Of a DNA stretch of 63,042 bases, positions 1 through 63,042 are shown in pieces; the first letter of the stretch is position 1; each line of letters starts with the position of its first letter. The stretch lies in the IMG/VR virus record IMGVR_UViG_3300043410_000495, positions 1 to 63,042 of that record; one strand, given 5' to 3'. The position numbers and the translations under genes are program-made. Below the pieces are notes generated by a model that was given only the letters and a program-made list of their open reading frames with translations, was not told the DNA's origin and did not search any database. This stretch comes from a virus (Duplodnaviria; Caudoviricetes).

Positions 1-382
1 ACAAGATTCTTAAATCCACTATATTTTCATTTTCTTCCCCACAATGTGGGCATGTACTAGTAATATCCATCCCATTACCATAACTTGCTATTCTAATTGC
101 TATTAAAACAGAATCAATATCTGCAGTGGGAACCCCCCATCCATTTTTAATATTTGGACAGCAACTTTGTATTACTTCCACTACCCCACTACCGTTCATT
201 AATGCATCTGGAGTTTTAAACGTTATTTCATCTTTTACCGTCATAGGATATACTGGAATTTGACCAGTTGGAGGTATATCTATATCATTTTCATTCCAAA
301 ATCGCCCCCCACTTGGTAAGTCTAGATAAACTGCAGGTTGACGAAAATGTTTGAATAACGGATTTGCGGCTGGAATTGCCAT
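1..382 (-). CDS. gp26: T4 gp26-like baseplate hub subunit (partial, runs off the left edge)
   Basis: Not in the ORF track; translated by hand from ATG at 382: MAIPAANPLFKHFRQPAVYLDLPSGG...PVYPMTVKDEITFKTPDALMNG...DIDSVLIAIRIASYG...CPHC. The LPS...PMTxKDE...IRxxSYG...CPxC pattern is typical of gp26-like proteins. A minus-strand TATAAATA lies at 413-420. Confidence 0.75.
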   Translation of the reverse strand, partial: MAIPAANPLFKHFRQPAVYLDLPSGGRFWNENDIDIPPTGQIPVYPMTVKDEITFKTPDALMNGSGVVEVIQSCCPNIKNGWGVPTADIDSVLIAIRIASYGNGMDITSTCPHCGEENENIVDLRIL

Positions 383-393
383 ATTTTGATCCC

Positions 394-420
394 CATAAAT
401 AATTGATATGATTATTTATA
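394..420. promoter_or_regulatory. Divergent pair of T4-late-type promoters
   Basis: CATAAATA on + (394-401) and TATAAATA on - (413-420) between the divergent genes. Confidence 0.65.
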
Positions 421-429
421 GGCTTAAAA

Positions 430-2616
430 ATGGCATCTGCTGATATTCCTGGCGTTGGTAGAGTTGAAATAAATGGTATTGCTGAAGAAGCAACCATGCG
501 TGAATTGCTGCGCACAATGACAGCAATGTCAAACAAAAATCGTAGGTTTGACACAGATTTAGCACAATCTTTCAAAGGTATAGACAGAAGCGCTGATGAC
601 ATAACCAGTTCAATGAACAATATGTCCTCATCGGCTAGAATGGCATCCAGTAGTACTACATCACTATACAATGAACTTCAAGGTCAATTATCCAAATCTG
701 GTAATGCTGTTGGGGATTTGGGTAGCTATGCTCTTACCTTTGGACATGATCTTCTATCTACATCCACTCTAATCAGTAAAGAATGGGCGAAATCATTTAA
801 CGCTTCAACAATAGCTGATCCTGTTGCCGTTGCTGCTGGAACCATTAATGCTGGACTTACGTTAGCAGGTGATAGTGCTGGATTATTTTCTAATGCGATG
901 GGCAGATTAGCCTCAACCGTATTAGGTCCTTTTGGTACTGCGCTAGGACTTGCTGGCGCAGATGTTTCCAAATTGGGGTCTAGGGTACTTGGTATAATTA
1001 ACGAACACCTCGCCAAAGAATTGACATTATCAATTAAAACCATGCATGATTTTGCCATGATGGGTGGTAACTTTGCAGGTAGTATTGATGAAATTAGACA
1101 AACAGCATCTCTTTCTCATTTAAATTTAGAGCAATTTGCGAAAGTAGTTAAAAACAATCGTGAAGAATTGCAAGGTCTAGGGCAAGCCACCGATTTATCA
1201 ACCAAACGTTTTGCTACTTTTATGGGAGCAATGGATACTGAACGATCTAATTTTGGTAGAACTTTCAGACAAGAACTTCGTGCTATGGGTTATGACGTAG
1301 AAGCACAAGGTGATGTAATGGCTAGTTATTTGCAAATTCTTCGTTCTACAATGAGTCAACAACAATTTAATAATTTGCAAGCACGTCAAGTGGCGGAAGG
1401 TACACGTGAATATGCTGGTAATTTAAAAATTCTAGCAGAGTTTACAGGTAAAGATGCAAAAGCATTAATGGAAAAAGCACGTGCAGAAAGCATGCGTGGT
1501 GCATTAATGAACCAATTAGATGGTAAGCAAAAAGAAGCATTTCACTTATCCACTGCCGCCCTTTATAAACTACCAGAGGATATCAGAGGACCAGTTCAAA
1601 ATGCATTAATGCAATATATTGCAGGAGGCACTATTACTGAACCTACAATTGCCGCTAATGAAAGAATGATGGAATTTGTTGTAGGATTGGCTGAAAAAAT
1701 CAAAGTTGGTGGCACTAATATGACCGATTTTACATTAAAACAAATCGGTGTATTACAGCAACAAACAATTGAGTATAACAAATTAACAGGTGGTATTGAG
1801 TCCATGAATGCACTATTTGGTGCTAGCGGCATTGTTCAAAATCTAGGAAAAATGAATGACGCACTGCTTGCAATGAAACCAATTGATCCAAAAGAAGTAG
1901 CTGCATCCAGAGCAAACATGAAAAGCATGGCAGAAGCAGAGGGTGAGGTTGTTGAGGGATATCTACGTGCCCAACAACAAGCACAAAATTTTGCTAATTT
2001 CTTGAGTTCTCTTGGAACACAATTGCTTCCTACCTATAGTGGTGTTATTGGTGATACAGTAAAAATTACCACTGAAGCGATTAAAATCATGATTAAATCA
2101 ATTGGTGGTTCTGATACAAGTCGTGATGTTGATAGATTAGTAAAAAATGTAGATGAGGCATTTGATAGAATACAACGTAATATTCAGAATATACCACAAC
2201 GTGCTGATGGAGATATTGTTAATGGCGCTCAACTATCATGGATTGGCGAAGCAGGACCAGAAGCTATTATACCATTAAAAAATGGTAAAACTATTCCAGT
2301 TGAGTTTAGTCAAAAAACAAACCAAGCAGATCCAAATGGTTTGATCATGAATTCAAAACAAAACAAAGATCAGCAAGATAATTCTAAAATGGTTGAAAAA
2401 TTGCCAGAAGTTATTGCATCTGCTTTAGAAAATGCCCTGAAAAATTCAGACGATAAATTTTCCACAGCTATTGCTGATTTAAAAAATGGTTTAATTTCAA
2501 CGTCAAAAGACCAAACCAATATATTATATCAACAAGCAGAAAAGTTAGACAATTTAGTAACTGCCATGCAGGATAACACACGTGCCAGCGAACAAATTGC
2601 CTATAGCATGTCATAA
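430..2616 (+). CDS. Putative tape-measure-like / baseplate hub tail protein
   Basis: 728 aa, helical and Ala/Gln/Leu-rich; C-terminal ADG...WIGEAGPEAIIPL motif common in tape measure proteins; adjacent to gp26-like gene. Confidence 0.55.
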   Translation: MASADIPGVGRVEINGIAEEATMRELLRTMTAMSNKNRRFDTDLAQSFKGIDRSADDITSSMNNMSSSARMASSSTTSLYNELQGQLSKSGNAVGDLGSYALTFGHDLLSTSTLISKEWAKSFNASTIADPVAVAAGTINAGLTLAGDSAGLFSNAMGRLASTVLGPFGTALGLAGADVSKLGSRVLGIINEHLAKELTLSIKTMHDFAMMGGNFAGSIDEIRQTASLSHLNLEQFAKVVKNNREELQGLGQATDLSTKRFATFMGAMDTERSNFGRTFRQELRAMGYDVEAQGDVMASYLQILRSTMSQQQFNNLQARQVAEGTREYAGNLKILAEFTGKDAKALMEKARAESMRGALMNQLDGKQKEAFHLSTAALYKLPEDIRGPVQNALMQYIAGGTITEPTIAANERMMEFVVGLAEKIKVGGTNMTDFTLKQIGVLQQQTIEYNKLTGGIESMNALFGASGIVQNLGKMNDALLAMKPIDPKEVAASRANMKSMAEAEGEVVEGYLRAQQQAQNFANFLSSLGTQLLPTYSGVIGDTVKITTEAIKIMIKSIGGSDTSRDVDRLVKNVDEAFDRIQRNIQNIPQRADGDIVNGAQLSWIGEAGPEAIIPLKNGKTIPVEFSQKTNQADPNGLIMNSKQNKDQQDNSKMVEKLPEVIASALENALKNSDDKFSTAIADLKNGLISTSKDQTNILYQQAEKLDNLVTAMQDNTRASEQIAYSMS

Positions 2617-2648
2617 CTCCATAAATATAGGATAATGAGAGTTAATTT

Positions 2649-4373
2649 ATGACTTGGCGCAAGTATTTTAAATCTGGAAATTTACCTAGCAATGTTAGCC
2701 CACTTGGTGGTGGGCGTTCCCCTGAACCTGGATATCGTAATTACCAAAGCAATCTACCAGAAGTTTATATTGGTCATCCAAACCGTATTGAGCGTTATAA
2801 TCAATATGAACAAATGGATATGGATTCAGAGATCAATGCTGCTCTAGACATTCTTGCAGAGTTCATGACTCAAAAAAATGAAGCAAATAATACTGCATTT
2901 GATGTTCATTTTAAAGAAAAACCAACAGACAATGAAGTAAAAATTATCAAAGAGCAACTGCAACAGTGGGTTGCCCTAAATGAATTAAACAAAAGAATAT
3001 TTAAAATTATTCGTAATACCATAAAATATGGTGACCAAGTATTTGTTCGTGATCCAGAAACATTTAAAATGTTTTGGGTTGAGATGTCAAAAGTTGTAAA
3101 AGTTATTGTTAATGAGGGCGAAGGTAAAAAGCCAGAACAATATATTCTTAAAGAAATTAATCCAAATTTTCAAAACTTAACAGTTACTGCAGTATCTACA
3201 TCAGACACGTTTATTAATCATCCACAAGTTGGTGGTCCTAGTGGCGCATATGTTCAGCCATCGGCACCATGGGGTGGTGGCAGTAGATTTACACATGCTC
3301 AAAATGAAGCGGCTATTAATGCAGAACATATTGTTCACCTAAGTTTAACCGAAGGTCTTGATATCTACTGGCCATTTGGTAATTCTGTATTAGAAAACGT
3401 ATTCAAAGTATTCAAACAAAAAGAATTACTTGAAGACGCTATTATTATCTATCGTGTACAACGTGCTCCAGAACGTCGTGTGTTTAGTATTGACGTTGGT
3501 AATATGCCTAGTCACATGGCAATGGCTTATGTTGAACGTATTAAGAACGAAATTCACCAGCGTCGCATCCCTACCCAAACTGGTGGTGGGTCTAACATGA
3601 TGGATGCAACCTATAATCCACTATCACAAATGGAAGATTACTTCTTCCCAAAAACTGCAGATGGTCGTGGATCAAGTGTTGACACACTGGCTGGCGCAGC
3701 AAACTTGGGTGAAATCACTGATTTGCGATTCTTTACCAATAAATTATTCCGTGGATTGCGTATTCCTGCATCATATTTACCAACTGGGGTAGATGATGGG
3801 ACACAGGCAGTAAACGATGGTCGTGTTGGTACTGCATTAATTCAAGAATGGCGTTTTAATCAATACTGTAAGCGTTTACAGGCTATGATTGTGGATAAGT
3901 TGGATCAAGAATTCAAACTATTCATGCGTTGGCGTGGTATCAATATTGACAGTCAACTGTTTGATTTAACCTTTGAAGAGCCACAAAACTTTGCACAATA
4001 CCGTCAAGCAGATATTGATAGTGCCAGAATTGCTACATTTACACAGTTAGAAGCATACCCTTATCTAAGTAAACGTTGGTTAATGAAGCGTTATCTTGGA
4101 TTAAGTGAACAAGAAATGAGCGAAAACGAAACCATGTGGGCTGAAGAACAGGGTGATGTTGAACAAGCACCATCAGAAAATCCAAATCTACGTAGTGTAG
4201 GAATTAGTCCTGGTGGTATAGCAGGTGATTTAGAAAATGTAGCCCCAATGCCAGATCAACAAATGGGTGGTGGGGTAGCACCAGATCAAACACAATCAAT
4301 GAGTCCCATGGGAGGAGCCGCACCAGGTGCTGCTGCTGGAGTCAATGCAGTAGGCACACCAGGTACAATTTAA
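2649..4373 (+). CDS. gp20: Portal vertex protein
   Basis: LLEDAIIIYRVQRAPERRVFSIDVGNMP, EDYFFP, LGEITDLRFFTNKLFRGLRIP are T4 gp20 motifs; late box CATAAATA at 2620-2627. Confidence 0.95.
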   Translation: MTWRKYFKSGNLPSNVSPLGGGRSPEPGYRNYQSNLPEVYIGHPNRIERYNQYEQMDMDSEINAALDILAEFMTQKNEANNTAFDVHFKEKPTDNEVKIIKEQLQQWVALNELNKRIFKIIRNTIKYGDQVFVRDPETFKMFWVEMSKVVKVIVNEGEGKKPEQYILKEINPNFQNLTVTAVSTSDTFINHPQVGGPSGAYVQPSAPWGGGSRFTHAQNEAAINAEHIVHLSLTEGLDIYWPFGNSVLENVFKVFKQKELLEDAIIIYRVQRAPERRVFSIDVGNMPSHMAMAYVERIKNEIHQRRIPTQTGGGSNMMDATYNPLSQMEDYFFPKTADGRGSSVDTLAGAANLGEITDLRFFTNKLFRGLRIPASYLPTGVDDGTQAVNDGRVGTALIQEWRFNQYCKRLQAMIVDKLDQEFKLFMRWRGINIDSQLFDLTFEEPQNFAQYRQADIDSARIATFTQLEAYPYLSKRWLMKRYLGLSEQEMSENETMWAEEQGDVEQAPSENPNLRSVGISPGGIAGDLENVAPMPDQQMGGGVAPDQTQSMSPMGGAAPGAAAGVNAVGTPGTI

Positions 4374-4394
4374 CATAATTTGGTAAATATCAAT

Positions 4395-4625
4395 ATGTAC
4401 ATTACCGAATTATACGAACCACCAAAACCTGGTCATCAAAATGAAAAAGATGACCAGAGTATCCTTAGTTTAAAAGATTTACGTAAAAGCGCAAGGCTTA
4501 CTTTTGCTGATTTAAATCGTCTTCGTATGGCAAATGATGTTAGAAAAGTTGAACACGAAGATAAATTAGAAAAAGTTGCAAAACAGTATAAACCACCTGC
4601 AGCAATGCAACCAGGCATGGTTTAA
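4395..4625 (+). CDS. Small prohead core-type protein
   Basis: Position between portal and protease (gp67/68 slot in T4); start moved to ATG 4395 (MYITELYE), 5 nt after GGTAAATA. Confidence 0.5.
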   Translation: MYITELYEPPKPGHQNEKDDQSILSLKDLRKSARLTFADLNRLRMANDVRKVEHEDKLEKVAKQYKPPAAMQPGMV

Positions 4626-4715
4626 CGCAAAATACCCCGAAAAACACCTATTATAAGGCAAAAACTATGGTTTTTTGTAAATATAATACAGCCATATTAT
4701 TTTAAGGAGTTCCTA

Positions 4716-5708
4716 ATGAACAAATATGAAAAACTGATTGAACACATTATTAACAATGACGAAGCAAAAGCACGTGCATTGTTTCATGACATTGTAGTAG
4801 AAAAATCTCGTGAAATCTATGAATCTTTAATGGACGAAGAGTCAATGGAAGAAGATATCCATGCTCAGAACCCAGTTGAAGGCATGGTTGACGAAATCAC
4901 TATGGACGAAACCCATATCGGCGAAGACGATGAAGAGGGTTCAGAGATGGAATTTGATCTAGATTCTAGCGATGGTGATGAATTAGGTGGTGATTTACCA
5001 GCCGATGGTATGGATGACATGGGTGGTGAAGAAGACCTAGAAACCAAAGTTATGGATTTAGAGGCAGAATTAGATAGCCTAAAAGCAGAATTCGCAAAGA
5101 TTTCTGGCGACATGGGTGACGAAGAAGGTGACGAAGAGTCATTTGGTGACGAAGGCGACGAAGAAGGTGACGAAGAGTCATTTGGTGACGAAGGCGACGA
5201 AGAAGAGTCTCCTGAAGAAATGTATGAATCATCTGAAGAAGATGATGATGAAGAGGAAGATGACGAAGAAGAAATGACTGAATCACGTCAGCGTCCACGA
5301 TATCAAAAAACAGCAGTTGATTTAATGCGTGAATACGTAGAAAAAATCAGCGCACCTAGCAACACTGAATTTACTCCTGTAGGTACTGGTACTGGTGGCG
5401 ATAAGCCAGCAGGTAACACCAAGAACCCACTAGCAGGTAAAAATGATATGGGTGGTACAACCGCTAATATCGTTAAAGGTGGAACTGAACAGGCACCTGA
5501 TGGTAATTCACCAAAAGGTAAAGCAGGTGGATTCTTAAAGAATGCACAAGAAATTGATGTTGCTAAACGCAATGTTAATAAGCCTGGTGGCAACAAAGGT
5601 GCTCAAGATTGGTACAATACTAAAGCATCTGCTAAGAAGGGCGAAGGACAAACTACCGACGGTTCAGTTCCAGTGCAGAAGAAAAGCATTGAACCAGGTG
5701 GTAACTAA
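4716..5708 (+). CDS. Highly acidic prohead core / internal head protein
   Basis: D/E-rich middle, low-complexity G/K/N C-terminus, SD AAGGAG, late box TGTAAATA at 4676-4683, head-module position. Confidence 0.6.
   Translation: MNKYEKLIEHIINNDEAKARALFHDIVVEKSREIYESLMDEESMEEDIHAQNPVEGMVDEITMDETHIGEDDEEGSEMEFDLDSSDGDELGGDLPADGMDDMGGEEDLETKVMDLEAELDSLKAEFAKISGDMGDEEGDEESFGDEGDEEGDEESFGDEGDEEESPEEMYESSEEDDDEEEDDEEEMTESRQRPRYQKTAVDLMREYVEKISAPSNTEFTPVGTGTGGDKPAGNTKNPLAGKNDMGGTTANIVKGGTEQAPDGNSPKGKAGGFLKNAQEIDVAKRNVNKPGGNKGAQDWYNTKASAKKGEGQTTDGSVPVQKKSIEPGGN
5114..5205 (+). repeat. 39-bp tandem coding repeat (GDEEGDEESFGDE x2+)
   Basis: gacgaagaaggtgacgaagagtcatttggtgacgaaggc repeated directly. 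Confidence 0.85.
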
Positions 5709-5723
5709 TTAGGGCACAATAAT

Positions 5724-6365
5724 ATGGCTTTGTACCTAAGAGAGAATCTTACCTTTGACCATGCGAAGATGGAAATCCTATCCGAGGATTCCACAAGTGG
5801 CGAGGGTAAGAATCTATATATGAAGGGGATATTCATTCAGGGAGGCGTTAAAAACGCTAACCAACGTGTTTATCCCGTTCAAGAAATTTCTAAAGCCGTA
5901 GAACAGATCAATCATCAAATCAAGGACGGATATTCTGTTCTTGGTGAAGTTGATCATCCTGATGACCTAAAGATTAATTTGGATCGTGTTTCACATATGA
6001 TTGAACAAATGTGGATGGACGGTCCTTGCGGTTACGGTAAACTAAAAATTCTTCCAACACCAATGGGTAAACTAGTTGAGGCTATGATTACTAGTGGTGT
6101 TAAGTTGGGTGTTAGTAGCCGTGGATCCGGTGAAGTAAACGAGAGTACTGGGCATGTTAGCGGTTTTGATATTATTACTGTTGATATTGTTGCTCAACCT
6201 TCGGCACCAAATGCATATCCAAAAGCGATTTACGAAGGACTTATGAATATGCAGCATGGGCAACGTGTGTTAGAGATAGCTAAAGATGCTACTCAAAATC
6301 AACGAGTACAAAAGTACCTGAAAGAGGAAGTCACACGCCTCATCAAAGACCTGAAGTTAAAATAG
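5724..6365 (+). CDS. gp21: Prohead core protein protease
   Basis: GIFIQGGVKNANQRVYP, GEVDHP, LGVSSRGSG, DIVAQPSAPNA: T4 gp21 catalytic His/Ser motifs. Confidence 0.95.
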   Translation: MALYLRENLTFDHAKMEILSEDSTSGEGKNLYMKGIFIQGGVKNANQRVYPVQEISKAVEQINHQIKDGYSVLGEVDHPDDLKINLDRVSHMIEQMWMDGPCGYGKLKILPTPMGKLVEAMITSGVKLGVSSRGSGEVNESTGHVSGFDIITVDIVAQPSAPNAYPKAIYEGLMNMQHGQRVLEIAKDATQNQRVQKYLKEEVTRLIKDLKLK

Positions 6366-6375
6366 GAGAAACTGT

Positions 6376-7479
6376 ATGACACTAGAAGCACTTAAACCGT
6401 TGTTAGATAGTGGCATTATTAATGAAGACACTCAGCAAGCGATCACTGAAGCTTGGGAAACCAAACTTTTAGAGGCTCGTGAGACAGTACGTGCTGAACT
6501 TCGTGAAGAATTTGCGCAACGCTATCAACATGACAAGCAAGTTATGGTTGAAGCTCTAGATCGTATGGTAACTGAATCTCTACAAGCAGAATTAGAAGAA
6601 TTTGCTTCAGAGAAACAAAAACTAGCAGAAGATCGTGTTAAGTTTAAAACTTTCATGACCGAAAGCAGCAGTAAGTTCAATGATTTTATGGTAGGTAAAC
6701 TAGCAGAAGAAATCAAAGAACTACGTCAAGATCGTAAAGTTTATGAAAATTCTATTAAAAAGATGGAAACTTTCGTAATTCACGCTCTGGCAGAAGAAAT
6801 TCAAGAGTTTGAGCAAGATAAGCAAGCAGTGGTTGAGACAAAAGTTCGTCTAATCGCTGGTGCTAAAGAAAAACTTGCTGAACTACAACAGAATTTCGTT
6901 ACACGTGCTGCAGACCTAGTTAAAGAAACAGTTGCCAAAAACCTAGAGTCTGAAATGACTCAACTCAAAGAAGATATCCATCATGCTCGTGAGAACATGT
7001 TTGGTCGTCAAATCTTTGAAGCCTTTGCAAGCGAGTTCGCTGTTACTCATCTAAATGAGAACAAAGAAATCCGTAAGTTACAGGCTGTTATTGCTTCTAA
7101 AGAGCAAGCGTTGGCGGAAGCCAATCAGCAAGCATCTAAGGCTGCAATGATTGTTGAATCAAAAGAAAAAGAAATTCGTATTATAAAGGAATCAACAGAG
7201 CGTAAAGAAATTCTTGAAACTTTAATGAAACCTTTAAACAAGGAGAAAGCTTCAATAATGAGCGAACTTCTTGAAAGTGTGCAGACTGCGAAATTACAGT
7301 CAGCATATGATAAGTATCTTCCAGCAGTTCTAAACAACACTGCAACTAAGCCAGCAAAGCAAACTATGCTAGCCGAAAGTCGTGTAGAAGTAACTGGAGA
7401 TAAGTCAGCTAAGAACGTAACAGAAGACAGCAGCGTTAATAACGTTGTTGAAATCAAGCGTCTGGCAGGGCTAAAGTAA
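6376..7479 (+). CDS. gp22: Prohead scaffold protein
   Basis: Long E/K-rich coiled coil between protease and major capsid gene. Confidence 0.8.
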   Translation: MTLEALKPLLDSGIINEDTQQAITEAWETKLLEARETVRAELREEFAQRYQHDKQVMVEALDRMVTESLQAELEEFASEKQKLAEDRVKFKTFMTESSSKFNDFMVGKLAEEIKELRQDRKVYENSIKKMETFVIHALAEEIQEFEQDKQAVVETKVRLIAGAKEKLAELQQNFVTRAADLVKETVAKNLESEMTQLKEDIHHARENMFGRQIFEAFASEFAVTHLNENKEIRKLQAVIASKEQALAEANQQASKAAMIVESKEKEIRIIKESTERKEILETLMKPLNKEKASIMSELLESVQTAKLQSAYDKYLPAVLNNTATKPAKQTMLAESRVEVTGDKSAKNVTEDSSVNNVVEIKRLAGLK

Positions 7480-7505
7480 ACCCTAAATAGGAGAAAAGGA
7501 AAATT

Positions 7506-8699
7506 ATGTCACAAGCACTACTAGAAAGCCGTTGGGGCGAAACTAAAGACGCTCTGCTTGAAGGCTTAAATGGTTCAAAAAGAACCACAATGGGTGTTAT
7601 TCTTGAAAACACTCGTAAGCATCTAATGGAATCTGCAACTGCTGGCGCTACTGCTGCATCAAACGTTGCAACACTAAACCGTGTTATTCTACCAGTTATT
7701 CGTCGTGTAATGCCAACCGTTATTGCTAACGAAATCGTTGGTGTTCAGCCTATGACTGGCCCAGTAGCACAAATCCATACTCTACGTGTTCGTTATGCTG
7801 ATAGCGTAACTGACAGCAGTTCATATGGTACAAGCACTACAGCAGGTGATGAGGCTCTAAGCCCATTCAAGATTGCTGTTGCTTATTCTGGTGCAACTAA
7901 CGGTGGTACCTCTACAACTGGTAAAGCAGCATCAACCAGCACATTAGAAGGTGTTACTGGTAATCGTATCAACGTACAAATCTTAAAACAAGTCGTTGAA
8001 GCTAAGACTCGTAAATTAAGTGCACGTTGGACTTTTGAAGCTGCACAAGATGCACAAGCAATGCATGGTTTAGATATTGAAGCAGAGATTATGGCTGCAT
8101 TAGCACAAGAAATCACTGTTGAAATTGACCAAGAAATTCTAGGTTCATTACGTAGCCTAGCAGCAACTGAGTTCACATTTGACCAGGCTGCTGTTAGTGG
8201 TACTGCTACATTCGTTGGTGACGAACACGCTGCACTAGCTGTTCTAATCAATCGTACAGCAAACCTAATCGCTTCACGTACTCGTCGTGGCGCTGGTAAC
8301 TGGGCAGTTGTTTCACCTGCTTCGTTAACTGTTCTACAGAGTGCAACTACTTCTGCATTTGCACGTACTACAGAAGGCACATTTGAAGCTCCAACTAACA
8401 CTAAGTTTGTTGGTACATTAAATGGCGCAATGCGTATTTACGTTGACTCATATGCACAAGATAGTCAAGCAGTTCTAGTTGGATATAAGGGTTCAAGCGA
8501 GGCAGATGCTGCAGCGTTCTATTGCCCATATATTCCTCTAATGAGTTCTGGTGTTGTATTAGATCCAGCAACTTTTGAGCCAGTAGTTGGTTTCATGACT
8601 CGTTATGGTTACATTGAGTTAACAAACACAGCGTCATCGTTCGGTAACGCTGCTGACTACCTAGGTGAGATCGCTGTTTCTAACCTATCATTCCAGTAA
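7506..8699 (+). CDS. gp23: Major capsid protein
   Basis: GVQPMTGPVAQI, AKTRKLSARWTFEAAQD, EITVEIDQEI, YCPYIPL, FEPVVGFMTRYG are T4 gp23 motifs. Confidence 0.97.
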   Translation: MSQALLESRWGETKDALLEGLNGSKRTTMGVILENTRKHLMESATAGATAASNVATLNRVILPVIRRVMPTVIANEIVGVQPMTGPVAQIHTLRVRYADSVTDSSSYGTSTTAGDEALSPFKIAVAYSGATNGGTSTTGKAASTSTLEGVTGNRINVQILKQVVEAKTRKLSARWTFEAAQDAQAMHGLDIEAEIMAALAQEITVEIDQEILGSLRSLAATEFTFDQAAVSGTATFVGDEHAALAVLINRTANLIASRTRRGAGNWAVVSPASLTVLQSATTSAFARTTEGTFEAPTNTKFVGTLNGAMRIYVDSYAQDSQAVLVGYKGSSEADAAAFYCPYIPLMSSGVVLDPATFEPVVGFMTRYGYIELTNTASSFGNAADYLGEIAVSNLSFQ

Positions 8700-8724
8700 T
8701 CTTCCCTTCGGGATGGGAACAATT

Positions 8725-8748
8725 AAGCCTACTTCGGTAGGCTTTTTT
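8725..8748 (+). terminator. Rho-independent terminator after gp23
   Basis: AAGCCTAC-TTCG-GTAGGCTT-TTTT; preceded by a second hairpin at 8702-8719. Confidence 0.9.
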
Positions 8749-8767
8749 GTTGCTTAGATTTTTATAC

Positions 8768-8775
8768 TATAAATA
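8768..8775 (+). promoter_or_regulatory. T4-late-type promoter
   Basis: Exact TATAAATA. Confidence 0.75.
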
Positions 8776-8821
8776 TTATTGCTCGTGTAGCATTTACACA
8801 CATACACACAAGGAGGTTATC

Positions 8822-9049
8822 ATGAGCAAAACACCTTACGAGATTCGTCTTGAACTTTTACATCTGGCACAGTCCATTTTACAAACTCCAGTTTACGAAA
8901 AACGCAATCAACTACAGAATGAATATCATTCTAAGCTGACTGACGCTAATCGTGAAACTCTTCCGTTTCCAACCTTACCTGATTTTCCAACTACTGTGAA
9001 TATCATCGCTGAGGCCGAAGCACTCAAAAAGTTTGTAGACCAAGCGTAA
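8822..9049 (+). CDS. Small hypothetical protein (MSKTPYEIRLELL...)
   Basis: Strong SD AAGGAGG before ATG 8822; has its own promoter and terminator. Confidence 0.75.
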   Translation: MSKTPYEIRLELLHLAQSILQTPVYEKRNQLQNEYHSKLTDANRETLPFPTLPDFPTTVNIIAEAEALKKFVDQA

Positions 9050-9053
9050 TACT

Positions 9054-9075
9054 AAGGGGCAAAAGCCCCTTTTTT
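9054..9075 (+). terminator. Rho-independent terminator
   Basis: AAGGGGC-AAAA-GCCCCTT-TTTT. Confidence 0.85.
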
Positions 9076-9089
9076 AATAAATATCCTTA

Positions 9090-9140
9090 TCACACTGTGA
9101 TTCTCGGAGCGACACTTCGGGTGGCCTAGAACGTCACAAC
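9090..9140 (+). promoter_or_regulatory. Candidate structured 5'-leader RNA
   Basis: After AATAAATA (9076-9083): TGTGA-TTCT...CAC-TTCGG-GTG...AGAA-(CG)-TCACA bulged hairpin ending just before SD GAGGAG. Confidence 0.45.
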
Positions 9141-9156
9141 ATTGAGGAGAAAATAA

Positions 9157-9948
9157 ATGTCAAATAAATTAAAAATTAGTAAAACCCCCGTTGGTAATAC
9201 TGGAACAGGTACAACACGTACAGATCGTCAGACTAGCCCAACATCAATTACCAGCAGTGGTGTAACAGGTTATCCAGGTAGCGTTGGTGGTGTTTATACA
9301 CAATCTGGTGCACAAATTCATGCACAAGTTGACATTGGAAACGGTGCCACAAATGGTAGTCTACTAACACAAAAAGGTGCACACAAGTTTTTATGTACTG
9401 ATGGTACTACCAGTCCAACTGCGGGAATATCACGTGACGGAAAAGGTCGTAACGTAAGAATTTGTAAGTTAGTTCCAAGTATGGTACCTGATGGTGGTGT
9501 TGTAAATGGTATCGGACAAGTTTCTGTTCCTGTTTATACTGCTGTTATTAGTGGTAACATTGCAGATACTGCTGGTGCACAAACATCAAGTTATCTACTT
9601 TATGACGTAGCAAGCGTACAAGGCAATGGCATCAAAGTTGGCGCAAACGTCATGGGTGCCTTACAACAAAGTATTAGTGGAAACGTAGTCATCACAGCAA
9701 TCAACCCAACTGTTGGTGGTCGTGGTAATGTTACTATTGCTTTCAGTAGCCAAGATGGAGACGTTCCAGCAGGTGATGTAACATTCCAAGTTGGTTTCTT
9801 TGCAGATCGTATTAGCAACCGTTGGGTTTGGGATATCAAAGGTAACAAATATCGTTACTGGAGTCAATTACCAACAACTGGCGCAACATATAACACAGAT
9901 AAAACTAATGGTGTTACAGGTTTTGTTCAGATTCCTGACGCAACCTAA
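9157..9948 (+). CDS. Virion structural protein (possible capsid decoration)
   Basis: G/T/V-rich beta protein; monocistronic late unit right after the major capsid gene; strong SD. Confidence 0.5.
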   Translation: MSNKLKISKTPVGNTGTGTTRTDRQTSPTSITSSGVTGYPGSVGGVYTQSGAQIHAQVDIGNGATNGSLLTQKGAHKFLCTDGTTSPTAGISRDGKGRNVRICKLVPSMVPDGGVVNGIGQVSVPVYTAVISGNIADTAGAQTSSYLLYDVASVQGNGIKVGANVMGALQQSISGNVVITAINPTVGGRGNVTIAFSSQDGDVPAGDVTFQVGFFADRISNRWVWDIKGNKYRYWSQLPTTGATYNTDKTNGVTGFVQIPDAT

Positions 9949-9966
9949 TATTGTTTTACCCAAAAT

Positions 9967-9989
9967 AAACCCGCTTCGGCGGGTTTTTT
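9967..9989 (+). terminator. Rho-independent terminator
   Basis: AAACCCGC-TTCG-GCGGGTTT-TTT. Confidence 0.9.
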
Positions 9990-10045
9990 ATTTGAATTCT
10001 TCAATAATAAACCTAGCATAAATATAAAGAATAAGGACTCATAAA

Positions 10046-10678
10046 ATGGCCGTAGTTAAGAACTTAAACACAGATTTCACTATTACCAATAAAATTTCTC
10101 CATTGGCAAATATTACATTAGCCACTCATACAGTTTATGTTCAGGGAAATTTGGTTGTTGGTGGTAATTCAACTTCCGTCTCAAAAACGGACATGAACAT
10201 TACTGACAATATTATTGTTTTAAACAAAGGTGAAACTGGTTCTGGTGTTACTTTAGGAACTTCTGGGCTATCAGTTGATCGTGGTTCTTCGGCAAACGTT
10301 CAATTAGTATGGAATGAACCATATCAAAAATGGTCATTGACTAATGATGGTACGACATATGGAAATATTTCAACATCAAGTGGTGGGGGTGGAGTAACTG
10401 TAAGAGATGATCCAGCACCACAATTGGGTGGAAATCTAGATGTATTAAACCAAAATATTTTTAGTTCAAATACTGCTTATGTTAGGTTTGATGATAATGT
10501 CGCAATAGCAACTACCTCAGTAATACCAACTGCAAAAACTGGTTACACAGTACTATATGCACAAAACATCACGACACCAGGTGGTTCTGGATTGTATGTA
10601 GTTAATAATGGGTCATCGCAAGAAGAATTAATAACCAAAAAACAAAGTGTTGGTTATAGTATCATTTTTTCATCATAA
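10046..10678 (+). CDS. Virion structural / fibre base protein
   Basis: ITDNIIVLNKGE...VDRG and DPAPQLGGNLDV fibre-type motifs; ends YSIIFSS; late box at 10017-10024. Confidence 0.6.
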   Translation: MAVVKNLNTDFTITNKISPLANITLATHTVYVQGNLVVGGNSTSVSKTDMNITDNIIVLNKGETGSGVTLGTSGLSVDRGSSANVQLVWNEPYQKWSLTNDGTTYGNISTSSGGGGVTVRDDPAPQLGGNLDVLNQNIFSSNTAYVRFDDNVAIATTSVIPTAKTGYTVLYAQNITTPGGSGLYVVNNGSSQEELITKKQSVGYSIIFSS

Positions 10679-10690
10679 TAGGATTAGCAA

Positions 10691-10999
10691 ATGTCAGTAC
10701 AAAATACAGCATTAACAACTTCAGCGCAATCAGTATACACAAGTACTGGTAATACAGTGGTGTCAACTATGCATATACCAAATTATACTGGCACTCCTAT
10801 TACTTGTAATGTGTGGGTAGTACCTAATGGAGGAACACCATCATTCACAAATATAATTTATGGGAATGTAACAATAACTGCGTATAACACACTAGTTGTT
10901 GACAAAGAAAAATTTATATTAGGTAACGGAGATGCGTTGTATGCAAATGTAAGTGCAAGTAGTAGCGCATCTTCAACTGTGACGTACATTGGAGTTTAA
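10691..10999 (+). CDS. Small beta-sandwich adaptor-type virion protein
   Basis: Resembles the 118-aa MAAPN proteins (I.AY.TLV.....L..GD.L.AN.S). Confidence 0.55.
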   Translation: MSVQNTALTTSAQSVYTSTGNTVVSTMHIPNYTGTPITCNVWVVPNGGTPSFTNIIYGNVTITAYNTLVVDKEKFILGNGDALYANVSASSSASSTVTYIGV

Positions 11000-11000
11000 T

Positions 11001-11426
11001 ATGGCAAGATTTTTAAAGAATCCAGATTTATCTCCAAATAGTATTGCAGCAAGATTGCCAATCGTACCAAGTTCAGCATATGGTGATGCTCCAATAGATG
11101 GATTGATCAGATATAACAATGGCAATAGTAAGATTGAATTTTTTTATAATAACACTTGGAATCAAATTGCTAAAGTAGGTACAGTAAACTTAGTTGTAGA
11201 TGAATTTGTTGGTGATGGTACTACAACAGGACCTTTCCTAATGAGTCAATCTGAATCTGCTGATTCTAGTGTATTAGTAACTATTGGTGGAGTATATCAA
11301 CAACCAACAACACATTATTATGTAGTTGGATATCAAATTTGGTTTACTAGCCCACCACCTGCACCAGGAATTAACCCTAACAAGATTGTTGTTGTTCATA
11401 ATATAAACAGCACTAACGCTGCATAA
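11001..11426 (+). CDS. Virion structural protein
   Basis: ATG 11001 after GGAG; GLIRYN motif plus a GDG.T..F...V.IGGVYQ.P....F.SPP domain shared with other fibre proteins. Confidence 0.6.
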   Translation: MARFLKNPDLSPNSIAARLPIVPSSAYGDAPIDGLIRYNNGNSKIEFFYNNTWNQIAKVGTVNLVVDEFVGDGTTTGPFLMSQSESADSSVLVTIGGVYQQPTTHYYVVGYQIWFTSPPPAPGINPNKIVVVHNINSTNAA

Positions 11427-11434
11427 GGAATAAA

Positions 11435-13915
11435 ATGGCAATTGGGCGTATATCCGGACCAATGCTGTTTAGCAACCTTGAACGTCAAGGTGTTGATCTA
11501 GCTTTTCAATCAAATTTATTATACCTAGACATGAATAATTTGCGTGTTGGGGTAGTAAACTCAGCACCACAATATTCTTTTGACGCATCTGGTAATGTAA
11601 AATTATCTAATATCATAATCACCCAAAGTTCAATACGCTCTAATACTGGTGTAATAGATTTGGGTTCAACATCAAATATTAGAATTAGTGGTGGAGCAGC
11701 AAATTATGTATTGTACACAGATGGTGCTGGTAATATTTCATGGGGTGAAATAAGCAGTTTAGATGCTCAATGGGGCAATATAACACTACTAAACAATACT
11801 ATAGGGATTGTCAATACTGATGGAAATTTAGTATTACAAGCAAATGGTACAGGATCAGTAACTACCACAAATAATTTTTATGCTGGTAATGTATATGCAT
11901 CAAATTTAACTGGTAACATCCAAAGTAATGGGGGCGTATTTTCTGGAAATATCTCTGCCCCATGGTTTACTGGCAATGTAGAATCAATTATCGTTAATGT
12001 AGTAAGTGGTAACATTTTAACATTACAAACTAGTAATTTTAGTACTGCAAATGCATTAATCACTGGTGGTGTACTTAATAATATAGATGTTCAATCAAAC
12101 AATTTTAGTACTGCAAATGCATTAATCACTGGTGGTGTACTTAATAATATAGATGTACAAGCAAACAATTTTAGTACTGGCAATGCATTAATAAGTGGTG
12201 GCGTTTTATATAATATAGATGTACAAGCAAATAACGTTAGTACAGGTAATGCAGTAATAAGTGGTGGTTACATTAGTTCATTGACTAATGCATATATTAC
12301 TACTAGTAGTATTGATAACTTTAGTACTGGTAATGCACTAATAAGTGGTGGTGTTTTATATAATATAGATGTTCAATCAAACAATTTTAGTACTGCAAAT
12401 GCATTAATAAGTGGTGGCGTTTTATATAATATAGATGTACAAGCAAATAACTTTAGTACTGGTAATGCATTAATTACTGGTGGAAATGTAACTGCGAATA
12501 TTACTGGTAATACAACAGGAACTTTTGGTAGTTTCACTGGAAATGTGGATGCTAGTTGGCTTGTTGGTAATGTAAATGGGACAACTGGAAATTTTGGTAA
12601 TGTAAATATAACTTCAAATTTATCTATTACTGGTAATCTAATTGCATCTGGTAATATTATTGCACAAAAATTGATTAGCCCCATAGGTGATCTACATCTT
12701 AGTGCGGCAACTAATGACCCAAACAATATTATTAGATTTGACAGTGTAAGTGCTCTAGATATTGCCAGTGGTACTACAGACCAACGACCACCAAATCCAG
12801 ACTCTGGTTATCTTAGATATAATACTGATCAGGGAAGTATTGAATGGTGGTCTGGCTCACAATGGATTCAGGGTGCTCAAACTATTACATCTGAAATCAT
12901 TAATCCAGATGGTATCAATGATACATTTACACTTAATCAATCAACGACTGAAAACTCAATTTTAGTTAATATTAACGGTACCATACAGCAAGCAGGATCG
13001 GGTGCATATTCAGTTGTTGCAGATCAAATTACATTTGCTGAAATTCCTTTAGTAACAGATATTATTGAAATTAGATATATTGCTGGTGGTGTTGCGTCTT
13101 TGTCAATTGATTTTGCTAACATAGCAAGTAATGTTTCTCCGAGTGCAAATGTAACATATAGTTTGGGATCACCAACTAAACGTTGGAAAGATTTGTGGTT
13201 ATCAGGGACTACCATATACATTGGTGCTGCAAATATTAGTACTGTAGATAGTAATGTAATAATTACTAATCCATCAGGGGGATCATTTACAGTAAGTGGT
13301 TCAGAATCTGGTAACGCAACTGCTACGTTTGGAAATGTATATAGTAAAGCATTTTACTTTGCCAATGGAACTCCATTTACTTCAAGTACATATGGTAATA
13401 CAGAAGTTGCTGCATATCTACTAGCAAATCCACAGGGTAATTTTTACAGCAATGCTAACGTAACAGCATACATTCCAACAGATACAACTATCCTTGCGAT
13501 GCAAGCAAACATTACTGCTGCAAACTTATGGATAGCAAATGCAGCAACTCAAGCAGATTCATTAATATCTCTATTAGCCAATGCCGCAGTTCAAGAAGCA
13601 AACTTAGCAGTATTGGTTAGTAATGCAGCTTCACAACAATCAAGCTTTAATGTAATAAATGCCAACATTGGCGCATATCACATATATGCCAATGCCAATA
13701 TTGGTGCATATCAGACATACGCCAATGCCAATGTCGCAGCTATTCAAGCTAATTTGGGGGCATATCAGACATATGCCAATGCTAATGTTGTGACAATTCA
13801 GGCTAATTTGGGTGCGTATCAAATTTGGTCTAATGCAAATGCAGCGACACAACAAGGAAATATAACATCATTACGAGCAAGAGCATTCACTTCAGTAATG
13901 GTATTCGGAGGATAA
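11435..13915 (+). CDS. Fibre-like virion protein with tandem repeats
   Basis: 826 aa; NFSTxNALIxGG repeats, GTTDQRP...LRYN motif, ANLGAYQ repeats, C-terminal VMVFGG. Confidence 0.7.
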   Translation: MAIGRISGPMLFSNLERQGVDLAFQSNLLYLDMNNLRVGVVNSAPQYSFDASGNVKLSNIIITQSSIRSNTGVIDLGSTSNIRISGGAANYVLYTDGAGNISWGEISSLDAQWGNITLLNNTIGIVNTDGNLVLQANGTGSVTTTNNFYAGNVYASNLTGNIQSNGGVFSGNISAPWFTGNVESIIVNVVSGNILTLQTSNFSTANALITGGVLNNIDVQSNNFSTANALITGGVLNNIDVQANNFSTGNALISGGVLYNIDVQANNVSTGNAVISGGYISSLTNAYITTSSIDNFSTGNALISGGVLYNIDVQSNNFSTANALISGGVLYNIDVQANNFSTGNALITGGNVTANITGNTTGTFGSFTGNVDASWLVGNVNGTTGNFGNVNITSNLSITGNLIASGNIIAQKLISPIGDLHLSAATNDPNNIIRFDSVSALDIASGTTDQRPPNPDSGYLRYNTDQGSIEWWSGSQWIQGAQTITSEIINPDGINDTFTLNQSTTENSILVNINGTIQQAGSGAYSVVADQITFAEIPLVTDIIEIRYIAGGVASLSIDFANIASNVSPSANVTYSLGSPTKRWKDLWLSGTTIYIGAANISTVDSNVIITNPSGGSFTVSGSESGNATATFGNVYSKAFYFANGTPFTSSTYGNTEVAAYLLANPQGNFYSNANVTAYIPTDTTILAMQANITAANLWIANAATQADSLISLLANAAVQEANLAVLVSNAASQQSSFNVINANIGAYHIYANANIGAYQTYANANVAAIQANLGAYQTYANANVVTIQANLGAYQIWSNANAATQQGNITSLRARAFTSVMVFGG
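12035..12482 (+). repeat. 60-bp (20-aa) tandem coding repeats NFSTANALITGGVLNNIDVQ
   Basis: About 7 near-identical units visible in DNA and protein. Confidence 0.85.
13655..13830 (+). repeat. AN(L/I)GAYQTYANAN coding repeats
   Basis: 4 units; the same unit recurs near 26805-27000 and 28100-28265. Confidence 0.75.
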
Positions 13916-13916
13916 T

Positions 13917-14273
13917 ATGGCAGCACCAAATCTTTTAAACAGTACATCAATTATAGGTAAAACCGCAATAGCAAATGTTACTACAGTTTTATCAAATGTA
14001 ATTACTAACGGATCAACTAGTGGAAATTTAGTTAAAGTTGATACTATTACTATTTCTAACTATTCTTCAGGAACAATTTACGCCAATGTGATTATGTACA
14101 GGAATCCAGATAGGGCATATATTATTGGTACTACTTCTATACCAGCATATTCTACATTAACGGCACTAGCAAGAGATACCGCATTATTATTAGAAGAAGG
14201 TGATTACATACAATCTAACGTAAGTGCAAACGTTACCGCACACATGACACTGAGTTATGAAGTAATTAGTTAA
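13917..14273 (+). CDS. Adaptor-type virion protein (MAAPN family, copy 1)
   Basis: 118 aa, paralog of 30713-31069 (same length, TTxLSNVITNGSTSGN, EEGDY, YEVIS end). Confidence 0.7.
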   Translation: MAAPNLLNSTSIIGKTAIANVTTVLSNVITNGSTSGNLVKVDTITISNYSSGTIYANVIMYRNPDRAYIIGTTSIPAYSTLTALARDTALLLEEGDYIQSNVSANVTAHMTLSYEVIS

Positions 14274-14276
14274 ACC

Positions 14277-15197
14277 ATGCCACGAATTAGAAACAGTATT
14301 ATTGGTGTAAGACCAACTCCAATTGGAAAAAATTCAACTAATATGACATTTGGTATAGTTGAACAACAACTTTTTTCCGCACCTTACTATACTGTTAGTG
14401 TACTAGCAATTGGTGGAGGTGGTGGGGGAGGGGGTAACGACGGACCACTAGGAGCCGCAGGTGGTGGCGGTGCCGCAGTTGTTGCCGATATAGATGTAAT
14501 TTCTTTACAATCACTTTCAATTGGAATTGGTGGAGGTGGTGCTGGTGGAACATCAGGAACTGGAGGTGGCGGTGCTGCGGGTGGAACTAATGGAGGAGGC
14601 ACCGGCGGTGATCGTGGCGGTAGCGGTTCATCTGGCTCTGGCGGTGGTGGTGGTGGCTGGAGTGGTATATACACTGGTGCCACCTATTATGTTGTTGCTG
14701 GTGGTGGTGCAGGTGGTGGAGGTTCCAACGAAGGATCAGCAAATGATGTGGTATCACCTGGAGGTGGAAGCCAACCCAATGGTGCTAACGGAACAAGTTT
14801 AACAGGCGGCAATGGAGCACCGTATAGTGGTGACGGTGGTGGTGGAGGTGGTGGTGGCGGTGGCTATTACGGCGGTAATGGACAAACAAATCTTGGTGGT
14901 GGACAAGCATCCGGGGGAGCTAACTACACAAATGGATCCGTAGCGAGAGCAGTTAGCACTACAAACGGTAATAACGGCCCAACTTCAGGCACAGCAGCAA
15001 GTGCTGTAGCAGTTACTTTTTCTGGATATTCTGGAACAAATGGCAAAGGTGGTGATGCTGCATCTGCTGGAACCAATGGTGTAGTGATAATCAGATATTT
15101 GGGTGGTCAAAAAGGGACAGGCGGAACTATTACCCAAGATAGTTTATATACATATCATACATTTTCAACTCCTGGTACTAGTACTTTTACAGCGTAA
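14277..15197 (+). CDS. Glycine-rich adhesin-like fibre tip protein
   Basis: Poly-Gly runs framed by VLAIGGGGGGG and GVVIIRY...YTYHTF. Confidence 0.7.
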   Translation: MPRIRNSIIGVRPTPIGKNSTNMTFGIVEQQLFSAPYYTVSVLAIGGGGGGGGNDGPLGAAGGGGAAVVADIDVISLQSLSIGIGGGGAGGTSGTGGGGAAGGTNGGGTGGDRGGSGSSGSGGGGGGWSGIYTGATYYVVAGGGAGGGGSNEGSANDVVSPGGGSQPNGANGTSLTGGNGAPYSGDGGGGGGGGGGYYGGNGQTNLGGGQASGGANYTNGSVARAVSTTNGNNGPTSGTAASAVAVTFSGYSGTNGKGGDAASAGTNGVVIIRYLGGQKGTGGTITQDSLYTYHTFSTPGTSTFTA

Positions 15198-15257
15198 TTA
15201 ATCAAAAGCCAATTTTGACTAAATATGTGTAATAGTTAAAATTGAGGATACTTTAAC

Positions 15258-18200
15258 ATGGCTGTTACTAGAATTAAGAACAATCAGATTACTGATAGTA
15301 CTATCACCTATCAAAAAATTGCTAGTGGTACGCTGGTTGGCAGTCTTTTCAACCCAAATCTTACTTTAAATTCAAATATTAGCATTGTAGGTAATCTACA
15401 AGTTTCTGGTAACGCCACAACTGTTAATTCAATTGATACATTAATAACTGACCCATTAGTAATTTTTAATAATGGTTATGTTGGAACCCCAAGTTATGAC
15501 GTAGGTATTCTTGTAAATCGTAATTTACAATCTATTGGTAATTATGGTGGTAAAAATGCAGCATGGATTTGGCGTGAATCGGATGGTGCGTTTGAAGGTG
15601 TTTTAACAACAGACACAGGAACTACCACTGGAGCCATTAATAGAAGCTTCTTAGCAAACTTAACAATTGGTAATATCACTGTAGCAAATGCTTTAACTGC
15701 TGAACGTGCCACTGTAACAACATTAAACACAACCACATTAACTGCAAGTAGTTTTGTTGCATCTGGTAACATTGTTGCTGCATCTGGAGTAAATGCAACT
15801 AACTATACGACTGGTGCTTTAGTAGTACCTGGCGGTGGTGGTGTTGGTATTACAGGTGATCTTTGGGTTCAAGGACCAAGCACTTTTGCAGGTAATATTA
15901 ATGCAGGTAATATCCAATTAAGCGGAAATATTAATGTTCCTGTTGGTGGTACATTATCTAGTTTTGGTGTATTTTACGGTAATGCTGGTGGTATAGGTGC
16001 CCTATATGCTGGCACTACAACATACACTGCATTGCCTACCACTGTGTTCCAGATGACTGGTAATGTCAATAGCTATGCTCAAACTAATTTTCAGAATTTA
16101 AATAGTGGATCATCAGCTACTACCGATTATATTTTAACTGCCGATGACGGAACTGATGACAGTTATTACGGCGATTTTGGTATATTGGGTTCCAATTATA
16201 ACGGATCGTTATACACTAGTTATACCAATGGTATAGGAACAGTAGGATTCCCCAACGACACCTACTTATATGCACACGGTAGTCATTCGGCTCCGGGTAT
16301 TGGTGGTAACTTATTAATAGGCACATCTATTCCGAACACTATTATTCGTGCTTTTGTTGGTGGTATGAATGTTGCTAATATTGTTACAACCACAACCAGT
16401 TCTGGTTTAATTGTTAATGCAGCAACAGCTAGTACAAACACAACTTCTGGTGCATTGATTGTTTCTGGCGGTGCTGGTATTGCTGGTAACTTATACGTTG
16501 GTGGCACATTATTCAATGCGGGTGGAGCACTAGGTAGTTTTGCTGCAATTAATAATACACCAATTGGAAATGCTACACCTAGTACTGGTGCATTTACTAC
16601 ACTAACATCTACAACAGAAACCACTACAAACTTCAGCACTGCAAATGCAGTTATTACTGGTGGATATATTAAATCTGTTGCAAATGTTTTTGCATCTGAT
16701 GCCACAATTGGCAATGTAAATTCCACACAAGGAAATGTAACTACTTTAGTTGCAACAAACTTTAGTACAGGTAATGCACGTGTGACTGGAGGTTATGCAG
16801 ATAACTTCCCAATTGGCGCAAATACAGCAAGTACTGGTAACTTTACAACTGCAAATGCAACTGCTGTTTCTGCTTATACTGGTGACTTTACAACCGTTAA
16901 TGTAACAACAGCTAATATTACAACTGCAAATGCAAGTACAATTAATTCGGTAACTGAAACTGTTGTTACCTTAAATGCAACAACAGGAAATGTAACTACA
17001 TTAGGTGCAGGTACTACAACAACTACTAATTTAAACACAACAAATGGTAACGCTACTACACTAGTAGCTACAAACTTTAGTTCAGGTAATTCTCGCATTA
17101 CTGGTGGGTATGCAGACAATTTCCCAGTTGGTGCGAACACAGCAGCACCCGGTAATTTTACAACTGCAAATGCAACTACTGTTTCTGCTTATACAGTAAA
17201 TTCCACAACTGTCAATACGACGAATGCAAATGCAACAACTTTAGTTGCAACAAACTTTAGTTCTGGTAATGCTGTAATAAGTGGTGGATATATTTCTGCT
17301 CTAACAAATGCTTATATTACTACTAGCCAAATTACTAACTTCTCAACTGGTAATGCTCAAATAACTGGTGGTAAAGTAACTGGATTAACTGGTGGTACAG
17401 GATCAACTACTTCTGCAACAACACAATCACTACAAGTTTCTTCTGGTGGTTTGGGTGTAGTTGGGGATAGTTATATCAATGGATCATTGGGACTCACTGG
17501 TGATGTTTCTGGAGTTAATGCAAAATTTGTAGTGTTAAATGCCACAACTGGTAATTTAACAAATGCAAATGCAACAACTTTAGTTGCAACAAACTTTAGC
17601 ACAGGTAATGCTGTAATAAGTGATGGATATATTTCTGCACTTGCCAATATTACTGCGACCAATGCGAACTTTGCAACTGCATATGCTACAACATTAAATT
17701 CTACTTCTGGCAATCTAACAACATTAGTATCTACAAACTTTAGTTCAGGCAACTCTCGTATTACTGGTGGTTATGCAGATAACTTCCCAATTGGTGCAAA
17801 TACAAAAGCAACTGGTGCATTTACTACATTAACATCAAATGGATTAACTACATTTACAAACGCAACGCAAAGTGACAACGCAAGCACTGGTGCTGTGGTA
17901 GTTACAGGAGGCGTTGGTGTAGGTGCTAACTTGAATGTTGGTGGCAATGTAACTGTAACTGGAAACTTAACAGTACAAGGTACTACAACTACAGTTAATT
18001 CTCAAACATTGGATGTTGCGGATATAAACATTACTGTTGCCAAAGGAGCAGCAAGTGCTGCTGCTGCAAATGGTGCTGGTTTAACTGTTGATGGTGCAAA
18101 TGCAACCATTACCTATGCAAGCTCTGATGATAGTTGGAACTTTAATAAGAAAGTTAATCTATCTGGCATAAATGCAACGAGCGCAAATATCACCAATGGA

Positions 18201-21200
18201 AATGTAACAACACTATACGCTCAAAACTTTAGTACTGGTAACGCTATTATTAGTGGTGGTAACATCAATTTGTTTACTGGCAACTATCCTCCATTATCAA
18301 CACAGGGATATATAACAGCAGACAAAGTTCAAGGTGTTGACGGATTATTTGGAAATATATTAATAGTAGGTAACATAGCTGCTTCTGGAACTGGATATAT
18401 TTTAGGGCTTACTAATTTCCAAAGTAACATTGTTAATACTGCAAATATTTTTGCAACCTTTGGTAATATTAATGGTACTACTATAGGATTAACAAATCCA
18501 CAAGATGCATCATTTGTAAATGCAAATGTTACAAATGTATTGACTGCTCTGACTGGTAATATTAATAATATTAATACTACTACGGCAAATGTAATTAATG
18601 AACAAGTAACTACTCTTGTAGCTACCAATTTCAGTTCAGGTAATGTAGTTATTACTGGCGGATACATTCAATCAGTTGCAAATGTTTATGCTACAACTGG
18701 ACAAATTGCTAACTTTAGCACTGCTAATGCATTAGTAACTGGTGGTGTTTTAAACAATATTAATGTTCAAGCAAATAACTTTAGTACTGCTAATGCATTA
18801 GTAACTGGTGGCGTTCTAAACAATATTGATGTTCAAGCAAATAACTTTAGCACTGCTAATGCAGTTATCACTGGTGGTTATATTAATAACCTTGCTAACT
18901 TAACTGCAACTACAGGACAATTTACTAACTTTAGTACAGGCAATGCATGGATTTCTGGAGGCAATGTTACATTAACAAATGCATATGTAACTACATCTCA
19001 GATTACCAACTTTAGTACAGGCAATGCAGTTATCACTGGTGGTTATATTAATAACCTTGCTAACTTAACTGCAACTACAGGACAGTTTACAAATTTAAGC
19101 ACTGCCAATGCATTAGTAACTGGCGGTGTCCTTAACAATGTTAATATCCAAGCAAATAATATTAGCACAAGTAATGCATATGTAACTAATGGTACACTAA
19201 ACAGTGTGATTATTGGTAATGCAACTCCTGGCTATGGTAAATTTACACAACTATTGGCAACAACAAGTGTAGACTTAAGTCCTACATTGGGCGCTGCAAC
19301 AGTTACAATTAATCCATTAAGCATTGGTTCTATTGATAACATGAACATTGGTGCCAGTTATCAAGGTAATGCTTATGTAACTAACTTCAGAACAACTCAA
19401 AGTTTGTGGGCATCCACTGTTGGTACTGTGTTTATTCGTGCAGGTACAGCAAGTGGTAGTAGCATTAATAATATCGTAATTGGTTCTACTGATCCTGCTG
19501 CTGGTACGTTTACTAATTTAAATTCACAAACTGAAACTACAATTACTCTTAATGCAGGTGCTGGTAATGTAACTGGTGCATTGTATGCTGGAAGTATTAA
19601 TACAGCAAATGCAGTAATCTCTGGTGGTTATATCACTGGAATGTCTAATATTACTGCAACCACTGGTAATGTAAGCAGTTGGTATGCAACTAATCTAAAT
19701 GCAACTAATGCAAATATTACTGGTGCACTTGCCCTATCTAGCTTAAACACAGCAAATGCAGTAATCTCTGGTGGTTATATTACTGGGCTTGCAAATGCAA
19801 ACGCTATTGTTGGTACATTTACTACCCTTAACACTAGTTCGGCAAATATTTCTGGTTCTGCAACAATTACTGGCAATATTGTTATATCCAGCGGTACTAC
19901 AAATCCAATTGGAAGTTATACAGATGGCGCACTTGTATTAACTGGCGAAGGTGGCGCAGCCATTGGTGGTAATGTAACCGTTAAAGGTGGTATGCTGATT
20001 AATCACAGCCAATCTGATGCGGCAGGACACAATGTTATTGTACAAGGTGTAAATGATAGTACATTGCTATATGTACATCCAAATGCAACTTATGATCAAG
20101 TTGCCGTTGGTGGCAATATGGCTGGCTCTACATTAACTGATGGTGCCAAACTTGCAATATATAGTACAGATGCATTCTTACTACCAGTTGGTTCTAGCTC
20201 TCAACGTCCAAGTGGACAAGGATTTACTGATGTTCAGGGTATGATCCGATATAGTACTACAACTAATCAAATAGAATACTACAATGGTACATCATGGTCA
20301 GGAACTGGTTCGCAATTAACATTAATTTCTGATGCACAATATTCATTAAGTACTGGTGATATTCGTGGTAACGTTGATGGAGTTAATGATACATTTGTAC
20401 TTCCTTCATCTAGTACAACAAATTCTTCAATTGTAAGCATTAACGGTGTATTACAATTACCGGGTATTGCATACAATGTATTCAGCGGAAATACATCAAT
20501 AGTATTCACTGAAGCACCAGCAATTGGTGATGCAATTGATGTTAGAATTCTTTCTACTACCACAACTGTTGACAGTATTAGCAGTCAAAATGGATTTAAT
20601 TACTTCCAAGCAAATAATACTTCATTAAGTTTCTTCACAGGCAATGTATTAACAGGATCGCTTGAAAATTGGAGAATTGATACAAATGGCGATTTCTATC
20701 CAGTTACAACATCTAACATTGGTGCATCAAATCATCGTGTTGACTACCTATTTGCAAGCAACATTGATATTAGCGGTGGAACGTTAACAGGCGTAAGTCT
20801 TGGTGGTGGTTCACTAGATAATACTGTTATTGGTGGAAATATTGCCGCATTGGGTGGATTTACTACATTGTATTCATCTACTGCATTTCAAGCAAATGGT
20901 TCTGTTTTAATTAGTAGTGGAAATATTCAAGTTGACAGCCCTGCTGGTAAATTTATTGCGCCAAGCACTACCGGGTCCGTTGCTAGTTTTGATAAAACAG
21001 TTGATCGTGGTGGAGAATTTTTGGTTTCATTGAGTAAAACAGATAATACTGAATTCCAAATGGCTAAAGTCGTTATTGTACATGATGGATCAACGCCACA
21101 CATAGAAGCATATGGAGTTACTTTCACAGGTTCCGCCAACTTGGCAACATTTAGCGCAAACATTTCTGGTAGTACAGTATGGTTAAATGCAAGTAGTGCG

Positions 21201-21248
21201 GGGGCAAACTTACAGGTTAAAGTCAGTTCTACGCTAATAAAAGTTTAA
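15258..21248 (+). CDS. Very large fibre-like virion protein
   Basis: 1996 aa, T/N/G/A-rich; many NFSTGNAxIxGG repeats, TGALVV.GG.G units, LPVGSSSQRP...MIRYS; late box ACTAAATA at 15218-15225. Confidence 0.75.
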   Translation: MAVTRIKNNQITDSTITYQKIASGTLVGSLFNPNLTLNSNISIVGNLQVSGNATTVNSIDTLITDPLVIFNNGYVGTPSYDVGILVNRNLQSIGNYGGKNAAWIWRESDGAFEGVLTTDTGTTTGAINRSFLANLTIGNITVANALTAERATVTTLNTTTLTASSFVASGNIVAASGVNATNYTTGALVVPGGGGVGITGDLWVQGPSTFAGNINAGNIQLSGNINVPVGGTLSSFGVFYGNAGGIGALYAGTTTYTALPTTVFQMTGNVNSYAQTNFQNLNSGSSATTDYILTADDGTDDSYYGDFGILGSNYNGSLYTSYTNGIGTVGFPNDTYLYAHGSHSAPGIGGNLLIGTSIPNTIIRAFVGGMNVANIVTTTTSSGLIVNAATASTNTTSGALIVSGGAGIAGNLYVGGTLFNAGGALGSFAAINNTPIGNATPSTGAFTTLTSTTETTTNFSTANAVITGGYIKSVANVFASDATIGNVNSTQGNVTTLVATNFSTGNARVTGGYADNFPIGANTASTGNFTTANATAVSAYTGDFTTVNVTTANITTANASTINSVTETVVTLNATTGNVTTLGAGTTTTTNLNTTNGNATTLVATNFSSGNSRITGGYADNFPVGANTAAPGNFTTANATTVSAYTVNSTTVNTTNANATTLVATNFSSGNAVISGGYISALTNAYITTSQITNFSTGNAQITGGKVTGLTGGTGSTTSATTQSLQVSSGGLGVVGDSYINGSLGLTGDVSGVNAKFVVLNATTGNLTNANATTLVATNFSTGNAVISDGYISALANITATNANFATAYATTLNSTSGNLTTLVSTNFSSGNSRITGGYADNFPIGANTKATGAFTTLTSNGLTTFTNATQSDNASTGAVVVTGGVGVGANLNVGGNVTVTGNLTVQGTTTTVNSQTLDVADINITVAKGAASAAAANGAGLTVDGANATITYASSDDSWNFNKKVNLSGINATSANITNGNVTTLYAQNFSTGNAIISGGNINLFTGNYPPLSTQGYITADKVQGVDGLFGNILIVGNIAASGTGYILGLTNFQSNIVNTANIFATFGNINGTTIGLTNPQDASFVNANVTNVLTALTGNINNINTTTANVINEQVTTLVATNFSSGNVVITGGYIQSVANVYATTGQIANFSTANALVTGGVLNNINVQANNFSTANALVTGGVLNNIDVQANNFSTANAVITGGYINNLANLTATTGQFTNFSTGNAWISGGNVTLTNAYVTTSQITNFSTGNAVITGGYINNLANLTATTGQFTNLSTANALVTGGVLNNVNIQANNISTSNAYVTNGTLNSVIIGNATPGYGKFTQLLATTSVDLSPTLGAATVTINPLSIGSIDNMNIGASYQGNAYVTNFRTTQSLWASTVGTVFIRAGTASGSSINNIVIGSTDPAAGTFTNLNSQTETTITLNAGAGNVTGALYAGSINTANAVISGGYITGMSNITATTGNVSSWYATNLNATNANITGALALSSLNTANAVISGGYITGLANANAIVGTFTTLNTSSANISGSATITGNIVISSGTTNPIGSYTDGALVLTGEGGAAIGGNVTVKGGMLINHSQSDAAGHNVIVQGVNDSTLLYVHPNATYDQVAVGGNMAGSTLTDGAKLAIYSTDAFLLPVGSSSQRPSGQGFTDVQGMIRYSTTTNQIEYYNGTSWSGTGSQLTLISDAQYSLSTGDIRGNVDGVNDTFVLPSSSTTNSSIVSINGVLQLPGIAYNVFSGNTSIVFTEAPAIGDAIDVRILSTTTTVDSISSQNGFNYFQANNTSLSFFTGNVLTGSLENWRIDTNGDFYPVTTSNIGASNHRVDYLFASNIDISGGTLTGVSLGGGSLDNTVIGGNIAALGGFTTLYSSTAFQANGSVLISSGNIQVDSPAGKFIAPSTTGSVASFDKTVDRGGEFLVSLSKTDNTEFQMAKVVIVHDGSTPHIEAYGVTFTGSANLATFSANISGSTVWLNASSAGANLQVKVSSTLIKV
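18710..19160 (+). repeat. NFSTANAxxTGG tandem coding repeats
   Basis: Same unit as 12035-12482, near-identical at DNA level. Confidence 0.75.
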
Positions 21249-21276
21249 AAAATAGCCAACAGGGAGATATGGAACT

Positions 21277-22329
21277 ATGGCAAATAAAAATTTTGTAGTA
21301 CACAATGGGTTACAAGTAGGACCAGTAACAATATTTGGTGGAAATGGTGATGTTATTACTTCTGGTAATCTAACATCTACTGGTTCTGGATCAGTTCAAA
21401 CTGTATCTGTAACCAAATACTTGATGCAATTACCTGCATCATTGGCAGTTGGAACATGGTACAAATTTGGTACATTAACTCTTGCAAGTGGTACTGGTGT
21501 TGGTGAAGCATTAGAAATTGTATTAACTGGTGGTCAAGGTTATGGATCAAGTTCTATTGCCAAAGATGTTTTAGTGGTGCGTTTCCTTAATGGTTCTGGA
21601 ACAAATGTTCAGGGACAATTTTATAGTCTTGGTTACAGACGAGCCATTACTAATGTAAAAATTAAAAGTGTAAATGCAAGTGACACCGATACTTCTTGGG
21701 ATATTTACGGTTTAGTTTCCACTGATGCTGGTAATGGCATAGCAGAAATTAAAGTAAACAACAATGCCACATTCACGTGGTCAATGACTGCAGATAGTGA
21801 TCCGGGTTCTGCATCTAGTACTCTAGTAGTTGCTGAAGAAAAATTAGTAACAGCAAGTGCAAACGTTAACATTGTCAGTGGTAATTTATATGTTGGTGGT
21901 AACATTTATCAAAGTGGTATTCAAGTTAGCACTTCAAGTACAAACAATGGTTGGATAACTCAAACAATTACCGCAAATGGAACAACAGGCCCATTTAATT
22001 TAACAAATACACCTTCTGATATTGATCAGATTGCCGTTTGGTGGGATGGTATATTCCAACCAAAAGCTACATATAGTTTAACAACAAACCAATTAAGTTT
22101 TACAGAAGCTCCACCTTCTGGTTCCACTATTGAAGTGAAAATTCTTGGAGGCACTGGTGCGCAAAGATTAAGTACATTACAAGACATTAATTTTAGCACA
22201 AGTCCAACAGATGGACAATTTTTGAGTTATAACGCATCTACTCAAAAATGGGTTGCAGCGACATCTGCTACTGCATCTAGTGTTACTGATACTGCTGTTA
22301 AGTATGCAATTGTTTTTGGTGGATTGTAA
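21277..22329 (+). CDS. Virion structural / fibre connector protein
   Basis: NKNFVVHNGL N-terminus, DGIFQP...FTEAPP domain, ends KYAIVFGGL. Confidence 0.6.
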   Translation: MANKNFVVHNGLQVGPVTIFGGNGDVITSGNLTSTGSGSVQTVSVTKYLMQLPASLAVGTWYKFGTLTLASGTGVGEALEIVLTGGQGYGSSSIAKDVLVVRFLNGSGTNVQGQFYSLGYRRAITNVKIKSVNASDTDTSWDIYGLVSTDAGNGIAEIKVNNNATFTWSMTADSDPGSASSTLVVAEEKLVTASANVNIVSGNLYVGGNIYQSGIQVSTSSTNNGWITQTITANGTTGPFNLTNTPSDIDQIAVWWDGIFQPKATYSLTTNQLSFTEAPPSGSTIEVKILGGTGAQRLSTLQDINFSTSPTDGQFLSYNASTQKWVAATSATASSVTDTAVKYAIVFGGL

Positions 22330-22370
22330 AAAATACAGTAAATATAAAGAAAAATTGAGGAAGATTTAAC

Positions 22371-24956
22371 ATGGCAAAGAAAACGTATACAAGTGGTTAT
22401 ATATTTACTACTGGAACATCTGGTAATACTGCGGTAACACTACCAGATAAAGCAACACCAGAACAAATATTATTAATTATTCACGTTCCAAGTAAAACAA
22501 CGCTGTATTCTTTTAATGATACAACTTTTAATAATGTTGTTTTTAGTAATATTCAGAGAAGTGTAACAGTCACTGGCACTACAACTAATGGCAGTACAGC
22601 ATTAGTTTTTTCTGCACCTAATTATGCAACATTAAAGTATAATACGACTGGCGTTCAACAAGGGTGGCGTGTATCAGGTACTGGTATACCAACTACTGGT
22701 AACGTTGTAGATTATACCGATGGTAGTACTACTATCTACATGGACAGTCCTGCGACTGCATCTGGGTCAGTTTCAATAACATTCACTGATCAAAACTATG
22801 TTGCTAAATTAACTAATATTCCAATTGATACTAGTGCTTATTCTACATCAGATAAGTTGTTAATTATCACAGATAGTAACCCTGCCCCTCTGGTTAGCTT
22901 TAGAGATTTCTTAGTTGATCCAGTAGGTAAGTTACGTATTAGTCAACCACAATCACTGATTGATACCGACTTTGAATATGGTGCACAACCCACTAAATGG
23001 CAGACATTATTACAAACTAATAATTGGTTTGCTAGTTATGGTAAAAATACAGACTCAGCATTAACAGCAAATGTTGCTTCAATTAGTGGTAATGGAACTA
23101 ACTATGTTTCTGTTACAACAACAACTGCGCATGGCATTGCTGATGGACAACCTATTCAAGTTATTGGTACTTCAAGTGCAAATGCCAATGGCGATTTTAT
23201 AGCAAGTAATACTGGGGCAACATCATTTAGATATTATGCTGCTGGAACAGTAACATCAGGTTCAATTTACCAGAATGGTATAGTGGTATATCCAGGCGCT
23301 TTCTTCACCGGTGCTAATATTCCATTTACTGCAGTAAAAGGATTTGGTAATACTACTGTTCAATGTATTAATGCAGCAGAGCATGGGTTACAAGTAAACA
23401 ATACTGTCACATTCATTAATTTTGCAAATGTTAACATGAATGGACCTTGGACTATTGCTACTGTATCAAATACTAAAGCATTTGAATGTACTACATTAGG
23501 CACTACACTAGCAACATCATATACACAGGGACAGGGTAACGTGTATGTTCGTCCTCAAGGAATTGCCTACGCAAAACCATATGATGGTGGTATGTTAATG
23601 ACCACAAATGATACACAACCAAATACTAGTGTAATACGTCAAAGCCGTAAGTATTTCCGCTACCAGTCTGGTAAAGGTATTCAAGTATCTTTTGCTGTTG
23701 CATTTAATAATCCAGCACAGGCATCAAGTAATATTCAAAATCGTGCTGGTGTATTTGATGACCAGAATGGTGCATTCTATGAATGGGATGGATCTACATT
23801 ATGGGCTGTTCGCAGAAACAGTACTAGACAGATTACAGGAACTGTAACAGTAACTAACGGAAGCCAAACAGTTACTGGTTCTGGAACATCATTTACTGGT
23901 GAAGTTGCTGTTGGATCATACGTTGTAATTAAAGGACAAAGTTACAAAGTAATCGCAGTTGCTAGTAATACAAGCATGACTATCATACCTGCTTATAGAG
24001 CAGACCCAAGTATAGGAAGTTTGAGTGGTGTTTATGTAAGTGCAACAACTGATGCACGTATTCCACAAAGTGGGTTTAACCTTGATGTTGCTGATGGCAC
24101 TGGTGATAGTGGATTTAAACTTGATGTTAATAAGATTTTAATGTATTACATAGATTATGCATGGTATGGTGCTGGTACGATTCGTTTTGGTGTGAAAGAT
24201 CAATTCGGTGAAATTAAGTACCTACACAAATTTGTTCATGGTAATAATAAAATAGAAGCATACTTCCGTTCCGGTAATTTACCTGTTCGCTATGAAGTTA
24301 GAAATGGTAATACTGCGCCATCATCGTCCCCTACACTATTCCATTGGGGCACATCAATGATTATGGATGGTATGTTCCAAGATGATCGTGGATATACATT
24401 TGCACGTGCAGGACAATTGAATACAATTAATAATGCAAATCCGTATTGCTTGTTGAATATTCGTTTAGCACCAACTGCAGATTCTGGTATACCAGGAGAA
24501 TATGGAGTTAGAGATTTGACTAATCACATGCAGTTATGGCCATTGGGAGTTGACGTAGCAGCATCCGATACAGTATTGGTTAGCGTTATATTAAATGGAC
24601 AGCTAGGTTCTCCAGCACCAGTTTGGACTAATGTTGGTGGTAATAGCTTAACACAATATGATGATCAGGCTACCATAGTGACTGGTGGTGAAACAGTTTT
24701 CCAAGGCTATACACAGCCAGCACCCGCACGTCAAACAACATATAACTATTTTGGTCAGCCAGTTACAACTGGTACCAGTTATGGTATTACAACACTAGAC
24801 CTTAGTAAAATTAAAGAACTTAATAATGCTATCTTGGGTGGATTTAATACCTATCCAGATGGGCCAGATACATTAAGTGTAGTTGTTACTCCGCTTAATA
24901 CTGGATTAACATACTACGCTAGAGCAACATTACGCTGGCAAGAGAACCAGTCATAA
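22371..24956 (+). CDS. Large virion protein (paralog A)
   Basis: DPVGKLRISQPQSLIDTDFEYG, YFRYQSGKG, IDYAWYGAG, YPDGPD shared with 46309-49509; late box at 22337-22344. Confidence 0.7.
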   Translation: MAKKTYTSGYIFTTGTSGNTAVTLPDKATPEQILLIIHVPSKTTLYSFNDTTFNNVVFSNIQRSVTVTGTTTNGSTALVFSAPNYATLKYNTTGVQQGWRVSGTGIPTTGNVVDYTDGSTTIYMDSPATASGSVSITFTDQNYVAKLTNIPIDTSAYSTSDKLLIITDSNPAPLVSFRDFLVDPVGKLRISQPQSLIDTDFEYGAQPTKWQTLLQTNNWFASYGKNTDSALTANVASISGNGTNYVSVTTTTAHGIADGQPIQVIGTSSANANGDFIASNTGATSFRYYAAGTVTSGSIYQNGIVVYPGAFFTGANIPFTAVKGFGNTTVQCINAAEHGLQVNNTVTFINFANVNMNGPWTIATVSNTKAFECTTLGTTLATSYTQGQGNVYVRPQGIAYAKPYDGGMLMTTNDTQPNTSVIRQSRKYFRYQSGKGIQVSFAVAFNNPAQASSNIQNRAGVFDDQNGAFYEWDGSTLWAVRRNSTRQITGTVTVTNGSQTVTGSGTSFTGEVAVGSYVVIKGQSYKVIAVASNTSMTIIPAYRADPSIGSLSGVYVSATTDARIPQSGFNLDVADGTGDSGFKLDVNKILMYYIDYAWYGAGTIRFGVKDQFGEIKYLHKFVHGNNKIEAYFRSGNLPVRYEVRNGNTAPSSSPTLFHWGTSMIMDGMFQDDRGYTFARAGQLNTINNANPYCLLNIRLAPTADSGIPGEYGVRDLTNHMQLWPLGVDVAASDTVLVSVILNGQLGSPAPVWTNVGGNSLTQYDDQATIVTGGETVFQGYTQPAPARQTTYNYFGQPVTTGTSYGITTLDLSKIKELNNAILGGFNTYPDGPDTLSVVVTPLNTGLTYYARATLRWQENQS

Positions 24957-24968
24957 TAAGGAAAAAAG

Positions 24969-25592
24969 ATGGCATTACAAAGAATTGACACGGTATATGG
25001 TGCGTTAGCGTTAAATGGGAATGTAATACCTACATTTACTACTGCAAATACTTTTATTGGTAATGCAGTAAATCGTGTGGGTAATGTATTTGCAACAGCA
25101 TTCAATGCCAATGCCACTAGTACATTTGCTAATATTATCCCAAATGCAAACGTAACAGCAAATATAGGCAGTTCAACTGCTTGGTTTAACACATTTTTTG
25201 GTGTGTCAACTCAAGCACGTTATGCTGACTTAGCAGAAAATTATCAATCTGATGCACAGTATGAAGCAGGTACAGTATTGGAATTTGGTGGTGTTTCTGA
25301 GGTAACAATTGCAGAAGATGGTACACGCAGAGTTGCTGGAATTGTTTCATCAAACCCAGCATATTTGATGAATGGTGGTTTAACTGGTGAAAATGTAATT
25401 AGCCTAGCACTTATGGGGCGTGTTCCATGTAAAGTTCGTGGGAAAATACGTAAGGGTGATATGTTAGTTAGTGGTGGTGGGGGTTATGCTAGACCAGAAA
25501 ATGCTCCACAAATAGGTTCAGTGGTTGGTAAAGCACTGGAAGATTTTGATGGAGGAGAAGGCATTATTGAAGTAGTTGTTGGAAGACTCTAA
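24969..25592 (+). CDS. Short fibre protein with peptidase-G2-like intramolecular chaperone domain
   Basis: YADLAE.Y...GTV...VAGIVS.NPAYLMN...GRVPCKVRG...KGD; paralog of 49509-50117. Confidence 0.65.
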   Translation: MALQRIDTVYGALALNGNVIPTFTTANTFIGNAVNRVGNVFATAFNANATSTFANIIPNANVTANIGSSTAWFNTFFGVSTQARYADLAENYQSDAQYEAGTVLEFGGVSEVTIAEDGTRRVAGIVSSNPAYLMNGGLTGENVISLALMGRVPCKVRGKIRKGDMLVSGGGGYARPENAPQIGSVVGKALEDFDGGEGIIEVVVGRL

Positions 25593-25612
25593 CACTTACT
25601 GCATTTTTAGTC

Positions 25613-25643
25613 AAAAGGGGCACTTAGGTGCCCTTTGTTTTTT
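25613..25643 (+). terminator. Rho-independent terminator
   Basis: AAAGGGGCAC-TTAG-GTGCCCTTT-GTTTTTT. Confidence 0.85.
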
Positions 25644-25674
25644 GCGATAAATACTAAATGCTGCAGGATAAAAA

Positions 25675-28600
25675 ATGGCGCTAACCAGACCAAAGTTTAC
25701 ACAGATCAATACTACGATTTCTGAAATTACCGATCCAATTTCGGTACTAAATCAGGGGTCAAACTTAGCCAATGTAGACATTGGTCTATTAATGAATCGC
25801 AACAATGGTAGTACCAGTAATGTTGCATTCTACTGGAGCGAGTCTGGTAATACATTTGTTGCTGGTTGGACTAATAATACCGGTGTTTCAAATTCTAATA
25901 TTTCTATTACTGATTATGCTAATTTAAAAGTTAATAATATTTACGGCAATATTGGTGGTGGAAACAGTCAAGCAAATGTATTCATAACTGGTAGTTTAAT
26001 ACCTTCAGCCAATCTTTCTTACGATTTAGGTAGTAATACAAAACGATTTAATACACTTTGGTTATCTGGAACAACGATTAACCTTGGTGGAGAAACAGTC
26101 AAGTTTCAAAATGGTAATTGGGAATTCACCACTGCTGGTGGACCAACTATCTATCTTGGTAATCTTTCATCATTTACTAATTTAACTTCTAGTAACGTTA
26201 CATTTACTGGTGGTTATGCTGATAATTTAAAATTAGGTCCTAATATAGCAGCATCAGCCAATGTAACTACATTAACTGTAAATGACAATACTAATACAAG
26301 TGGTCTTGGAACTGGTGCATTAATAGTTTCCAGTGGTGGTGCAGCAATCCAAAAAGATTTATACGTTGGTGGAAATATTTACGTATCAAATCTTATTAGT
26401 CAAACAAGCAGTATTCTACAAGTTAATGAACCTTTAGTTTATTTAGAAGCTGCAGATGCACCATCATACAATTATGAAATTGGTATATATAGTAATTTTA
26501 TTGGTGGACCACTTAATAATTATCAACACACAGGGATAGTACGAAATCACGCTGATAACTCATGGTATTTCTTTAGTAATATCCCAGAACCAAGTGGTGG
26601 TACTGTAGATTTAGCAAATGTTAATATTATATACGACACAGTTCGTGCTGGTGCTTTAATATTATCAAATTCAACTGTATCAACATCAACATCAACTGGA
26701 GCATTACGTGTAAGTGGTGGGGCTGGGATAGCTGGTGCATTATACATTGGAAACACAGGAGATGTTTCTGCCAATATTGGTGCTTTGTTTAATGGAAACA
26801 TTAGCACAAATGCAAATCTAGGTGCATATCAATCTTGGGCCAATGCAAATCTAGTAACTCAAACAACAAATATCAATGATATAAATGCAAATATTGGTGC
26901 GTATTACACATACGCTAATGCAAATATAGGAACATTGTATCTTGGTAACATTAGCACAAATGCAAACTTAGGTGCATATCAGACATGGGCTAATGCAAAT
27001 ATTTCTGCACAACAAGTAGAAATAAACAACATTGTTTCAACTGCCAATACAAATACTGCAGCATATATTTCTACTTACACTGGTAATGTTAGTGCTGGCA
27101 ATGTTAATGTAACAAGCAATGTTCATACAAGTGGAATATTATCTAATACATATTATGGCACTATCAATATTGGCACTACTGCATTTGATCTTTCAAGATC
27201 AAGTGGAAGTCAAACATTAACTGGTATAAGCATTGATGGTAGTGCTTCCAGTGCATCAACTGCAACTACTGCAACTAATTCTGTAAATTCTGGCATTACA
27301 GCAAATACAAATACTGGTACAGGATATATTACTTTTGTTTCTGCTACAAGTGGCAACAATCCATTATATGCAACTACATCACTGACATTTAATCCAGCAA
27401 CTGGTTTATTAACTCCATATGCAATTAATATTAATGGTGGCACTGCATCTACCTCTACATCAACTGGAGCATTAATAGTTAATGGTGGTGCAGGTGTAAG
27501 TGGTAATGTATATTCTGGTGCTGTTTATACGTCTGGACTCTATTGGGCTGGTAATAACGTATCAATAACTGGACCTGCTGGTGGTGTTAGTGGGTCAATT
27601 ACATACAATAATAGTGGCTCACAAGATGGAACTAACATCATTTATGATAATGTTAGTGGTAACGTAGTATTCACTGATACTACTGACAGTACAAACATAA
27701 CAACTGGAGCAGTTGTTCTTAAAGGTGGTATTGGTATTGCTGGTAATGCATTCGTTGGTAATGTGCTTGCAACTGGATTCTTTTATGCAAATGGAACACC
27801 ATTCTCAAGCAGCAATTATGGCAATGTACAAATGCTTGCTAACTTGGCTGGTACTACTCCAGTTACTGTTGGTGGAAATTTAACAGTTACAGGAAATTTA
27901 TCGGTTGTTGGTAACATTACTTCAGTAAATTATGAATACGTTACTAATACAGAATTTGCAAATGTTATTGTTGCAAATACAATTAATGCAGCAACAATTG
28001 GTAATACTGGCGCAGTATTTACTGGCGCTTCGCTTTCTCTTACTAATGTTGGTGATGTAAGTGCAAACATAGGAACGTTATTCCTTGGTAATACTAGTAC
28101 ACAAGCCAACTTGGGTGCATACCAAATATACGCTAATACTAATGCTGCAACACAAGCAACAAGTATTAACTCAATTAATGCAAACTTAGGCGCATATCAA
28201 ACTTATGCAAATGCCAATGTCGTAGCTATACAAGCTAATTTAGGTGCATATCAAACTTGGGCTAATACTTCAATCACTAGTTTATATACTAGTGCCAATG
28301 CAAATACTGCTGCATATTTAACTACCTATACTGGAAACATTCAAGCTGGAAACGTTACTGTTACTGGAAATGTAAATGTAACTAGCAATGTATTTGCTAA
28401 TGTGCTTTATACAACAAATGGTATTCGTTGGGCAGGTAATAATGTCGCATTTACTAGTGGAGGTGGTGGGGGTGGTACATTTACAGCAAGTAATACAGCA
28501 CCGTCAAGTCCATCAAAAGGTGATCAATGGTATTACATTGCTAGTGACATACTATTTGAATATATTGACGATGGTGATAGTTTACAGTGGGTTGATACAA

Positions 28601-30324
28601 GCAGCCCTGTTGCTCCAACAAGCACTGTAGTTTCAGATTTAGTATTATCTAATGTTAGTATTAGCAGTGTTTACAACGTTAATTCTACGAAAACAGCATT
28701 GGGGATATTGCCAACAGTAGGAACAACTCCACCAGCAAGTCCAATACGTGGTGATTATTGGTATAACACTAACGAAGATATATTATATCAATACACCTAT
28801 GATGGTACTAGCAATTATTGGGTAGATGTTACGTCCGAAACATTCAGTTCAACTGCGGGAAGCCAGTTATTAGATACAACAATTCAAGGTAACTTAGTTC
28901 CATCAGCGAATATAACATATAGTTTAGGAACTACTACAAAACGATTTAAAGATTTATTTTTAAGTGGTACTACGATTGATCTCGGCGGTGCAACGATTAA
29001 AACAGATGCTACCAGCGGCGCAATTGCTTTAATACCTCAACCAACAGTGGCGAATCCAAATCCAACAGGTATTGTTGTTTCTCCGTCTGGAACAGTAAGT
29101 ACAGTATCCACCACAGGTGGTACGCTAACTGCAAATGCAATTAGCAATTCATCTAATACCGCAGTCGCAACAAATACAACTACGTTTGGAAATATAACTT
29201 CAAATGGTAATGTTATTACATCAAACGTCTATGCGGATAGATTTTTCTATTCTAATGGCACAGCATTTAGTAGTTCAAGTTTTGGAAATACAGATGTTGC
29301 AGCATATATGACTTCAAATGTGTCTGGGATGTCATTGAGAACAGACGTATTAAGTATTCCAGTAGGTACAACAGCACAAAGACCAGCAACGGCTTCAAAC
29401 GGGGCACTTAGATACAATACAACAAGGGCAGCATTGGAAACATACATGCCCACTGGTGGATGGACGATTCTTGCACAAGATGTAGTCACTTTAGAATATA
29501 TTATTGTTGCAGGAGGTGGAGGCGGTGGTACATGGGCAGGTGGAGGTGGAGGAGGAGCAGGTGGCGTTCTCTATTCTGCGTCACTTAGTGCAACAACAAA
29601 TGCTGCATACACTGTTACTGTTGGTGGCGGTGGTGCTGCTGGAGCATCAAGTCCTAACGGACCTAATGGTGTGAGTGGTTCAAATTCTTCAATTGTCTAT
29701 GCACCATCAGGAGTAAATTTTGTTGCCACTGGTGGTGGTAATGGTGGATATACCGGACCTACTGGTTCCAGTAATACTGGTGGTTCTGGCGGTGGTGCAA
29801 CTTATAACGTTGCATCTGGTTCTAATGGTATCGCTGGTCAAGGATATGCTGGAGGGGGCGGTTACAGCCCAACTTTAGTGGGGGGTGGCGGTGGAGGTGC
29901 AGGTGCTGTGGGTACCGCAGGTTCTGCTAGTGGTGCCGGACCTGGTGGTATAGGTGTAAGTTATTCTGCGTTTAGTACATTTGGTTCAGCAGGATATTTT
30001 GGAGGCGGAGGCGGCGGCGGCAATCATGGAAATGGTGGAAACGGAACTGGAGGAACAGGAGGATCCGGAGGAGGTGCCAATGGCGGAGCATACAATGTAA
30101 ATGCTCAAGCACCTTCCGGAACACAATACACCGGAGGTGGAGGTGGTGGTGCTGGTGGACAATCTGGTGTATACGGTGTTGCTAGTGGTGCAGGTGGTTC
30201 AGGGGCAGTTGTCATTCGTTATGCAGGAACAGTTCAAAGAGCCACTGGAGGAACGGTAAGTGTTATTAATGGATACACGTATCATTACTTTACAGCCACC
30301 GGAACATTTAACTTCACTGGTTAA
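25675..30324 (+). CDS. Long fibre protein with glycine-rich C-terminal tip
   Basis: 1549 aa; ANLGAYQ repeats, two GDxWY...L(F/Y)xYxxDGxxxxWVD units, IPVGTTAQRP, poly-Gly domain, YTYHYF end; late box at 25646-25653. Confidence 0.75.
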   Translation: MALTRPKFTQINTTISEITDPISVLNQGSNLANVDIGLLMNRNNGSTSNVAFYWSESGNTFVAGWTNNTGVSNSNISITDYANLKVNNIYGNIGGGNSQANVFITGSLIPSANLSYDLGSNTKRFNTLWLSGTTINLGGETVKFQNGNWEFTTAGGPTIYLGNLSSFTNLTSSNVTFTGGYADNLKLGPNIAASANVTTLTVNDNTNTSGLGTGALIVSSGGAAIQKDLYVGGNIYVSNLISQTSSILQVNEPLVYLEAADAPSYNYEIGIYSNFIGGPLNNYQHTGIVRNHADNSWYFFSNIPEPSGGTVDLANVNIIYDTVRAGALILSNSTVSTSTSTGALRVSGGAGIAGALYIGNTGDVSANIGALFNGNISTNANLGAYQSWANANLVTQTTNINDINANIGAYYTYANANIGTLYLGNISTNANLGAYQTWANANISAQQVEINNIVSTANTNTAAYISTYTGNVSAGNVNVTSNVHTSGILSNTYYGTINIGTTAFDLSRSSGSQTLTGISIDGSASSASTATTATNSVNSGITANTNTGTGYITFVSATSGNNPLYATTSLTFNPATGLLTPYAININGGTASTSTSTGALIVNGGAGVSGNVYSGAVYTSGLYWAGNNVSITGPAGGVSGSITYNNSGSQDGTNIIYDNVSGNVVFTDTTDSTNITTGAVVLKGGIGIAGNAFVGNVLATGFFYANGTPFSSSNYGNVQMLANLAGTTPVTVGGNLTVTGNLSVVGNITSVNYEYVTNTEFANVIVANTINAATIGNTGAVFTGASLSLTNVGDVSANIGTLFLGNTSTQANLGAYQIYANTNAATQATSINSINANLGAYQTYANANVVAIQANLGAYQTWANTSITSLYTSANANTAAYLTTYTGNIQAGNVTVTGNVNVTSNVFANVLYTTNGIRWAGNNVAFTSGGGGGGTFTASNTAPSSPSKGDQWYYIASDILFEYIDDGDSLQWVDTSSPVAPTSTVVSDLVLSNVSISSVYNVNSTKTALGILPTVGTTPPASPIRGDYWYNTNEDILYQYTYDGTSNYWVDVTSETFSSTAGSQLLDTTIQGNLVPSANITYSLGTTTKRFKDLFLSGTTIDLGGATIKTDATSGAIALIPQPTVANPNPTGIVVSPSGTVSTVSTTGGTLTANAISNSSNTAVATNTTTFGNITSNGNVITSNVYADRFFYSNGTAFSSSSFGNTDVAAYMTSNVSGMSLRTDVLSIPVGTTAQRPATASNGALRYNTTRAALETYMPTGGWTILAQDVVTLEYIIVAGGGGGGTWAGGGGGGAGGVLYSASLSATTNAAYTVTVGGGGAAGASSPNGPNGVSGSNSSIVYAPSGVNFVATGGGNGGYTGPTGSSNTGGSGGGATYNVASGSNGIAGQGYAGGGGYSPTLVGGGGGGAGAVGTAGSASGAGPGGIGVSYSAFSTFGSAGYFGGGGGGGNHGNGGNGTGGTGGSGGGANGGAYNVNAQAPSGTQYTGGGGGGAGGQSGVYGVASGAGGSGAVVIRYAGTVQRATGGTVSVINGYTYHYFTATGTFNFTG

Positions 30325-30336
30325 GGATAAAATAAA

Positions 30337-30711
30337 ATGGCATTCCCAATATCACCAACAAATGGACAAACAGCAACGGTAAATAATATTACGTATGTTT
30401 ACGCCAGCGCAACTAATAGTTGGAAGAAAAGTACAGCAGCGATTGCTAATGCTACTGTTACAGGAACTTTAACAGCATCTAATATATCAGTAACTGCAAA
30501 TGTTACTGCAGGTAACGTCGTAACTGGAATAGTAACTGCCACAGGAAATGTAAAAGCAGCAAATTTAACTACTACTGGAAATGTAACAACATCATATGTA
30601 ATTGCAACTGGAAATGTTCAAGGTAATTATGTATTAGGTGATGGATCAAAACTAACAAACACTACAACAACAGGAAAGGCTATTGCAATGTCAATAGTAT
30701 TCGGAGGATAA
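30337..30711 (+). CDS. Short fibre/linker protein
   Basis: MAFPISPTNGQ N-terminal anchor, (G/A)NVT repeats, C-terminal GKAIAMSIVFGG. Confidence 0.65.
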   Translation: MAFPISPTNGQTATVNNITYVYASATNSWKKSTAAIANATVTGTLTASNISVTANVTAGNVVTGIVTATGNVKAANLTTTGNVTTSYVIATGNVQGNYVLGDGSKLTNTTTTGKAIAMSIVFGG

Positions 30712-30712
30712 C

Positions 30713-31069
30713 ATGGCAGCACCTAATATAGTCGGCGTAACCACGATTTATGGAAAAACAGCATACGCACAATTAACCACTACATTATCAAATGTAATTA
30801 CTAATGGATCAACGAGCGGTAATGTTATGAAGGTAAATGATGTATTAGTAGCAAATTATACTACTTCATCTGTTTATTGTAATGTTGCAATTGGTAGAGG
30901 TTCATCTTCATATTATATAGCAGGTAATATGACTGTCCCTGCAAATAGTACACTAGTTGTAGTGGCAAAAGATAGCTCATTGTATATGGAAGAAGGTGAT
31001 TATTTACAAGCAAATTGTAGTTCAGCAACGGCAGCACAGGTTACTTGTTCATATGAGGTAATTAGCTAA
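30713..31069 (+). CDS. Adaptor-type virion protein (MAAPN family, copy 2)
   Basis: Paralog of 13917-14273. Confidence 0.7.
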   Translation: MAAPNIVGVTTIYGKTAYAQLTTTLSNVITNGSTSGNVMKVNDVLVANYTTSSVYCNVAIGRGSSSYYIAGNMTVPANSTLVVVAKDSSLYMEEGDYLQANCSSATAAQVTCSYEVIS

Positions 31070-31070
31070 A

Positions 31071-33629
31071 ATGCCAAGAGGTAATGCTGGTTTTATAGGT
31101 CCAAAGGCTACACCAAATACGTCTGCCACTGCTGCTGCTGGATTTTTTAAAATGTCTGAAGTTCAGCAATTATTAAGTGCTGGATTATATGGAAGTGGTT
31201 CTCCTTCTGCAAGCATAGTACGAACATTTATATCTACCCAAAACTGGACAGTTCCTGCTGGAGTAACTTCACTTGAAGTGTTAATGCTTGCGGGTGGTGG
31301 GGGTGGTGGTAATACTATGGGAGGTGGCGGCGGTGCTGGTGGTTATGTTTATAACGCAGCATTATCAGTAACACCGGGTCAAACATATGCCATAACTATT
31401 GGATCAGGTGGTGCTGGTGCCACAGATAGAAACACAAAAGGCACAAATGGATCAAATAGCACATTTAAACTTAGTGGAGTTGATTCTCTAACACCAGCAG
31501 TGGGTGGTGGTGGAGGCTGTAGTTGGAACTCAGGTGGTGCTGGTAGTGGAGGATCTGGTGGAGGTGGTGGTGCTGGAGGCAGTTATGCTGCAGGTACAGC
31601 AAGCCCCGCAGGACAAGGTTATGCAGGTGGTGGTGCTGTAGCACCTAGTTATGCTGGATCAGGTGGTGGAGGTGCAGGTGGTGTTGGTACATCGGCTTCC
31701 TCTGGACCTGGCGGACCTGGTATTAGTACATATAGTGATTTAGTTCAAAAATCTAATTACGGAACTCTTTATAACGGAAATTATGTCATCGGTGGAGGTG
31801 GTGGTGGAGGTTGGGGTTCTGGATACGGACCAAGCTCTAGCGGAACTGGCGGACCTGGCGGAGGTGGACAGGGTGGGCAATCGGTGCCTGGTAGTGCTGC
31901 TACGGCTAACACCGGAGGTGGTGGCGGCGGTGGTGGGTATCCTGCCGACTTAAATGGTGGTGCTGGTGGTTCTGGAATAGTTATTGTTAGGTATGCCACC
32001 CCAAACGTAGATGTGTTTACTGGCTCTGGTACTTGGACATGTCCCCCTAGTGTATATAACGTTGAAGCATTAGTTGTTGCGGGTGGTGCTGCTGGTGGAA
32101 ATGGATTTAATCATAGTGCATGTGGTGGAGGAGGTGGTGCTGGTGGTGTCACCTATGGATATCTTTCTGTTACTCCTGGCTCAAATTATTCTGTTGTAGT
32201 TGGAGCAGGTGGTACGTTACCTGTTTCAGGAAGTGGTGTTTGGGGAGGTAATGGATCACCATCTAGTTTTAGCACTGTATCAACTCTTGGTGGAGGAGGT
32301 GGAGCAAGTTATCCAGATTCCGTGGGATACACAGGAGGTTCGGGAGGAGGTGCAGGTGGTGCAGGTGGATCAACTACTGGTAAAAGTATAGGCACAGCTA
32401 ATCAAGGTTTTGGAGGTGGATATCACACAGGAACTGGCGTAAGTAATGGTAGCACAGGTTGTGGCGGTGGTGGCGGAGCAACTGCTGTTGGTGCAAATGG
32501 CGTAAACACTGGTACTGGTGGTAAAGGTGGTGATGGTGTTTATAGTTTTATCACTGGAGCCAATGTTGCCTACGGAGGTGGAGGTGGCGGTGGCGGTTAC
32601 AACACTGGGGGCATAGGTGGAGTTGGGGGTGGAGGTGCTGGATATGGTGGTAACGGTAATGGAACCCCCGGCACAATCAGTACAGGTGGTGGTGGTGGCG
32701 GTGGTGCATGGCAAGGATCACCTGGTAACTCTAGTGGTGGAACTGGCGGCAGTGGCGTTGTTATATTACGTTGGGCACCATCTAGAACAAATGTCACATC
32801 TGTTGAGTTTCTTGCTGTTGCAGGTGGTGGCGGTGGTGGCGGTGGCACATATCACAATGGTGGTGGTGGCGGTGGCGGATATTTTTACAATCCTTCATTC
32901 GCTGTTATGACAGGAACAACTTATTCTGTTGTTGTTGGTGCTGGTGGTGCTTATGGTACAAATGCCTACGGAAGTCAGGGTGGTAATACTCAAATATTTT
33001 CAAGCAACGTTGCAGTTGGTGGTGGAGGAGGAATAAATTTTAATACTACTGCTTCTACTACAAATAGCGGTGGTTCTGGTGGTGGTGGTGCAGGTAGCAG
33101 TGCTGCTGGTGGTAACACTGGTGCCGCTGGTATCAGTGGACAAGGTTATGCTGGTGGTAATGGTTTAAACGGAGCACCTAACTATGGGGCAGGTGGCGGC
33201 GGAGGAGCAGGTGGCGTTGGTGCAAACGGCACATCAACCACTGGTGGAAACGGCGGAGTTGGATCATCTGTTTATACTAGTTGGTTAAGTGCTTGTGGTG
33301 TTGGTCAAAACGTTGGAGGCACATATTATTTTAGTGGTGGTGGAGGTGGTTCTACTTACAATGGAGGAACACCAGGCACTGGAGGCAACGGCGGTGGTGG
33401 TGCTGGTTCAACTGGTAATGCAACAGATGCGACCGCATACACTGGGGGTGGTGGCGGTGGCGGGGAAAGAAGTGGAACTATTGGTGGAAATGGTGGTTCT
33501 GGATTTATGTTAATTAGACATCCTAGTACATCAGCAAATGCAATTATCGGTGGTTCTAATGTAAGTACTATTCAAAGCGGTGGATATACATATTATGTTT
33601 TTAAATCCACTGGTTACATACAGTTTTAA
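31071..33629 (+). CDS. Glycine-rich adhesin-like protein with three tandem Gly-rich domains
   Basis: Three VE.L.VAGG...GGSG.V..R units; starts MPR like 14277. Confidence 0.7.
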   Translation: MPRGNAGFIGPKATPNTSATAAAGFFKMSEVQQLLSAGLYGSGSPSASIVRTFISTQNWTVPAGVTSLEVLMLAGGGGGGNTMGGGGGAGGYVYNAALSVTPGQTYAITIGSGGAGATDRNTKGTNGSNSTFKLSGVDSLTPAVGGGGGCSWNSGGAGSGGSGGGGGAGGSYAAGTASPAGQGYAGGGAVAPSYAGSGGGGAGGVGTSASSGPGGPGISTYSDLVQKSNYGTLYNGNYVIGGGGGGGWGSGYGPSSSGTGGPGGGGQGGQSVPGSAATANTGGGGGGGGYPADLNGGAGGSGIVIVRYATPNVDVFTGSGTWTCPPSVYNVEALVVAGGAAGGNGFNHSACGGGGGAGGVTYGYLSVTPGSNYSVVVGAGGTLPVSGSGVWGGNGSPSSFSTVSTLGGGGGASYPDSVGYTGGSGGGAGGAGGSTTGKSIGTANQGFGGGYHTGTGVSNGSTGCGGGGGATAVGANGVNTGTGGKGGDGVYSFITGANVAYGGGGGGGGYNTGGIGGVGGGGAGYGGNGNGTPGTISTGGGGGGGAWQGSPGNSSGGTGGSGVVILRWAPSRTNVTSVEFLAVAGGGGGGGGTYHNGGGGGGGYFYNPSFAVMTGTTYSVVVGAGGAYGTNAYGSQGGNTQIFSSNVAVGGGGGINFNTTASTTNSGGSGGGGAGSSAAGGNTGAAGISGQGYAGGNGLNGAPNYGAGGGGGAGGVGANGTSTTGGNGGVGSSVYTSWLSACGVGQNVGGTYYFSGGGGGSTYNGGTPGTGGNGGGGAGSTGNATDATAYTGGGGGGGERSGTIGGNGGSGFMLIRHPSTSANAIIGGSNVSTIQSGGYTYYVFKSTGYIQF

Positions 33630-33654
33630 ATACAGTAATTAAGGAGAAAATTAA

Positions 33655-34017
33655 ATGGCACATTTTGCTGAATTAGGCGAGAACAACGTAGTACTAAGAG
33701 TTATCGTTGTTGATAATAAAGATACTATGGACACACAAGGAAACGAAGTAGAAGAAATTGGTGCTACTTTTTGCAGAAATTTGTTAGGAGGAACTTGGAA
33801 AAAAACCAGTTACAACGCTAACATTCGTAAAAATTATGCTGGTATTGGATTTACATACGACAGTGATCGTGATGCATTCATACCTCCAAAACCATATCCA
33901 AGTTGGATACTAGATGAGGAAACTTGTCGTTGGAATCCTCCTGTCCCACACCCAACAGATGGTGGTATGTATAACTGGAATGAAGACACGCAGACTTGGG
34001 ATGCTTTACCTCAATAA
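33655..34017 (+). CDS. MAHFA-family protein, partner of Gly-rich adhesins (copy 1)
   Basis: MAHFA...WKKTSYN...RKNYAG.G.TYD..RDAFIPPKPY.SW.LDE.TC.W; paralog of 45371-45730. Confidence 0.7.
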   Translation: MAHFAELGENNVVLRVIVVDNKDTMDTQGNEVEEIGATFCRNLLGGTWKKTSYNANIRKNYAGIGFTYDSDRDAFIPPKPYPSWILDEETCRWNPPVPHPTDGGMYNWNEDTQTWDALPQ

Positions 34018-34020
34018 ATA
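34013..34020 (+). promoter_or_regulatory. T4-late-type promoter heading the 34040-43630 operon
   Basis: AATAAATA 19 nt before ATG 34040. Confidence 0.55.
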
Positions 34021-34039
34021 TAAGATTATAAGGTAAAAG

Positions 34040-35248
34040 ATGGGATTTCCTAATACGCCCAGTAATGGTCAAACCGCAGTAGTAAATGGTATTACGTATA
34101 CCTACAACAGTGCAAGAACTGCATGGGTGCGTAGTGCTGCCACAACTTATAATCTTTATACCGCAAGTAATATAGCACCTACTACTCCTAGTCTAGGCGA
34201 CCAATGGTACTATATTGCGACAGATGTTTTATATGAATATGTAAGCGATGGAACAAATAGTGTATGGGTTGATGTTGGTACATTTGCTGGTCAGAATGGA
34301 AATATCACAAATATTCCAAGTTCTACTTTAAGTGGAAATATAGTTGTTGCGTTAAATGGAATTTATTCTATTGGTGCAGCCACTGGTTATCTATCAAACA
34401 TTTATACAAATAAAACTACCAGTAATACAATTACCACCTCTGGTGGAGTTTTTTGGTCAAATGGAACGTCTTTTTCTAGCCCGCCCGGTGGCAGTAATGG
34501 ACAGTTTCAATTTAACAATTCAAATGTTTTTGGTGGAGCAAATGTATTATTCTCATCTGCGAATGGTAATGTAATTATTACATCTGCAACAACATCTACA
34601 TCAACATCTACTGGTGCTTTGGTAGTTGGTGGTGGCGTTGGTGTTACTGGTAACATTTATACTGCTGGTGGAGTATTTTGGGCAAATGGAGCATCATTCT
34701 CTAGTCCACCAGGTGGCAGTAATGGACAAATTCAATTCAATAGTTCTAGTGCATTTGCTGGAGCAGCCAATGTAAAATATGATTCAACCACTGGTAATTT
34801 ATTAGTTTTATCAACTACAAATGGTACAGCAACTGGTGGTGCGATAACTACACTTGGTGGAGCAAGTTTTGTTGGTAATATTTTTGTTACAGGAAATATT
34901 TTAGCCACAAATCAAATTATTGCTGCGTATTCTGATGAAAGATTAAAAAATAAATTGGGCGCAATATTAAATCCAATTCAAAAAATAAAACAAATTGATA
35001 CGTTTTATTATACACCAAATGATTTAGCACTAAGTATTGGAATCAATGATACTAGAATACAAGTTGGTGTATCTGCACAAAGTGTTGAAAGCGTATTGCC
35101 CGAAGTAGTAACTTCAAGTCCAGTTAATAGTGAATATAAAACAGTTAGTTATGAAAGAATAGTTCCATTACTAATTGCTGCTATCAATGAACAACAACAA
35201 CAAATTGATCAATTACGGGAGATAATTAATGTCCTTCATAATAGGTAA
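34040..35248 (+). CDS. Tail fibre protein with C-terminal peptidase-S74-type intramolecular chaperone
   Basis: MGFPNTPSNGQ anchor; YSDERLK...GVSAQSVESVLPEVV...VSYERIVPLLIAAINEQ coiled coil; internal duplication GGVFWxNGxSFSSPPGGSNGQ. Confidence 0.8.
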   Translation: MGFPNTPSNGQTAVVNGITYTYNSARTAWVRSAATTYNLYTASNIAPTTPSLGDQWYYIATDVLYEYVSDGTNSVWVDVGTFAGQNGNITNIPSSTLSGNIVVALNGIYSIGAATGYLSNIYTNKTTSNTITTSGGVFWSNGTSFSSPPGGSNGQFQFNNSNVFGGANVLFSSANGNVIITSATTSTSTSTGALVVGGGVGVTGNIYTAGGVFWANGASFSSPPGGSNGQIQFNSSSAFAGAANVKYDSTTGNLLVLSTTNGTATGGAITTLGGASFVGNIFVTGNILATNQIIAAYSDERLKNKLGAILNPIQKIKQIDTFYYTPNDLALSIGINDTRIQVGVSAQSVESVLPEVVTSSPVNSEYKTVSYERIVPLLIAAINEQQQQIDQLREIINVLHNR

Positions 35249-36416
35249 TACAGTAGTTGGTACTACTGGTATTGTCGCTCCTGTTTTTACAAATAATAAT
35301 AGACCAACCAATGCTACTACTGGTTATGTTATCTATAATACAGATGCACAACAATTACAAGGTTATTTTGGAAATATAGGTGGTCAAAGTGGTATATGGA
35401 GAACCATAGGGGGTAATATTGCTACAGGTTCTGCATATCTTTACAGAACAGTAATTACAACAGGCTACGTAATGGGAGGGTATCAAAATAGTAGCCCATG
35501 GAAGAATGTCAACCGTATGAATCATTCCACAGATGTTATGACAAATCTTGGTGATCTATTAACGAATTCTGGTGCATATACTAGTGGAACAAATAATAAC
35601 AGTAAAGGATTTATTTGGTCAACTGATAATAGTTTTCCTGGAAGTAGCACAACTACTTCTGCGTTTTCAATGATTACCGAAACTGGTTCTGGTTTAAACA
35701 CAAATTGGAATATGCGTGTTAATAGAAATAATATGGGTACTATTTTTAAAGAAACCTTGTATGCCTATATTGTGGGTGGTGGAAATGCAGACGTAGATGT
35801 ATTTAATTTGACAACAGAAACAATGTTGGCTGATTTTACTTACATTGGCAATTACATACAAATGGGTGGAGTAACTCCGTATAACACTCCTATCAGTGGA
35901 GATACAAGTAGCAGTGATAGTTCAAATGCCATTGGTACAATGAGCGACGAAACTGCAGGATACGGATACTGCGATAACGGTACATTTAGATTGACGTTTG
36001 CAACTTCTACAGTCAGTGGAATAGATCCAGCACGATCTGGATTGAGTGGTGATTATTATATAAGTGGTGCAAATGTTAATTTAGGCGCACACGGACAACA
36101 AAAAGGTATTAATTCCAAATTAAACAGAGGTTACGCAGGTAACGAAGGAAATTATAATGGAGGATATAACCTGCGTCGTTGGGTATTTCCTACACAAACA
36201 TACACAACTATTTCTAAACCTATTGGCAATTCTGGAGAAGAAAATTTTGATATGGGACAAGATCATCAATACATGATGGGTTGTTACGATGGATCACAAA
36301 ACAATCGTGGATGGAGATTTAGTTATACCACAGATACAGGATACGAGTTGGGTGCAGGTAGTGTAAGAACAGGTGTTGCTGGAGGAAGTTCTGGCGCATG
36401 TTGTTGGAAAGGTTGA
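35229..36416 (+). CDS. Putative beta-propeller virion protein (copy 1)
   Basis: N-terminal RP...IYNT fibre motif, then about 6 GY/AYxxGG-like repeats; ends ACCWKG. Confidence 0.55.
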   Translation: MSFIIGNTVVGTTGIVAPVFTNNNRPTNATTGYVIYNTDAQQLQGYFGNIGGQSGIWRTIGGNIATGSAYLYRTVITTGYVMGGYQNSSPWKNVNRMNHSTDVMTNLGDLLTNSGAYTSGTNNNSKGFIWSTDNSFPGSSTTTSAFSMITETGSGLNTNWNMRVNRNNMGTIFKETLYAYIVGGGNADVDVFNLTTETMLADFTYIGNYIQMGGVTPYNTPISGDTSSSDSSNAIGTMSDETAGYGYCDNGTFRLTFATSTVSGIDPARSGLSGDYYISGANVNLGAHGQQKGINSKLNRGYAGNEGNYNGGYNLRRWVFPTQTYTTISKPIGNSGEENFDMGQDHQYMMGCYDGSQNNRGWRFSYTTDTGYELGAGSVRTGVAGGSSGACCWKG

Positions 36417-36417
36417 G

Positions 36418-37488
36418 ATGGTTTTTAAATTAAATGCTAATATAGTTATTGATGCAAATGGTGTAGTAATTCCTAGTTTTACTACTGGTACTAGGCCAAG
36501 CAGTCCTGTTAATGGACAAATAATCTATAATACCAGTACCAATTTGATGGAAATTTATGACACTGGTTTGTGGAAAGATGCCACATCAAGTGCAAGTGGT
36601 GGGGCGTTTTTATATCGTCAAATAATTACTACTGGTTATGTTATGGGTGGATATCAAAGTAGTAGTCCATGGAAAAATGTAAATAAAATGGTTCATGCCA
36701 CAGATGTGATGACTAATTTAGGAGACTTATTAGCATATGCTGGAGCATACACTTCTGGATTCTGTAGCACAAGTCGTGGGTTTCTTTGGTCAGCCGATGG
36801 ATCATGGCCTGGTACTAGCGCACAAACAGTGGCATTTAACTTAGCCACAGAAACAACAGCAGGAACAAATACAAATTGGAACATGAGCGTTGGTCGTGAT
36901 GACTGTGGAACTGGATTTAAAGAACAAAGTTATGCATACATCACGGGTGGTGGTAGTAGTGTAATTGATGTGTTTACAGCAGCAACCGAAACTCAAACAG
37001 TTGGTGTTGGTACTGGAATTACAGGAGATTCACAACAATCTGGGGCTACTTCTTTTAGTAGCGAAACTGCGGCATATTATTGGGGTAATGAAAGTAAAAA
37101 ATTAACTTTTAGTTCGGGTACTACATTTTCAATTGCAACAACAACAGTTGGAGGAAGTGGCAGTCAACAGAAAGGTATAAGTAGTAAGTTAGGTAAAGGG
37201 TATTGTGGTAACGAAGGAACCTATAATGGTGGATATAATCTTCGCCGCTGGAATACTGCAACTGATACTCAAAATACTACTTGCTCAAAACCAGTAGGAA
37301 ATAGTGGTGAAGAAAATTTTGATATGGGTCAAGCGTGGCAATACATGTATGGATGTTACGATGGAGCACAAAATAACCGAGGTTGGAAATTCAATTATAA
37401 TACTGAAACTGGATACGAATTAGGCGCAGGTAGTGTGCGCACTGGAGTTCCCGGTGGAAGTTCAGGACATGCAGTTTGGAAAGGATAA
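36418..37488 (+). CDS. Putative beta-propeller virion protein (copy 2)
   Basis: Tandem paralog (TTGYVMGGYQ.SSPWKNVN, GNEG.YNGGYNLRRW, GNSGEENFDMGQ, WKG end); start moved to ATG 36418. Confidence 0.55.
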   Translation: MVFKLNANIVIDANGVVIPSFTTGTRPSSPVNGQIIYNTSTNLMEIYDTGLWKDATSSASGGAFLYRQIITTGYVMGGYQSSSPWKNVNKMVHATDVMTNLGDLLAYAGAYTSGFCSTSRGFLWSADGSWPGTSAQTVAFNLATETTAGTNTNWNMSVGRDDCGTGFKEQSYAYITGGGSSVIDVFTAATETQTVGVGTGITGDSQQSGATSFSSETAAYYWGNESKKLTFSSGTTFSIATTTVGGSGSQQKGISSKLGKGYCGNEGTYNGGYNLRRWNTATDTQNTTCSKPVGNSGEENFDMGQAWQYMYGCYDGAQNNRGWKFNYNTETGYELGAGSVRTGVPGGSSGHAVWKG

Positions 37489-37490
37489 AA

Positions 37491-38282
37491 ATGCATTTAG
37501 ATAAGTTTTCAAAAGATGATATTATCACTGATGTTAGTGGTATGTCTGAAGATCAAAAAGATATTATTGCTGTTGCAATGAGCAAAGAGTGGACAACGCC
37601 TGAGTTTAAAGTTAAAAACTTTATTGGCAATGCACAAGTAACACCATTTGCTAAATTGCGTCAGTATATTATAGAAATGAATACTCGTGAACATGCAGTT
37701 CAGGGTATGGAATATGAAGTTAAAAAAATTGAATTAGAAATTGAATTAGAACAGGAACGTGCAAACGAAACCACTAGTCCAGCACAAAAGAAGATTCATG
37801 AACTTGAGATATTAAAACTCACAGCAGGTCTTAAACGTAGTCAATTGAGATTGCGTGATGCGTATAATGAAAGAGAAATGTACATTAAGATCATTGAAGA
37901 GTTTAATAATAGTCCAGAAGGACATTTACCAAACGGAACTAGATTAATTGATGTTTTTGAAGATCCAGAAATTTCGGAACAATTAGAAAAAGAATACTGG
38001 ACAATGCGACTTGCAAAACAAACAGCATTGGATATGATAGCATATGGACGTGCTGGTGTTGGTAATATGGAAGCAGTCACTATGCTTGAGCCAGAACAAC
38101 AAATGGAAGTTATGCAAATTGCATGTGAATATTTTGTTAGAAATGAAATGCGCACAAACTATTTGTTAAATTCTGTAAATGAAGCAATTCAGCAAGGTAA
38201 ATTGCCTCCATCAGAATTGGCAAAACAATTAATATTAAATCAGGATAAACAGGATGTACCTACTATTCAGAACAGTCAGTGA
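37491..38282 (+). CDS. Coiled-coil hypothetical protein
   Basis: E/K/L-rich helical protein; ATG 37491 after AAGGA. Confidence 0.6.
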   Translation: MHLDKFSKDDIITDVSGMSEDQKDIIAVAMSKEWTTPEFKVKNFIGNAQVTPFAKLRQYIIEMNTREHAVQGMEYEVKKIELEIELEQERANETTSPAQKKIHELEILKLTAGLKRSQLRLRDAYNEREMYIKIIEEFNNSPEGHLPNGTRLIDVFEDPEISEQLEKEYWTMRLAKQTALDMIAYGRAGVGNMEAVTMLEPEQQMEVMQIACEYFVRNEMRTNYLLNSVNEAIQQGKLPPSELAKQLILNQDKQDVPTIQNSQ

Positions 38283-38982
38283 TCCCCAATTGGGGATTAT
38301 TAAACGCACAGGACAATGGCTAGATTTTGTCATTGGCTACTTAGATGATTCTGTCAAAGATGTTGTAAAAATAGATCATCTAAATGCCGTTGTGATTGAA
38401 GATGAAGCAGTTGCATTGGCATGGAAATTTGCTGGAAATTATTCTGGATATGTTTCTGTACGTGCAAATACATTAACTAACGATCAATTGAATATTATTA
38501 GTTCTGTTGAAGATCAATCATTGAAAGTAAAATATTACTTAACTGATGAAGACAAGTACAACGGAACTAAGTTTATGAAAATTGGGTTAAGAAAGTTTCT
38601 AGACGAAGTGTATGATCGTAGACTGCGACATGTTAATTTAGGAGTAACTGATTTAGAACAAAATACGTGGCCGCAACAACGTTCCGAAGCAGAAGCATAT
38701 AACCTAGATAATGCTGCTTCTACTCCTATGCTTGATGCATTGGCAGCAGCACGTAATATCACTAAAGCAGAAATGGTTCAAAAAGTATTATCTGCCATTC
38801 AAAATTATAATCAACAAATCAGTGACCTATTGGCTACAAAGCAGGGAATTGAATCCGAAATAAAAAATTGCCTATCCATGGCAGACTTAAATATCCTTAT
38901 GCATCAACGCTTTGGTTATAATATGCCAGCAGCGCAACAGCAGGATCTTGATTATCAAGGTGGTTCGGTGTATAATTTATAA
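38254..38982 (+). CDS. Putative tail-fibre assembly / chaperone-like protein
   Basis: EQNTWPQQRSEAEAY...TPMLDALAAARNITKAEMVQKV resembles a motif seen in fibre-associated phage proteins. Confidence 0.5.
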   Translation: MYLLFRTVSDPQLGIIKRTGQWLDFVIGYLDDSVKDVVKIDHLNAVVIEDEAVALAWKFAGNYSGYVSVRANTLTNDQLNIISSVEDQSLKVKYYLTDEDKYNGTKFMKIGLRKFLDEVYDRRLRHVNLGVTDLEQNTWPQQRSEAEAYNLDNAASTPMLDALAAARNITKAEMVQKVLSAIQNYNQQISDLLATKQGIESEIKNCLSMADLNILMHQRFGYNMPAAQQQDLDYQGGSVYNL

Positions 38983-38998
38983 GAACCACTTATAAATT

Positions 38999-40615
38999 AT
39001 GTTTTCAATACCAATTAACCCGAAACTCAGGGAATCTGAGTTTAAACGATTCTATTCTTTTTTACAAGAAAATAAAGATGTGATTTATGATCTTTATTTT
39101 ACTAGTAGAATGCCTCCATTTGTCCAAGATGCAATGGGTGACGTATTTGATGTAAATGATATGGCACCGATTGAAACTGCATTGTATATTCAACAAAGTC
39201 TAGGCATTCCAGTTTCTGCTACCTTTAATAATGTTATGGTTAGACCTAGCCAAGAAAACTTGGATTTGTTTATTCATAATTTTAGAATGTTATACGACAT
39301 AGGTGTGCGATCAGCAACTATTCCACATTCGCATTGGTTAGCAACAAGACAAATACAAAAAGAATTCCCCGAATTACAAATCAAAAATACTATATTACGT
39401 AACGTAACACAAGCACAAGAAGTAGCACGTCTTGCTGAAGTTGGATTTCATTATATAAATCTTGATCGTGATTTGATGCGTAATAGAGACGAGTTGATTA
39501 AAATTCGTCGTGCCGCAGACAAGTATGGCGTAAAGATCAGTTTACTTGGTAATGAGGGATGTTTGGGTGGTTGTCCTATGATGGACGAACATTTTCAATT
39601 TAATAATACTAGAACAGGAAATAGTCCTCAATATTTTAATGATAGTATCAGTCGTGTCAGTTGTCCTAAATGGGAAATTGAAGATTCTGCAACATCATTG
39701 AAAACAGCAAACATTCCCCCATGGAGAGAAGATTGGGTAGACCTCCTACAATACGTAGATGTATTTAAAATGCATGGTAGAGAAAGTGTTAAACAATTGT
39801 TTAATACCATGGATATTGTTAAACGATATCGTAATAATGAACCTATACTTTTTAATGATTTTGATGAATACCTAAACGAAACAAATCTTGTAAACAAGCC
39901 TATTACTGTATGGCGAGAAAAGATTAAAAATTGTAAATTTGATTGTTGGGAATGTAATTATTGTGACCAAGTATACCAAGCAAAATCTAAAATAAAACAA
40001 CACCCACTAGTGTACGCTGTCACTAAAGAATTAGTTGATAGTGTTAATGTAACGTTACAATCATCTGTTCAAGGTCTTACCTCAAATAGAGTCAGACAAT
40101 TACTGTATTCGCTGGCAAAACACTGTGATAATTATCTAGAAATTGGTTCGGCAATGGGAGCCACTGCTACAGCAGTTGCCGAATCTAATATTCACATGCA
40201 CTGTGTTGATAGTTGGAAATTGAATGTTCAACCAGAATCTGGTGAATTTGAACTTCCAGACAACACAAAAGATATATTTGTTAAAAATATGAATGGATAT
40301 GATAATTTAATTATTCATGATTGTGATCTATTTTACACAGAACGAAAAAAAATAAAAGACATTGATTTGTTTTTTTATGATGGCTCACACGATGTTAACA
40401 TTACTGCCCGGGCCATAAGTCACTATTATGATTGTTTTGCAGACACTGCAATATTAGTATTTGATGATGCAAATTGGCAAGGGGTAGTTCAAGGTGCTGA
40501 TTTGGGCATTAGTATGTCTAAACTTAAAGTATTATATTCAAAGAAATTATTAAATTCTGCCGAAAATAAAGGTATGTGGTGGAATGGGTTATATATTGTG
40601 GTGGTTCAAAAATGA
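38999..40615 (+). CDS. Peptidase-U32-family Fe-S protein fused to class I SAM-dependent methyltransferase
   Basis: INLDRDLMR, NEGCLGGCP....H...SC, DVFKMHGRE (U32 KxxGR), CKFDCWECNYC; then YLEIGSAMG, CVDSW, DLFFYDGSH, LVFDDANW (Methyltransf_24-like). Confidence 0.75.
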   Translation: MFSIPINPKLRESEFKRFYSFLQENKDVIYDLYFTSRMPPFVQDAMGDVFDVNDMAPIETALYIQQSLGIPVSATFNNVMVRPSQENLDLFIHNFRMLYDIGVRSATIPHSHWLATRQIQKEFPELQIKNTILRNVTQAQEVARLAEVGFHYINLDRDLMRNRDELIKIRRAADKYGVKISLLGNEGCLGGCPMMDEHFQFNNTRTGNSPQYFNDSISRVSCPKWEIEDSATSLKTANIPPWREDWVDLLQYVDVFKMHGRESVKQLFNTMDIVKRYRNNEPILFNDFDEYLNETNLVNKPITVWREKIKNCKFDCWECNYCDQVYQAKSKIKQHPLVYAVTKELVDSVNVTLQSSVQGLTSNRVRQLLYSLAKHCDNYLEIGSAMGATATAVAESNIHMHCVDSWKLNVQPESGEFELPDNTKDIFVKNMNGYDNLIIHDCDLFYTERKKIKDIDLFFYDGSHDVNITARAISHYYDCFADTAILVFDDANWQGVVQGADLGISMSKLKVLYSKKLLNSAENKGMWWNGLYIVVVQK

Positions 40616-41223
40616 AACGGTTTCCTATAATACAAGCAGACGTATTTGCGACTAACTGTGGTACACCAGAACAACGAAAGCAACTCATTGATGAAGCATG
40701 GGAAGCATATAAACAAAATGATTCTACGCTAGGATTTAGTAATCGTGGATGCTGGCGTAGCCATTTCAAATACAAGAATATTGATTGGTTGATGGATGAA
40801 ATACGTAATTTAGTTAATGAAGCAGGTAATCATTATCAAATGCAAGACCCACTGTATAAAGAAAAATCAAGTTTTTTTGGCGCAGCCGAAGTAAACTATT
40901 GGACTAACATTAATCAAATTGGCAGTAAAAATGCATTACATAATCATCAGTTACATCACTACGTAGCAGTGTATTACCTACAAGGCACAGGTACTGGCGA
41001 TATCATGTTTAGCAATCCATCTAATCTATTAGAAGGATGCAACCCTTATGCTCCTTTTGTCAGCGCATCAACATTTAGCCCAGATGATGGCGATTTATAT
41101 GTATGGCCAGCATGGTTGCCACATGAAACGGAAATCAATAACTCTGGAAGACATAGAATTAATATAGCCTTCAATATTAGATTCCAAGCACCTCAAAATA
41201 TATACAATGAAAAATACTATTGA
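40612..41223 (+). CDS. 2OG-Fe(II) oxygenase (HxH...H type)
   Basis: WTNIN, LHNH...VAVYYLQ, GDLYVWPAWLPHET, RINIAFN; ATGA overlap with the upstream stop. Confidence 0.8.
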   Translation: MKRFPIIQADVFATNCGTPEQRKQLIDEAWEAYKQNDSTLGFSNRGCWRSHFKYKNIDWLMDEIRNLVNEAGNHYQMQDPLYKEKSSFFGAAEVNYWTNINQIGSKNALHNHQLHHYVAVYYLQGTGTGDIMFSNPSNLLEGCNPYAPFVSASTFSPDDGDLYVWPAWLPHETEINNSGRHRINIAFNIRFQAPQNIYNEKYY

Positions 41224-41959
41224 ATTCTATTCTGATATTGCAGGTGTTGTTGATGCATATCCTATAGTAAAACCAACCGACGTGCTACCAAATTGGATAG
41301 CAACAGTTCGTGCTGATTATAAACAAGCAGACAAAACACAACCACATCTATACAGATGTCCTGGTATTTTTGACTTATTCAATTATGGGTTCATTGTTCC
41401 AGCATGGCATGATGTTACATTGAATACAGATGGTGAAAACTATGGTTGGCTGGTTCCAAATGATGACCTAAAATTATTAATGGGTTCAAATCAAGTAGCA
41501 CAAATACACAGTCATAAAACAGTGGCAAAATACTTACCTCGCCCACCGTATGCGCATCCTAGTGTATTAAAACTAAACACACCGTGGCATGTAGTAGCGC
41601 CAAAAGGTATTAAACTATTAATTACTGCTGTGCCATATCCTGATAGTTACGACTTCCAAGCGCTGACTGGAATTCTTGATCCTGCTATTAGCACAGAAGT
41701 AAACATTCAATTAAATTGGCACACACCAATTGGAACAAAAACAATACGTGCAGGTACTCCTCTTGCGCATATTATACCAATTAGCGAACGCAACTTAGAA
41801 CTGATTGTTAGAGACAAAAACAGTTGGGATGAGATGTGGTCACTAAAACGCCGATATTTTAATGCAATGAATTTTGTATTGAATAGAAGCAAAATCAAAT
41901 CCATGTATGAACGGCATTTCCATGGTGGTAAATGTCCATTTCATTTCTGGAAAAAATAG
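41207..41959 (+). CDS. Hypothetical protein (DUF6065-like phage family) with C-terminal KCPFH
   Basis: RCPGIFD...GFIVPAW, KLNTPW...PKG, GILD, IRAGTPLAHIIP pattern, often seen next to phage 2OG oxygenases. Confidence 0.5.
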   Translation: MKNTIEFYSDIAGVVDAYPIVKPTDVLPNWIATVRADYKQADKTQPHLYRCPGIFDLFNYGFIVPAWHDVTLNTDGENYGWLVPNDDLKLLMGSNQVAQIHSHKTVAKYLPRPPYAHPSVLKLNTPWHVVAPKGIKLLITAVPYPDSYDFQALTGILDPAISTEVNIQLNWHTPIGTKTIRAGTPLAHIIPISERNLELIVRDKNSWDEMWSLKRRYFNAMNFVLNRSKIKSMYERHFHGGKCPFHFWKK

Positions 41960-41967
41960 GAGAAACT

Positions 41968-43011
41968 ATGGAGTTCATAACTTCTGTCCTACTAAAGGAC
42001 ATCACATATCTATGGATGATTTTCTTCATTATGATCAGTGCTGGACTAGCAAAAGAGTATCAACTCTTCGCCCCAGCATTTGCCTATGTAAGAAACACAT
42101 TTCGTAGTAATAGATTTGTTGTCGCTCTCTTAAGTGCAATAGGTGGTGTGCTACCCATTGAAGGTCGTGTTACTGTATCAGCAGGCTTGTTAGATACAGT
42201 AGCACCTAAAGATGGAGCAGGGCGTCAAAAAATGGGTATTGTTGATTATCTAGCAACTCACCACTATTATATGTGGTCACCACTAGAGAAAACAGTTATT
42301 CTTCCTATTGCTGCTTTTGGTCTTACTTACTCTGCGTGGTTACAAACCATAGCACCATTATTAGTTGTTAGTTTGGCTTTTATTGGTTGGTATGTTTGGA
42401 CACAGGTAAAAGAAGATGAAGTAGTTATTACACCTGGTAATTTTAAATTGTCTGCAGTTATTCGTAATGTATTTCCAATGATTATCGCAATTGGTTTTTA
42501 CATTTATAATGAACGTTGGATGATTAGTTGCTTTGGATTTTTAACTCTCTACTATATGTTTATCACTCAACAATGGAATTTCAAGAAGTTATTTGGATAT
42601 GTTCGTTGGGATGTTTTAGCAATAGTGGCAGTAGTTATAATGGTAGGAAACTACTTTAAGAGTAACAATGCATTATTTGAAACTATTATACGTGGCACAG
42701 TGATTGATCCAACTACATTTGTTGGTATGTTGATCATATCTGTACTAGGGTTTGTAATTAGTTTTCTAATGGGTTCAAGTGGTAAGTTTGTGGCAATCGC
42801 TGTGCTTATGGCACAAGTGTTCGGAACTGAATATTTCTTATGGTTCTTTGCTGTGGATTTCACTGCTTATTTGTTAAGTCCAACTCACAAGTGTATTAGT
42901 GTGGGTAATAGATATTTTGGAACACCTTTGAATACCTATTATCGTGCATTAAGTGCGTGGGGTTTAATTATGCTGGTAACAGCAGGACTATTTACATTTA
43001 TAAGGATTTAA
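41968..43011 (+). CDS. Multi-pass inner-membrane transporter-like protein (DUF401 / IT superfamily-like)
   Basis: About 10 hydrophobic segments; GGVLPIEGRVTVSA, THHYYMWSPLE, YLLSPTHKC...YF resemble DUF401 motifs; SD AGGAGA before ATG 41968. Confidence 0.65.
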   Translation: MEFITSVLLKDITYLWMIFFIMISAGLAKEYQLFAPAFAYVRNTFRSNRFVVALLSAIGGVLPIEGRVTVSAGLLDTVAPKDGAGRQKMGIVDYLATHHYYMWSPLEKTVILPIAAFGLTYSAWLQTIAPLLVVSLAFIGWYVWTQVKEDEVVITPGNFKLSAVIRNVFPMIIAIGFYIYNERWMISCFGFLTLYYMFITQQWNFKKLFGYVRWDVLAIVAVVIMVGNYFKSNNALFETIIRGTVIDPTTFVGMLIISVLGFVISFLMGSSGKFVAIAVLMAQVFGTEYFLWFFAVDFTAYLLSPTHKCISVGNRYFGTPLNTYYRALSAWGLIMLVTAGLFTFIRI

Positions 43012-43012
43012 A

Positions 43013-43630
43013 ATGAAAAAACTTTTTGTAGTACTTTTGATGTTGTCTAACTTTGCTTTTGCAGAATCTGGTCAACCTCGTGTTGCATTTGAATATGAAC
43101 ATGAAACTTCTAAGAATGGGGGGAACAATATTGCATTTAGCATGTATCCCGGAATTCAGTGGAAAGAAGGATGGCTAAATCGTGCTGAATTAATGCTTGA
43201 AGGGAATCAGGACAATATGTACGATAACGGAAAAACTGGTAATAATACTCAAACTAAAATGGGTGTTAGATTACGCACAGATTTTAAACTAGGAGCAGGA
43301 TTTAGTGGTTATGTGCGTGGACTAGTTGGACGTGCAATGAGTAATGAAGAAAATTATGATTATGTATACTTAGAACCAGCAATTAAGTATAGTTTTAATA
43401 ATACTTGGAGTTGGACGGTTAGTGATCGTATTATTCGTACAATGGATGGAACAGATGGCAAGGACGTAAATAAATTGCGCTTTGGTCCAAATTGGGAAAT
43501 TAATAAAAACAATGTACTAGAACTACGATATGCTCTAGTTTATTATGCAGATAGTCATAATATTCTAAACCCAAATAATGGGGCTAGAAAGGCTGATGCT
43601 TGGATTTTAGAATATGCATATAAGTTCTAA
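43013..43630 (+). CDS. Outer-membrane beta-barrel (small porin, KdgM-like)
   Basis: Sec signal MKKLFVVLLMLSNFAFA, amphipathic beta strands, C-terminal EYAYKF (terminal Phe BAM signal). Confidence 0.75.
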   Translation: MKKLFVVLLMLSNFAFAESGQPRVAFEYEHETSKNGGNNIAFSMYPGIQWKEGWLNRAELMLEGNQDNMYDNGKTGNNTQTKMGVRLRTDFKLGAGFSGYVRGLVGRAMSNEENYDYVYLEPAIKYSFNNTWSWTVSDRIIRTMDGTDGKDVNKLRFGPNWEINKNNVLELRYALVYYADSHNILNPNNGARKADAWILEYAYKF

Positions 43631-43651
43631 AATACCATTTTAATCCAATTT

Positions 43652-43678
43652 TAGGGGGCTTCGGCTCCCTATTTTTTT
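43652..43678 (+). terminator. Rho-independent terminator closing the operon
   Basis: TAGGGGGC-TTCG-GCTCCCTA-TTTTTTT. Confidence 0.85.
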
Positions 43679-43690
43679 GTCTATTTTTTC

Positions 43691-43698
43691 TATAAATA
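43691..43698 (+). promoter_or_regulatory. T4-late-type promoter
   Basis: Exact TATAAATA. Confidence 0.75.
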
Positions 43699-43721
43699 AG
43701 GAATAATAGGCAGAGATAATA

Positions 43722-45356
43722 ATGGCATTTCCAATTTCACCCGTTAATGGACAAACAACAACTGTTAACGGAATACGATATATATATGCATCAACGACAA
43801 ATACCTGGTCTAGAATTCCTTCTGGAAAGTATACTGCGGCCGCAACTGGCCCTAGTAATCCCTCCACAGGTGATCACTGGTATAATACCAGTGAGGATAC
43901 CCTATACGAATATGTAAGCGACGGTGTTAGCAGTTACTGGATAGATATACAAACAGGTTTTGTTGGTGGTAGTTCAACAGGACTGCTATCAAACACAACA
44001 ATAGCCGGCACACTAACAATGACTGGTAATATTTTACCATCAGCAAATGTTACATATGACCTAGGTTCGTCGGCATATAGATTTAGAGATTTGTGGTTAT
44101 CGGGTAATACTATTCGCTTAGGTGGAGCAACAATTAGTGCTACAGCAGACACTTTAGTTTTATCCAACCCCGGCGGGGGATCGTATGTATTAGCAGGAAA
44201 TGCAATTACCGGTAATACCACTAACACCTATGGAAATATTACTGTATCAGCAAATGTAATTACATCTAATGTGTATGCAGATAGATTTTTCTATTCCAAT
44301 GGTACAGCATTTAGTAGCGGATCAAGTTACGGTAATACAGAAGTAGCTACTTACTTAACTTCAAATGTTTCTGGGTTAGTCTCAACTACATCCGGAATAC
44401 AACTACCGTCGGGAACCACAGCACAAAGACCAGCTAATCCTCAACCTGGAGTAATGCGATACAACACTACACTTACTAGAGTAGAAGCATATATGCCTGG
44501 TGCAGGTTGGTCGGAAGTTGTTGGAGATGTATATAGTATTGAATATCTAGCTATTGCTGGTGGTGGCGGTGGAGGTACAGGTGGTAGTCAAGACTCTGGT
44601 GGCGGTGGAGGTGCTGGCGGTGTAGTTGGTGCTACAGTAACTGGCGTTGTGCCTGGCACGATATTAACTATTACTGTTGGTGCAGGTGCAGCTGGATTTA
44701 CTTCTGGCGGTCAAAACGGAAATCCTGGTGCAAACACAACAATCACAGCAACAGGTTATTCATTTACAACAGCCCTTAAAGGTGGATATGGAGTAGGTGA
44801 ATCAGGAAATAGAAATGGTGGTAGTGGTTGGGGTTCAGGTGGTGGTGCTGGTGGATGGAGTGGAACACAAGGTACCGGAACAGCAGGACAGGGATACGAT
44901 GGTGGCGCAGTAGGATTGTCTGGTGGTGGGTCATCAGGTGGTGGTGGTGGAGCAGGTGGTGCTGGTACACACAATGGTGGAGTAGGAACGTCATCGTATT
45001 CTGCTTGGGGTACAGCAACCGGAAAAGGTCAAAATGTAGGAGGCACATATTATTTTGCTGGCGGTGGCGGCGGCGCCGGTGATGGAAGAAATATTAGTGC
45101 AGGAGGCACTGGTGGATCAGGTGGCGGTGGTGCTGGTGGATGGAACGGAGGTACAGGCGATGGTGTAGTAAATACCGGCAGTGGTGGTGGTGGTGGCACT
45201 GGTAGTAGTTACGGACCACAAACGTCAGGTGCAGGTGGATCAGGGATTGTTATTCTTCGTTATCTTGGCTCCCAAAGAGGCCTCGGAGGCAACATTGTTA
45301 CAGCGGCTGGATACACGTACCATACGTTTACTGGTTCAGGATCATACACAGCTTAA
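43722..45356 (+). CDS. Fibre protein with glycine-rich tip
   Basis: MAFPISPVNGQ anchor, GDHWY...WID, LPSGTTAQRP, poly-Gly, YTYHTF. Confidence 0.75.
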   Translation: MAFPISPVNGQTTTVNGIRYIYASTTNTWSRIPSGKYTAAATGPSNPSTGDHWYNTSEDTLYEYVSDGVSSYWIDIQTGFVGGSSTGLLSNTTIAGTLTMTGNILPSANVTYDLGSSAYRFRDLWLSGNTIRLGGATISATADTLVLSNPGGGSYVLAGNAITGNTTNTYGNITVSANVITSNVYADRFFYSNGTAFSSGSSYGNTEVATYLTSNVSGLVSTTSGIQLPSGTTAQRPANPQPGVMRYNTTLTRVEAYMPGAGWSEVVGDVYSIEYLAIAGGGGGGTGGSQDSGGGGGAGGVVGATVTGVVPGTILTITVGAGAAGFTSGGQNGNPGANTTITATGYSFTTALKGGYGVGESGNRNGGSGWGSGGGAGGWSGTQGTGTAGQGYDGGAVGLSGGGSSGGGGGAGGAGTHNGGVGTSSYSAWGTATGKGQNVGGTYYFAGGGGGAGDGRNISAGGTGGSGGGGAGGWNGGTGDGVVNTGSGGGGGTGSSYGPQTSGAGGSGIVILRYLGSQRGLGGNIVTAAGYTYHTFTGSGSYTA

Positions 45357-45370
45357 TAGGATAAAAGACA

Positions 45371-45730
45371 ATGGCACACTTTGCAAAACTTGGGCTTGAC
45401 AACATAGTAATAGAAGTACTAGTTGTTAACAACATTGATACAATGACTCCGCAAGGAGAAGAAATAGAAGAAATTGGTATAGAGTTTTTAAGAAAGTTAA
45501 CTGGACACGAAACCTGGAAACAAACATCGTATAACGGAAATTTTCGTAAAAATTATGCAGCCGAAGGGTATACATACGATAGTACTCGGGATGCATTTAT
45601 TCCTCCAAAACCATATGCGTCTTGGATATTAGATGAGAATACATGTTGGTGGTACCCTCCGATACCCTACCCAACAGATGGTAATTCGTATAAATGGAAC
45701 GAGGATACCCAAAATTGGGAATCTGTATAA
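45371..45730 (+). CDS. MAHFA-family protein (copy 2)
   Basis: Paralog of 33655-34017, again directly after a Gly-rich gene. Confidence 0.7.
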   Translation: MAHFAKLGLDNIVIEVLVVNNIDTMTPQGEEIEEIGIEFLRKLTGHETWKQTSYNGNFRKNYAAEGYTYDSTRDAFIPPKPYASWILDENTCWWYPPIPYPTDGNSYKWNEDTQNWESV

Positions 45731-45741
45731 GGATAAAATAA

Positions 45742-46272
45742 ATGGCATTTCCAACATCACCAACTAATGGGCAAACAACAACAGTAAACGGTATTACCTA
45801 TGCCTACAACTCTACTAATAATGCTTGGAAACGCCAAACATTAACTGATATTACTGTTACTGGTAATATTACTGCAGCACAGAATATTACTGCCCTAAAC
45901 TATTTTTATAGTAATGCCTCCCCATTAATTGCTTCAGTTTATGATTTAGATGAAATATATCCAGATGGTACTACCAATACATTTTATACAAGATATAATC
46001 AAAGTAATGTAAGCATTCCCCATCCATGGGCAGTTATGGTCACGATCAATGGATTCTTCCAGCCAGCATTTAATGCTAATTATGATACTGTTTGGCTGAG
46101 TTCAACTTTAACTTCCCAAAATGGATATACGATTGACACAGATGGAAACATCAAGTTTTCTGACTGTCCCCCACCAGGAACCACTGTAATAGCCAGAACA
46201 CAGGTTGCTTCTGCTCCTACTACAACTAAAACCTATCCATTCAAACCGTTAGATATACTGCTTGGCATATAA
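45742..46272 (+). CDS. Short fibre/linker protein
   Basis: MAFPTSPTNGQ anchor plus INGFFQP...FSDCPP domain. Confidence 0.6.
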   Translation: MAFPTSPTNGQTTTVNGITYAYNSTNNAWKRQTLTDITVTGNITAAQNITALNYFYSNASPLIASVYDLDEIYPDGTTNTFYTRYNQSNVSIPHPWAVMVTINGFFQPAFNANYDTVWLSSTLTSQNGYTIDTDGNIKFSDCPPPGTTVIARTQVASAPTTTKTYPFKPLDILLGI

Positions 46273-46308
46273 GCATAAATATCGGATAGAGCACTCTTTG
46301 GAGCAAAA

Positions 46309-49300
46309 ATGGCAAGAAAAACCATATTAGATACATATTACACATTTACCCCATCAACCAAAACTATTGTGATTCCACGTCCAATCCCACGTGAACGTAT
46401 GGTTTTGATTACCAATGTTACCACAAATCAGGTAATTTTTAATTTTTCAGACGCTAGTTTAAAAGAAACTAGTCATACGATTGCAACTGATGCAACTGGA
46501 ACAACAACCACAACTGTGGTATTACAATATAATACTGCCTCAATGTCATCAACTGACAAGTTGCAAATTATTGTTGATGAATATGATGAAAAATTTAGTC
46601 CATCAGAATTATATACAGACCCTGTTAATAAATTTCGTGTAAGTCAACCACAAGCACTGATTGATACTGACTTTGAATATGGTGCACAATCAACCAAATG
46701 GGAAAGTTTGGCATTGGTTAATAACAAGCCAATGGGATATTATTCAGTTACTTCGCCATTAACAATTACTAACATTTCTGTCACTAATGGTTCTCGTTCA
46801 GTCACTGTTGCAACTACAACTCCACCAGGTGCTGGTTCTATTGTATACATACAAGACACATTATGGTCAGCAGCAGATGGCGTTTATGTAGTTGATTCTG
46901 TTAGTGCAGGTGTGAGTTTTACTTATACCGCAAGAGTACAATATACTGGAACAAGTGGATCAATTTTTGATTCTGCAAGATCATTAGTTTATGTGGGAAA
47001 TTTCTTTAGTAATGCTGCAATTGGTATTGGTAGTTTTGGTTTTAGTGGTAACAATGTTAACTGTGTTACTAGCATTCCACATGGTTTAGCAGTTGGCAAT
47101 GAAATCGCTGTGGCAGGAACCACGGCATCAACAAACGCACCAAATGGTTCATGGGTTGTTGCCACCGTAGGTAACAGTACCTCATTTAATTTTTATGTAA
47201 CTAATACACCAACAGGAACTATTTCTGGTGGATCATTGTATCCAAGACCAGTTGGACAATTCTTACATCGTGCATTTGATGGTGGTGTGCAGTTTAGTAC
47301 CTTTGCACAAAGTCATAATCAACAATTAATTCGTCAGACACGTCGTTATTTCCGCTATCAATCTGGTAAAGGTATCCAGATGTCAACTGGTACTATTTTA
47401 AAACCAAATATTAATGTTGACTATATTTCTAGTTCTGGTACTACTGTAACAGTTTACACAAAGCAAGCACATAATATTAATCCAGGCGTAACAGTTACCA
47501 TTAGTGGATGTAACGAAAGCGCATATAATGGTTCGTTCGCAGTAGCATCTGTGCTTGATCCTTATCGTTTCACGTATACTGCATCATCAACTCCTTCTGC
47601 ATCTGTTGCAACAGGATTGCCAGTACTATCAGTTACATCATGGTATGGTTCTAATACACGTCTTGGTATGTTTGATAATCAAAATGGTATTTTCTTTGAT
47701 TTTGATGGACAAACATTAAGTGCTGGTCGTCGTTCAAGTACATACCAGATTGCTGGGTTTGCTAACGTTGCCACTGGGGGTACTGTATTATCTGGTGCAA
47801 CCATTAATGGTGTTGGTACAAACTTTAGCAAACAATTAGTACCAAATGATTTTATTGTAATTCGTGGCATGTCATATCGTGTATTGAATATTACAAGTGA
47901 CACATCTGCAAATATCAGTCCTGCTTATCGTGGATTATCTAATGCTAATCTAGCAGTTGTTAGTAAAACTGTTGATAGACTGTTCCCACAAAGCCAATGG
48001 AATATTGATCGTGCAGATGGCACAGGACCAAGTGGATTTAATCTAGATTTGTCTCGTATGCAGATGTTTTATCTAGATTATTCATGGTATGGTGCTGGAT
48101 TTATTCGTTGGGGTTTCCGTGGGGCAGATGGAGGTATTGTTTATTGTCATAAGATAGCAAATAATAATATTAACTATGAAGCATACATGCGTTCTGGTAA
48201 CTTACCAGCACGTTATGAAACAAATACATTTGCCAAAAATTCTATTTTAACTACAAGTGCAGGTAGTACTGATACTACAATTTATTTGTCAGATACAACC
48301 AATTGGCCTCCAAGTGGTACAGCGTGGATAAAAAATCATAGCCAAAGTGAATATATTAACTATACTGGTTTAGGTGCTGTTGCTACCTTATCAATGACAT
48401 TAACATCTGGTAGTCCTACCCTAACAGGAACAAGTACTACTGGTGTTGTTGCTGGTCAATTTGTACAGGGCAATGGTATTCCTTATGGCACTACTGTATT
48501 GAGTGTTAGTGCTGGTGCATCAGTAACACTAAGCCAGAATGCATTAATAACAGGCACACAAACAATTAAGTTTAGTCCAACATTAACAGGTGTTACTCGT
48601 GGCAGTCCTGGTGTTACTCAAACAGTTACACAAACTGCAAACGTTGCTACAGTTACTACAGCAAACACTATTAATGTTCAACAAGGTATGTATGTTGTTG
48701 GTACTGGTATTCCTGAAAATACTTTTGTTTATAGTGTAACTGCTAATACCAGCATTTTACTAAGCCAAGCACCAACATCATCAACTACACAGGCGATGAT
48801 TTTTGCTCCAATGGCACAGGCACCGCAAACATGGACTTATTCTGCCACTGCACCAATTACTGTAGAATCACATAGTCCAAGTTTTGCACCTACTATTAGT
48901 CATTGGGGTACATCAGTGATTATGGATGGTCGTTATGATGACGATAAATCTCTTGTTTTCACACAGGGTATGACACAACCTATTGCAGTTTACAATGCGG
49001 GTGGTGGACAAACAGTTGCACTACAAAGTTTCCGAATTGCTCCAACTGTAAGCAGTGGTATTTCTGGTACTACACTGGGTTCACGTGAAATTGTAAATCG
49101 TATGCAGATGGTTCTACGACAAATGGACGTTTTGACCAATGGTAACTTCCTTATTACTCTAGTGTTGAATGGACAAGCAAACATCGCTACACCTGCTTGG
49201 TCAAGTGTTGGTGGATCAAGTCTTGCGCAGTACGTTAACCATACTGGTAATACTACGATTAGTGGTGGAGAAACAATATTTGGATTCTTCTTAAACACTG

Positions 49301-49509
49301 GTGCGGGTGGAACCAACTTTCAAACTACTCAACAAGATCTAGTGCTTGTTCGTGATCTTGGTACAAGCATTTTAAGTGGTGGTCAAGCCAATGTACAAGC
49401 TGCAATTTATCCAGATGGTCCAGATATTATTACTGTTGTTGCTCGTAACATTGGTACTGCCCCTGCTAACGTGTTTGCACGTTTATCATGGACTGAGGCA
49501 CAAGCGTAA
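46309..49509 (+). CDS. Large virion protein (paralog B)
   Basis: Paralog of 22371-24956 with extra GxxVxGxGIP modules; late box at 46274-46281. Confidence 0.7.
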   Translation: MARKTILDTYYTFTPSTKTIVIPRPIPRERMVLITNVTTNQVIFNFSDASLKETSHTIATDATGTTTTTVVLQYNTASMSSTDKLQIIVDEYDEKFSPSELYTDPVNKFRVSQPQALIDTDFEYGAQSTKWESLALVNNKPMGYYSVTSPLTITNISVTNGSRSVTVATTTPPGAGSIVYIQDTLWSAADGVYVVDSVSAGVSFTYTARVQYTGTSGSIFDSARSLVYVGNFFSNAAIGIGSFGFSGNNVNCVTSIPHGLAVGNEIAVAGTTASTNAPNGSWVVATVGNSTSFNFYVTNTPTGTISGGSLYPRPVGQFLHRAFDGGVQFSTFAQSHNQQLIRQTRRYFRYQSGKGIQMSTGTILKPNINVDYISSSGTTVTVYTKQAHNINPGVTVTISGCNESAYNGSFAVASVLDPYRFTYTASSTPSASVATGLPVLSVTSWYGSNTRLGMFDNQNGIFFDFDGQTLSAGRRSSTYQIAGFANVATGGTVLSGATINGVGTNFSKQLVPNDFIVIRGMSYRVLNITSDTSANISPAYRGLSNANLAVVSKTVDRLFPQSQWNIDRADGTGPSGFNLDLSRMQMFYLDYSWYGAGFIRWGFRGADGGIVYCHKIANNNINYEAYMRSGNLPARYETNTFAKNSILTTSAGSTDTTIYLSDTTNWPPSGTAWIKNHSQSEYINYTGLGAVATLSMTLTSGSPTLTGTSTTGVVAGQFVQGNGIPYGTTVLSVSAGASVTLSQNALITGTQTIKFSPTLTGVTRGSPGVTQTVTQTANVATVTTANTINVQQGMYVVGTGIPENTFVYSVTANTSILLSQAPTSSTTQAMIFAPMAQAPQTWTYSATAPITVESHSPSFAPTISHWGTSVIMDGRYDDDKSLVFTQGMTQPIAVYNAGGGQTVALQSFRIAPTVSSGISGTTLGSREIVNRMQMVLRQMDVLTNGNFLITLVLNGQANIATPAWSSVGGSSLAQYVNHTGNTTISGGETIFGFFLNTGAGGTNFQTTQQDLVLVRDLGTSILSGGQANVQAAIYPDGPDIITVVARNIGTAPANVFARLSWTEAQA

Positions 49510-50117
49510 TGAGTTTAAACATAAATTATGGAGCAGTTGCGGCAGGTGGAGTATCTGCCGCTGCAGCGGGTGGTGGTGGAAGTGGTGCTTTAACCATTAC
49601 CAGCGCATCATCTAGTTCTACATATTTTTTGGCAATGCAACCATCAAGTACAGGAACAACTACTTCAGAATATGTTTATAGTACATTAACATTTGCTCCA
49701 TCCACTGGCACATTAAATGCAACTGCTTCTAGCGCAAAGTACGCTGACTTGGCAGAAAAATATGTATCAGATGCAGAATATGAACCAGGCACTGTTGTTA
49801 TATTTGGTGGTGATAAAGAAATTACTACTACCAATATACCCCATGATACACGTGTTGCTGGCGTAATTTCTACAAATCCAGCATATCTAATGAATGATGG
49901 AATTGATGGATTGCCAGTTGCGTTTACTGGAAGAGTTCCATGTAAAGTTCGTGGACCAGTTAACAAAGGTTCTTTATTAGTATCAAGTTCTATTGATGGT
50001 GTGGCAGAAATATTAAACGATAGTCAATATAGACCTGGTTGCGTAATTGGAAAAAGTTTAGAAGTAATTAATAATAATGATATAAAAACAATAGAAATTG
50101 TTGTTGGAAGATTCTAA
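49509..50117 (+). CDS. Short protein with peptidase-G2-like intramolecular chaperone domain
   Basis: KYADLAEKY...NPAYLMN...GRVPCKVRG; paralog of 24969-25592. Confidence 0.65.
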   Translation: MSLNINYGAVAAGGVSAAAAGGGGSGALTITSASSSSTYFLAMQPSSTGTTTSEYVYSTLTFAPSTGTLNATASSAKYADLAEKYVSDAEYEPGTVVIFGGDKEITTTNIPHDTRVAGVISTNPAYLMNDGIDGLPVAFTGRVPCKVRGPVNKGSLLVSSSIDGVAEILNDSQYRPGCVIGKSLEVINNNDIKTIEIVVGRF

Positions 50118-50878
50118 TGCAAAAAATTTCTAAAAAATACAGGTCTGATTACGATGGTGAAGATATAAATCTAATCGGAAAATATGAAAATTCTAATTGG
50201 AATTATACAACTGAATTTATTGACAAATCATCAGATCATAAACCATTAAACACCTATGCTGTTGTTATTGGTAATGGTGAATCTAGACTTGAATTTGATC
50301 TAACATATTTTCTTCCTTACAAAACAGGACCATTGGATACAAGTTGGCATAATCCAAAAGGTAGAAGAAATTTCTTTACATATGGATGCAATGCATTATA
50401 TAGAGATTTTTCACCAGATTTTTTAATAGCAACTGGTGAAGAAATTATTGAAGAAGTTGTTAAAAGTGGTTTTTGTGACACAAATATAGTATATGCAAAT
50501 AGTTGGGTATTACCAGAATATCCTGGTAAATTTCATTACATACCAGAAAATCCTAGTTATAATAGTGGAACACTTGCTGCATACATGGCTGCATTTGATG
50601 GACACAAAAAAGTATTTTTACTTGGTTTTGATGGTAATGATACTCCTAATGTAAATTGTAATGTGTACAACAATACAAATGGATATCCATCAAGAGATAA
50701 TTATACTCCAGAAGATTTTTGGGTTAATTCATTGAAGTTAGTAATGGATACTTACAACGATACTGAATTTGTCAGAGTCGCACCATATAATACTTTTAGA
50801 ACTCCAGAAGCATGGAAATATTGTCTTAATTTTAGAACAATTGATTTTAGACAATTTGTTTTTGAGGCTGATTTATAA
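50117..50878 (+). CDS. Putative glycosyltransferase-like (MAF/DUF115, sialyltransferase-type fold) enzyme
   Basis: AVVIGNGESR, TYGCNALYRDFSPDFLI, NSGTLAAYMA...GHKKVFLLGFD. Confidence 0.5.
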   Translation: MQKISKKYRSDYDGEDINLIGKYENSNWNYTTEFIDKSSDHKPLNTYAVVIGNGESRLEFDLTYFLPYKTGPLDTSWHNPKGRRNFFTYGCNALYRDFSPDFLIATGEEIIEEVVKSGFCDTNIVYANSWVLPEYPGKFHYIPENPSYNSGTLAAYMAAFDGHKKVFLLGFDGNDTPNVNCNVYNNTNGYPSRDNYTPEDFWVNSLKLVMDTYNDTEFVRVAPYNTFRTPEAWKYCLNFRTIDFRQFVFEADL

Positions 50879-51293
50879 CAGTTTCTACCGTTTTAATTTT
50901 ATCTATAACACTTTTAAAACTAAATGTTCTCCATACACCAGGATGTAATGGTTTTGGGTGATCGTTAATTCCAGTCCATGCATACCCACGATGTTCATCA
51001 TTTAGTTTTGGAACGAATTCATTTTCCACAATAATCAAATATGTATGGTATTCAAAGTTTTTATTTTCGGCAGTGAATTTTTCTAGGGGAATAATTTTTT
51101 CAAACGTTATTCCACCAATTTCTTCTATGATTTCTCTTTGTAATGCTTCGGATGGCATTTCATTTGATTCAACTCCACCACCAACTAAACCCCAACTACC
51201 AGCATGGCGTTTTTGATTGCGTAATAAAAAAAGATAACGTTTAGTTGATTTGCTGTAAATTAGCGCACCACACCCTATATTACTAGACTCCAA
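50847..51293 (-). CDS. NUDIX hydrolase
   Basis: Nudix box GGGVESNEMPSEALQREIIEEIG; TTG start overlaps the gp15 end. Confidence 0.88.
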   Translation of the reverse strand: MESSNIGCGALIYSKSTKRYLFLLRNQKRHAGSWGLVGGGVESNEMPSEALQREIIEEIGGITFEKIIPLEKFTAENKNFEYHTYLIIVENEFVPKLNDEHRGYAWTGINDHPKPLHPGVWRTFSFKSVIDKIKTVETVINQPQKQIV

Positions 51294-52648
51294 TCACCAC
51301 CTCTATAGACACCCTCAACACTCTTGACCCACTCTTGACCATTCCAACGATACTGTGCACCAGTATTTGTATTTGTTACATACTCATAGTTATCAATTTT
51401 TTCACTACTTGAAAAAGAAACAAACCATTGTGTACCATCATATTGAATGATGTCATTTGATTTTGCTACTAATCCACCCCATATTTCGCTGTGTTCTGTA
51501 TTGTTAATATTACCAATATTATCGGTGAGTAAGAATCTTGTGCCAGCAGAAGGAGATAATAAACTACTATCAACTGCCACATTGATTGGATTAATAATTG
51601 CATTTACTGCTGGTAAAGTATTTGATGGCATGGTGTCCATATTTGGATCAAATAACAATATACTAGGATCAGTTGGATGATATGCAATAGAACCAATCAA
51701 CTCAGTATCAGTGGGAAGAGCCAATCTAATTTCACTTTGACCTGTTACTAAAGTACCATACATTTCAATGACAGCCCTCCATGTTTCGGGAGGTGAAACT
51801 TTAATCAATGATCCATCTTCATTGGCAATTTCTTGTGGTTTTAATAGTCTTAGGTAATTGCCACTACGATCACTAGTATAATATACTCCGTAATTTAATG
51901 GTGTTGTTATTACTCTAGCAACTAAATTTTCTAGTACAGTGTCTTCACTTAGATTGCCTTGCTCATCATATATACTAGCAATAAATTTTTGAATAACACC
52001 AAGTCTTTTTACTTTCGCAGGAGCACTAATCCAAATAGGCATTTCAAATGTTAAACTGGCTATATCAATATTCTCAGAATCATTTGCTGGAATTACTCTT
52101 GATGACCATTGCATATCTGTTAGAATAATATAAGTTAAACTACTCCAATCTATGTAATTGTCAGTGCTTTGTATCTCTAAACTTGGATTGAACAGAGTTG
52201 CAATTTGTTCAATAATTTGCATTTTTTGTTCAGTATTACTAGTCCATATATCTAATTTTAAAGTTAATTTATATGGTACAGGCATCAAACGTTCAACTGT
52301 ATAACTATCACCTTGACTGCCACTATAAGTTCCAGTTTCTGGATCATATTGACGTTCACGTATATTCATTTTACTAACAAAATTTGGTTCTTGCATGCGT
52401 GATATATCATAATTTAATGCGTTGATATAAACTGCCATTGCAGGAACTGCATTTAATGTATTAGTACTATTATTTTTTAATATTGTAGCAGCCTGTCTAC
52501 TAGGATCACCATAGGTTACTGGTATTCTTTGTAGTGTTCTTGTACCATTTGAATCTTTACCAAATTCAACTTCAAAGTTACTTACTGCTCTCATGAATTG
52601 CACTAAGAATCTTCTTATTTGACCATCATAAAAAAATTGTTGAGCCAT
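51275..52648 (-). CDS. gp15: Tail terminator / sheath stabiliser (gp15-like) with C-terminal extension
   Basis: FFYDGQIRRFL..F, IPVTYGDP, MPVPYKL...L.IW...QIIEQI..LFNP. Confidence 0.75.
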   Translation of the reverse strand: MAQQFFYDGQIRRFLVQFMRAVSNFEVEFGKDSNGTRTLQRIPVTYGDPSRQAATILKNNSTNTLNAVPAMAVYINALNYDISRMQEPNFVSKMNIRERQYDPETGTYSGSQGDSYTVERLMPVPYKLTLKLDIWTSNTEQKMQIIEQIATLFNPSLEIQSTDNYIDWSSLTYIILTDMQWSSRVIPANDSENIDIASLTFEMPIWISAPAKVKRLGVIQKFIASIYDEQGNLSEDTVLENLVARVITTPLNYGVYYTSDRSGNYLRLLKPQEIANEDGSLIKVSPPETWRAVIEMYGTLVTGQSEIRLALPTDTELIGSIAYHPTDPSILLFDPNMDTMPSNTLPAVNAIINPINVAVDSSLLSPSAGTRFLLTDNIGNINNTEHSEIWGGLVAKSNDIIQYDGTQWFVSFSSSEKIDNYEYVTNTNTGAQYRWNGQEWVKSVEGVYRGGDWSLVI

Positions 52649-54039
52649 TAGTTATCTGCCTTTGGACGTAATGCCTGTGATAAACTTTGACGAACTGTAA
52701 CATTACCACTATTATTGGTAAATGTATCTGTATTATTAATAAATCCACTACGTAAAGTTTTATTATCTGTGCCGGGTGTTAGCTGTGTTCTAACATTATC
52801 TTCAATCTTGACCCAACGACGACCATCCCAACGGAATAATCTATTTGGTAGATAATCAGTTCTTAATGCATAATCACCTACTTGTGGATTTAATGGGAAT
52901 GATATACCAGTTGCAACAGGTAATCCATTTGGTGTTGCTCCTGTTCCTGTTAGGTAACCATGAATAGTATCATCAGGTGATAGTACAGCAGCATCAGTTG
53001 ATAGATTACCATTGTCGGCAGTGATAGTTCCAGTATCTCCAGTAATTCCAAGTGGATCACCTGGATATTTTATTTCTGTATTAGTTTTTGGTTTTACATA
53101 AAATGAACTGATATCATATCCACTATATGGGACATTTTTTTCTGCTTCAGCAATAATAGCATCATTGACTTGTTGATATTTGTTAATGATACTAGTAACT
53201 GATCCTAGTGATATATTGCCATTTGTTGGATCATAATCTGGTGCATCTACTTTTATTTGATCTAGAATATCTTTGTATTCTTGGCTATCAGTTAATGGAT
53301 TTAATTTAACTTTCCATAAATGCGGCCACCAAGTTGGACTAAAACCTTCAGACGCATTTAAACAATCACTGACTACATAAAATCTTTTCAGAGCAACAGG
53401 CAAAGTATCATCCAGTGGATAATAATCTTTCAAATGCATAAACTCTATAACATCACCTGACATGATTTTGCGACCAATTGAATCTATCATATCATTGATG
53501 TGAAATACCATAAACAATGTGCCAGTTTGTAAGAATAAACCAAATTGACTTAAATCAAATGCTGCATCTGATGTCTGATAATGACCACGTAACTTATATA
53601 CGCTAGTATCATATTTTCTATCACGATTTTCTAAAAATAATAAATCTTGTATATTCAGTGCACTTTGGTTTAGATAACTAGGTTGTGAAGCATTATCATA
53701 AAATGACACAGATGTATTACTGGTAATTGGGCTAGTTGTGGGAGCATTTAAAGTAATTGTTGTCGCTGTTTTTGCTGATACAATAGCCCCTGTTGGAACC
53801 CCTGTTCCAACCACATACATCCCTAAACTAATATCTGTAGTACTTGGAAAAGTTAATGTATTACCAACTACAGATTGGGAAGTACTGGTTTTTAATACCG
53901 TGTTTTGCTCATTTGTTCCCAAATATTTGTGTAAAAGAATGCCCACCCCACCGACAGTGAACATTTCGCTGATACGGCGATCTATAAATTTATAATCGTT
54001 GGTGTGTTGACCGTCTTTCCAAAGTGATAATCTTGGCAC
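52648..54039 (-). CDS. gp14: Neck protein (gp14-like)
   Basis: IQDLLFLENRDRKYD, DLSQFGLFL, GRKIMSGDVIE; position between gp13 and gp15; GTG start, late box on minus strand at 54060-54067. Confidence 0.65.
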   Translation of the reverse strand: MPRLSLWKDGQHTNDYKFIDRRISEMFTVGGVGILLHKYLGTNEQNTVLKTSTSQSVVGNTLTFPSTTDISLGMYVVGTGVPTGAIVSAKTATTITLNAPTTSPITSNTSVSFYDNASQPSYLNQSALNIQDLLFLENRDRKYDTSVYKLRGHYQTSDAAFDLSQFGLFLQTGTLFMVFHINDMIDSIGRKIMSGDVIEFMHLKDYYPLDDTLPVALKRFYVVSDCLNASEGFSPTWWPHLWKVKLNPLTDSQEYKDILDQIKVDAPDYDPTNGNISLGSVTSIINKYQQVNDAIIAEAEKNVPYSGYDISSFYVKPKTNTEIKYPGDPLGITGDTGTITADNGNLSTDAAVLSPDDTIHGYLTGTGATPNGLPVATGISFPLNPQVGDYALRTDYLPNRLFRWDGRRWVKIEDNVRTQLTPGTDNKTLRSGFINNTDTFTNNSGNVTVRQSLSQALRPKADN

Positions 54040-54078
54040 AATATTAATCCTTTATCCTATATTTAGCCCTACCCTGAA

Positions 54079-54183
54079 TTGACCAAAAATCAGTAAAATC
54101 GTATAATTACGATTGTTGGAATAACTGTTTTATTAATGACAACACCTTTTTTCTTGACAAGTAATAAAATTACTGGTTAGAAT
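54079..54183 (+). promoter_or_regulatory. Two tandem sigma70-type promoters
   Basis: TTGACC-N17-TATAAT (54079-54107) and TTGACA-N18-TAGAAT (54154-54183). Confidence 0.75.
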
Positions 54184-54208
54184 TCGTCATCATTTTCAAG
54201 GAACTAAA

Positions 54209-55360
54209 ATGGCACGTACAGCAAATAGTGTAAAAGCACCTAAAAAAACGTCAACAAAGCGTGATCCGCTTTTTAATGATGAAAAACATACTGGTAGGGA
54301 ACCTGTTTGGGATACTGAACGTGCCCTAACAATGTCACAGGATGAGTTTGACCATCACCTGCGTCGTAGTTTCTATTATTACAACTATTATTACACTCAA
54401 AAAGATGTAAAAAAACATGTTGTAAAATGGATGCAAGATAAAGGTTTTGGTAAACAAGATGTCAGCAAATTCATTCGTAGCCCTGATCGTGCAATTCCAA
54501 TGACTGCATGTAGCCTAGTCATGGCTGCACGTCAAGGTATGCCTATTCGTGAGCGTGAACTTGCCTATCTTAAAAAACAAATTAGTAATGTGCTGGAATC
54601 AGAAGTTGCAGAAGAAGAAGTTGTGTCTGTCACGGTTGATGCACCAAAAGTTACTATTCAAGATCGCCTAAATGAAAAAACCAGTATGACTATTGGCGAA
54701 CTTGAAGGATATTATGACGAACTACAGGAGATTAAATTCTATGACTTTTTTGTGGCACAAAATGTTCCACAGGCACAATTGGGTAAAATTGAAAAAGTGT
54801 TCGTTGACCGTCGCACTGAATTAGAATTAGCTCATACTAAACAAGATGAACAACTTGTTGAAGCTTACAAACATTATAAATCTACAGATTTTAAAAAGCA
54901 TTTTGCGTGGATTGGCGGTTTGATTGAAGCAATAGATCAATATCGTGGTGTTAAAAAAGCGACAAAGAAAGCAAGAGTTAAGCGCCCTCACAGTAAAGAA
55001 AAATTGATTGCTAAACTAAAATATATGAAAGAAGATGCCACACTAAAGTTGGTATCTATCAATCCAGTGGATATTATTGGTGCACAAGAACTGTGGGTTT
55101 ATAATACCAAAACACGTAAGTTGTTTAAGTATGTTGCTGATAGTGTAACTGGTCCTCTTGCTATCAAAGGAACCAGTATTATTTGTTTTGATACTACAAA
55201 ATCGGTTGGCAAAACTCTACGTAAGCCAGATGAAAAGTTGAAAGAGTTTGGTAAGGCTGGTAAAGTTGCTTTAAGAACATTTCTGTCAGATATTAAAGCA
55301 ACCGAAACACTGGCAAATGGTAGAATTAATGAGGATACAATTTTGTTGCGTGTGGCTTAA
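54209..55360 (+). CDS. Hypothetical protein (basic, probably early-expressed)
   Basis: 383-aa ORF with SD AAGGA and sigma70 promoters; K-rich; no function recognised. Confidence 0.7.
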   Translation: MARTANSVKAPKKTSTKRDPLFNDEKHTGREPVWDTERALTMSQDEFDHHLRRSFYYYNYYYTQKDVKKHVVKWMQDKGFGKQDVSKFIRSPDRAIPMTACSLVMAARQGMPIRERELAYLKKQISNVLESEVAEEEVVSVTVDAPKVTIQDRLNEKTSMTIGELEGYYDELQEIKFYDFFVAQNVPQAQLGKIEKVFVDRRTELELAHTKQDEQLVEAYKHYKSTDFKKHFAWIGGLIEAIDQYRGVKKATKKARVKRPHSKEKLIAKLKYMKEDATLKLVSINPVDIIGAQELWVYNTKTRKLFKYVADSVTGPLAIKGTSIICFDTTKSVGKTLRKPDEKLKEFGKAGKVALRTFLSDIKATETLANGRINEDTILLRVA

Positions 55361-55764
55361 ACACCATATTTGTTTTTCTTTGGTTTAGCTACGATGCTGG
55401 TCTTATTAACGCTTGGAATTTCTTCTGAGCGTTTATTTGACCATTTTTGTGCTCTCCCTGCACCCACTTGTTCTGCAGCAGCATTTACCATTTCTTGTTC
55501 TACGTCAGTATATGTGCTTATCAATGGATCACCACCGATCCATGTGTCGGCTTCCATTTTAGTTGGATAATCGGGTGCACCTGCTAGTGCAATGCCCATG
55601 CGATAATTCATATATGCACTACCAGTGCTTTGATTTAAATTAGGATGGGTTTGTGCATTTTGTATTGCTGCTTTGGCTTCATCACCAATCGGCTGCGTTC
55701 CACCCTTTGCATAAGTACCATTTGCAGTCATCGTGCCTTCGTTAATAATTTCATTAATTTTCAT
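55357..55764 (-). CDS. Hypothetical protein, possible internal head protein
   Basis: Start moved to ATG 55764 (MKINEIINEG), directly after the gp13 stop. Confidence 0.55.
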   Translation of the reverse strand: MKINEIINEGTMTANGTYAKGGTQPIGDEAKAAIQNAQTHPNLNQSTGSAYMNYRMGIALAGAPDYPTKMEADTWIGGDPLISTYTDVEQEMVNAAAEQVGAGRAQKWSNKRSEEIPSVNKTSIVAKPKKNKYGV

Positions 55765-55765
55765 A

Positions 55766-56698
55766 TTATCCAATTACCCATGTCAATGGCATAGAACCAT
55801 CTACATAATCTTTTAATTCTTGTTCTAATTTATCCATTTCTGCTTGTGCTTCTGCTTTAAGACTAGCACCATTTAATTGTGTACCTCCTTGTGGTCCAGC
55901 AATCGTTGCAAATTTTTCACGTGCTTCACCTAGAATACGTTTAGCAAAACTGTATGCATATTCTTGTATCCATGGGAATGCCTGATAGTCATTTAATAAC
56001 ATACTATCTGGTTTGTAGTTATATAAATGTAACAAACAATCTTCAAATTGGTCTTCATTTATATTAGCACCACCATAAGGTATTTTACGAATTAAAGTTA
56101 ATTTTTTGGTTATTTTATTAAAAGTAAAATTTAAATGCCCACCAAACATACGCATTGCTAATTTTTGGTAATCCACAAATAATTCATAATTTAGTAGTCC
56201 ACCAACACGACCAGCAACTAACATATAAGTGTTTAAATAACCAGAACTGAATGGTTCAAATTGACTAGCAGTAGTACCAGTTACTGAACCAATACCACGA
56301 CGATATGCCCCACGAACATCCATGACCACATTTGGTAAAATGTATTCTTGTGTTTCTGGTTTTAGCTTTAAAAATGCATAACTTTCTTCTTGACTATTTG
56401 AGGCACGTTGGCGATATTTAATCAAAGACTGATTAATAGCCATTTCATAATGTTCTTTGTCTAATTCTACATCAACCAATCCATCACCCAAACGCATGCG
56501 AATATAATCTATAATTTCTGAACGTTTTTGGTGTAGTGTTTCTAATTCTGGCGATTTAACAACATCTTGTAAATTATTATCTGGATCATAGACAATATGA
56601 CCACTTCCAGACTGTGTGCCAGTGGCTGAATTGTATAGGGAGTCAGTTATTAAAACTCCATTTGCGTAAAAATTAGATGAATCTGGTGTGAGTGCCAT
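55766..56698 (-). CDS. gp13: Neck protein (gp13-like head-tail adaptor)
   Basis: IIDYIRMRLGDGLVDVELD, WIQEYAYS..K..LGEAREKF..IAGPQGGTQLNG..LK.EA..E; late box on minus strand at 56717-56724 favours ATG 56698. Confidence 0.85.
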   Translation of the reverse strand: MALTPDSSNFYANGVLITDSLYNSATGTQSGSGHIVYDPDNNLQDVVKSPELETLHQKRSEIIDYIRMRLGDGLVDVELDKEHYEMAINQSLIKYRQRASNSQEESYAFLKLKPETQEYILPNVVMDVRGAYRRGIGSVTGTTASQFEPFSSGYLNTYMLVAGRVGGLLNYELFVDYQKLAMRMFGGHLNFTFNKITKKLTLIRKIPYGGANINEDQFEDCLLHLYNYKPDSMLLNDYQAFPWIQEYAYSFAKRILGEAREKFATIAGPQGGTQLNGASLKAEAQAEMDKLEQELKDYVDGSMPLTWVIG

Positions 56699-56728
56699 AG
56701 TTTTATTCCGATACAATATTTATTCATA

Positions 56729-56757
56729 TTGACAGGGTATTAACCATAGTGTAGAAT
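56729..56757 (+). promoter_or_regulatory. sigma70-type promoter for dNMP kinase
   Basis: TTGACA-N17-TAGAAT. Confidence 0.75.
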
Positions 56758-56775
56758 ATTGGCAAGGAGACAATT

Positions 56776-57435
56776 ATGATTATTGGTATAAGTGGATTCA
56801 TAGGTTCTGGTAAAGACACAGCAGCAAACTACTTGGTTGGGTGGCATGGATTTAGAAGAGATAGTTTTGCTGGAGCACTAAAAGATGCTGTTGCAACTGT
56901 TTTTGGGTGGGACAGAGAACTTTTAGAAGGACTCACTCCTGAATCTAGACAGTGGCGAGATCAGGTTGATCAATGGTGGGCAAAACGCCTCAATATACCA
57001 CATTTAACTCCAAGGTGGATTCTTCAATATTGGGGAACTGAAGTTTGTCGTGGTGGATTCCACGATGATATTTGGATTGCTGCCCTAGAAAACAGACTTC
57101 GTAGCAGGTCTGGAGATACTGTTATTACTGATGTCCGATTTCCCAATGAAATTAAAACTATCCGAAATGCTGGAGGTGTAGTTGTTTGGATTAAACGTGG
57201 GGAATTGCCAGAATGGTATAATGATGCTCTTCGTGAAAATACAACACCCGAAGATCAGCAATGGCTATTAGAGGACGCACATCAACTTATGCCACAAAAA
57301 TGGCCCAAAGTGCATGCCAGTGAATATAGTTGGGTTGGCACATTCTTTAATGCCGAAATTGATAATAATGGCACTGTTGATCAATTACATGAACAGCTTA
57401 AAAATCTGCTACTAAGTCAGCGGGTTTCCAAGTAA
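56776..57435 (+). CDS. gp1: Deoxynucleoside monophosphate kinase
   Basis: IIGISGFIGSGKDT P-loop, SFAGALKD, TPRWILQYWGTE, VITDVRFPNE, HASE. Confidence 0.92.
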   Translation: MIIGISGFIGSGKDTAANYLVGWHGFRRDSFAGALKDAVATVFGWDRELLEGLTPESRQWRDQVDQWWAKRLNIPHLTPRWILQYWGTEVCRGGFHDDIWIAALENRLRSRSGDTVITDVRFPNEIKTIRNAGGVVVWIKRGELPEWYNDALRENTTPEDQQWLLEDAHQLMPQKWPKVHASEYSWVGTFFNAEIDNNGTVDQLHEQLKNLLLSQRVSK

Positions 57436-57754
57436 TTTTAGAATCTTGGATGACAGCTTGGCAATTAAGACAAATTGTTTTTAAATTTGTCCAATCATTG
57501 TTTTTTAGGTTACCATCCACGTAATATACTTTCATTTGTGTTTTAATATTTGTAGCAGTAAATCCACACCTATCACATTTCTGTTTCATTTTATACCCAG
57601 CTTTGACCCATAATGGTGGGGGTGGTTTTGCAGTTTTTCCAGCCCTGCGGCACACATCACACATTTTCCTGTAGTATACTTGATTGTTAAAGTATCTATT
57701 AATTGCAACTTTTCTATTCTTACAAATAGGACAAATTGGTCTAAATTTAGTCAT
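57398..57754 (-). CDS. Zn-finger protein with degenerate HNH-like domain
   Basis: CPIC...CDVC, CDRCGF...VYYVDGNLKNNDWTNLKTICLNC. Confidence 0.65.
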   Translation of the reverse strand: MTKFRPICPICKNRKVAINRYFNNQVYYRKMCDVCRRAGKTAKPPPPLWVKAGYKMKQKCDRCGFTATNIKTQMKVYYVDGNLKNNDWTNLKTICLNCQAVIQDSKITWKPADLVADF

Positions 57755-57770
57755 GTCAATATTTATGATT

Positions 57771-57788
57771 TGCCCTTAATTAAGGGCA
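57771..57788. repeat. Perfect 18-bp palindrome between divergent late promoters
   Basis: TGCCCTTAATTAAGGGCA; late boxes at 57760-57767 (-) and 57817-57824 (+). Confidence 0.8.
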
Positions 57789-57854
57789 TTGAATCACATA
57801 TAAAAAGGGCCTTTTTAATAAATATTAGAAATTGTTTTAATAAAGGAAAACAAA

Positions 57855-60800
57855 ATGGCACTAGTATCTCCAGGTTTACAAATCACAGTAAGTGATGAAA
57901 GTCAGTACGTACCAGGCGCAGTAGGAACTGTCCCACTGGTTATATTGGCAACGGCGCAAAATAAATCAAATCCAAGCGGCTCATTGGCTGCTGATACAGC
58001 ACCAACACGTGCTGGAAAATTATTATCATATACAAGTCAGCGTGAATTAATCACCGCTTTAGGATATCCATCATTTAAACAAAGTGCTGCTGGCACTCCA
58101 TTACATGGAGATGAAAGAAATGAATATGGTCTAATGGCTGCTTATAGTGCATTAGGACAAGTTAACAAAATTTATGCAATTCGTGCAGATATCAACTTAG
58201 ATGAATTAGAAGGCACAAGTGTACGTCCAACTGGTTCAGTTTTTGATGGGACTTATTGGTTAGATTTAGCTGATTCTACTTGGGGTATTAATGAATGGGA
58301 TGCGGTAAATGGAGTATTTAATAATAAATCTCCCATCCTAGTTACCTCAACAGCAGACGTTACATTAACTTCTGGAGTTTACTTCCCAAAATCTAGCATT
58401 GGTACCATTGGTAGTTACGCAATTGTGTTTAATACTGGAAGCAACGCTTTAGTATTTTATAAAAATTCATCAAATATTTGGGTACGTGTGGGCACTGACG
58501 ATTGGAAAACAAGTTGGGCAACAATCAAGAGTACTGTTTCTGGTGCTACAATCGCTGCATCAACCCCAGCGGCACAAATTATAATAAACACAGTGCCAGT
58601 AACAATTGGTAGTACATCAGTTTCTAAGAGTTTAACTGATGTGGCAAACGCTATTAATGCTGCTACTATTGATGGGGTTACTGCTGGTGTTGTTAATAAC
58701 AGATTAGAAATTTATGCTAGTAGCATTGCAAAAAGTGATGGCTCTACAGAAAATGGAAAAATTGATATCAGTGACTCAGCACAAACACCTCTTACTACAC
58801 TAGGAATTACAACTGGAGTTTATGCTAATCCAGAAATGGTTTATGCAACTTTTGCTGGAGTTCCAAGTTGGCATAGTTTTGATACTGTCCCACGTCCAAG
58901 TGGCAGTGTCTATCTTAAATTAGGTGCTACTGGTTCTGGTGCTGATTTAGTAATTAAAAAATATAGTGCATCTACAGCAACTTTTGTAACACAAGGAGCA
59001 CAATTCTTTGCTTCTCCAGAAGCAGCATTGTATGGATTAGATTCTTCTGGAGGTGGTAATGGTATTACTGCTGGAACAGTTTGGGTGCTATATGATTCAT
59101 TGGCAGATAGTACTGGTGGATTTAAGCCATATGTTCGTCGTGTTACTGGAAAAACTTCTTTTAGTGGCACTGCACTAAGTGCAAATCCATTTACACCAAC
59201 TGACACTATTACAATTAGTGTGACAAGTATTGGATCAAGCGCATTAACTAGTTATACAGTTGAATTGTCTGGAACTACTCCAGCAAGTTTTGTTAGTGAC
59301 GTTCTTGCTGCAAATATTCCAGAACTAGATGTTAGTGTTAGTACGTCAAATGTAATTACATTTACCCACATTTATGGTGGTGATATTCACTTAGGTGATT
59401 CTTCTGGAAATCTTTCTGGTGCCGTTGCTGATGCTGGTTTTAGTGCAAGCACAACAAATGTAACCAAAGTATCAACAAATGATTTACTATTATCAAACTG
59501 GTCACCATTAACTTACACATTTAGTACTACAGAACCATACCAAGCACCAGCCGATGGTACACATTGGTATTATAGTGATCTTGCTACAGTAGACATTATG
59601 ATTAATGAAATTGGTGGATGGAAAGGTTACAAGAGTTCATACTATGATGGATCAAAAACTGATGCACGTGGATATGACTTATCGTTAACTGATCCAAATG
59701 GAGTTATTGTAAGTGCAAGTGAACCAACATTCCAAAGTGATGGTGTAACATCATTGGCTTATGGTGATTTATGGTTAGATAGTGGCGATACAGAAAACTA
59801 TCCTGCAATATATCGTTGGCAGTCAGTTAGTGGAACTGATATGTGGGTTATGATTGATAACACAGATCAAGTTGGGCAAAACGGTATCTTATTTGCTGAT
59901 GCACGTTGGGATACTGATGGCACTACTGATATTATTACTGGAAGTCTACCATCAATTGTTGACCTGTTATCTAGTGATTACCTTGATCAGGATGCGCCAG
60001 ATTATAGACTATATCCACGTGGTATGTTGTTATTCAACCTACGTCGCAGTGGGTACAATGTTAAGAAATATGTTGGCAACTATTTTACAAGTGCAGCATT
60101 CCCAGACCTACCAGCAGTTCCTGGTGCAGCAAGTTCCCTACCAGCAATTACTGCAGCTTGGGTTACAGCAAGTGGATTAAAAGATAATGGCAGTCCATAC
60201 ATGGGTCGCCAAGCACAACGTAAGATGATTACTGCGGCAATGCAAGGAGCAATTGCTGCTAACACAGATATACGTGAAGAACAGTTCCAATTTAATCTTA
60301 TCACAGCGCCTGGCTATCCAGAGTTGATTGATGAAATGGTTGCGTTGAATAATGATCGTGCTAATACTGCATTCATTATTGGTGATACACCAATGAGATT
60401 GGCACCAAATTCTGTTGATATTATTAACTGGAGTAACAATACAAATGGCGATGGATTAGCTACTGCTGATCCTTACCTAGCAGTTTATTATCCATGTGGT
60501 AAGTCAACAGATTTACAAGGAAACGAAATTGTTGTTCCATCAAGTCATATTGCATTGCGTACAATGATTCATAATGATAATGTTTCATATCAATGGTTTG
60601 CTCCAGCAGGAACACGTCGTGGATTAGTGGATAATGCAAGTAATATCGGATATATTGACGCAGCAACTGGCGAATTTGTATTCAATAGTATTCGTGTAGG
60701 TTTGCGTGATACTCTATATGAAAATAAGATTAACCCAATTACTAGTTTACCTGGCGTTGGTTTAGTTGTATGGGGTCAAAAAACACGCAACCCAACCGCA

Positions 60801-61130
60801 AGTGCTTTGGATCGTATTAACGTAGCACGTTTAGTAAACTATATTCGTACAATCTTAGCAAGTGTTGGCAATGGTTTCTTGTTTGAACCAAACGATACTA
60901 TTACTAGAAACCAGATCAAAAATATCATTTCAAGTGCTATTAATGATTTAGTTGCAAAACGTGGCATCTATGATTACCTAGTTATTTGTGACGAAAGTAA
61001 TAATACACCAGCACGTATTGCTCGTAATGAATTATGGGTTGACATAGCGATTGAGCCTATGAAGGCTGTAGAATTTATCTACATTCCAATTCGCTTGAAG
61101 AACCCAGGCGATATTAAAGCAGGAGTATAA
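57855..61130 (+). CDS. gp18: Tail sheath protein
   Basis: MALVSPG N-terminus; WFAPAGTRRG, LYENKINPI, WGQKT, ALDRINVARL, FLFEPND, AVEFIYIP. Confidence 0.95.
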   Translation: MALVSPGLQITVSDESQYVPGAVGTVPLVILATAQNKSNPSGSLAADTAPTRAGKLLSYTSQRELITALGYPSFKQSAAGTPLHGDERNEYGLMAAYSALGQVNKIYAIRADINLDELEGTSVRPTGSVFDGTYWLDLADSTWGINEWDAVNGVFNNKSPILVTSTADVTLTSGVYFPKSSIGTIGSYAIVFNTGSNALVFYKNSSNIWVRVGTDDWKTSWATIKSTVSGATIAASTPAAQIIINTVPVTIGSTSVSKSLTDVANAINAATIDGVTAGVVNNRLEIYASSIAKSDGSTENGKIDISDSAQTPLTTLGITTGVYANPEMVYATFAGVPSWHSFDTVPRPSGSVYLKLGATGSGADLVIKKYSASTATFVTQGAQFFASPEAALYGLDSSGGGNGITAGTVWVLYDSLADSTGGFKPYVRRVTGKTSFSGTALSANPFTPTDTITISVTSIGSSALTSYTVELSGTTPASFVSDVLAANIPELDVSVSTSNVITFTHIYGGDIHLGDSSGNLSGAVADAGFSASTTNVTKVSTNDLLLSNWSPLTYTFSTTEPYQAPADGTHWYYSDLATVDIMINEIGGWKGYKSSYYDGSKTDARGYDLSLTDPNGVIVSASEPTFQSDGVTSLAYGDLWLDSGDTENYPAIYRWQSVSGTDMWVMIDNTDQVGQNGILFADARWDTDGTTDIITGSLPSIVDLLSSDYLDQDAPDYRLYPRGMLLFNLRRSGYNVKKYVGNYFTSAAFPDLPAVPGAASSLPAITAAWVTASGLKDNGSPYMGRQAQRKMITAAMQGAIAANTDIREEQFQFNLITAPGYPELIDEMVALNNDRANTAFIIGDTPMRLAPNSVDIINWSNNTNGDGLATADPYLAVYYPCGKSTDLQGNEIVVPSSHIALRTMIHNDNVSYQWFAPAGTRRGLVDNASNIGYIDAATGEFVFNSIRVGLRDTLYENKINPITSLPGVGLVVWGQKTRNPTASALDRINVARLVNYIRTILASVGNGFLFEPNDTITRNQIKNIISSAINDLVAKRGIYDYLVICDESNNTPARIARNELWVDIAIEPMKAVEFIYIPIRLKNPGDIKAGV

Positions 61131-61137
61131 TATAGGT

Positions 61138-61166
61138 ATATAATGGGGTCTTTGGACTCCATTATA
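61138..61166 (+). other. Intergenic hairpin between sheath and tube genes
   Basis: TATAATGGGGTC-TTTG-GACTCCATTATA without a directly following U-tract; late box GGTAAATA at 61182-61189. Confidence 0.55.
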
Positions 61167-61208
61167 AACAATAAAATTTTTGGTAAATACCTATAACAGG
61201 AGAAAGAA

Positions 61209-61829
61209 ATGGCAATAGCCTCATTAACAAGATTTACAGTTCCTTTAGCAACTGATCAAAGTTCAAGCACTCAAGGTCTTTTAATGCCAAAATTAAAGTA
61301 TCGCTTTCGTGCGGTATTTGAAAATTTTGGCGTTAGCAGTGAAAAAACTGAATTAACAAAACAAGTTGCTGACATTAAGCGTCCAAATTTAAATTTCAAT
61401 CCATTTACAATTGATGTTTATAATAGTAAAGTTAACCTAGTTGGCAAACCAAGTTGGGAGACTATCACTGTTACTTTACGTGATGATGCTGGTGGTAATG
61501 TTAGTAAGTTAGTTGGTGAACAAATCCAGAAACAATTTGACTTTGCTGAACAGGCTAGTGCAAGTTCTGGTATTGATTATAAATTCGTGTTACGCTATGA
61601 AATGTTGGACGGTGGCAATGGAGCTAACCAACCTAACGTTCTAGAAACATGGGAAATATATGGAGCACTTTTAAGTCAAGTAGACTATGGTGATATGAGT
61701 TATAGTGATGGTAATGCACCAGCAACAATTACATTAACTGTTACTTACGATAACGCTATCCAAACTCCTGGCGGTACTGGAATTGGTACAGCAGTTGGTA
61801 GAACACTAGGTACAGTAGTCACTGGTTAA
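61209..61829 (+). CDS. gp19: Tail tube protein
   Basis: Follows sheath; PKLKYRFR, GKPSWETITVTLRDD, W.IYGA......YG.....I.LT..YD. Confidence 0.85.
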   Translation: MAIASLTRFTVPLATDQSSSTQGLLMPKLKYRFRAVFENFGVSSEKTELTKQVADIKRPNLNFNPFTIDVYNSKVNLVGKPSWETITVTLRDDAGGNVSKLVGEQIQKQFDFAEQASASSGIDYKFVLRYEMLDGGNGANQPNVLETWEIYGALLSQVDYGDMSYSDGNAPATITLTVTYDNAIQTPGGTGIGTAVGRTLGTVVTG

Positions 61830-61852
61830 TAGATAATCCAATGAAAAACTTT

Positions 61853-61883
61853 AATACCCGGCATAATAGTCGGGTATTTTTTT
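61853..61883 (+). terminator. Rho-independent terminator after tail tube gene
   Basis: AATACCCGGC-ATAATA-GTCGGGTATT-TTTTT. Confidence 0.85.
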
Positions 61884-61899
61884 ATGTATAAATAATTAC

Positions 61900-63042
61900 A
61901 TGAACCTATTTAACAACTTTCTGACTCAACTTGGCACTGGCGATCAGATCAAAGATTATAAACACGCCAGTAGATTGTTTGTTGATAACAATTATGCGCT
62001 AAGTCCAAAGTATGATTGGTTGTATCACGTATTTTTTGATGTAAATCCACAATTAAGTTATATCAGAAGTCGTGAAATGCTTACAGAAACTGGTATGTTA
62101 GTCAAAGCAATTGACTTGCCAAAATATTCAGTAGAATCTAAAACATTCAATAATTATAATAGACCAAATATAGTACAATCAAAAATCAAATATGATAACA
62201 TACAAGTAACATTTCATGATGATCAATCAAATGTTGTCAGAAATTTTTGGTATGATTACTATAATTATTACTACAGAGATTCAGACATTGGTATTACCAG
62301 TGGTGCAGGAGACGTAAATCCTACTTATTTTGCAAAAAACAAATATAACAGTGGTGATAGAACTCAACTAAACAAATTTGGTTATTCTCCACGAAGCACT
62401 GATAGTAACTATGGAAACCAATATATTAATTCAATTAGAATTTATAGTTTACATCAAAAGAATTTTACAGAATACATCTTAGTAAATCCAAAAATTGTAG
62501 GGTTTTCACATGGAAGTCATAATGCTGGTAATAATGGCATCTTAGAACACTCTATGACTATTTCATATGAAACTGTTTTATATTGTAGTGGGTATGTAAC
62601 AGCAAGTACTGTTAAAGGATTTGCCGATCTTCATTATGATAAATCACCTAGCCCATTAACTGCGGCGGGTGGGGGAACCAATAGTATTATGGGTCCTGGT
62701 GGTATTGTTTCTGCAATTGATGGTTTCGTTCATGACCCAATAAAAGGCGCTTTTGGATTAGCAAGAGTTTATCAAAAAAATAAAAATGTTAATCTAGGTC
62801 AAATCGCAAAAGCAGAAGCATTAACTGCATTTAAAGATTTCTTAAACGGACAAGACCCACGTAATAGATTTTTTGTACCAACAGGTACATCTAGATTTAA
62901 TACTGCTGGTGGTGAAGGTGGAACAGTGGAAGCAAGATTTTATCCTTCGGCAGGACAAGTTGCTGGAGGTAGTGCAACAAGCAATGGTTCATCTGTAATA
63001 GCAGGTGCCACAGCAGCCGCTTCTGGTGTGAATATCACAGGA
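61900..63042 (+). CDS. Tail-tube-fold baseplate/tube initiator-like protein (partial)
   Basis: Not in the ORF track (no stop in window); MNLFNNFL...LVKAIDLPKYSV....NNYNR...QSKIKYDNIQVTFHDD...W..YY; TATAAATA at 61887-61894. Confidence 0.6.
   Translation, partial: MNLFNNFLTQLGTGDQIKDYKHASRLFVDNNYALSPKYDWLYHVFFDVNPQLSYIRSREMLTETGMLVKAIDLPKYSVESKTFNNYNRPNIVQSKIKYDNIQVTFHDDQSNVVRNFWYDYYNYYYRDSDIGITSGAGDVNPTYFAKNKYNSGDRTQLNKFGYSPRSTDSNYGNQYINSIRIYSLHQKNFTEYILVNPKIVGFSHGSHNAGNNGILEHSMTISYETVLYCSGYVTASTVKGFADLHYDKSPSPLTAAGGGTNSIMGPGGIVSAIDGFVHDPIKGAFGLARVYQKNKNVNLGQIAKAEALTAFKDFLNGQDPRNRFFVPTGTSRFNTAGGEGGTVEARFYPSAGQVAGGSATSNGSSVIAGATAAASGVNITG

Follow-up and report, generated by a model that had tools for sequence, protein, structure and literature searches.

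C5 hydroxylation of RNA pyrimidines depends on the U32 proteins TrhP and RlhA, and the methyltransferase YrrM, which is TrmR, acts after the U32 proteins TrhP1 and TrhP2, according to the relevant passages of PMC6599085. The step that yields mo5U in B. subtilis needs the O-methyltransferase gene yrrM, which lies beside an operon of the U32 genes yrrN and yrrO (passages of PMC6599085 and PMC6158493). E. coli annotation assigns two further U32 proteins, UbiU and UbiV, to ubiquinone biosynthesis; among the U32-family functions in the literature consulted, we met no U32-dependent protein modification. Other systems relevant here are the cyanophage dioxygenase/halogenase islands (Syn9 gp43-gp54) and bacterial neighbourhoods combining a TonB receptor, Trp halogenase, SapC and 2OG oxygenase; for the bacterial neighbourhoods, passages of Iyer et al. 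(2010, PMC2938197) predict a halogenated siderophore-like product. Carriers of the IT superfamily (DUF401/TIGR00529 and the metal-citrate CitMHS proteins) that stand behind an outer-membrane channel or TonB receptor, and endosialidase-type tail fibres, complete the comparison. We compared these systems with a ten-gene phage cassette, of which literature searches found no published description.

The cassette lies in an uncultured T4-like marine phage. The window, meaning the whole stretch of DNA that was analysed, is 63,042 nt long and comprises positions 1-63,042 of IMG/VR record IMGVR_UViG_3300043410_000495 (Caudoviricetes, Duplodnaviria). In the ORF list, ten plus-strand ORFs occupy positions 34040-43630; the features of the block are as follows.

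34014..34020, plus strand: T4-type late promoter-like box ATAAATA, 26 nt 5' of the g1 ATG
34040..35248, plus strand: g1, tail fibre with C-terminal S74 intramolecular chaperone (Pfam Peptidase_S74)
35229..36416, plus strand: g2, Kelch-type propeller, paralog of g3 (phrog_1417 at 3.7e-59)
36418..37488, plus strand: g3, six-blade Kelch propeller with fibre-type N-terminal module (phrog_1417, phrog_1325, fold)
37491..38282, plus strand: g4, soluble protein of no known family, obligate companion of g6 (phrog_1409)
38254..38982, plus strand: g5, soluble protein of no known family, second companion (phrog_1604)
38999..40615, plus strand: g6, U32-superfamily-like putative Fe-S TIM barrel plus class I SAM methyltransferase (fold, Cys, Pfam)
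40612..41223, plus strand: g7, 2OG-Fe(II) oxygenase (PF13759, phrog_81)
41207..41959, plus strand: g8, Syn9 gp43-like protein with invariant RCPG cysteine motif (phrog_7084)
41968..43011, plus strand: g9, DUF401-type inner-membrane permease (PF04165, hydrophobicity)
43013..43630, plus strand: g10, small outer-membrane beta-barrel-like protein with signal-peptide-like N-terminus and C-terminal YKF (relatives in family f2)
43652..43678, plus strand: intrinsic terminator with 8-bp stem, TTCG loop and T7 run (terminator-like site scan)

Using homolog-supported starts for g3 (36418; alternative GTG at 36373), g4 (37491), g7 (40612; alternative GTG at 40576) and g9 (41968; alternative ATG at 41932), the spacing between neighbours from g1 to g10 is -29 to +16 nt, with overlaps or abutments throughout; outside the block, the gaps are 22 nt 5' of g1 and 91 nt 3' of g10. 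The motif ATAAATA is depleted in the window (14 observed versus 31.7 +/- 6.1 in shuffles), and 9 of the 14 copies begin 26-37 nt 5' of the point where a same-strand ORF with 110 aa or more starts. These nine include the copies at 34014 (g1) and 43692 (the next fibre gene), and the window motif scan found none between them. The site at 43652-43671 (8 pairs, TTCG loop, T7 run) is the highest-ranking terminator-like site across 30-48 kb. Both flanks are fibre-like, with three phrog_2295 matches, two copies (31071-33629 and 43722-45356) being followed by a small phrog_7759 gene. Spacing, box, terminator and flanks confirm the original prediction of ten near-abutting or overlapping genes between a late box and a UUCG terminator in the tail-fibre block, and its late-operon layout is upheld: the block is a compact late-type unit within fibre genes, for which we infer a single late transcript. 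GC content varies little across the ten genes (0.33-0.39); composition is therefore uninformative in either direction on moron origin.

The first genes of the block resemble components of a tail tip. Residues 298-358 of g1 match Pfam Peptidase_S74 (32.7 bits, cut-off 22), as expected for the S74-chaperoned fibre that had been proposed, and tail families (tail-fibre, baseplate-wedge and tail-protein) account for 10 of its 13 PHROG matches, which include long tail fibre distal ends. The C-terminal S74 intramolecular chaperone is common to g1 and endosialidase-type tail fibres and is ordinary per se; what sets g1 apart is that it heads an operon with propellers and enzymes. The assignment of g2 and g3 as propeller paralogs also held, as the two are 53% identical and the AF2 model of g3 (pLDDT 83.9) is a six-blade Kelch propeller matching the Keap1 Kelch domain (E 2e-13, TMt 0.74-0.79). 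No HxH iron-binding motifs were found in the window's fibres and propellers.

The cultured phage records that contain g6 number 126, as do those that contain g4, and g3 is present in 123; the three genes occupy adjacent positions and break down among cyanophages in the same way, so that the neighbourhood check bore out the fusion gene as one accompanied by a propeller and g4. Propeller, g4 and g6 are found together in the same 123 cyanophage records, where the order propeller, g4, g5, g6 is conserved; g4 always lies just 5' of g6, and g5-like genes adjoin g4 and g6 in cyanophages, IMG/VR loci and L088. The association extends to Ralstonia jumbo phage RP12, in which a collagen-repeat gene is followed by a g4-like gene, g6N, DUF401 and a virion structural protein, and to a Leptospirales MAG, in which a 1523-aa DUF6519/Laminin_G_3 protein is followed by g4-like, g5-like, g6N and DUF401 genes; both copies of g6N lack the methyltransferase. 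No tool used assigned a fold or family to g4 or g5, and none supports the earlier labels of coiled-coil for g4 and fibre-assembly-like for g5. Since fibre, propeller or adhesin genes always adjoin the g4-g5-g6 core, both in phages and in the one bacterium, what is modified is most likely a fibre-tip protein or a ligand that this protein carries.

This conservation bears on whether the block has any functional unity. A permissive site between fibre genes might simply collect unrelated morons that are read from the nearest late promoter, and such a site would suit the variable content 3' of g6 among relatives and the occurrence of g9 in many unrelated contexts, for example beside gp32 or NUDIX genes. 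We consider this very unlikely, given the gene order kept over 123 cyanophage records, the identical order of g4, g5, g6N and DUF401 in a bacterium, and the start/stop codon overlaps all through the block.

The enzyme at the center of the core, g6, comprises a U32-like TIM barrel (residues 1-345) and a methyltransferase (residues about 380-490). In its AF2 model (pLDDT 93.1), the N-domain has as top structural match the U32 protein Mk0906 (5d88; Z 16.9, rmsd 3.1 A, 224 aligned residues), the next being a generic TIM barrel (Z 13.0). Seven cysteines are invariant over 56 sequences (C188, C192, C222, C312, C316, C319 and C322) and most likely hold a putative Fe-S cluster; conserved cysteines directly follow the strand aligned with the U32 motif region. 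A g6 profile (A1) found homologs in 8 of 301 Spirochaetota genomes, and one of five homologs scanned passes PF01136 (35.3 bits, cut-off 22.4), with another at 20.6 bits. In hhalign comparisons with E. coli TrhP, UbiU and UbiV, g6 58-176 is in register with TrhP 48-159 at E 0.0014, though with a probability of only 17%, and language-model look-alikes of g6 are clusters named Peptidase U32 (scores 0.90-0.92). Against these likenesses, Pfam U32 (PF01136) matches neither g6 nor anything else in the window even at E 10, and 10 diverse representatives match no Pfam family. The cysteine spacing is C-x3-C in g6 versus C-x6-C in E. coli TrhP, and g6 has an extra invariant C-x3-C-x2-C-x2-C block at residues 312-322. 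By its fold and its intermediate bacterial homologs, the N-domain is thus a very divergent U32-superfamily TIM barrel. The C-domain passes Pfam Methyltransf_24 (29.0 bits, cut-off 26.3). Hence the methyltransferase half of the proposed U32-methyltransferase fusion stands, and the U32 half can be upheld only in the sense of a divergent relationship to the superfamily. Neither solved structures nor NCBIfam gave a match to the methyltransferase, so the "O-methyl" reading rests on the name that the source, JGI, gives to g6 homologs, "predicted O-methyltransferase YrrM".

Like TrhP followed by TrmR (passages of PMC6599085), g6 pairs a hydroxylase-type domain with a methyltransferase, but TrmR is a separate gene, whereas Methyltransf_24 is fused to the U32-like domain in g6. 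By analogy with TrhP, RlhA and the TrhP-TrmR pairing, g6 would most likely carry out hydroxylation and then O-methylation, acting on an aromatic or heteroaromatic carbon and subsequently on the same carbon site, with g4 and g5 as possible helpers. The same analogy could make g6 a chance-placed RNA modifier that converts U34 of tRNAs or an rRNA pyrimidine to its 5-hydroxy and then 5-methoxy form, tuning how AT-rich phage genes are decoded; the RNA roles of TrhP, RlhA and yrrM given in passages of PMC6599085 and PMC6158493, and the YrrM name of its homologs, would fit. Unlike the known U32 factors, however, g6 has g4, g5 and a Kelch propeller as constant companions and is part of a late fibre operon of a phage. 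That operon is structural and lies away from replication and translation genes, the adjacency to propeller, g4 and g5 recurs in 123 cyanophage records, and in RP12 and a bacterium g6N, there without the methyltransferase, adjoins genes of adhesin or fibre type. No TrmR or TrhP family model matches g6, and an RNA target appears highly improbable.

The two genes downstream of g6 belong to a separate dioxygenase/halogenase island. The predicted 2OG-Fe(II) oxygenase g7 passes PF13759 (50.7 bits, cut-off 27) and is of the classical type found in the islands described in passages of PMC2938197. In tblastn searches, g8 matches Syn9 gp43 (1e-23) and genes adjoining halogenases, and it shows a weak DUF6065 match. 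Its invariant cysteine lies within RCPG (residues 50-53); the CPFH tail for which it had been singled out is present in the majority of homologs but is not invariant. Relatives of the block add further components of the island type, namely a Trp halogenase in 20 of 80 loci, a cupin in 15, a nearby Dps-like gene in 14 and TonB-dependent receptors, for which the siderophore-receptor subfamily TIGR01783 is the best-matching model (2.4e-58; 198.3 bits, below the curated cut-off of 223.5). The window itself has one oxygenase only and no halogenase, Dps, cupin or TonB receptor, and the passages of PMC2938197 on these systems name no U32-like/methyltransferase enzyme, DUF401 permease, Kelch propeller, g4 or g5.

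These additions raise the possibility of a small-molecule pathway, in which the enzymes would tailor an amino-acid-derived, siderophore- or quinone-like metabolite, DUF401 and a barrel or TonB receptor would import it or its iron complex, and the fibre genes would be mere neighbours or binders of the compound. Besides the accessory genes of relatives, the halogenated product predicted for the bacterial neighbourhoods (passages of PMC2938197) is consistent with such a pathway. So is the annotation of UbiU and UbiV. Ubiquinone synthesis alternates ring hydroxylation and O-methylation. We nevertheless find the pathway improbable: a gene that would make a scaffold, such as a peptide synthetase or prenyltransferase, is absent from the window, as are the relatives' additions, the TIGR01783 score falls short of its cut-off, and the g4-g5-g6 core tracks fibre and propeller genes rather than the transporter or the oxygenases.

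The last two genes form the membrane transport pair. The DUF401-like label of g9 is supported by PF04165 (41.9 bits, cut-off 24) and by 7 hydrophobic segments in a crude scan, but g9 is phage-encoded and of a divergent subfamily, scoring 57.7 bits on TIGR00529 (cut-off 378.4). In a six-frame search, the Leptospirales copy reaches 25.9 bits with PF04165, and the RP12 ortholog has a sub-threshold CitMHS match (27.2 bits, cut-off 31.9). In the literature search made here, no substrate emerged for any DUF401 protein. Canonical DUF401 genes at 20 loci of Spirochaetota showed nothing U32-like in the flanking 1.5 kb. The "porin" label of g10 fared less well, as g10 itself scores 17.9 bits against a cut-off of 28.7, with sub-threshold Pfam matches to OMP_b-brl and Phenol_MetA_deg. 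Yet g10 is 44-46% identical to two members of family f2 directly 3' of g9 in L069 and L082, and a representative of that family passes the OMP_b-brl cut-off. No match to g10 was found in cultured phages. At the 78 loci with at least 900 nt downstream of g9, products of the directly 3' gene include a small OMP barrel (26 loci), a signal-peptide protein of 297 aa (10), a Plug-like protein of 587 aa (5) and a TonB-dependent receptor (3). The predicted succession of an inner-membrane permease and an outer-membrane protein is therefore a recurrent pair across phage loci, as in the IT-superfamily arrangement.

The original prediction went further and joined all ten genes in one self-contained, obligate system that imports a substrate or cofactor across both host membranes and hydroxylates and methylates the co-encoded virion appendage. 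Tight coupling under one late box and one terminator speaks for it, as does the fact that, in the distant lineages RP12, L037, L074, L070 and the Leptospirales MAG, g9 overlaps or abuts g6 or g6N at its end. Every one of the 12 cultured phage records with g9 also has g6, and in L076 and L077, which are the closest relatives, the g1-to-g9 order is retained. Both lack g10, however, as do cultured phages. Conversely, 114 of the 126 g6-bearing cultured records are without g9, so the expected co-occurrence of U32, DUF401-like and propeller genes holds for g6, g4 and the propeller but reaches g9 in just 12. Of the 46 IMG/VR loci with enough upstream DNA, only 22 place g9 downstream of g6 at a distance of up to 10 kb, and in five long g9 records g6 is far off in two and was not found in three, one of which is a complete 286-kb phage genome. 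Identities are incongruent (g9 70-78% where g6 is 49-55%; g9 only 60% where g6 is 69%). Thus g9 also moves by itself, and g7 and g8, the latter in Syn9-type islands, come from a different source. An obligate ten-gene system is accordingly unlikely, and since the block is put together from parts that travel separately, the first interpretation receives partial support only.

We instead give an about even chance to a reading in which separable modules together form a single late transcription unit of ten genes that would modify the fibre tip or its ligand. The S74-chaperoned fibre g1 and the Kelch propellers g2 and g3, with their fibre-type N-terminal module, would be the receptor-binding hardware, and g4, g5 and g6 would be a conserved tailoring core. 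The independently moving accessories would comprise g7 and g8, from the cyanophage dioxygenase/halogenase island, and g9 and g10, an uptake pair that may open a new small-solute route for the infected cell. At the corresponding place, relatives have genes for a siderophore-type TonB receptor and a Dps ferritin, which makes a metal chelate or an organic acid a plausible solute.

The window is a piece, 63 kb long, of a T4-like phage genome. CheckV puts its completeness at 17%, no near-identical DNA was found among cultured phages, and its proteins share at most about 45% identity with their cyanomyovirus (Kyanoviridae) counterparts. Because that completeness was assigned at 63 kb, and because contigs of relatives reached through the permease gene g9 run to 214-286 kb, the phage genome may be very large. 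The ten genes of the late block, g1-g10, are embedded in a run of fibre-like genes, which includes the following:

25675-30324: fibre-like gene with a phrog_2295 C-terminal region
31071-33629: fibre-like gene with a phrog_2295 C-terminal region
33655-34017: small phrog_7759 gene, after the fibre-like gene at 31071-33629
43722-45356: fibre-like gene with a phrog_2295 C-terminal region
45371-45730: small phrog_7759 gene, after the fibre-like gene at 43722-45356

The combination of a phrog_2295 gene with a small phrog_7759 gene looks like a repeated fibre-plus-helper pair. Elsewhere in the window, 15258-21248 holds a 1996-aa ORF that matches no PHROG family at E <= 1e-5.

Ten plus-strand ORFs occupy 34040-43630, with the start codons of g3 (36418), g4 (37491), g7 (40612), and g9 (41968) chosen by homolog lengths; the successive junctions measure -20, +1, +2, -29, +16, -4, -17, +8, and +1 nt. 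The sequence ATAAATA, the core of the T4 late box, occurs 14 times in the window versus 31.7 +/- 6.1 times in shuffles, so the motif is generally avoided; by our reading, 9 of the 14 begin 26-37 nt 5' of the start codon of a same-strand ORF of at least 110 aa. One copy lies at 34014, before g1, and another at 43692, before the next fibre gene, with none between them. A hairpin at 43652-43671 (eight pairs, TTCG loop, T7 tail) is the top terminator-like site within 30-48 kb. The block thus has the sequence features of a T4-type late unit, with a box about 25-35 nt before g1, none internal, and a terminator at the end, and judging from these features g1-g10 would be read as a single late transcript. 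The packed ORFs, late box, and terminator described in the original prediction are therefore real. A late-box-like TATAAAT within 38983-38998 is placed 2-9 nt upstream of the start codon of g6, too near the ATG to serve that gene.

That the unit is a composite of fibre hardware, a conserved tailoring core (g4, g5, and g6), two genes of a dioxygenase/halogenase island, and a mobile uptake pair is well supported. The fibre hardware begins with g1, which carries a Peptidase_S74 domain (PF13884; residues 298-358 of 402, 32.7 bits vs a cut-off of 22) and resembles the distal ends of long tail fibres in its PHROG matches. The g2 and g3 proteins are 53% identical, and both belong to phrog_1417. The AF2 model of g3 (pLDDT 83.9) is a six-blade Kelch propeller that matches the Kelch domains of Keap1 with E about 2e-13 and TMt 0.74-0.79; the propeller gave no match to Pfam Kelch by sequence. 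A short N-terminal module of g3 is common to fibre genes (phrog_1325, phrog_25721). HxH iron-binding motifs of the T4 gp37 kind are absent from all seven proteins inspected, which comprise the fibres, the propellers, and large structural proteins nearby. The cyanophage propeller is T4-GC_347, and the virion proteomics of PMC3037559 bears on whether particles contain the products of T4-GC_347, 352, 353, and 354.

Co-occurrence of the genes was searched among 50,697 phage records. Both g6 and g4 occur in 126 of these, with an identical breakdown (77 Synechococcus, 38 Cyanophage, 8 Prochlorococcus, and 3 Ralstonia) and with g4 directly 5' of g6, and g3 is found in 123 with the same cyanophage breakdown. 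The gene order in metaG-MbCM1 and S-H25 is propeller, g5, g4, g6, a small ORF, and g9. Ralstonia jumbo phage RP12 has a collagen-repeat gene, a g4-like gene, a stand-alone version of g6N (the U32-like N-terminal domain of g6, residues 1-345), a DUF401 gene, and a virion structural protein. A single-protein query of genome contigs returned one locus, in a Leptospirales chromosome, where the gene for a 1523-aa DUF6519/DUF2341/Laminin_G_3 protein heads a series of g4-like, g5-like, g6N, DUF401, and patatin genes; this g6N has no methyltransferase. The presence of g4, g5, and g6N after fibre- or adhesin-like genes in very distant genomes is our main argument that their target is a protein of this kind or something that it binds. 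Set beside this recurrence, the idea that unrelated genes merely accumulated at the fibre site, among the fibre-like genes that surround the block, seems highly improbable.

Assignment of g6 to U32, as originally proposed, stands as a superfamily relationship, by fold and by transitive profile, and not as a match to the PF01136 model. That model gave no match at E up to 10, either on g6 or in a six-frame search of the window (the control matched in 10 of 14 genomes); ten diverse representatives of the g6N family matched no Pfam family, and searches of solved structures with g6 by sequence and profile returned chance-level matches only. The AlphaFold model of g6 (pLDDT 93.1, pTM 0.90) contains a TIM barrel, and the top structural match of g6N is the U32 protein Mk0906 (5d88; Z 16.9, rmsd 3.1 A over 224 of 247 residues); generic barrels score four Z units lower, with the runner-up at Z 13.0. 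By Foldseek, 5d88 also has the top query-normalised TM-score among the matches listed (0.53 by query, 0.71 by target). Searching 301 Spirochaetota genomes with a profile of the g6N family brought up weaker homologs in eight. Five of the eight were scanned against PF01136: one passes (L101:7929-9053, 35.3 bits vs a cut-off of 22.4), one falls just below (L099:7837-8892, 20.6 bits), and three have no match, which links g6N transitively to PF01136-passing proteins. Alignment of g6N with E. coli TrhP/UbiU/UbiV by hhalign is weak (probability 17%, E 0.0014); it is in register and stops just short of the Cys motif. Language-model look-alikes of g6N are clusters named Peptidase U32. From the Mk0906 fold, the Spirochaetota link, the weak hhalign result, and the look-alikes, we file g6N as a divergent relative within the U32 superfamily rather than a member of the Pfam family. 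The PF01136-passing Spirochaetota homolog adjoins a 3-dehydroquinate synthase II and an NMT1/THI5-like protein (L101 7929-11180), a neighbourhood that fits the known link of U32 proteins to the shikimate pathway and prephenate.

The g6N family is large: a word-index search returns 1896 proteins at E <= 0.001 (clusters at 90% identity), and a full scan finds 375 representatives of 50%-identity clusters. As the hallmark of U32 we took the cysteine ligands of its 4Fe-4S cluster and the E...C...C motif on which activity depends. Seven cysteines (C188, C192, C222, C312, C316, C319, and C322) are invariant across 56 g6N sequences, and E186, C188, C192, and C222, all invariant or nearly so, come after the strand equivalent to that of U32. 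The spacing is C-x3-C in g6N vs C-x6-C in E. coli TrhP, and four extra invariant cysteines lie at 312-322. By their pattern, the g6N cysteines form a putative site for an Fe-S cluster.

The C-terminal part of g6, a class I SAM methyltransferase, provides the only Pfam match of the protein (Methyltransf_24, 29.0 bits vs 26.3). No curated TrmR or catechol-O-methyltransferase-type match and no NCBIfam match was obtained for a TrmR/YrrM-type assignment, nor any solved-structure match by sequence or profile; "YrrM" is the JGI name given to g6 homologs. Taken most simply, the fusion would hydroxylate and then O-methylate its substrate. The available text of PMC6599085 describes TrhP and RlhA as needed for prephenate-dependent C5 hydroxylation of RNA pyrimidines, and the B. 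subtilis U32 genes yrrN and yrrO as preceding the O-methyltransferase YrrM (= TrmR) in action. The hydroxylase-like and methyltransferase parts are fused in g6, whereas yrrN/yrrO and yrrM are separate genes in B. subtilis. These precedents raise the possibility that g6 modifies RNA, which, with the core found beside fibre- and adhesin-like genes and no curated TrmR-type match, we hold to be remote.

Our preferred reading, to which as a whole we give about even odds, is hydroxylation and O-methylation of an aromatic group, carried either by the fibre tip or by its ligand. Here g4 and g5 would help g6 in tailoring the tip or the ligand, and g9 and g10 would import a small anionic or metal-chelated solute; both the chemistry and the target of this modification are what we infer. 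Set against it are the silence of PF01136 on g6, a methyltransferase with no assignment closer than Methyltransf_24, fibres that lack HxH motifs, and the fact that we met no U32-dependent modification of a protein. If g6 does modify the fibre tip, the modification would add a new layer to host recognition by marine phages, give the U32 superfamily a role besides its known ones in RNA modification and ubiquinone synthesis, and account for the place of enzyme genes in a structural module. The components of the cassette belong to known superfamilies, and our literature search turned up no account of the cassette, of a phage U32-like enzyme, or of a phage DUF401. The propeller-g4-g5-g6 set is present in 123 cultured cyanophage records, and each of these four kinds of gene is annotated "hypothetical"; the set is widespread, unstudied, and testable in cultured cyanophages. 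Cultured carriers include S-H25 on Synechococcus WH8102, which has g9 as well, and S-RIM2, P-SSM4, and P-HM2.

The two presumed helpers, g4 (phrog_1409) and g5 (phrog_1604), match no Pfam or NCBIfam family, which leaves their earlier labels, "coiled-coil" and "fibre-assembly-like", without support. A predicted complex of g6N with g4 scored 0.00, which is no evidence for or against the pairing. In two IMG/VR loci (L021 8085-9375 and L041 8114-9392), g4-like and g5-like genes come after a Trp halogenase and before an oxygenase and g9, and no g6 lies within 10 kb of them; the two helpers may also work with other enzymes.

The next two genes, g7 and g8, correspond to genes of the dioxygenase/halogenase island of Iyer et al., as presented in the accessible part of PMC2938197, which gives a dUTPase-like fold for the Syn9 gp43 family. 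The g7 protein is a 2OG-Fe(II) oxygenase (PF13759, 50.7 bits vs 27; TIGR02466 at 43.6 bits is under its cut-off of 62.5). The g8 protein reaches only 16.7 bits vs 26.6 for DUF6065; by tblastn it matches Syn9 gp43 at 1e-23 over 94% of its length, its look-alike is the Atlas cluster "Gp43 family" (score 0.97), and it also matches genes adjoining tryptophan halogenases in S-RIM44 and other cyanophages. Its invariant cysteine is that of an RCPG motif, not of the C-terminal CPFH.

The unit ends with a transport pair. The g9 protein is a DUF401-type permease (PF04165, residues 27-347, 41.9 bits vs 24) with seven hydrophobic segments in a crude scan, far under the TIGR00529 cut-off (57.7 vs 378.4). 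The g10 protein has sub-threshold barrel matches only (OMP_b-brl, PF13505, 17.9 bits vs 28.7), with a signal-peptide-like N-terminus and a C-terminal YKF as read from its sequence. It is 44-46% identical to members of a neighbour family directly 3' of g9 in two IMG/VR loci (L069 and L082), and the representative of that family, directly after g9 in L055, passed OMP_b-brl at 33 bits. In 78 loci the sequence extends 900 nt or more past g9, and there we identified the next gene: 26 encode a small OMP barrel, 10 a 297-aa protein that starts like a signal peptide, 5 a 587-aa protein matching Plug weakly, and 3 a TonB-dependent receptor, whose best model is a siderophore-receptor subfamily, under that model's cut-off. 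The description of these as two-membrane transport genes is therefore fair, and g9 coupled to an outer-membrane protein recurs as a mobile module. This pair, sometimes accompanied by Dps, suggests that some phages install their own two-membrane uptake late in infection, and it offers a first functional lead for DUF401, for which our search turned up no known substrate. In 20 canonical Spirochaetota DUF401 loci, no U32-like, g4-like, or TrhP/UbiU/UbiV-like ORF lies within about 1.5 kb, so these give no clue to the substrate.

The tie between this pair and the enzyme core was not borne out. All 12 cultured phage records with g9 also have g6, with the two about 56 kb apart in S-CAM4 and ACG-2014j. 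The g9 search yielded 80 IMG/VR loci; upstream sequence reaches 7 kb or more in 46, and g6 is present there in 22; in five long g9 records, g6 is far away in two and missing from three, one of them a complete 286-kb genome. The g9 gene is 70-78% identical to the window copy in loci where g6 is 49-55% identical, and in the closest relatives (L076 and L077) g9 is only 60% identical and g6 69%; this incongruence suggests exchange between lineages. An obligate ten-gene system, as the close packing of the ORFs might imply, is accordingly unlikely. Similarly improbable is a small-molecule or siderophore-like pathway. In its favour, a Dps-like ferritin is near g9 in 14 of the 80 loci, a Trp halogenase in 20, and a cupin in 15; against it, the window itself has none of these, and the core recurs after fibre- or adhesin-like genes.

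A bolder view, which we consider very unlikely, takes g6N for an O2-independent aromatic-ring hydroxylase of the Kelch fibre-tip protein. Its U32-like domain would convert conserved propeller tyrosines, or another aromatic residue, to catechol-type residues that the fused methyltransferase would cap. DUF401, its outer-membrane partner (barrel or TonB receptor), and the Dps of relatives would form a phage-encoded metal-chelate (iron) uptake route feeding the Fe-S and Fe(II) enzymes of the cassette. If true, the U32 superfamily would gain its first protein substrate, a phage would be seen to tailor its receptor-binding tip chemically, and the cassette would be tied to the Ferrojan Horse hypothesis (10.1101/674382), the idea of iron-uptake biology being exploited by marine phages.

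A larger clade of relatives (L004, L009, L015, L028, L029, and similar loci, at about 2900-14200) has an extended cluster with, in this order, propellers, g4, a roughly 1-kb gap (no g5 by tblastn), g6, Trp halogenase, and 2OG oxygenase, continuing with a cupin, a g8-like gene, a 116-aa membrane protein, g9, a Plug-like or signal-peptide protein, and a Dps ferritin. Finally, a NUDIX hydrolase gene and a 457-aa gene, whose families (f8 and f5) come after g9 in many IMG/VR loci, lie about 8 kb further downstream in the window, at 50871-52636 on the minus strand.
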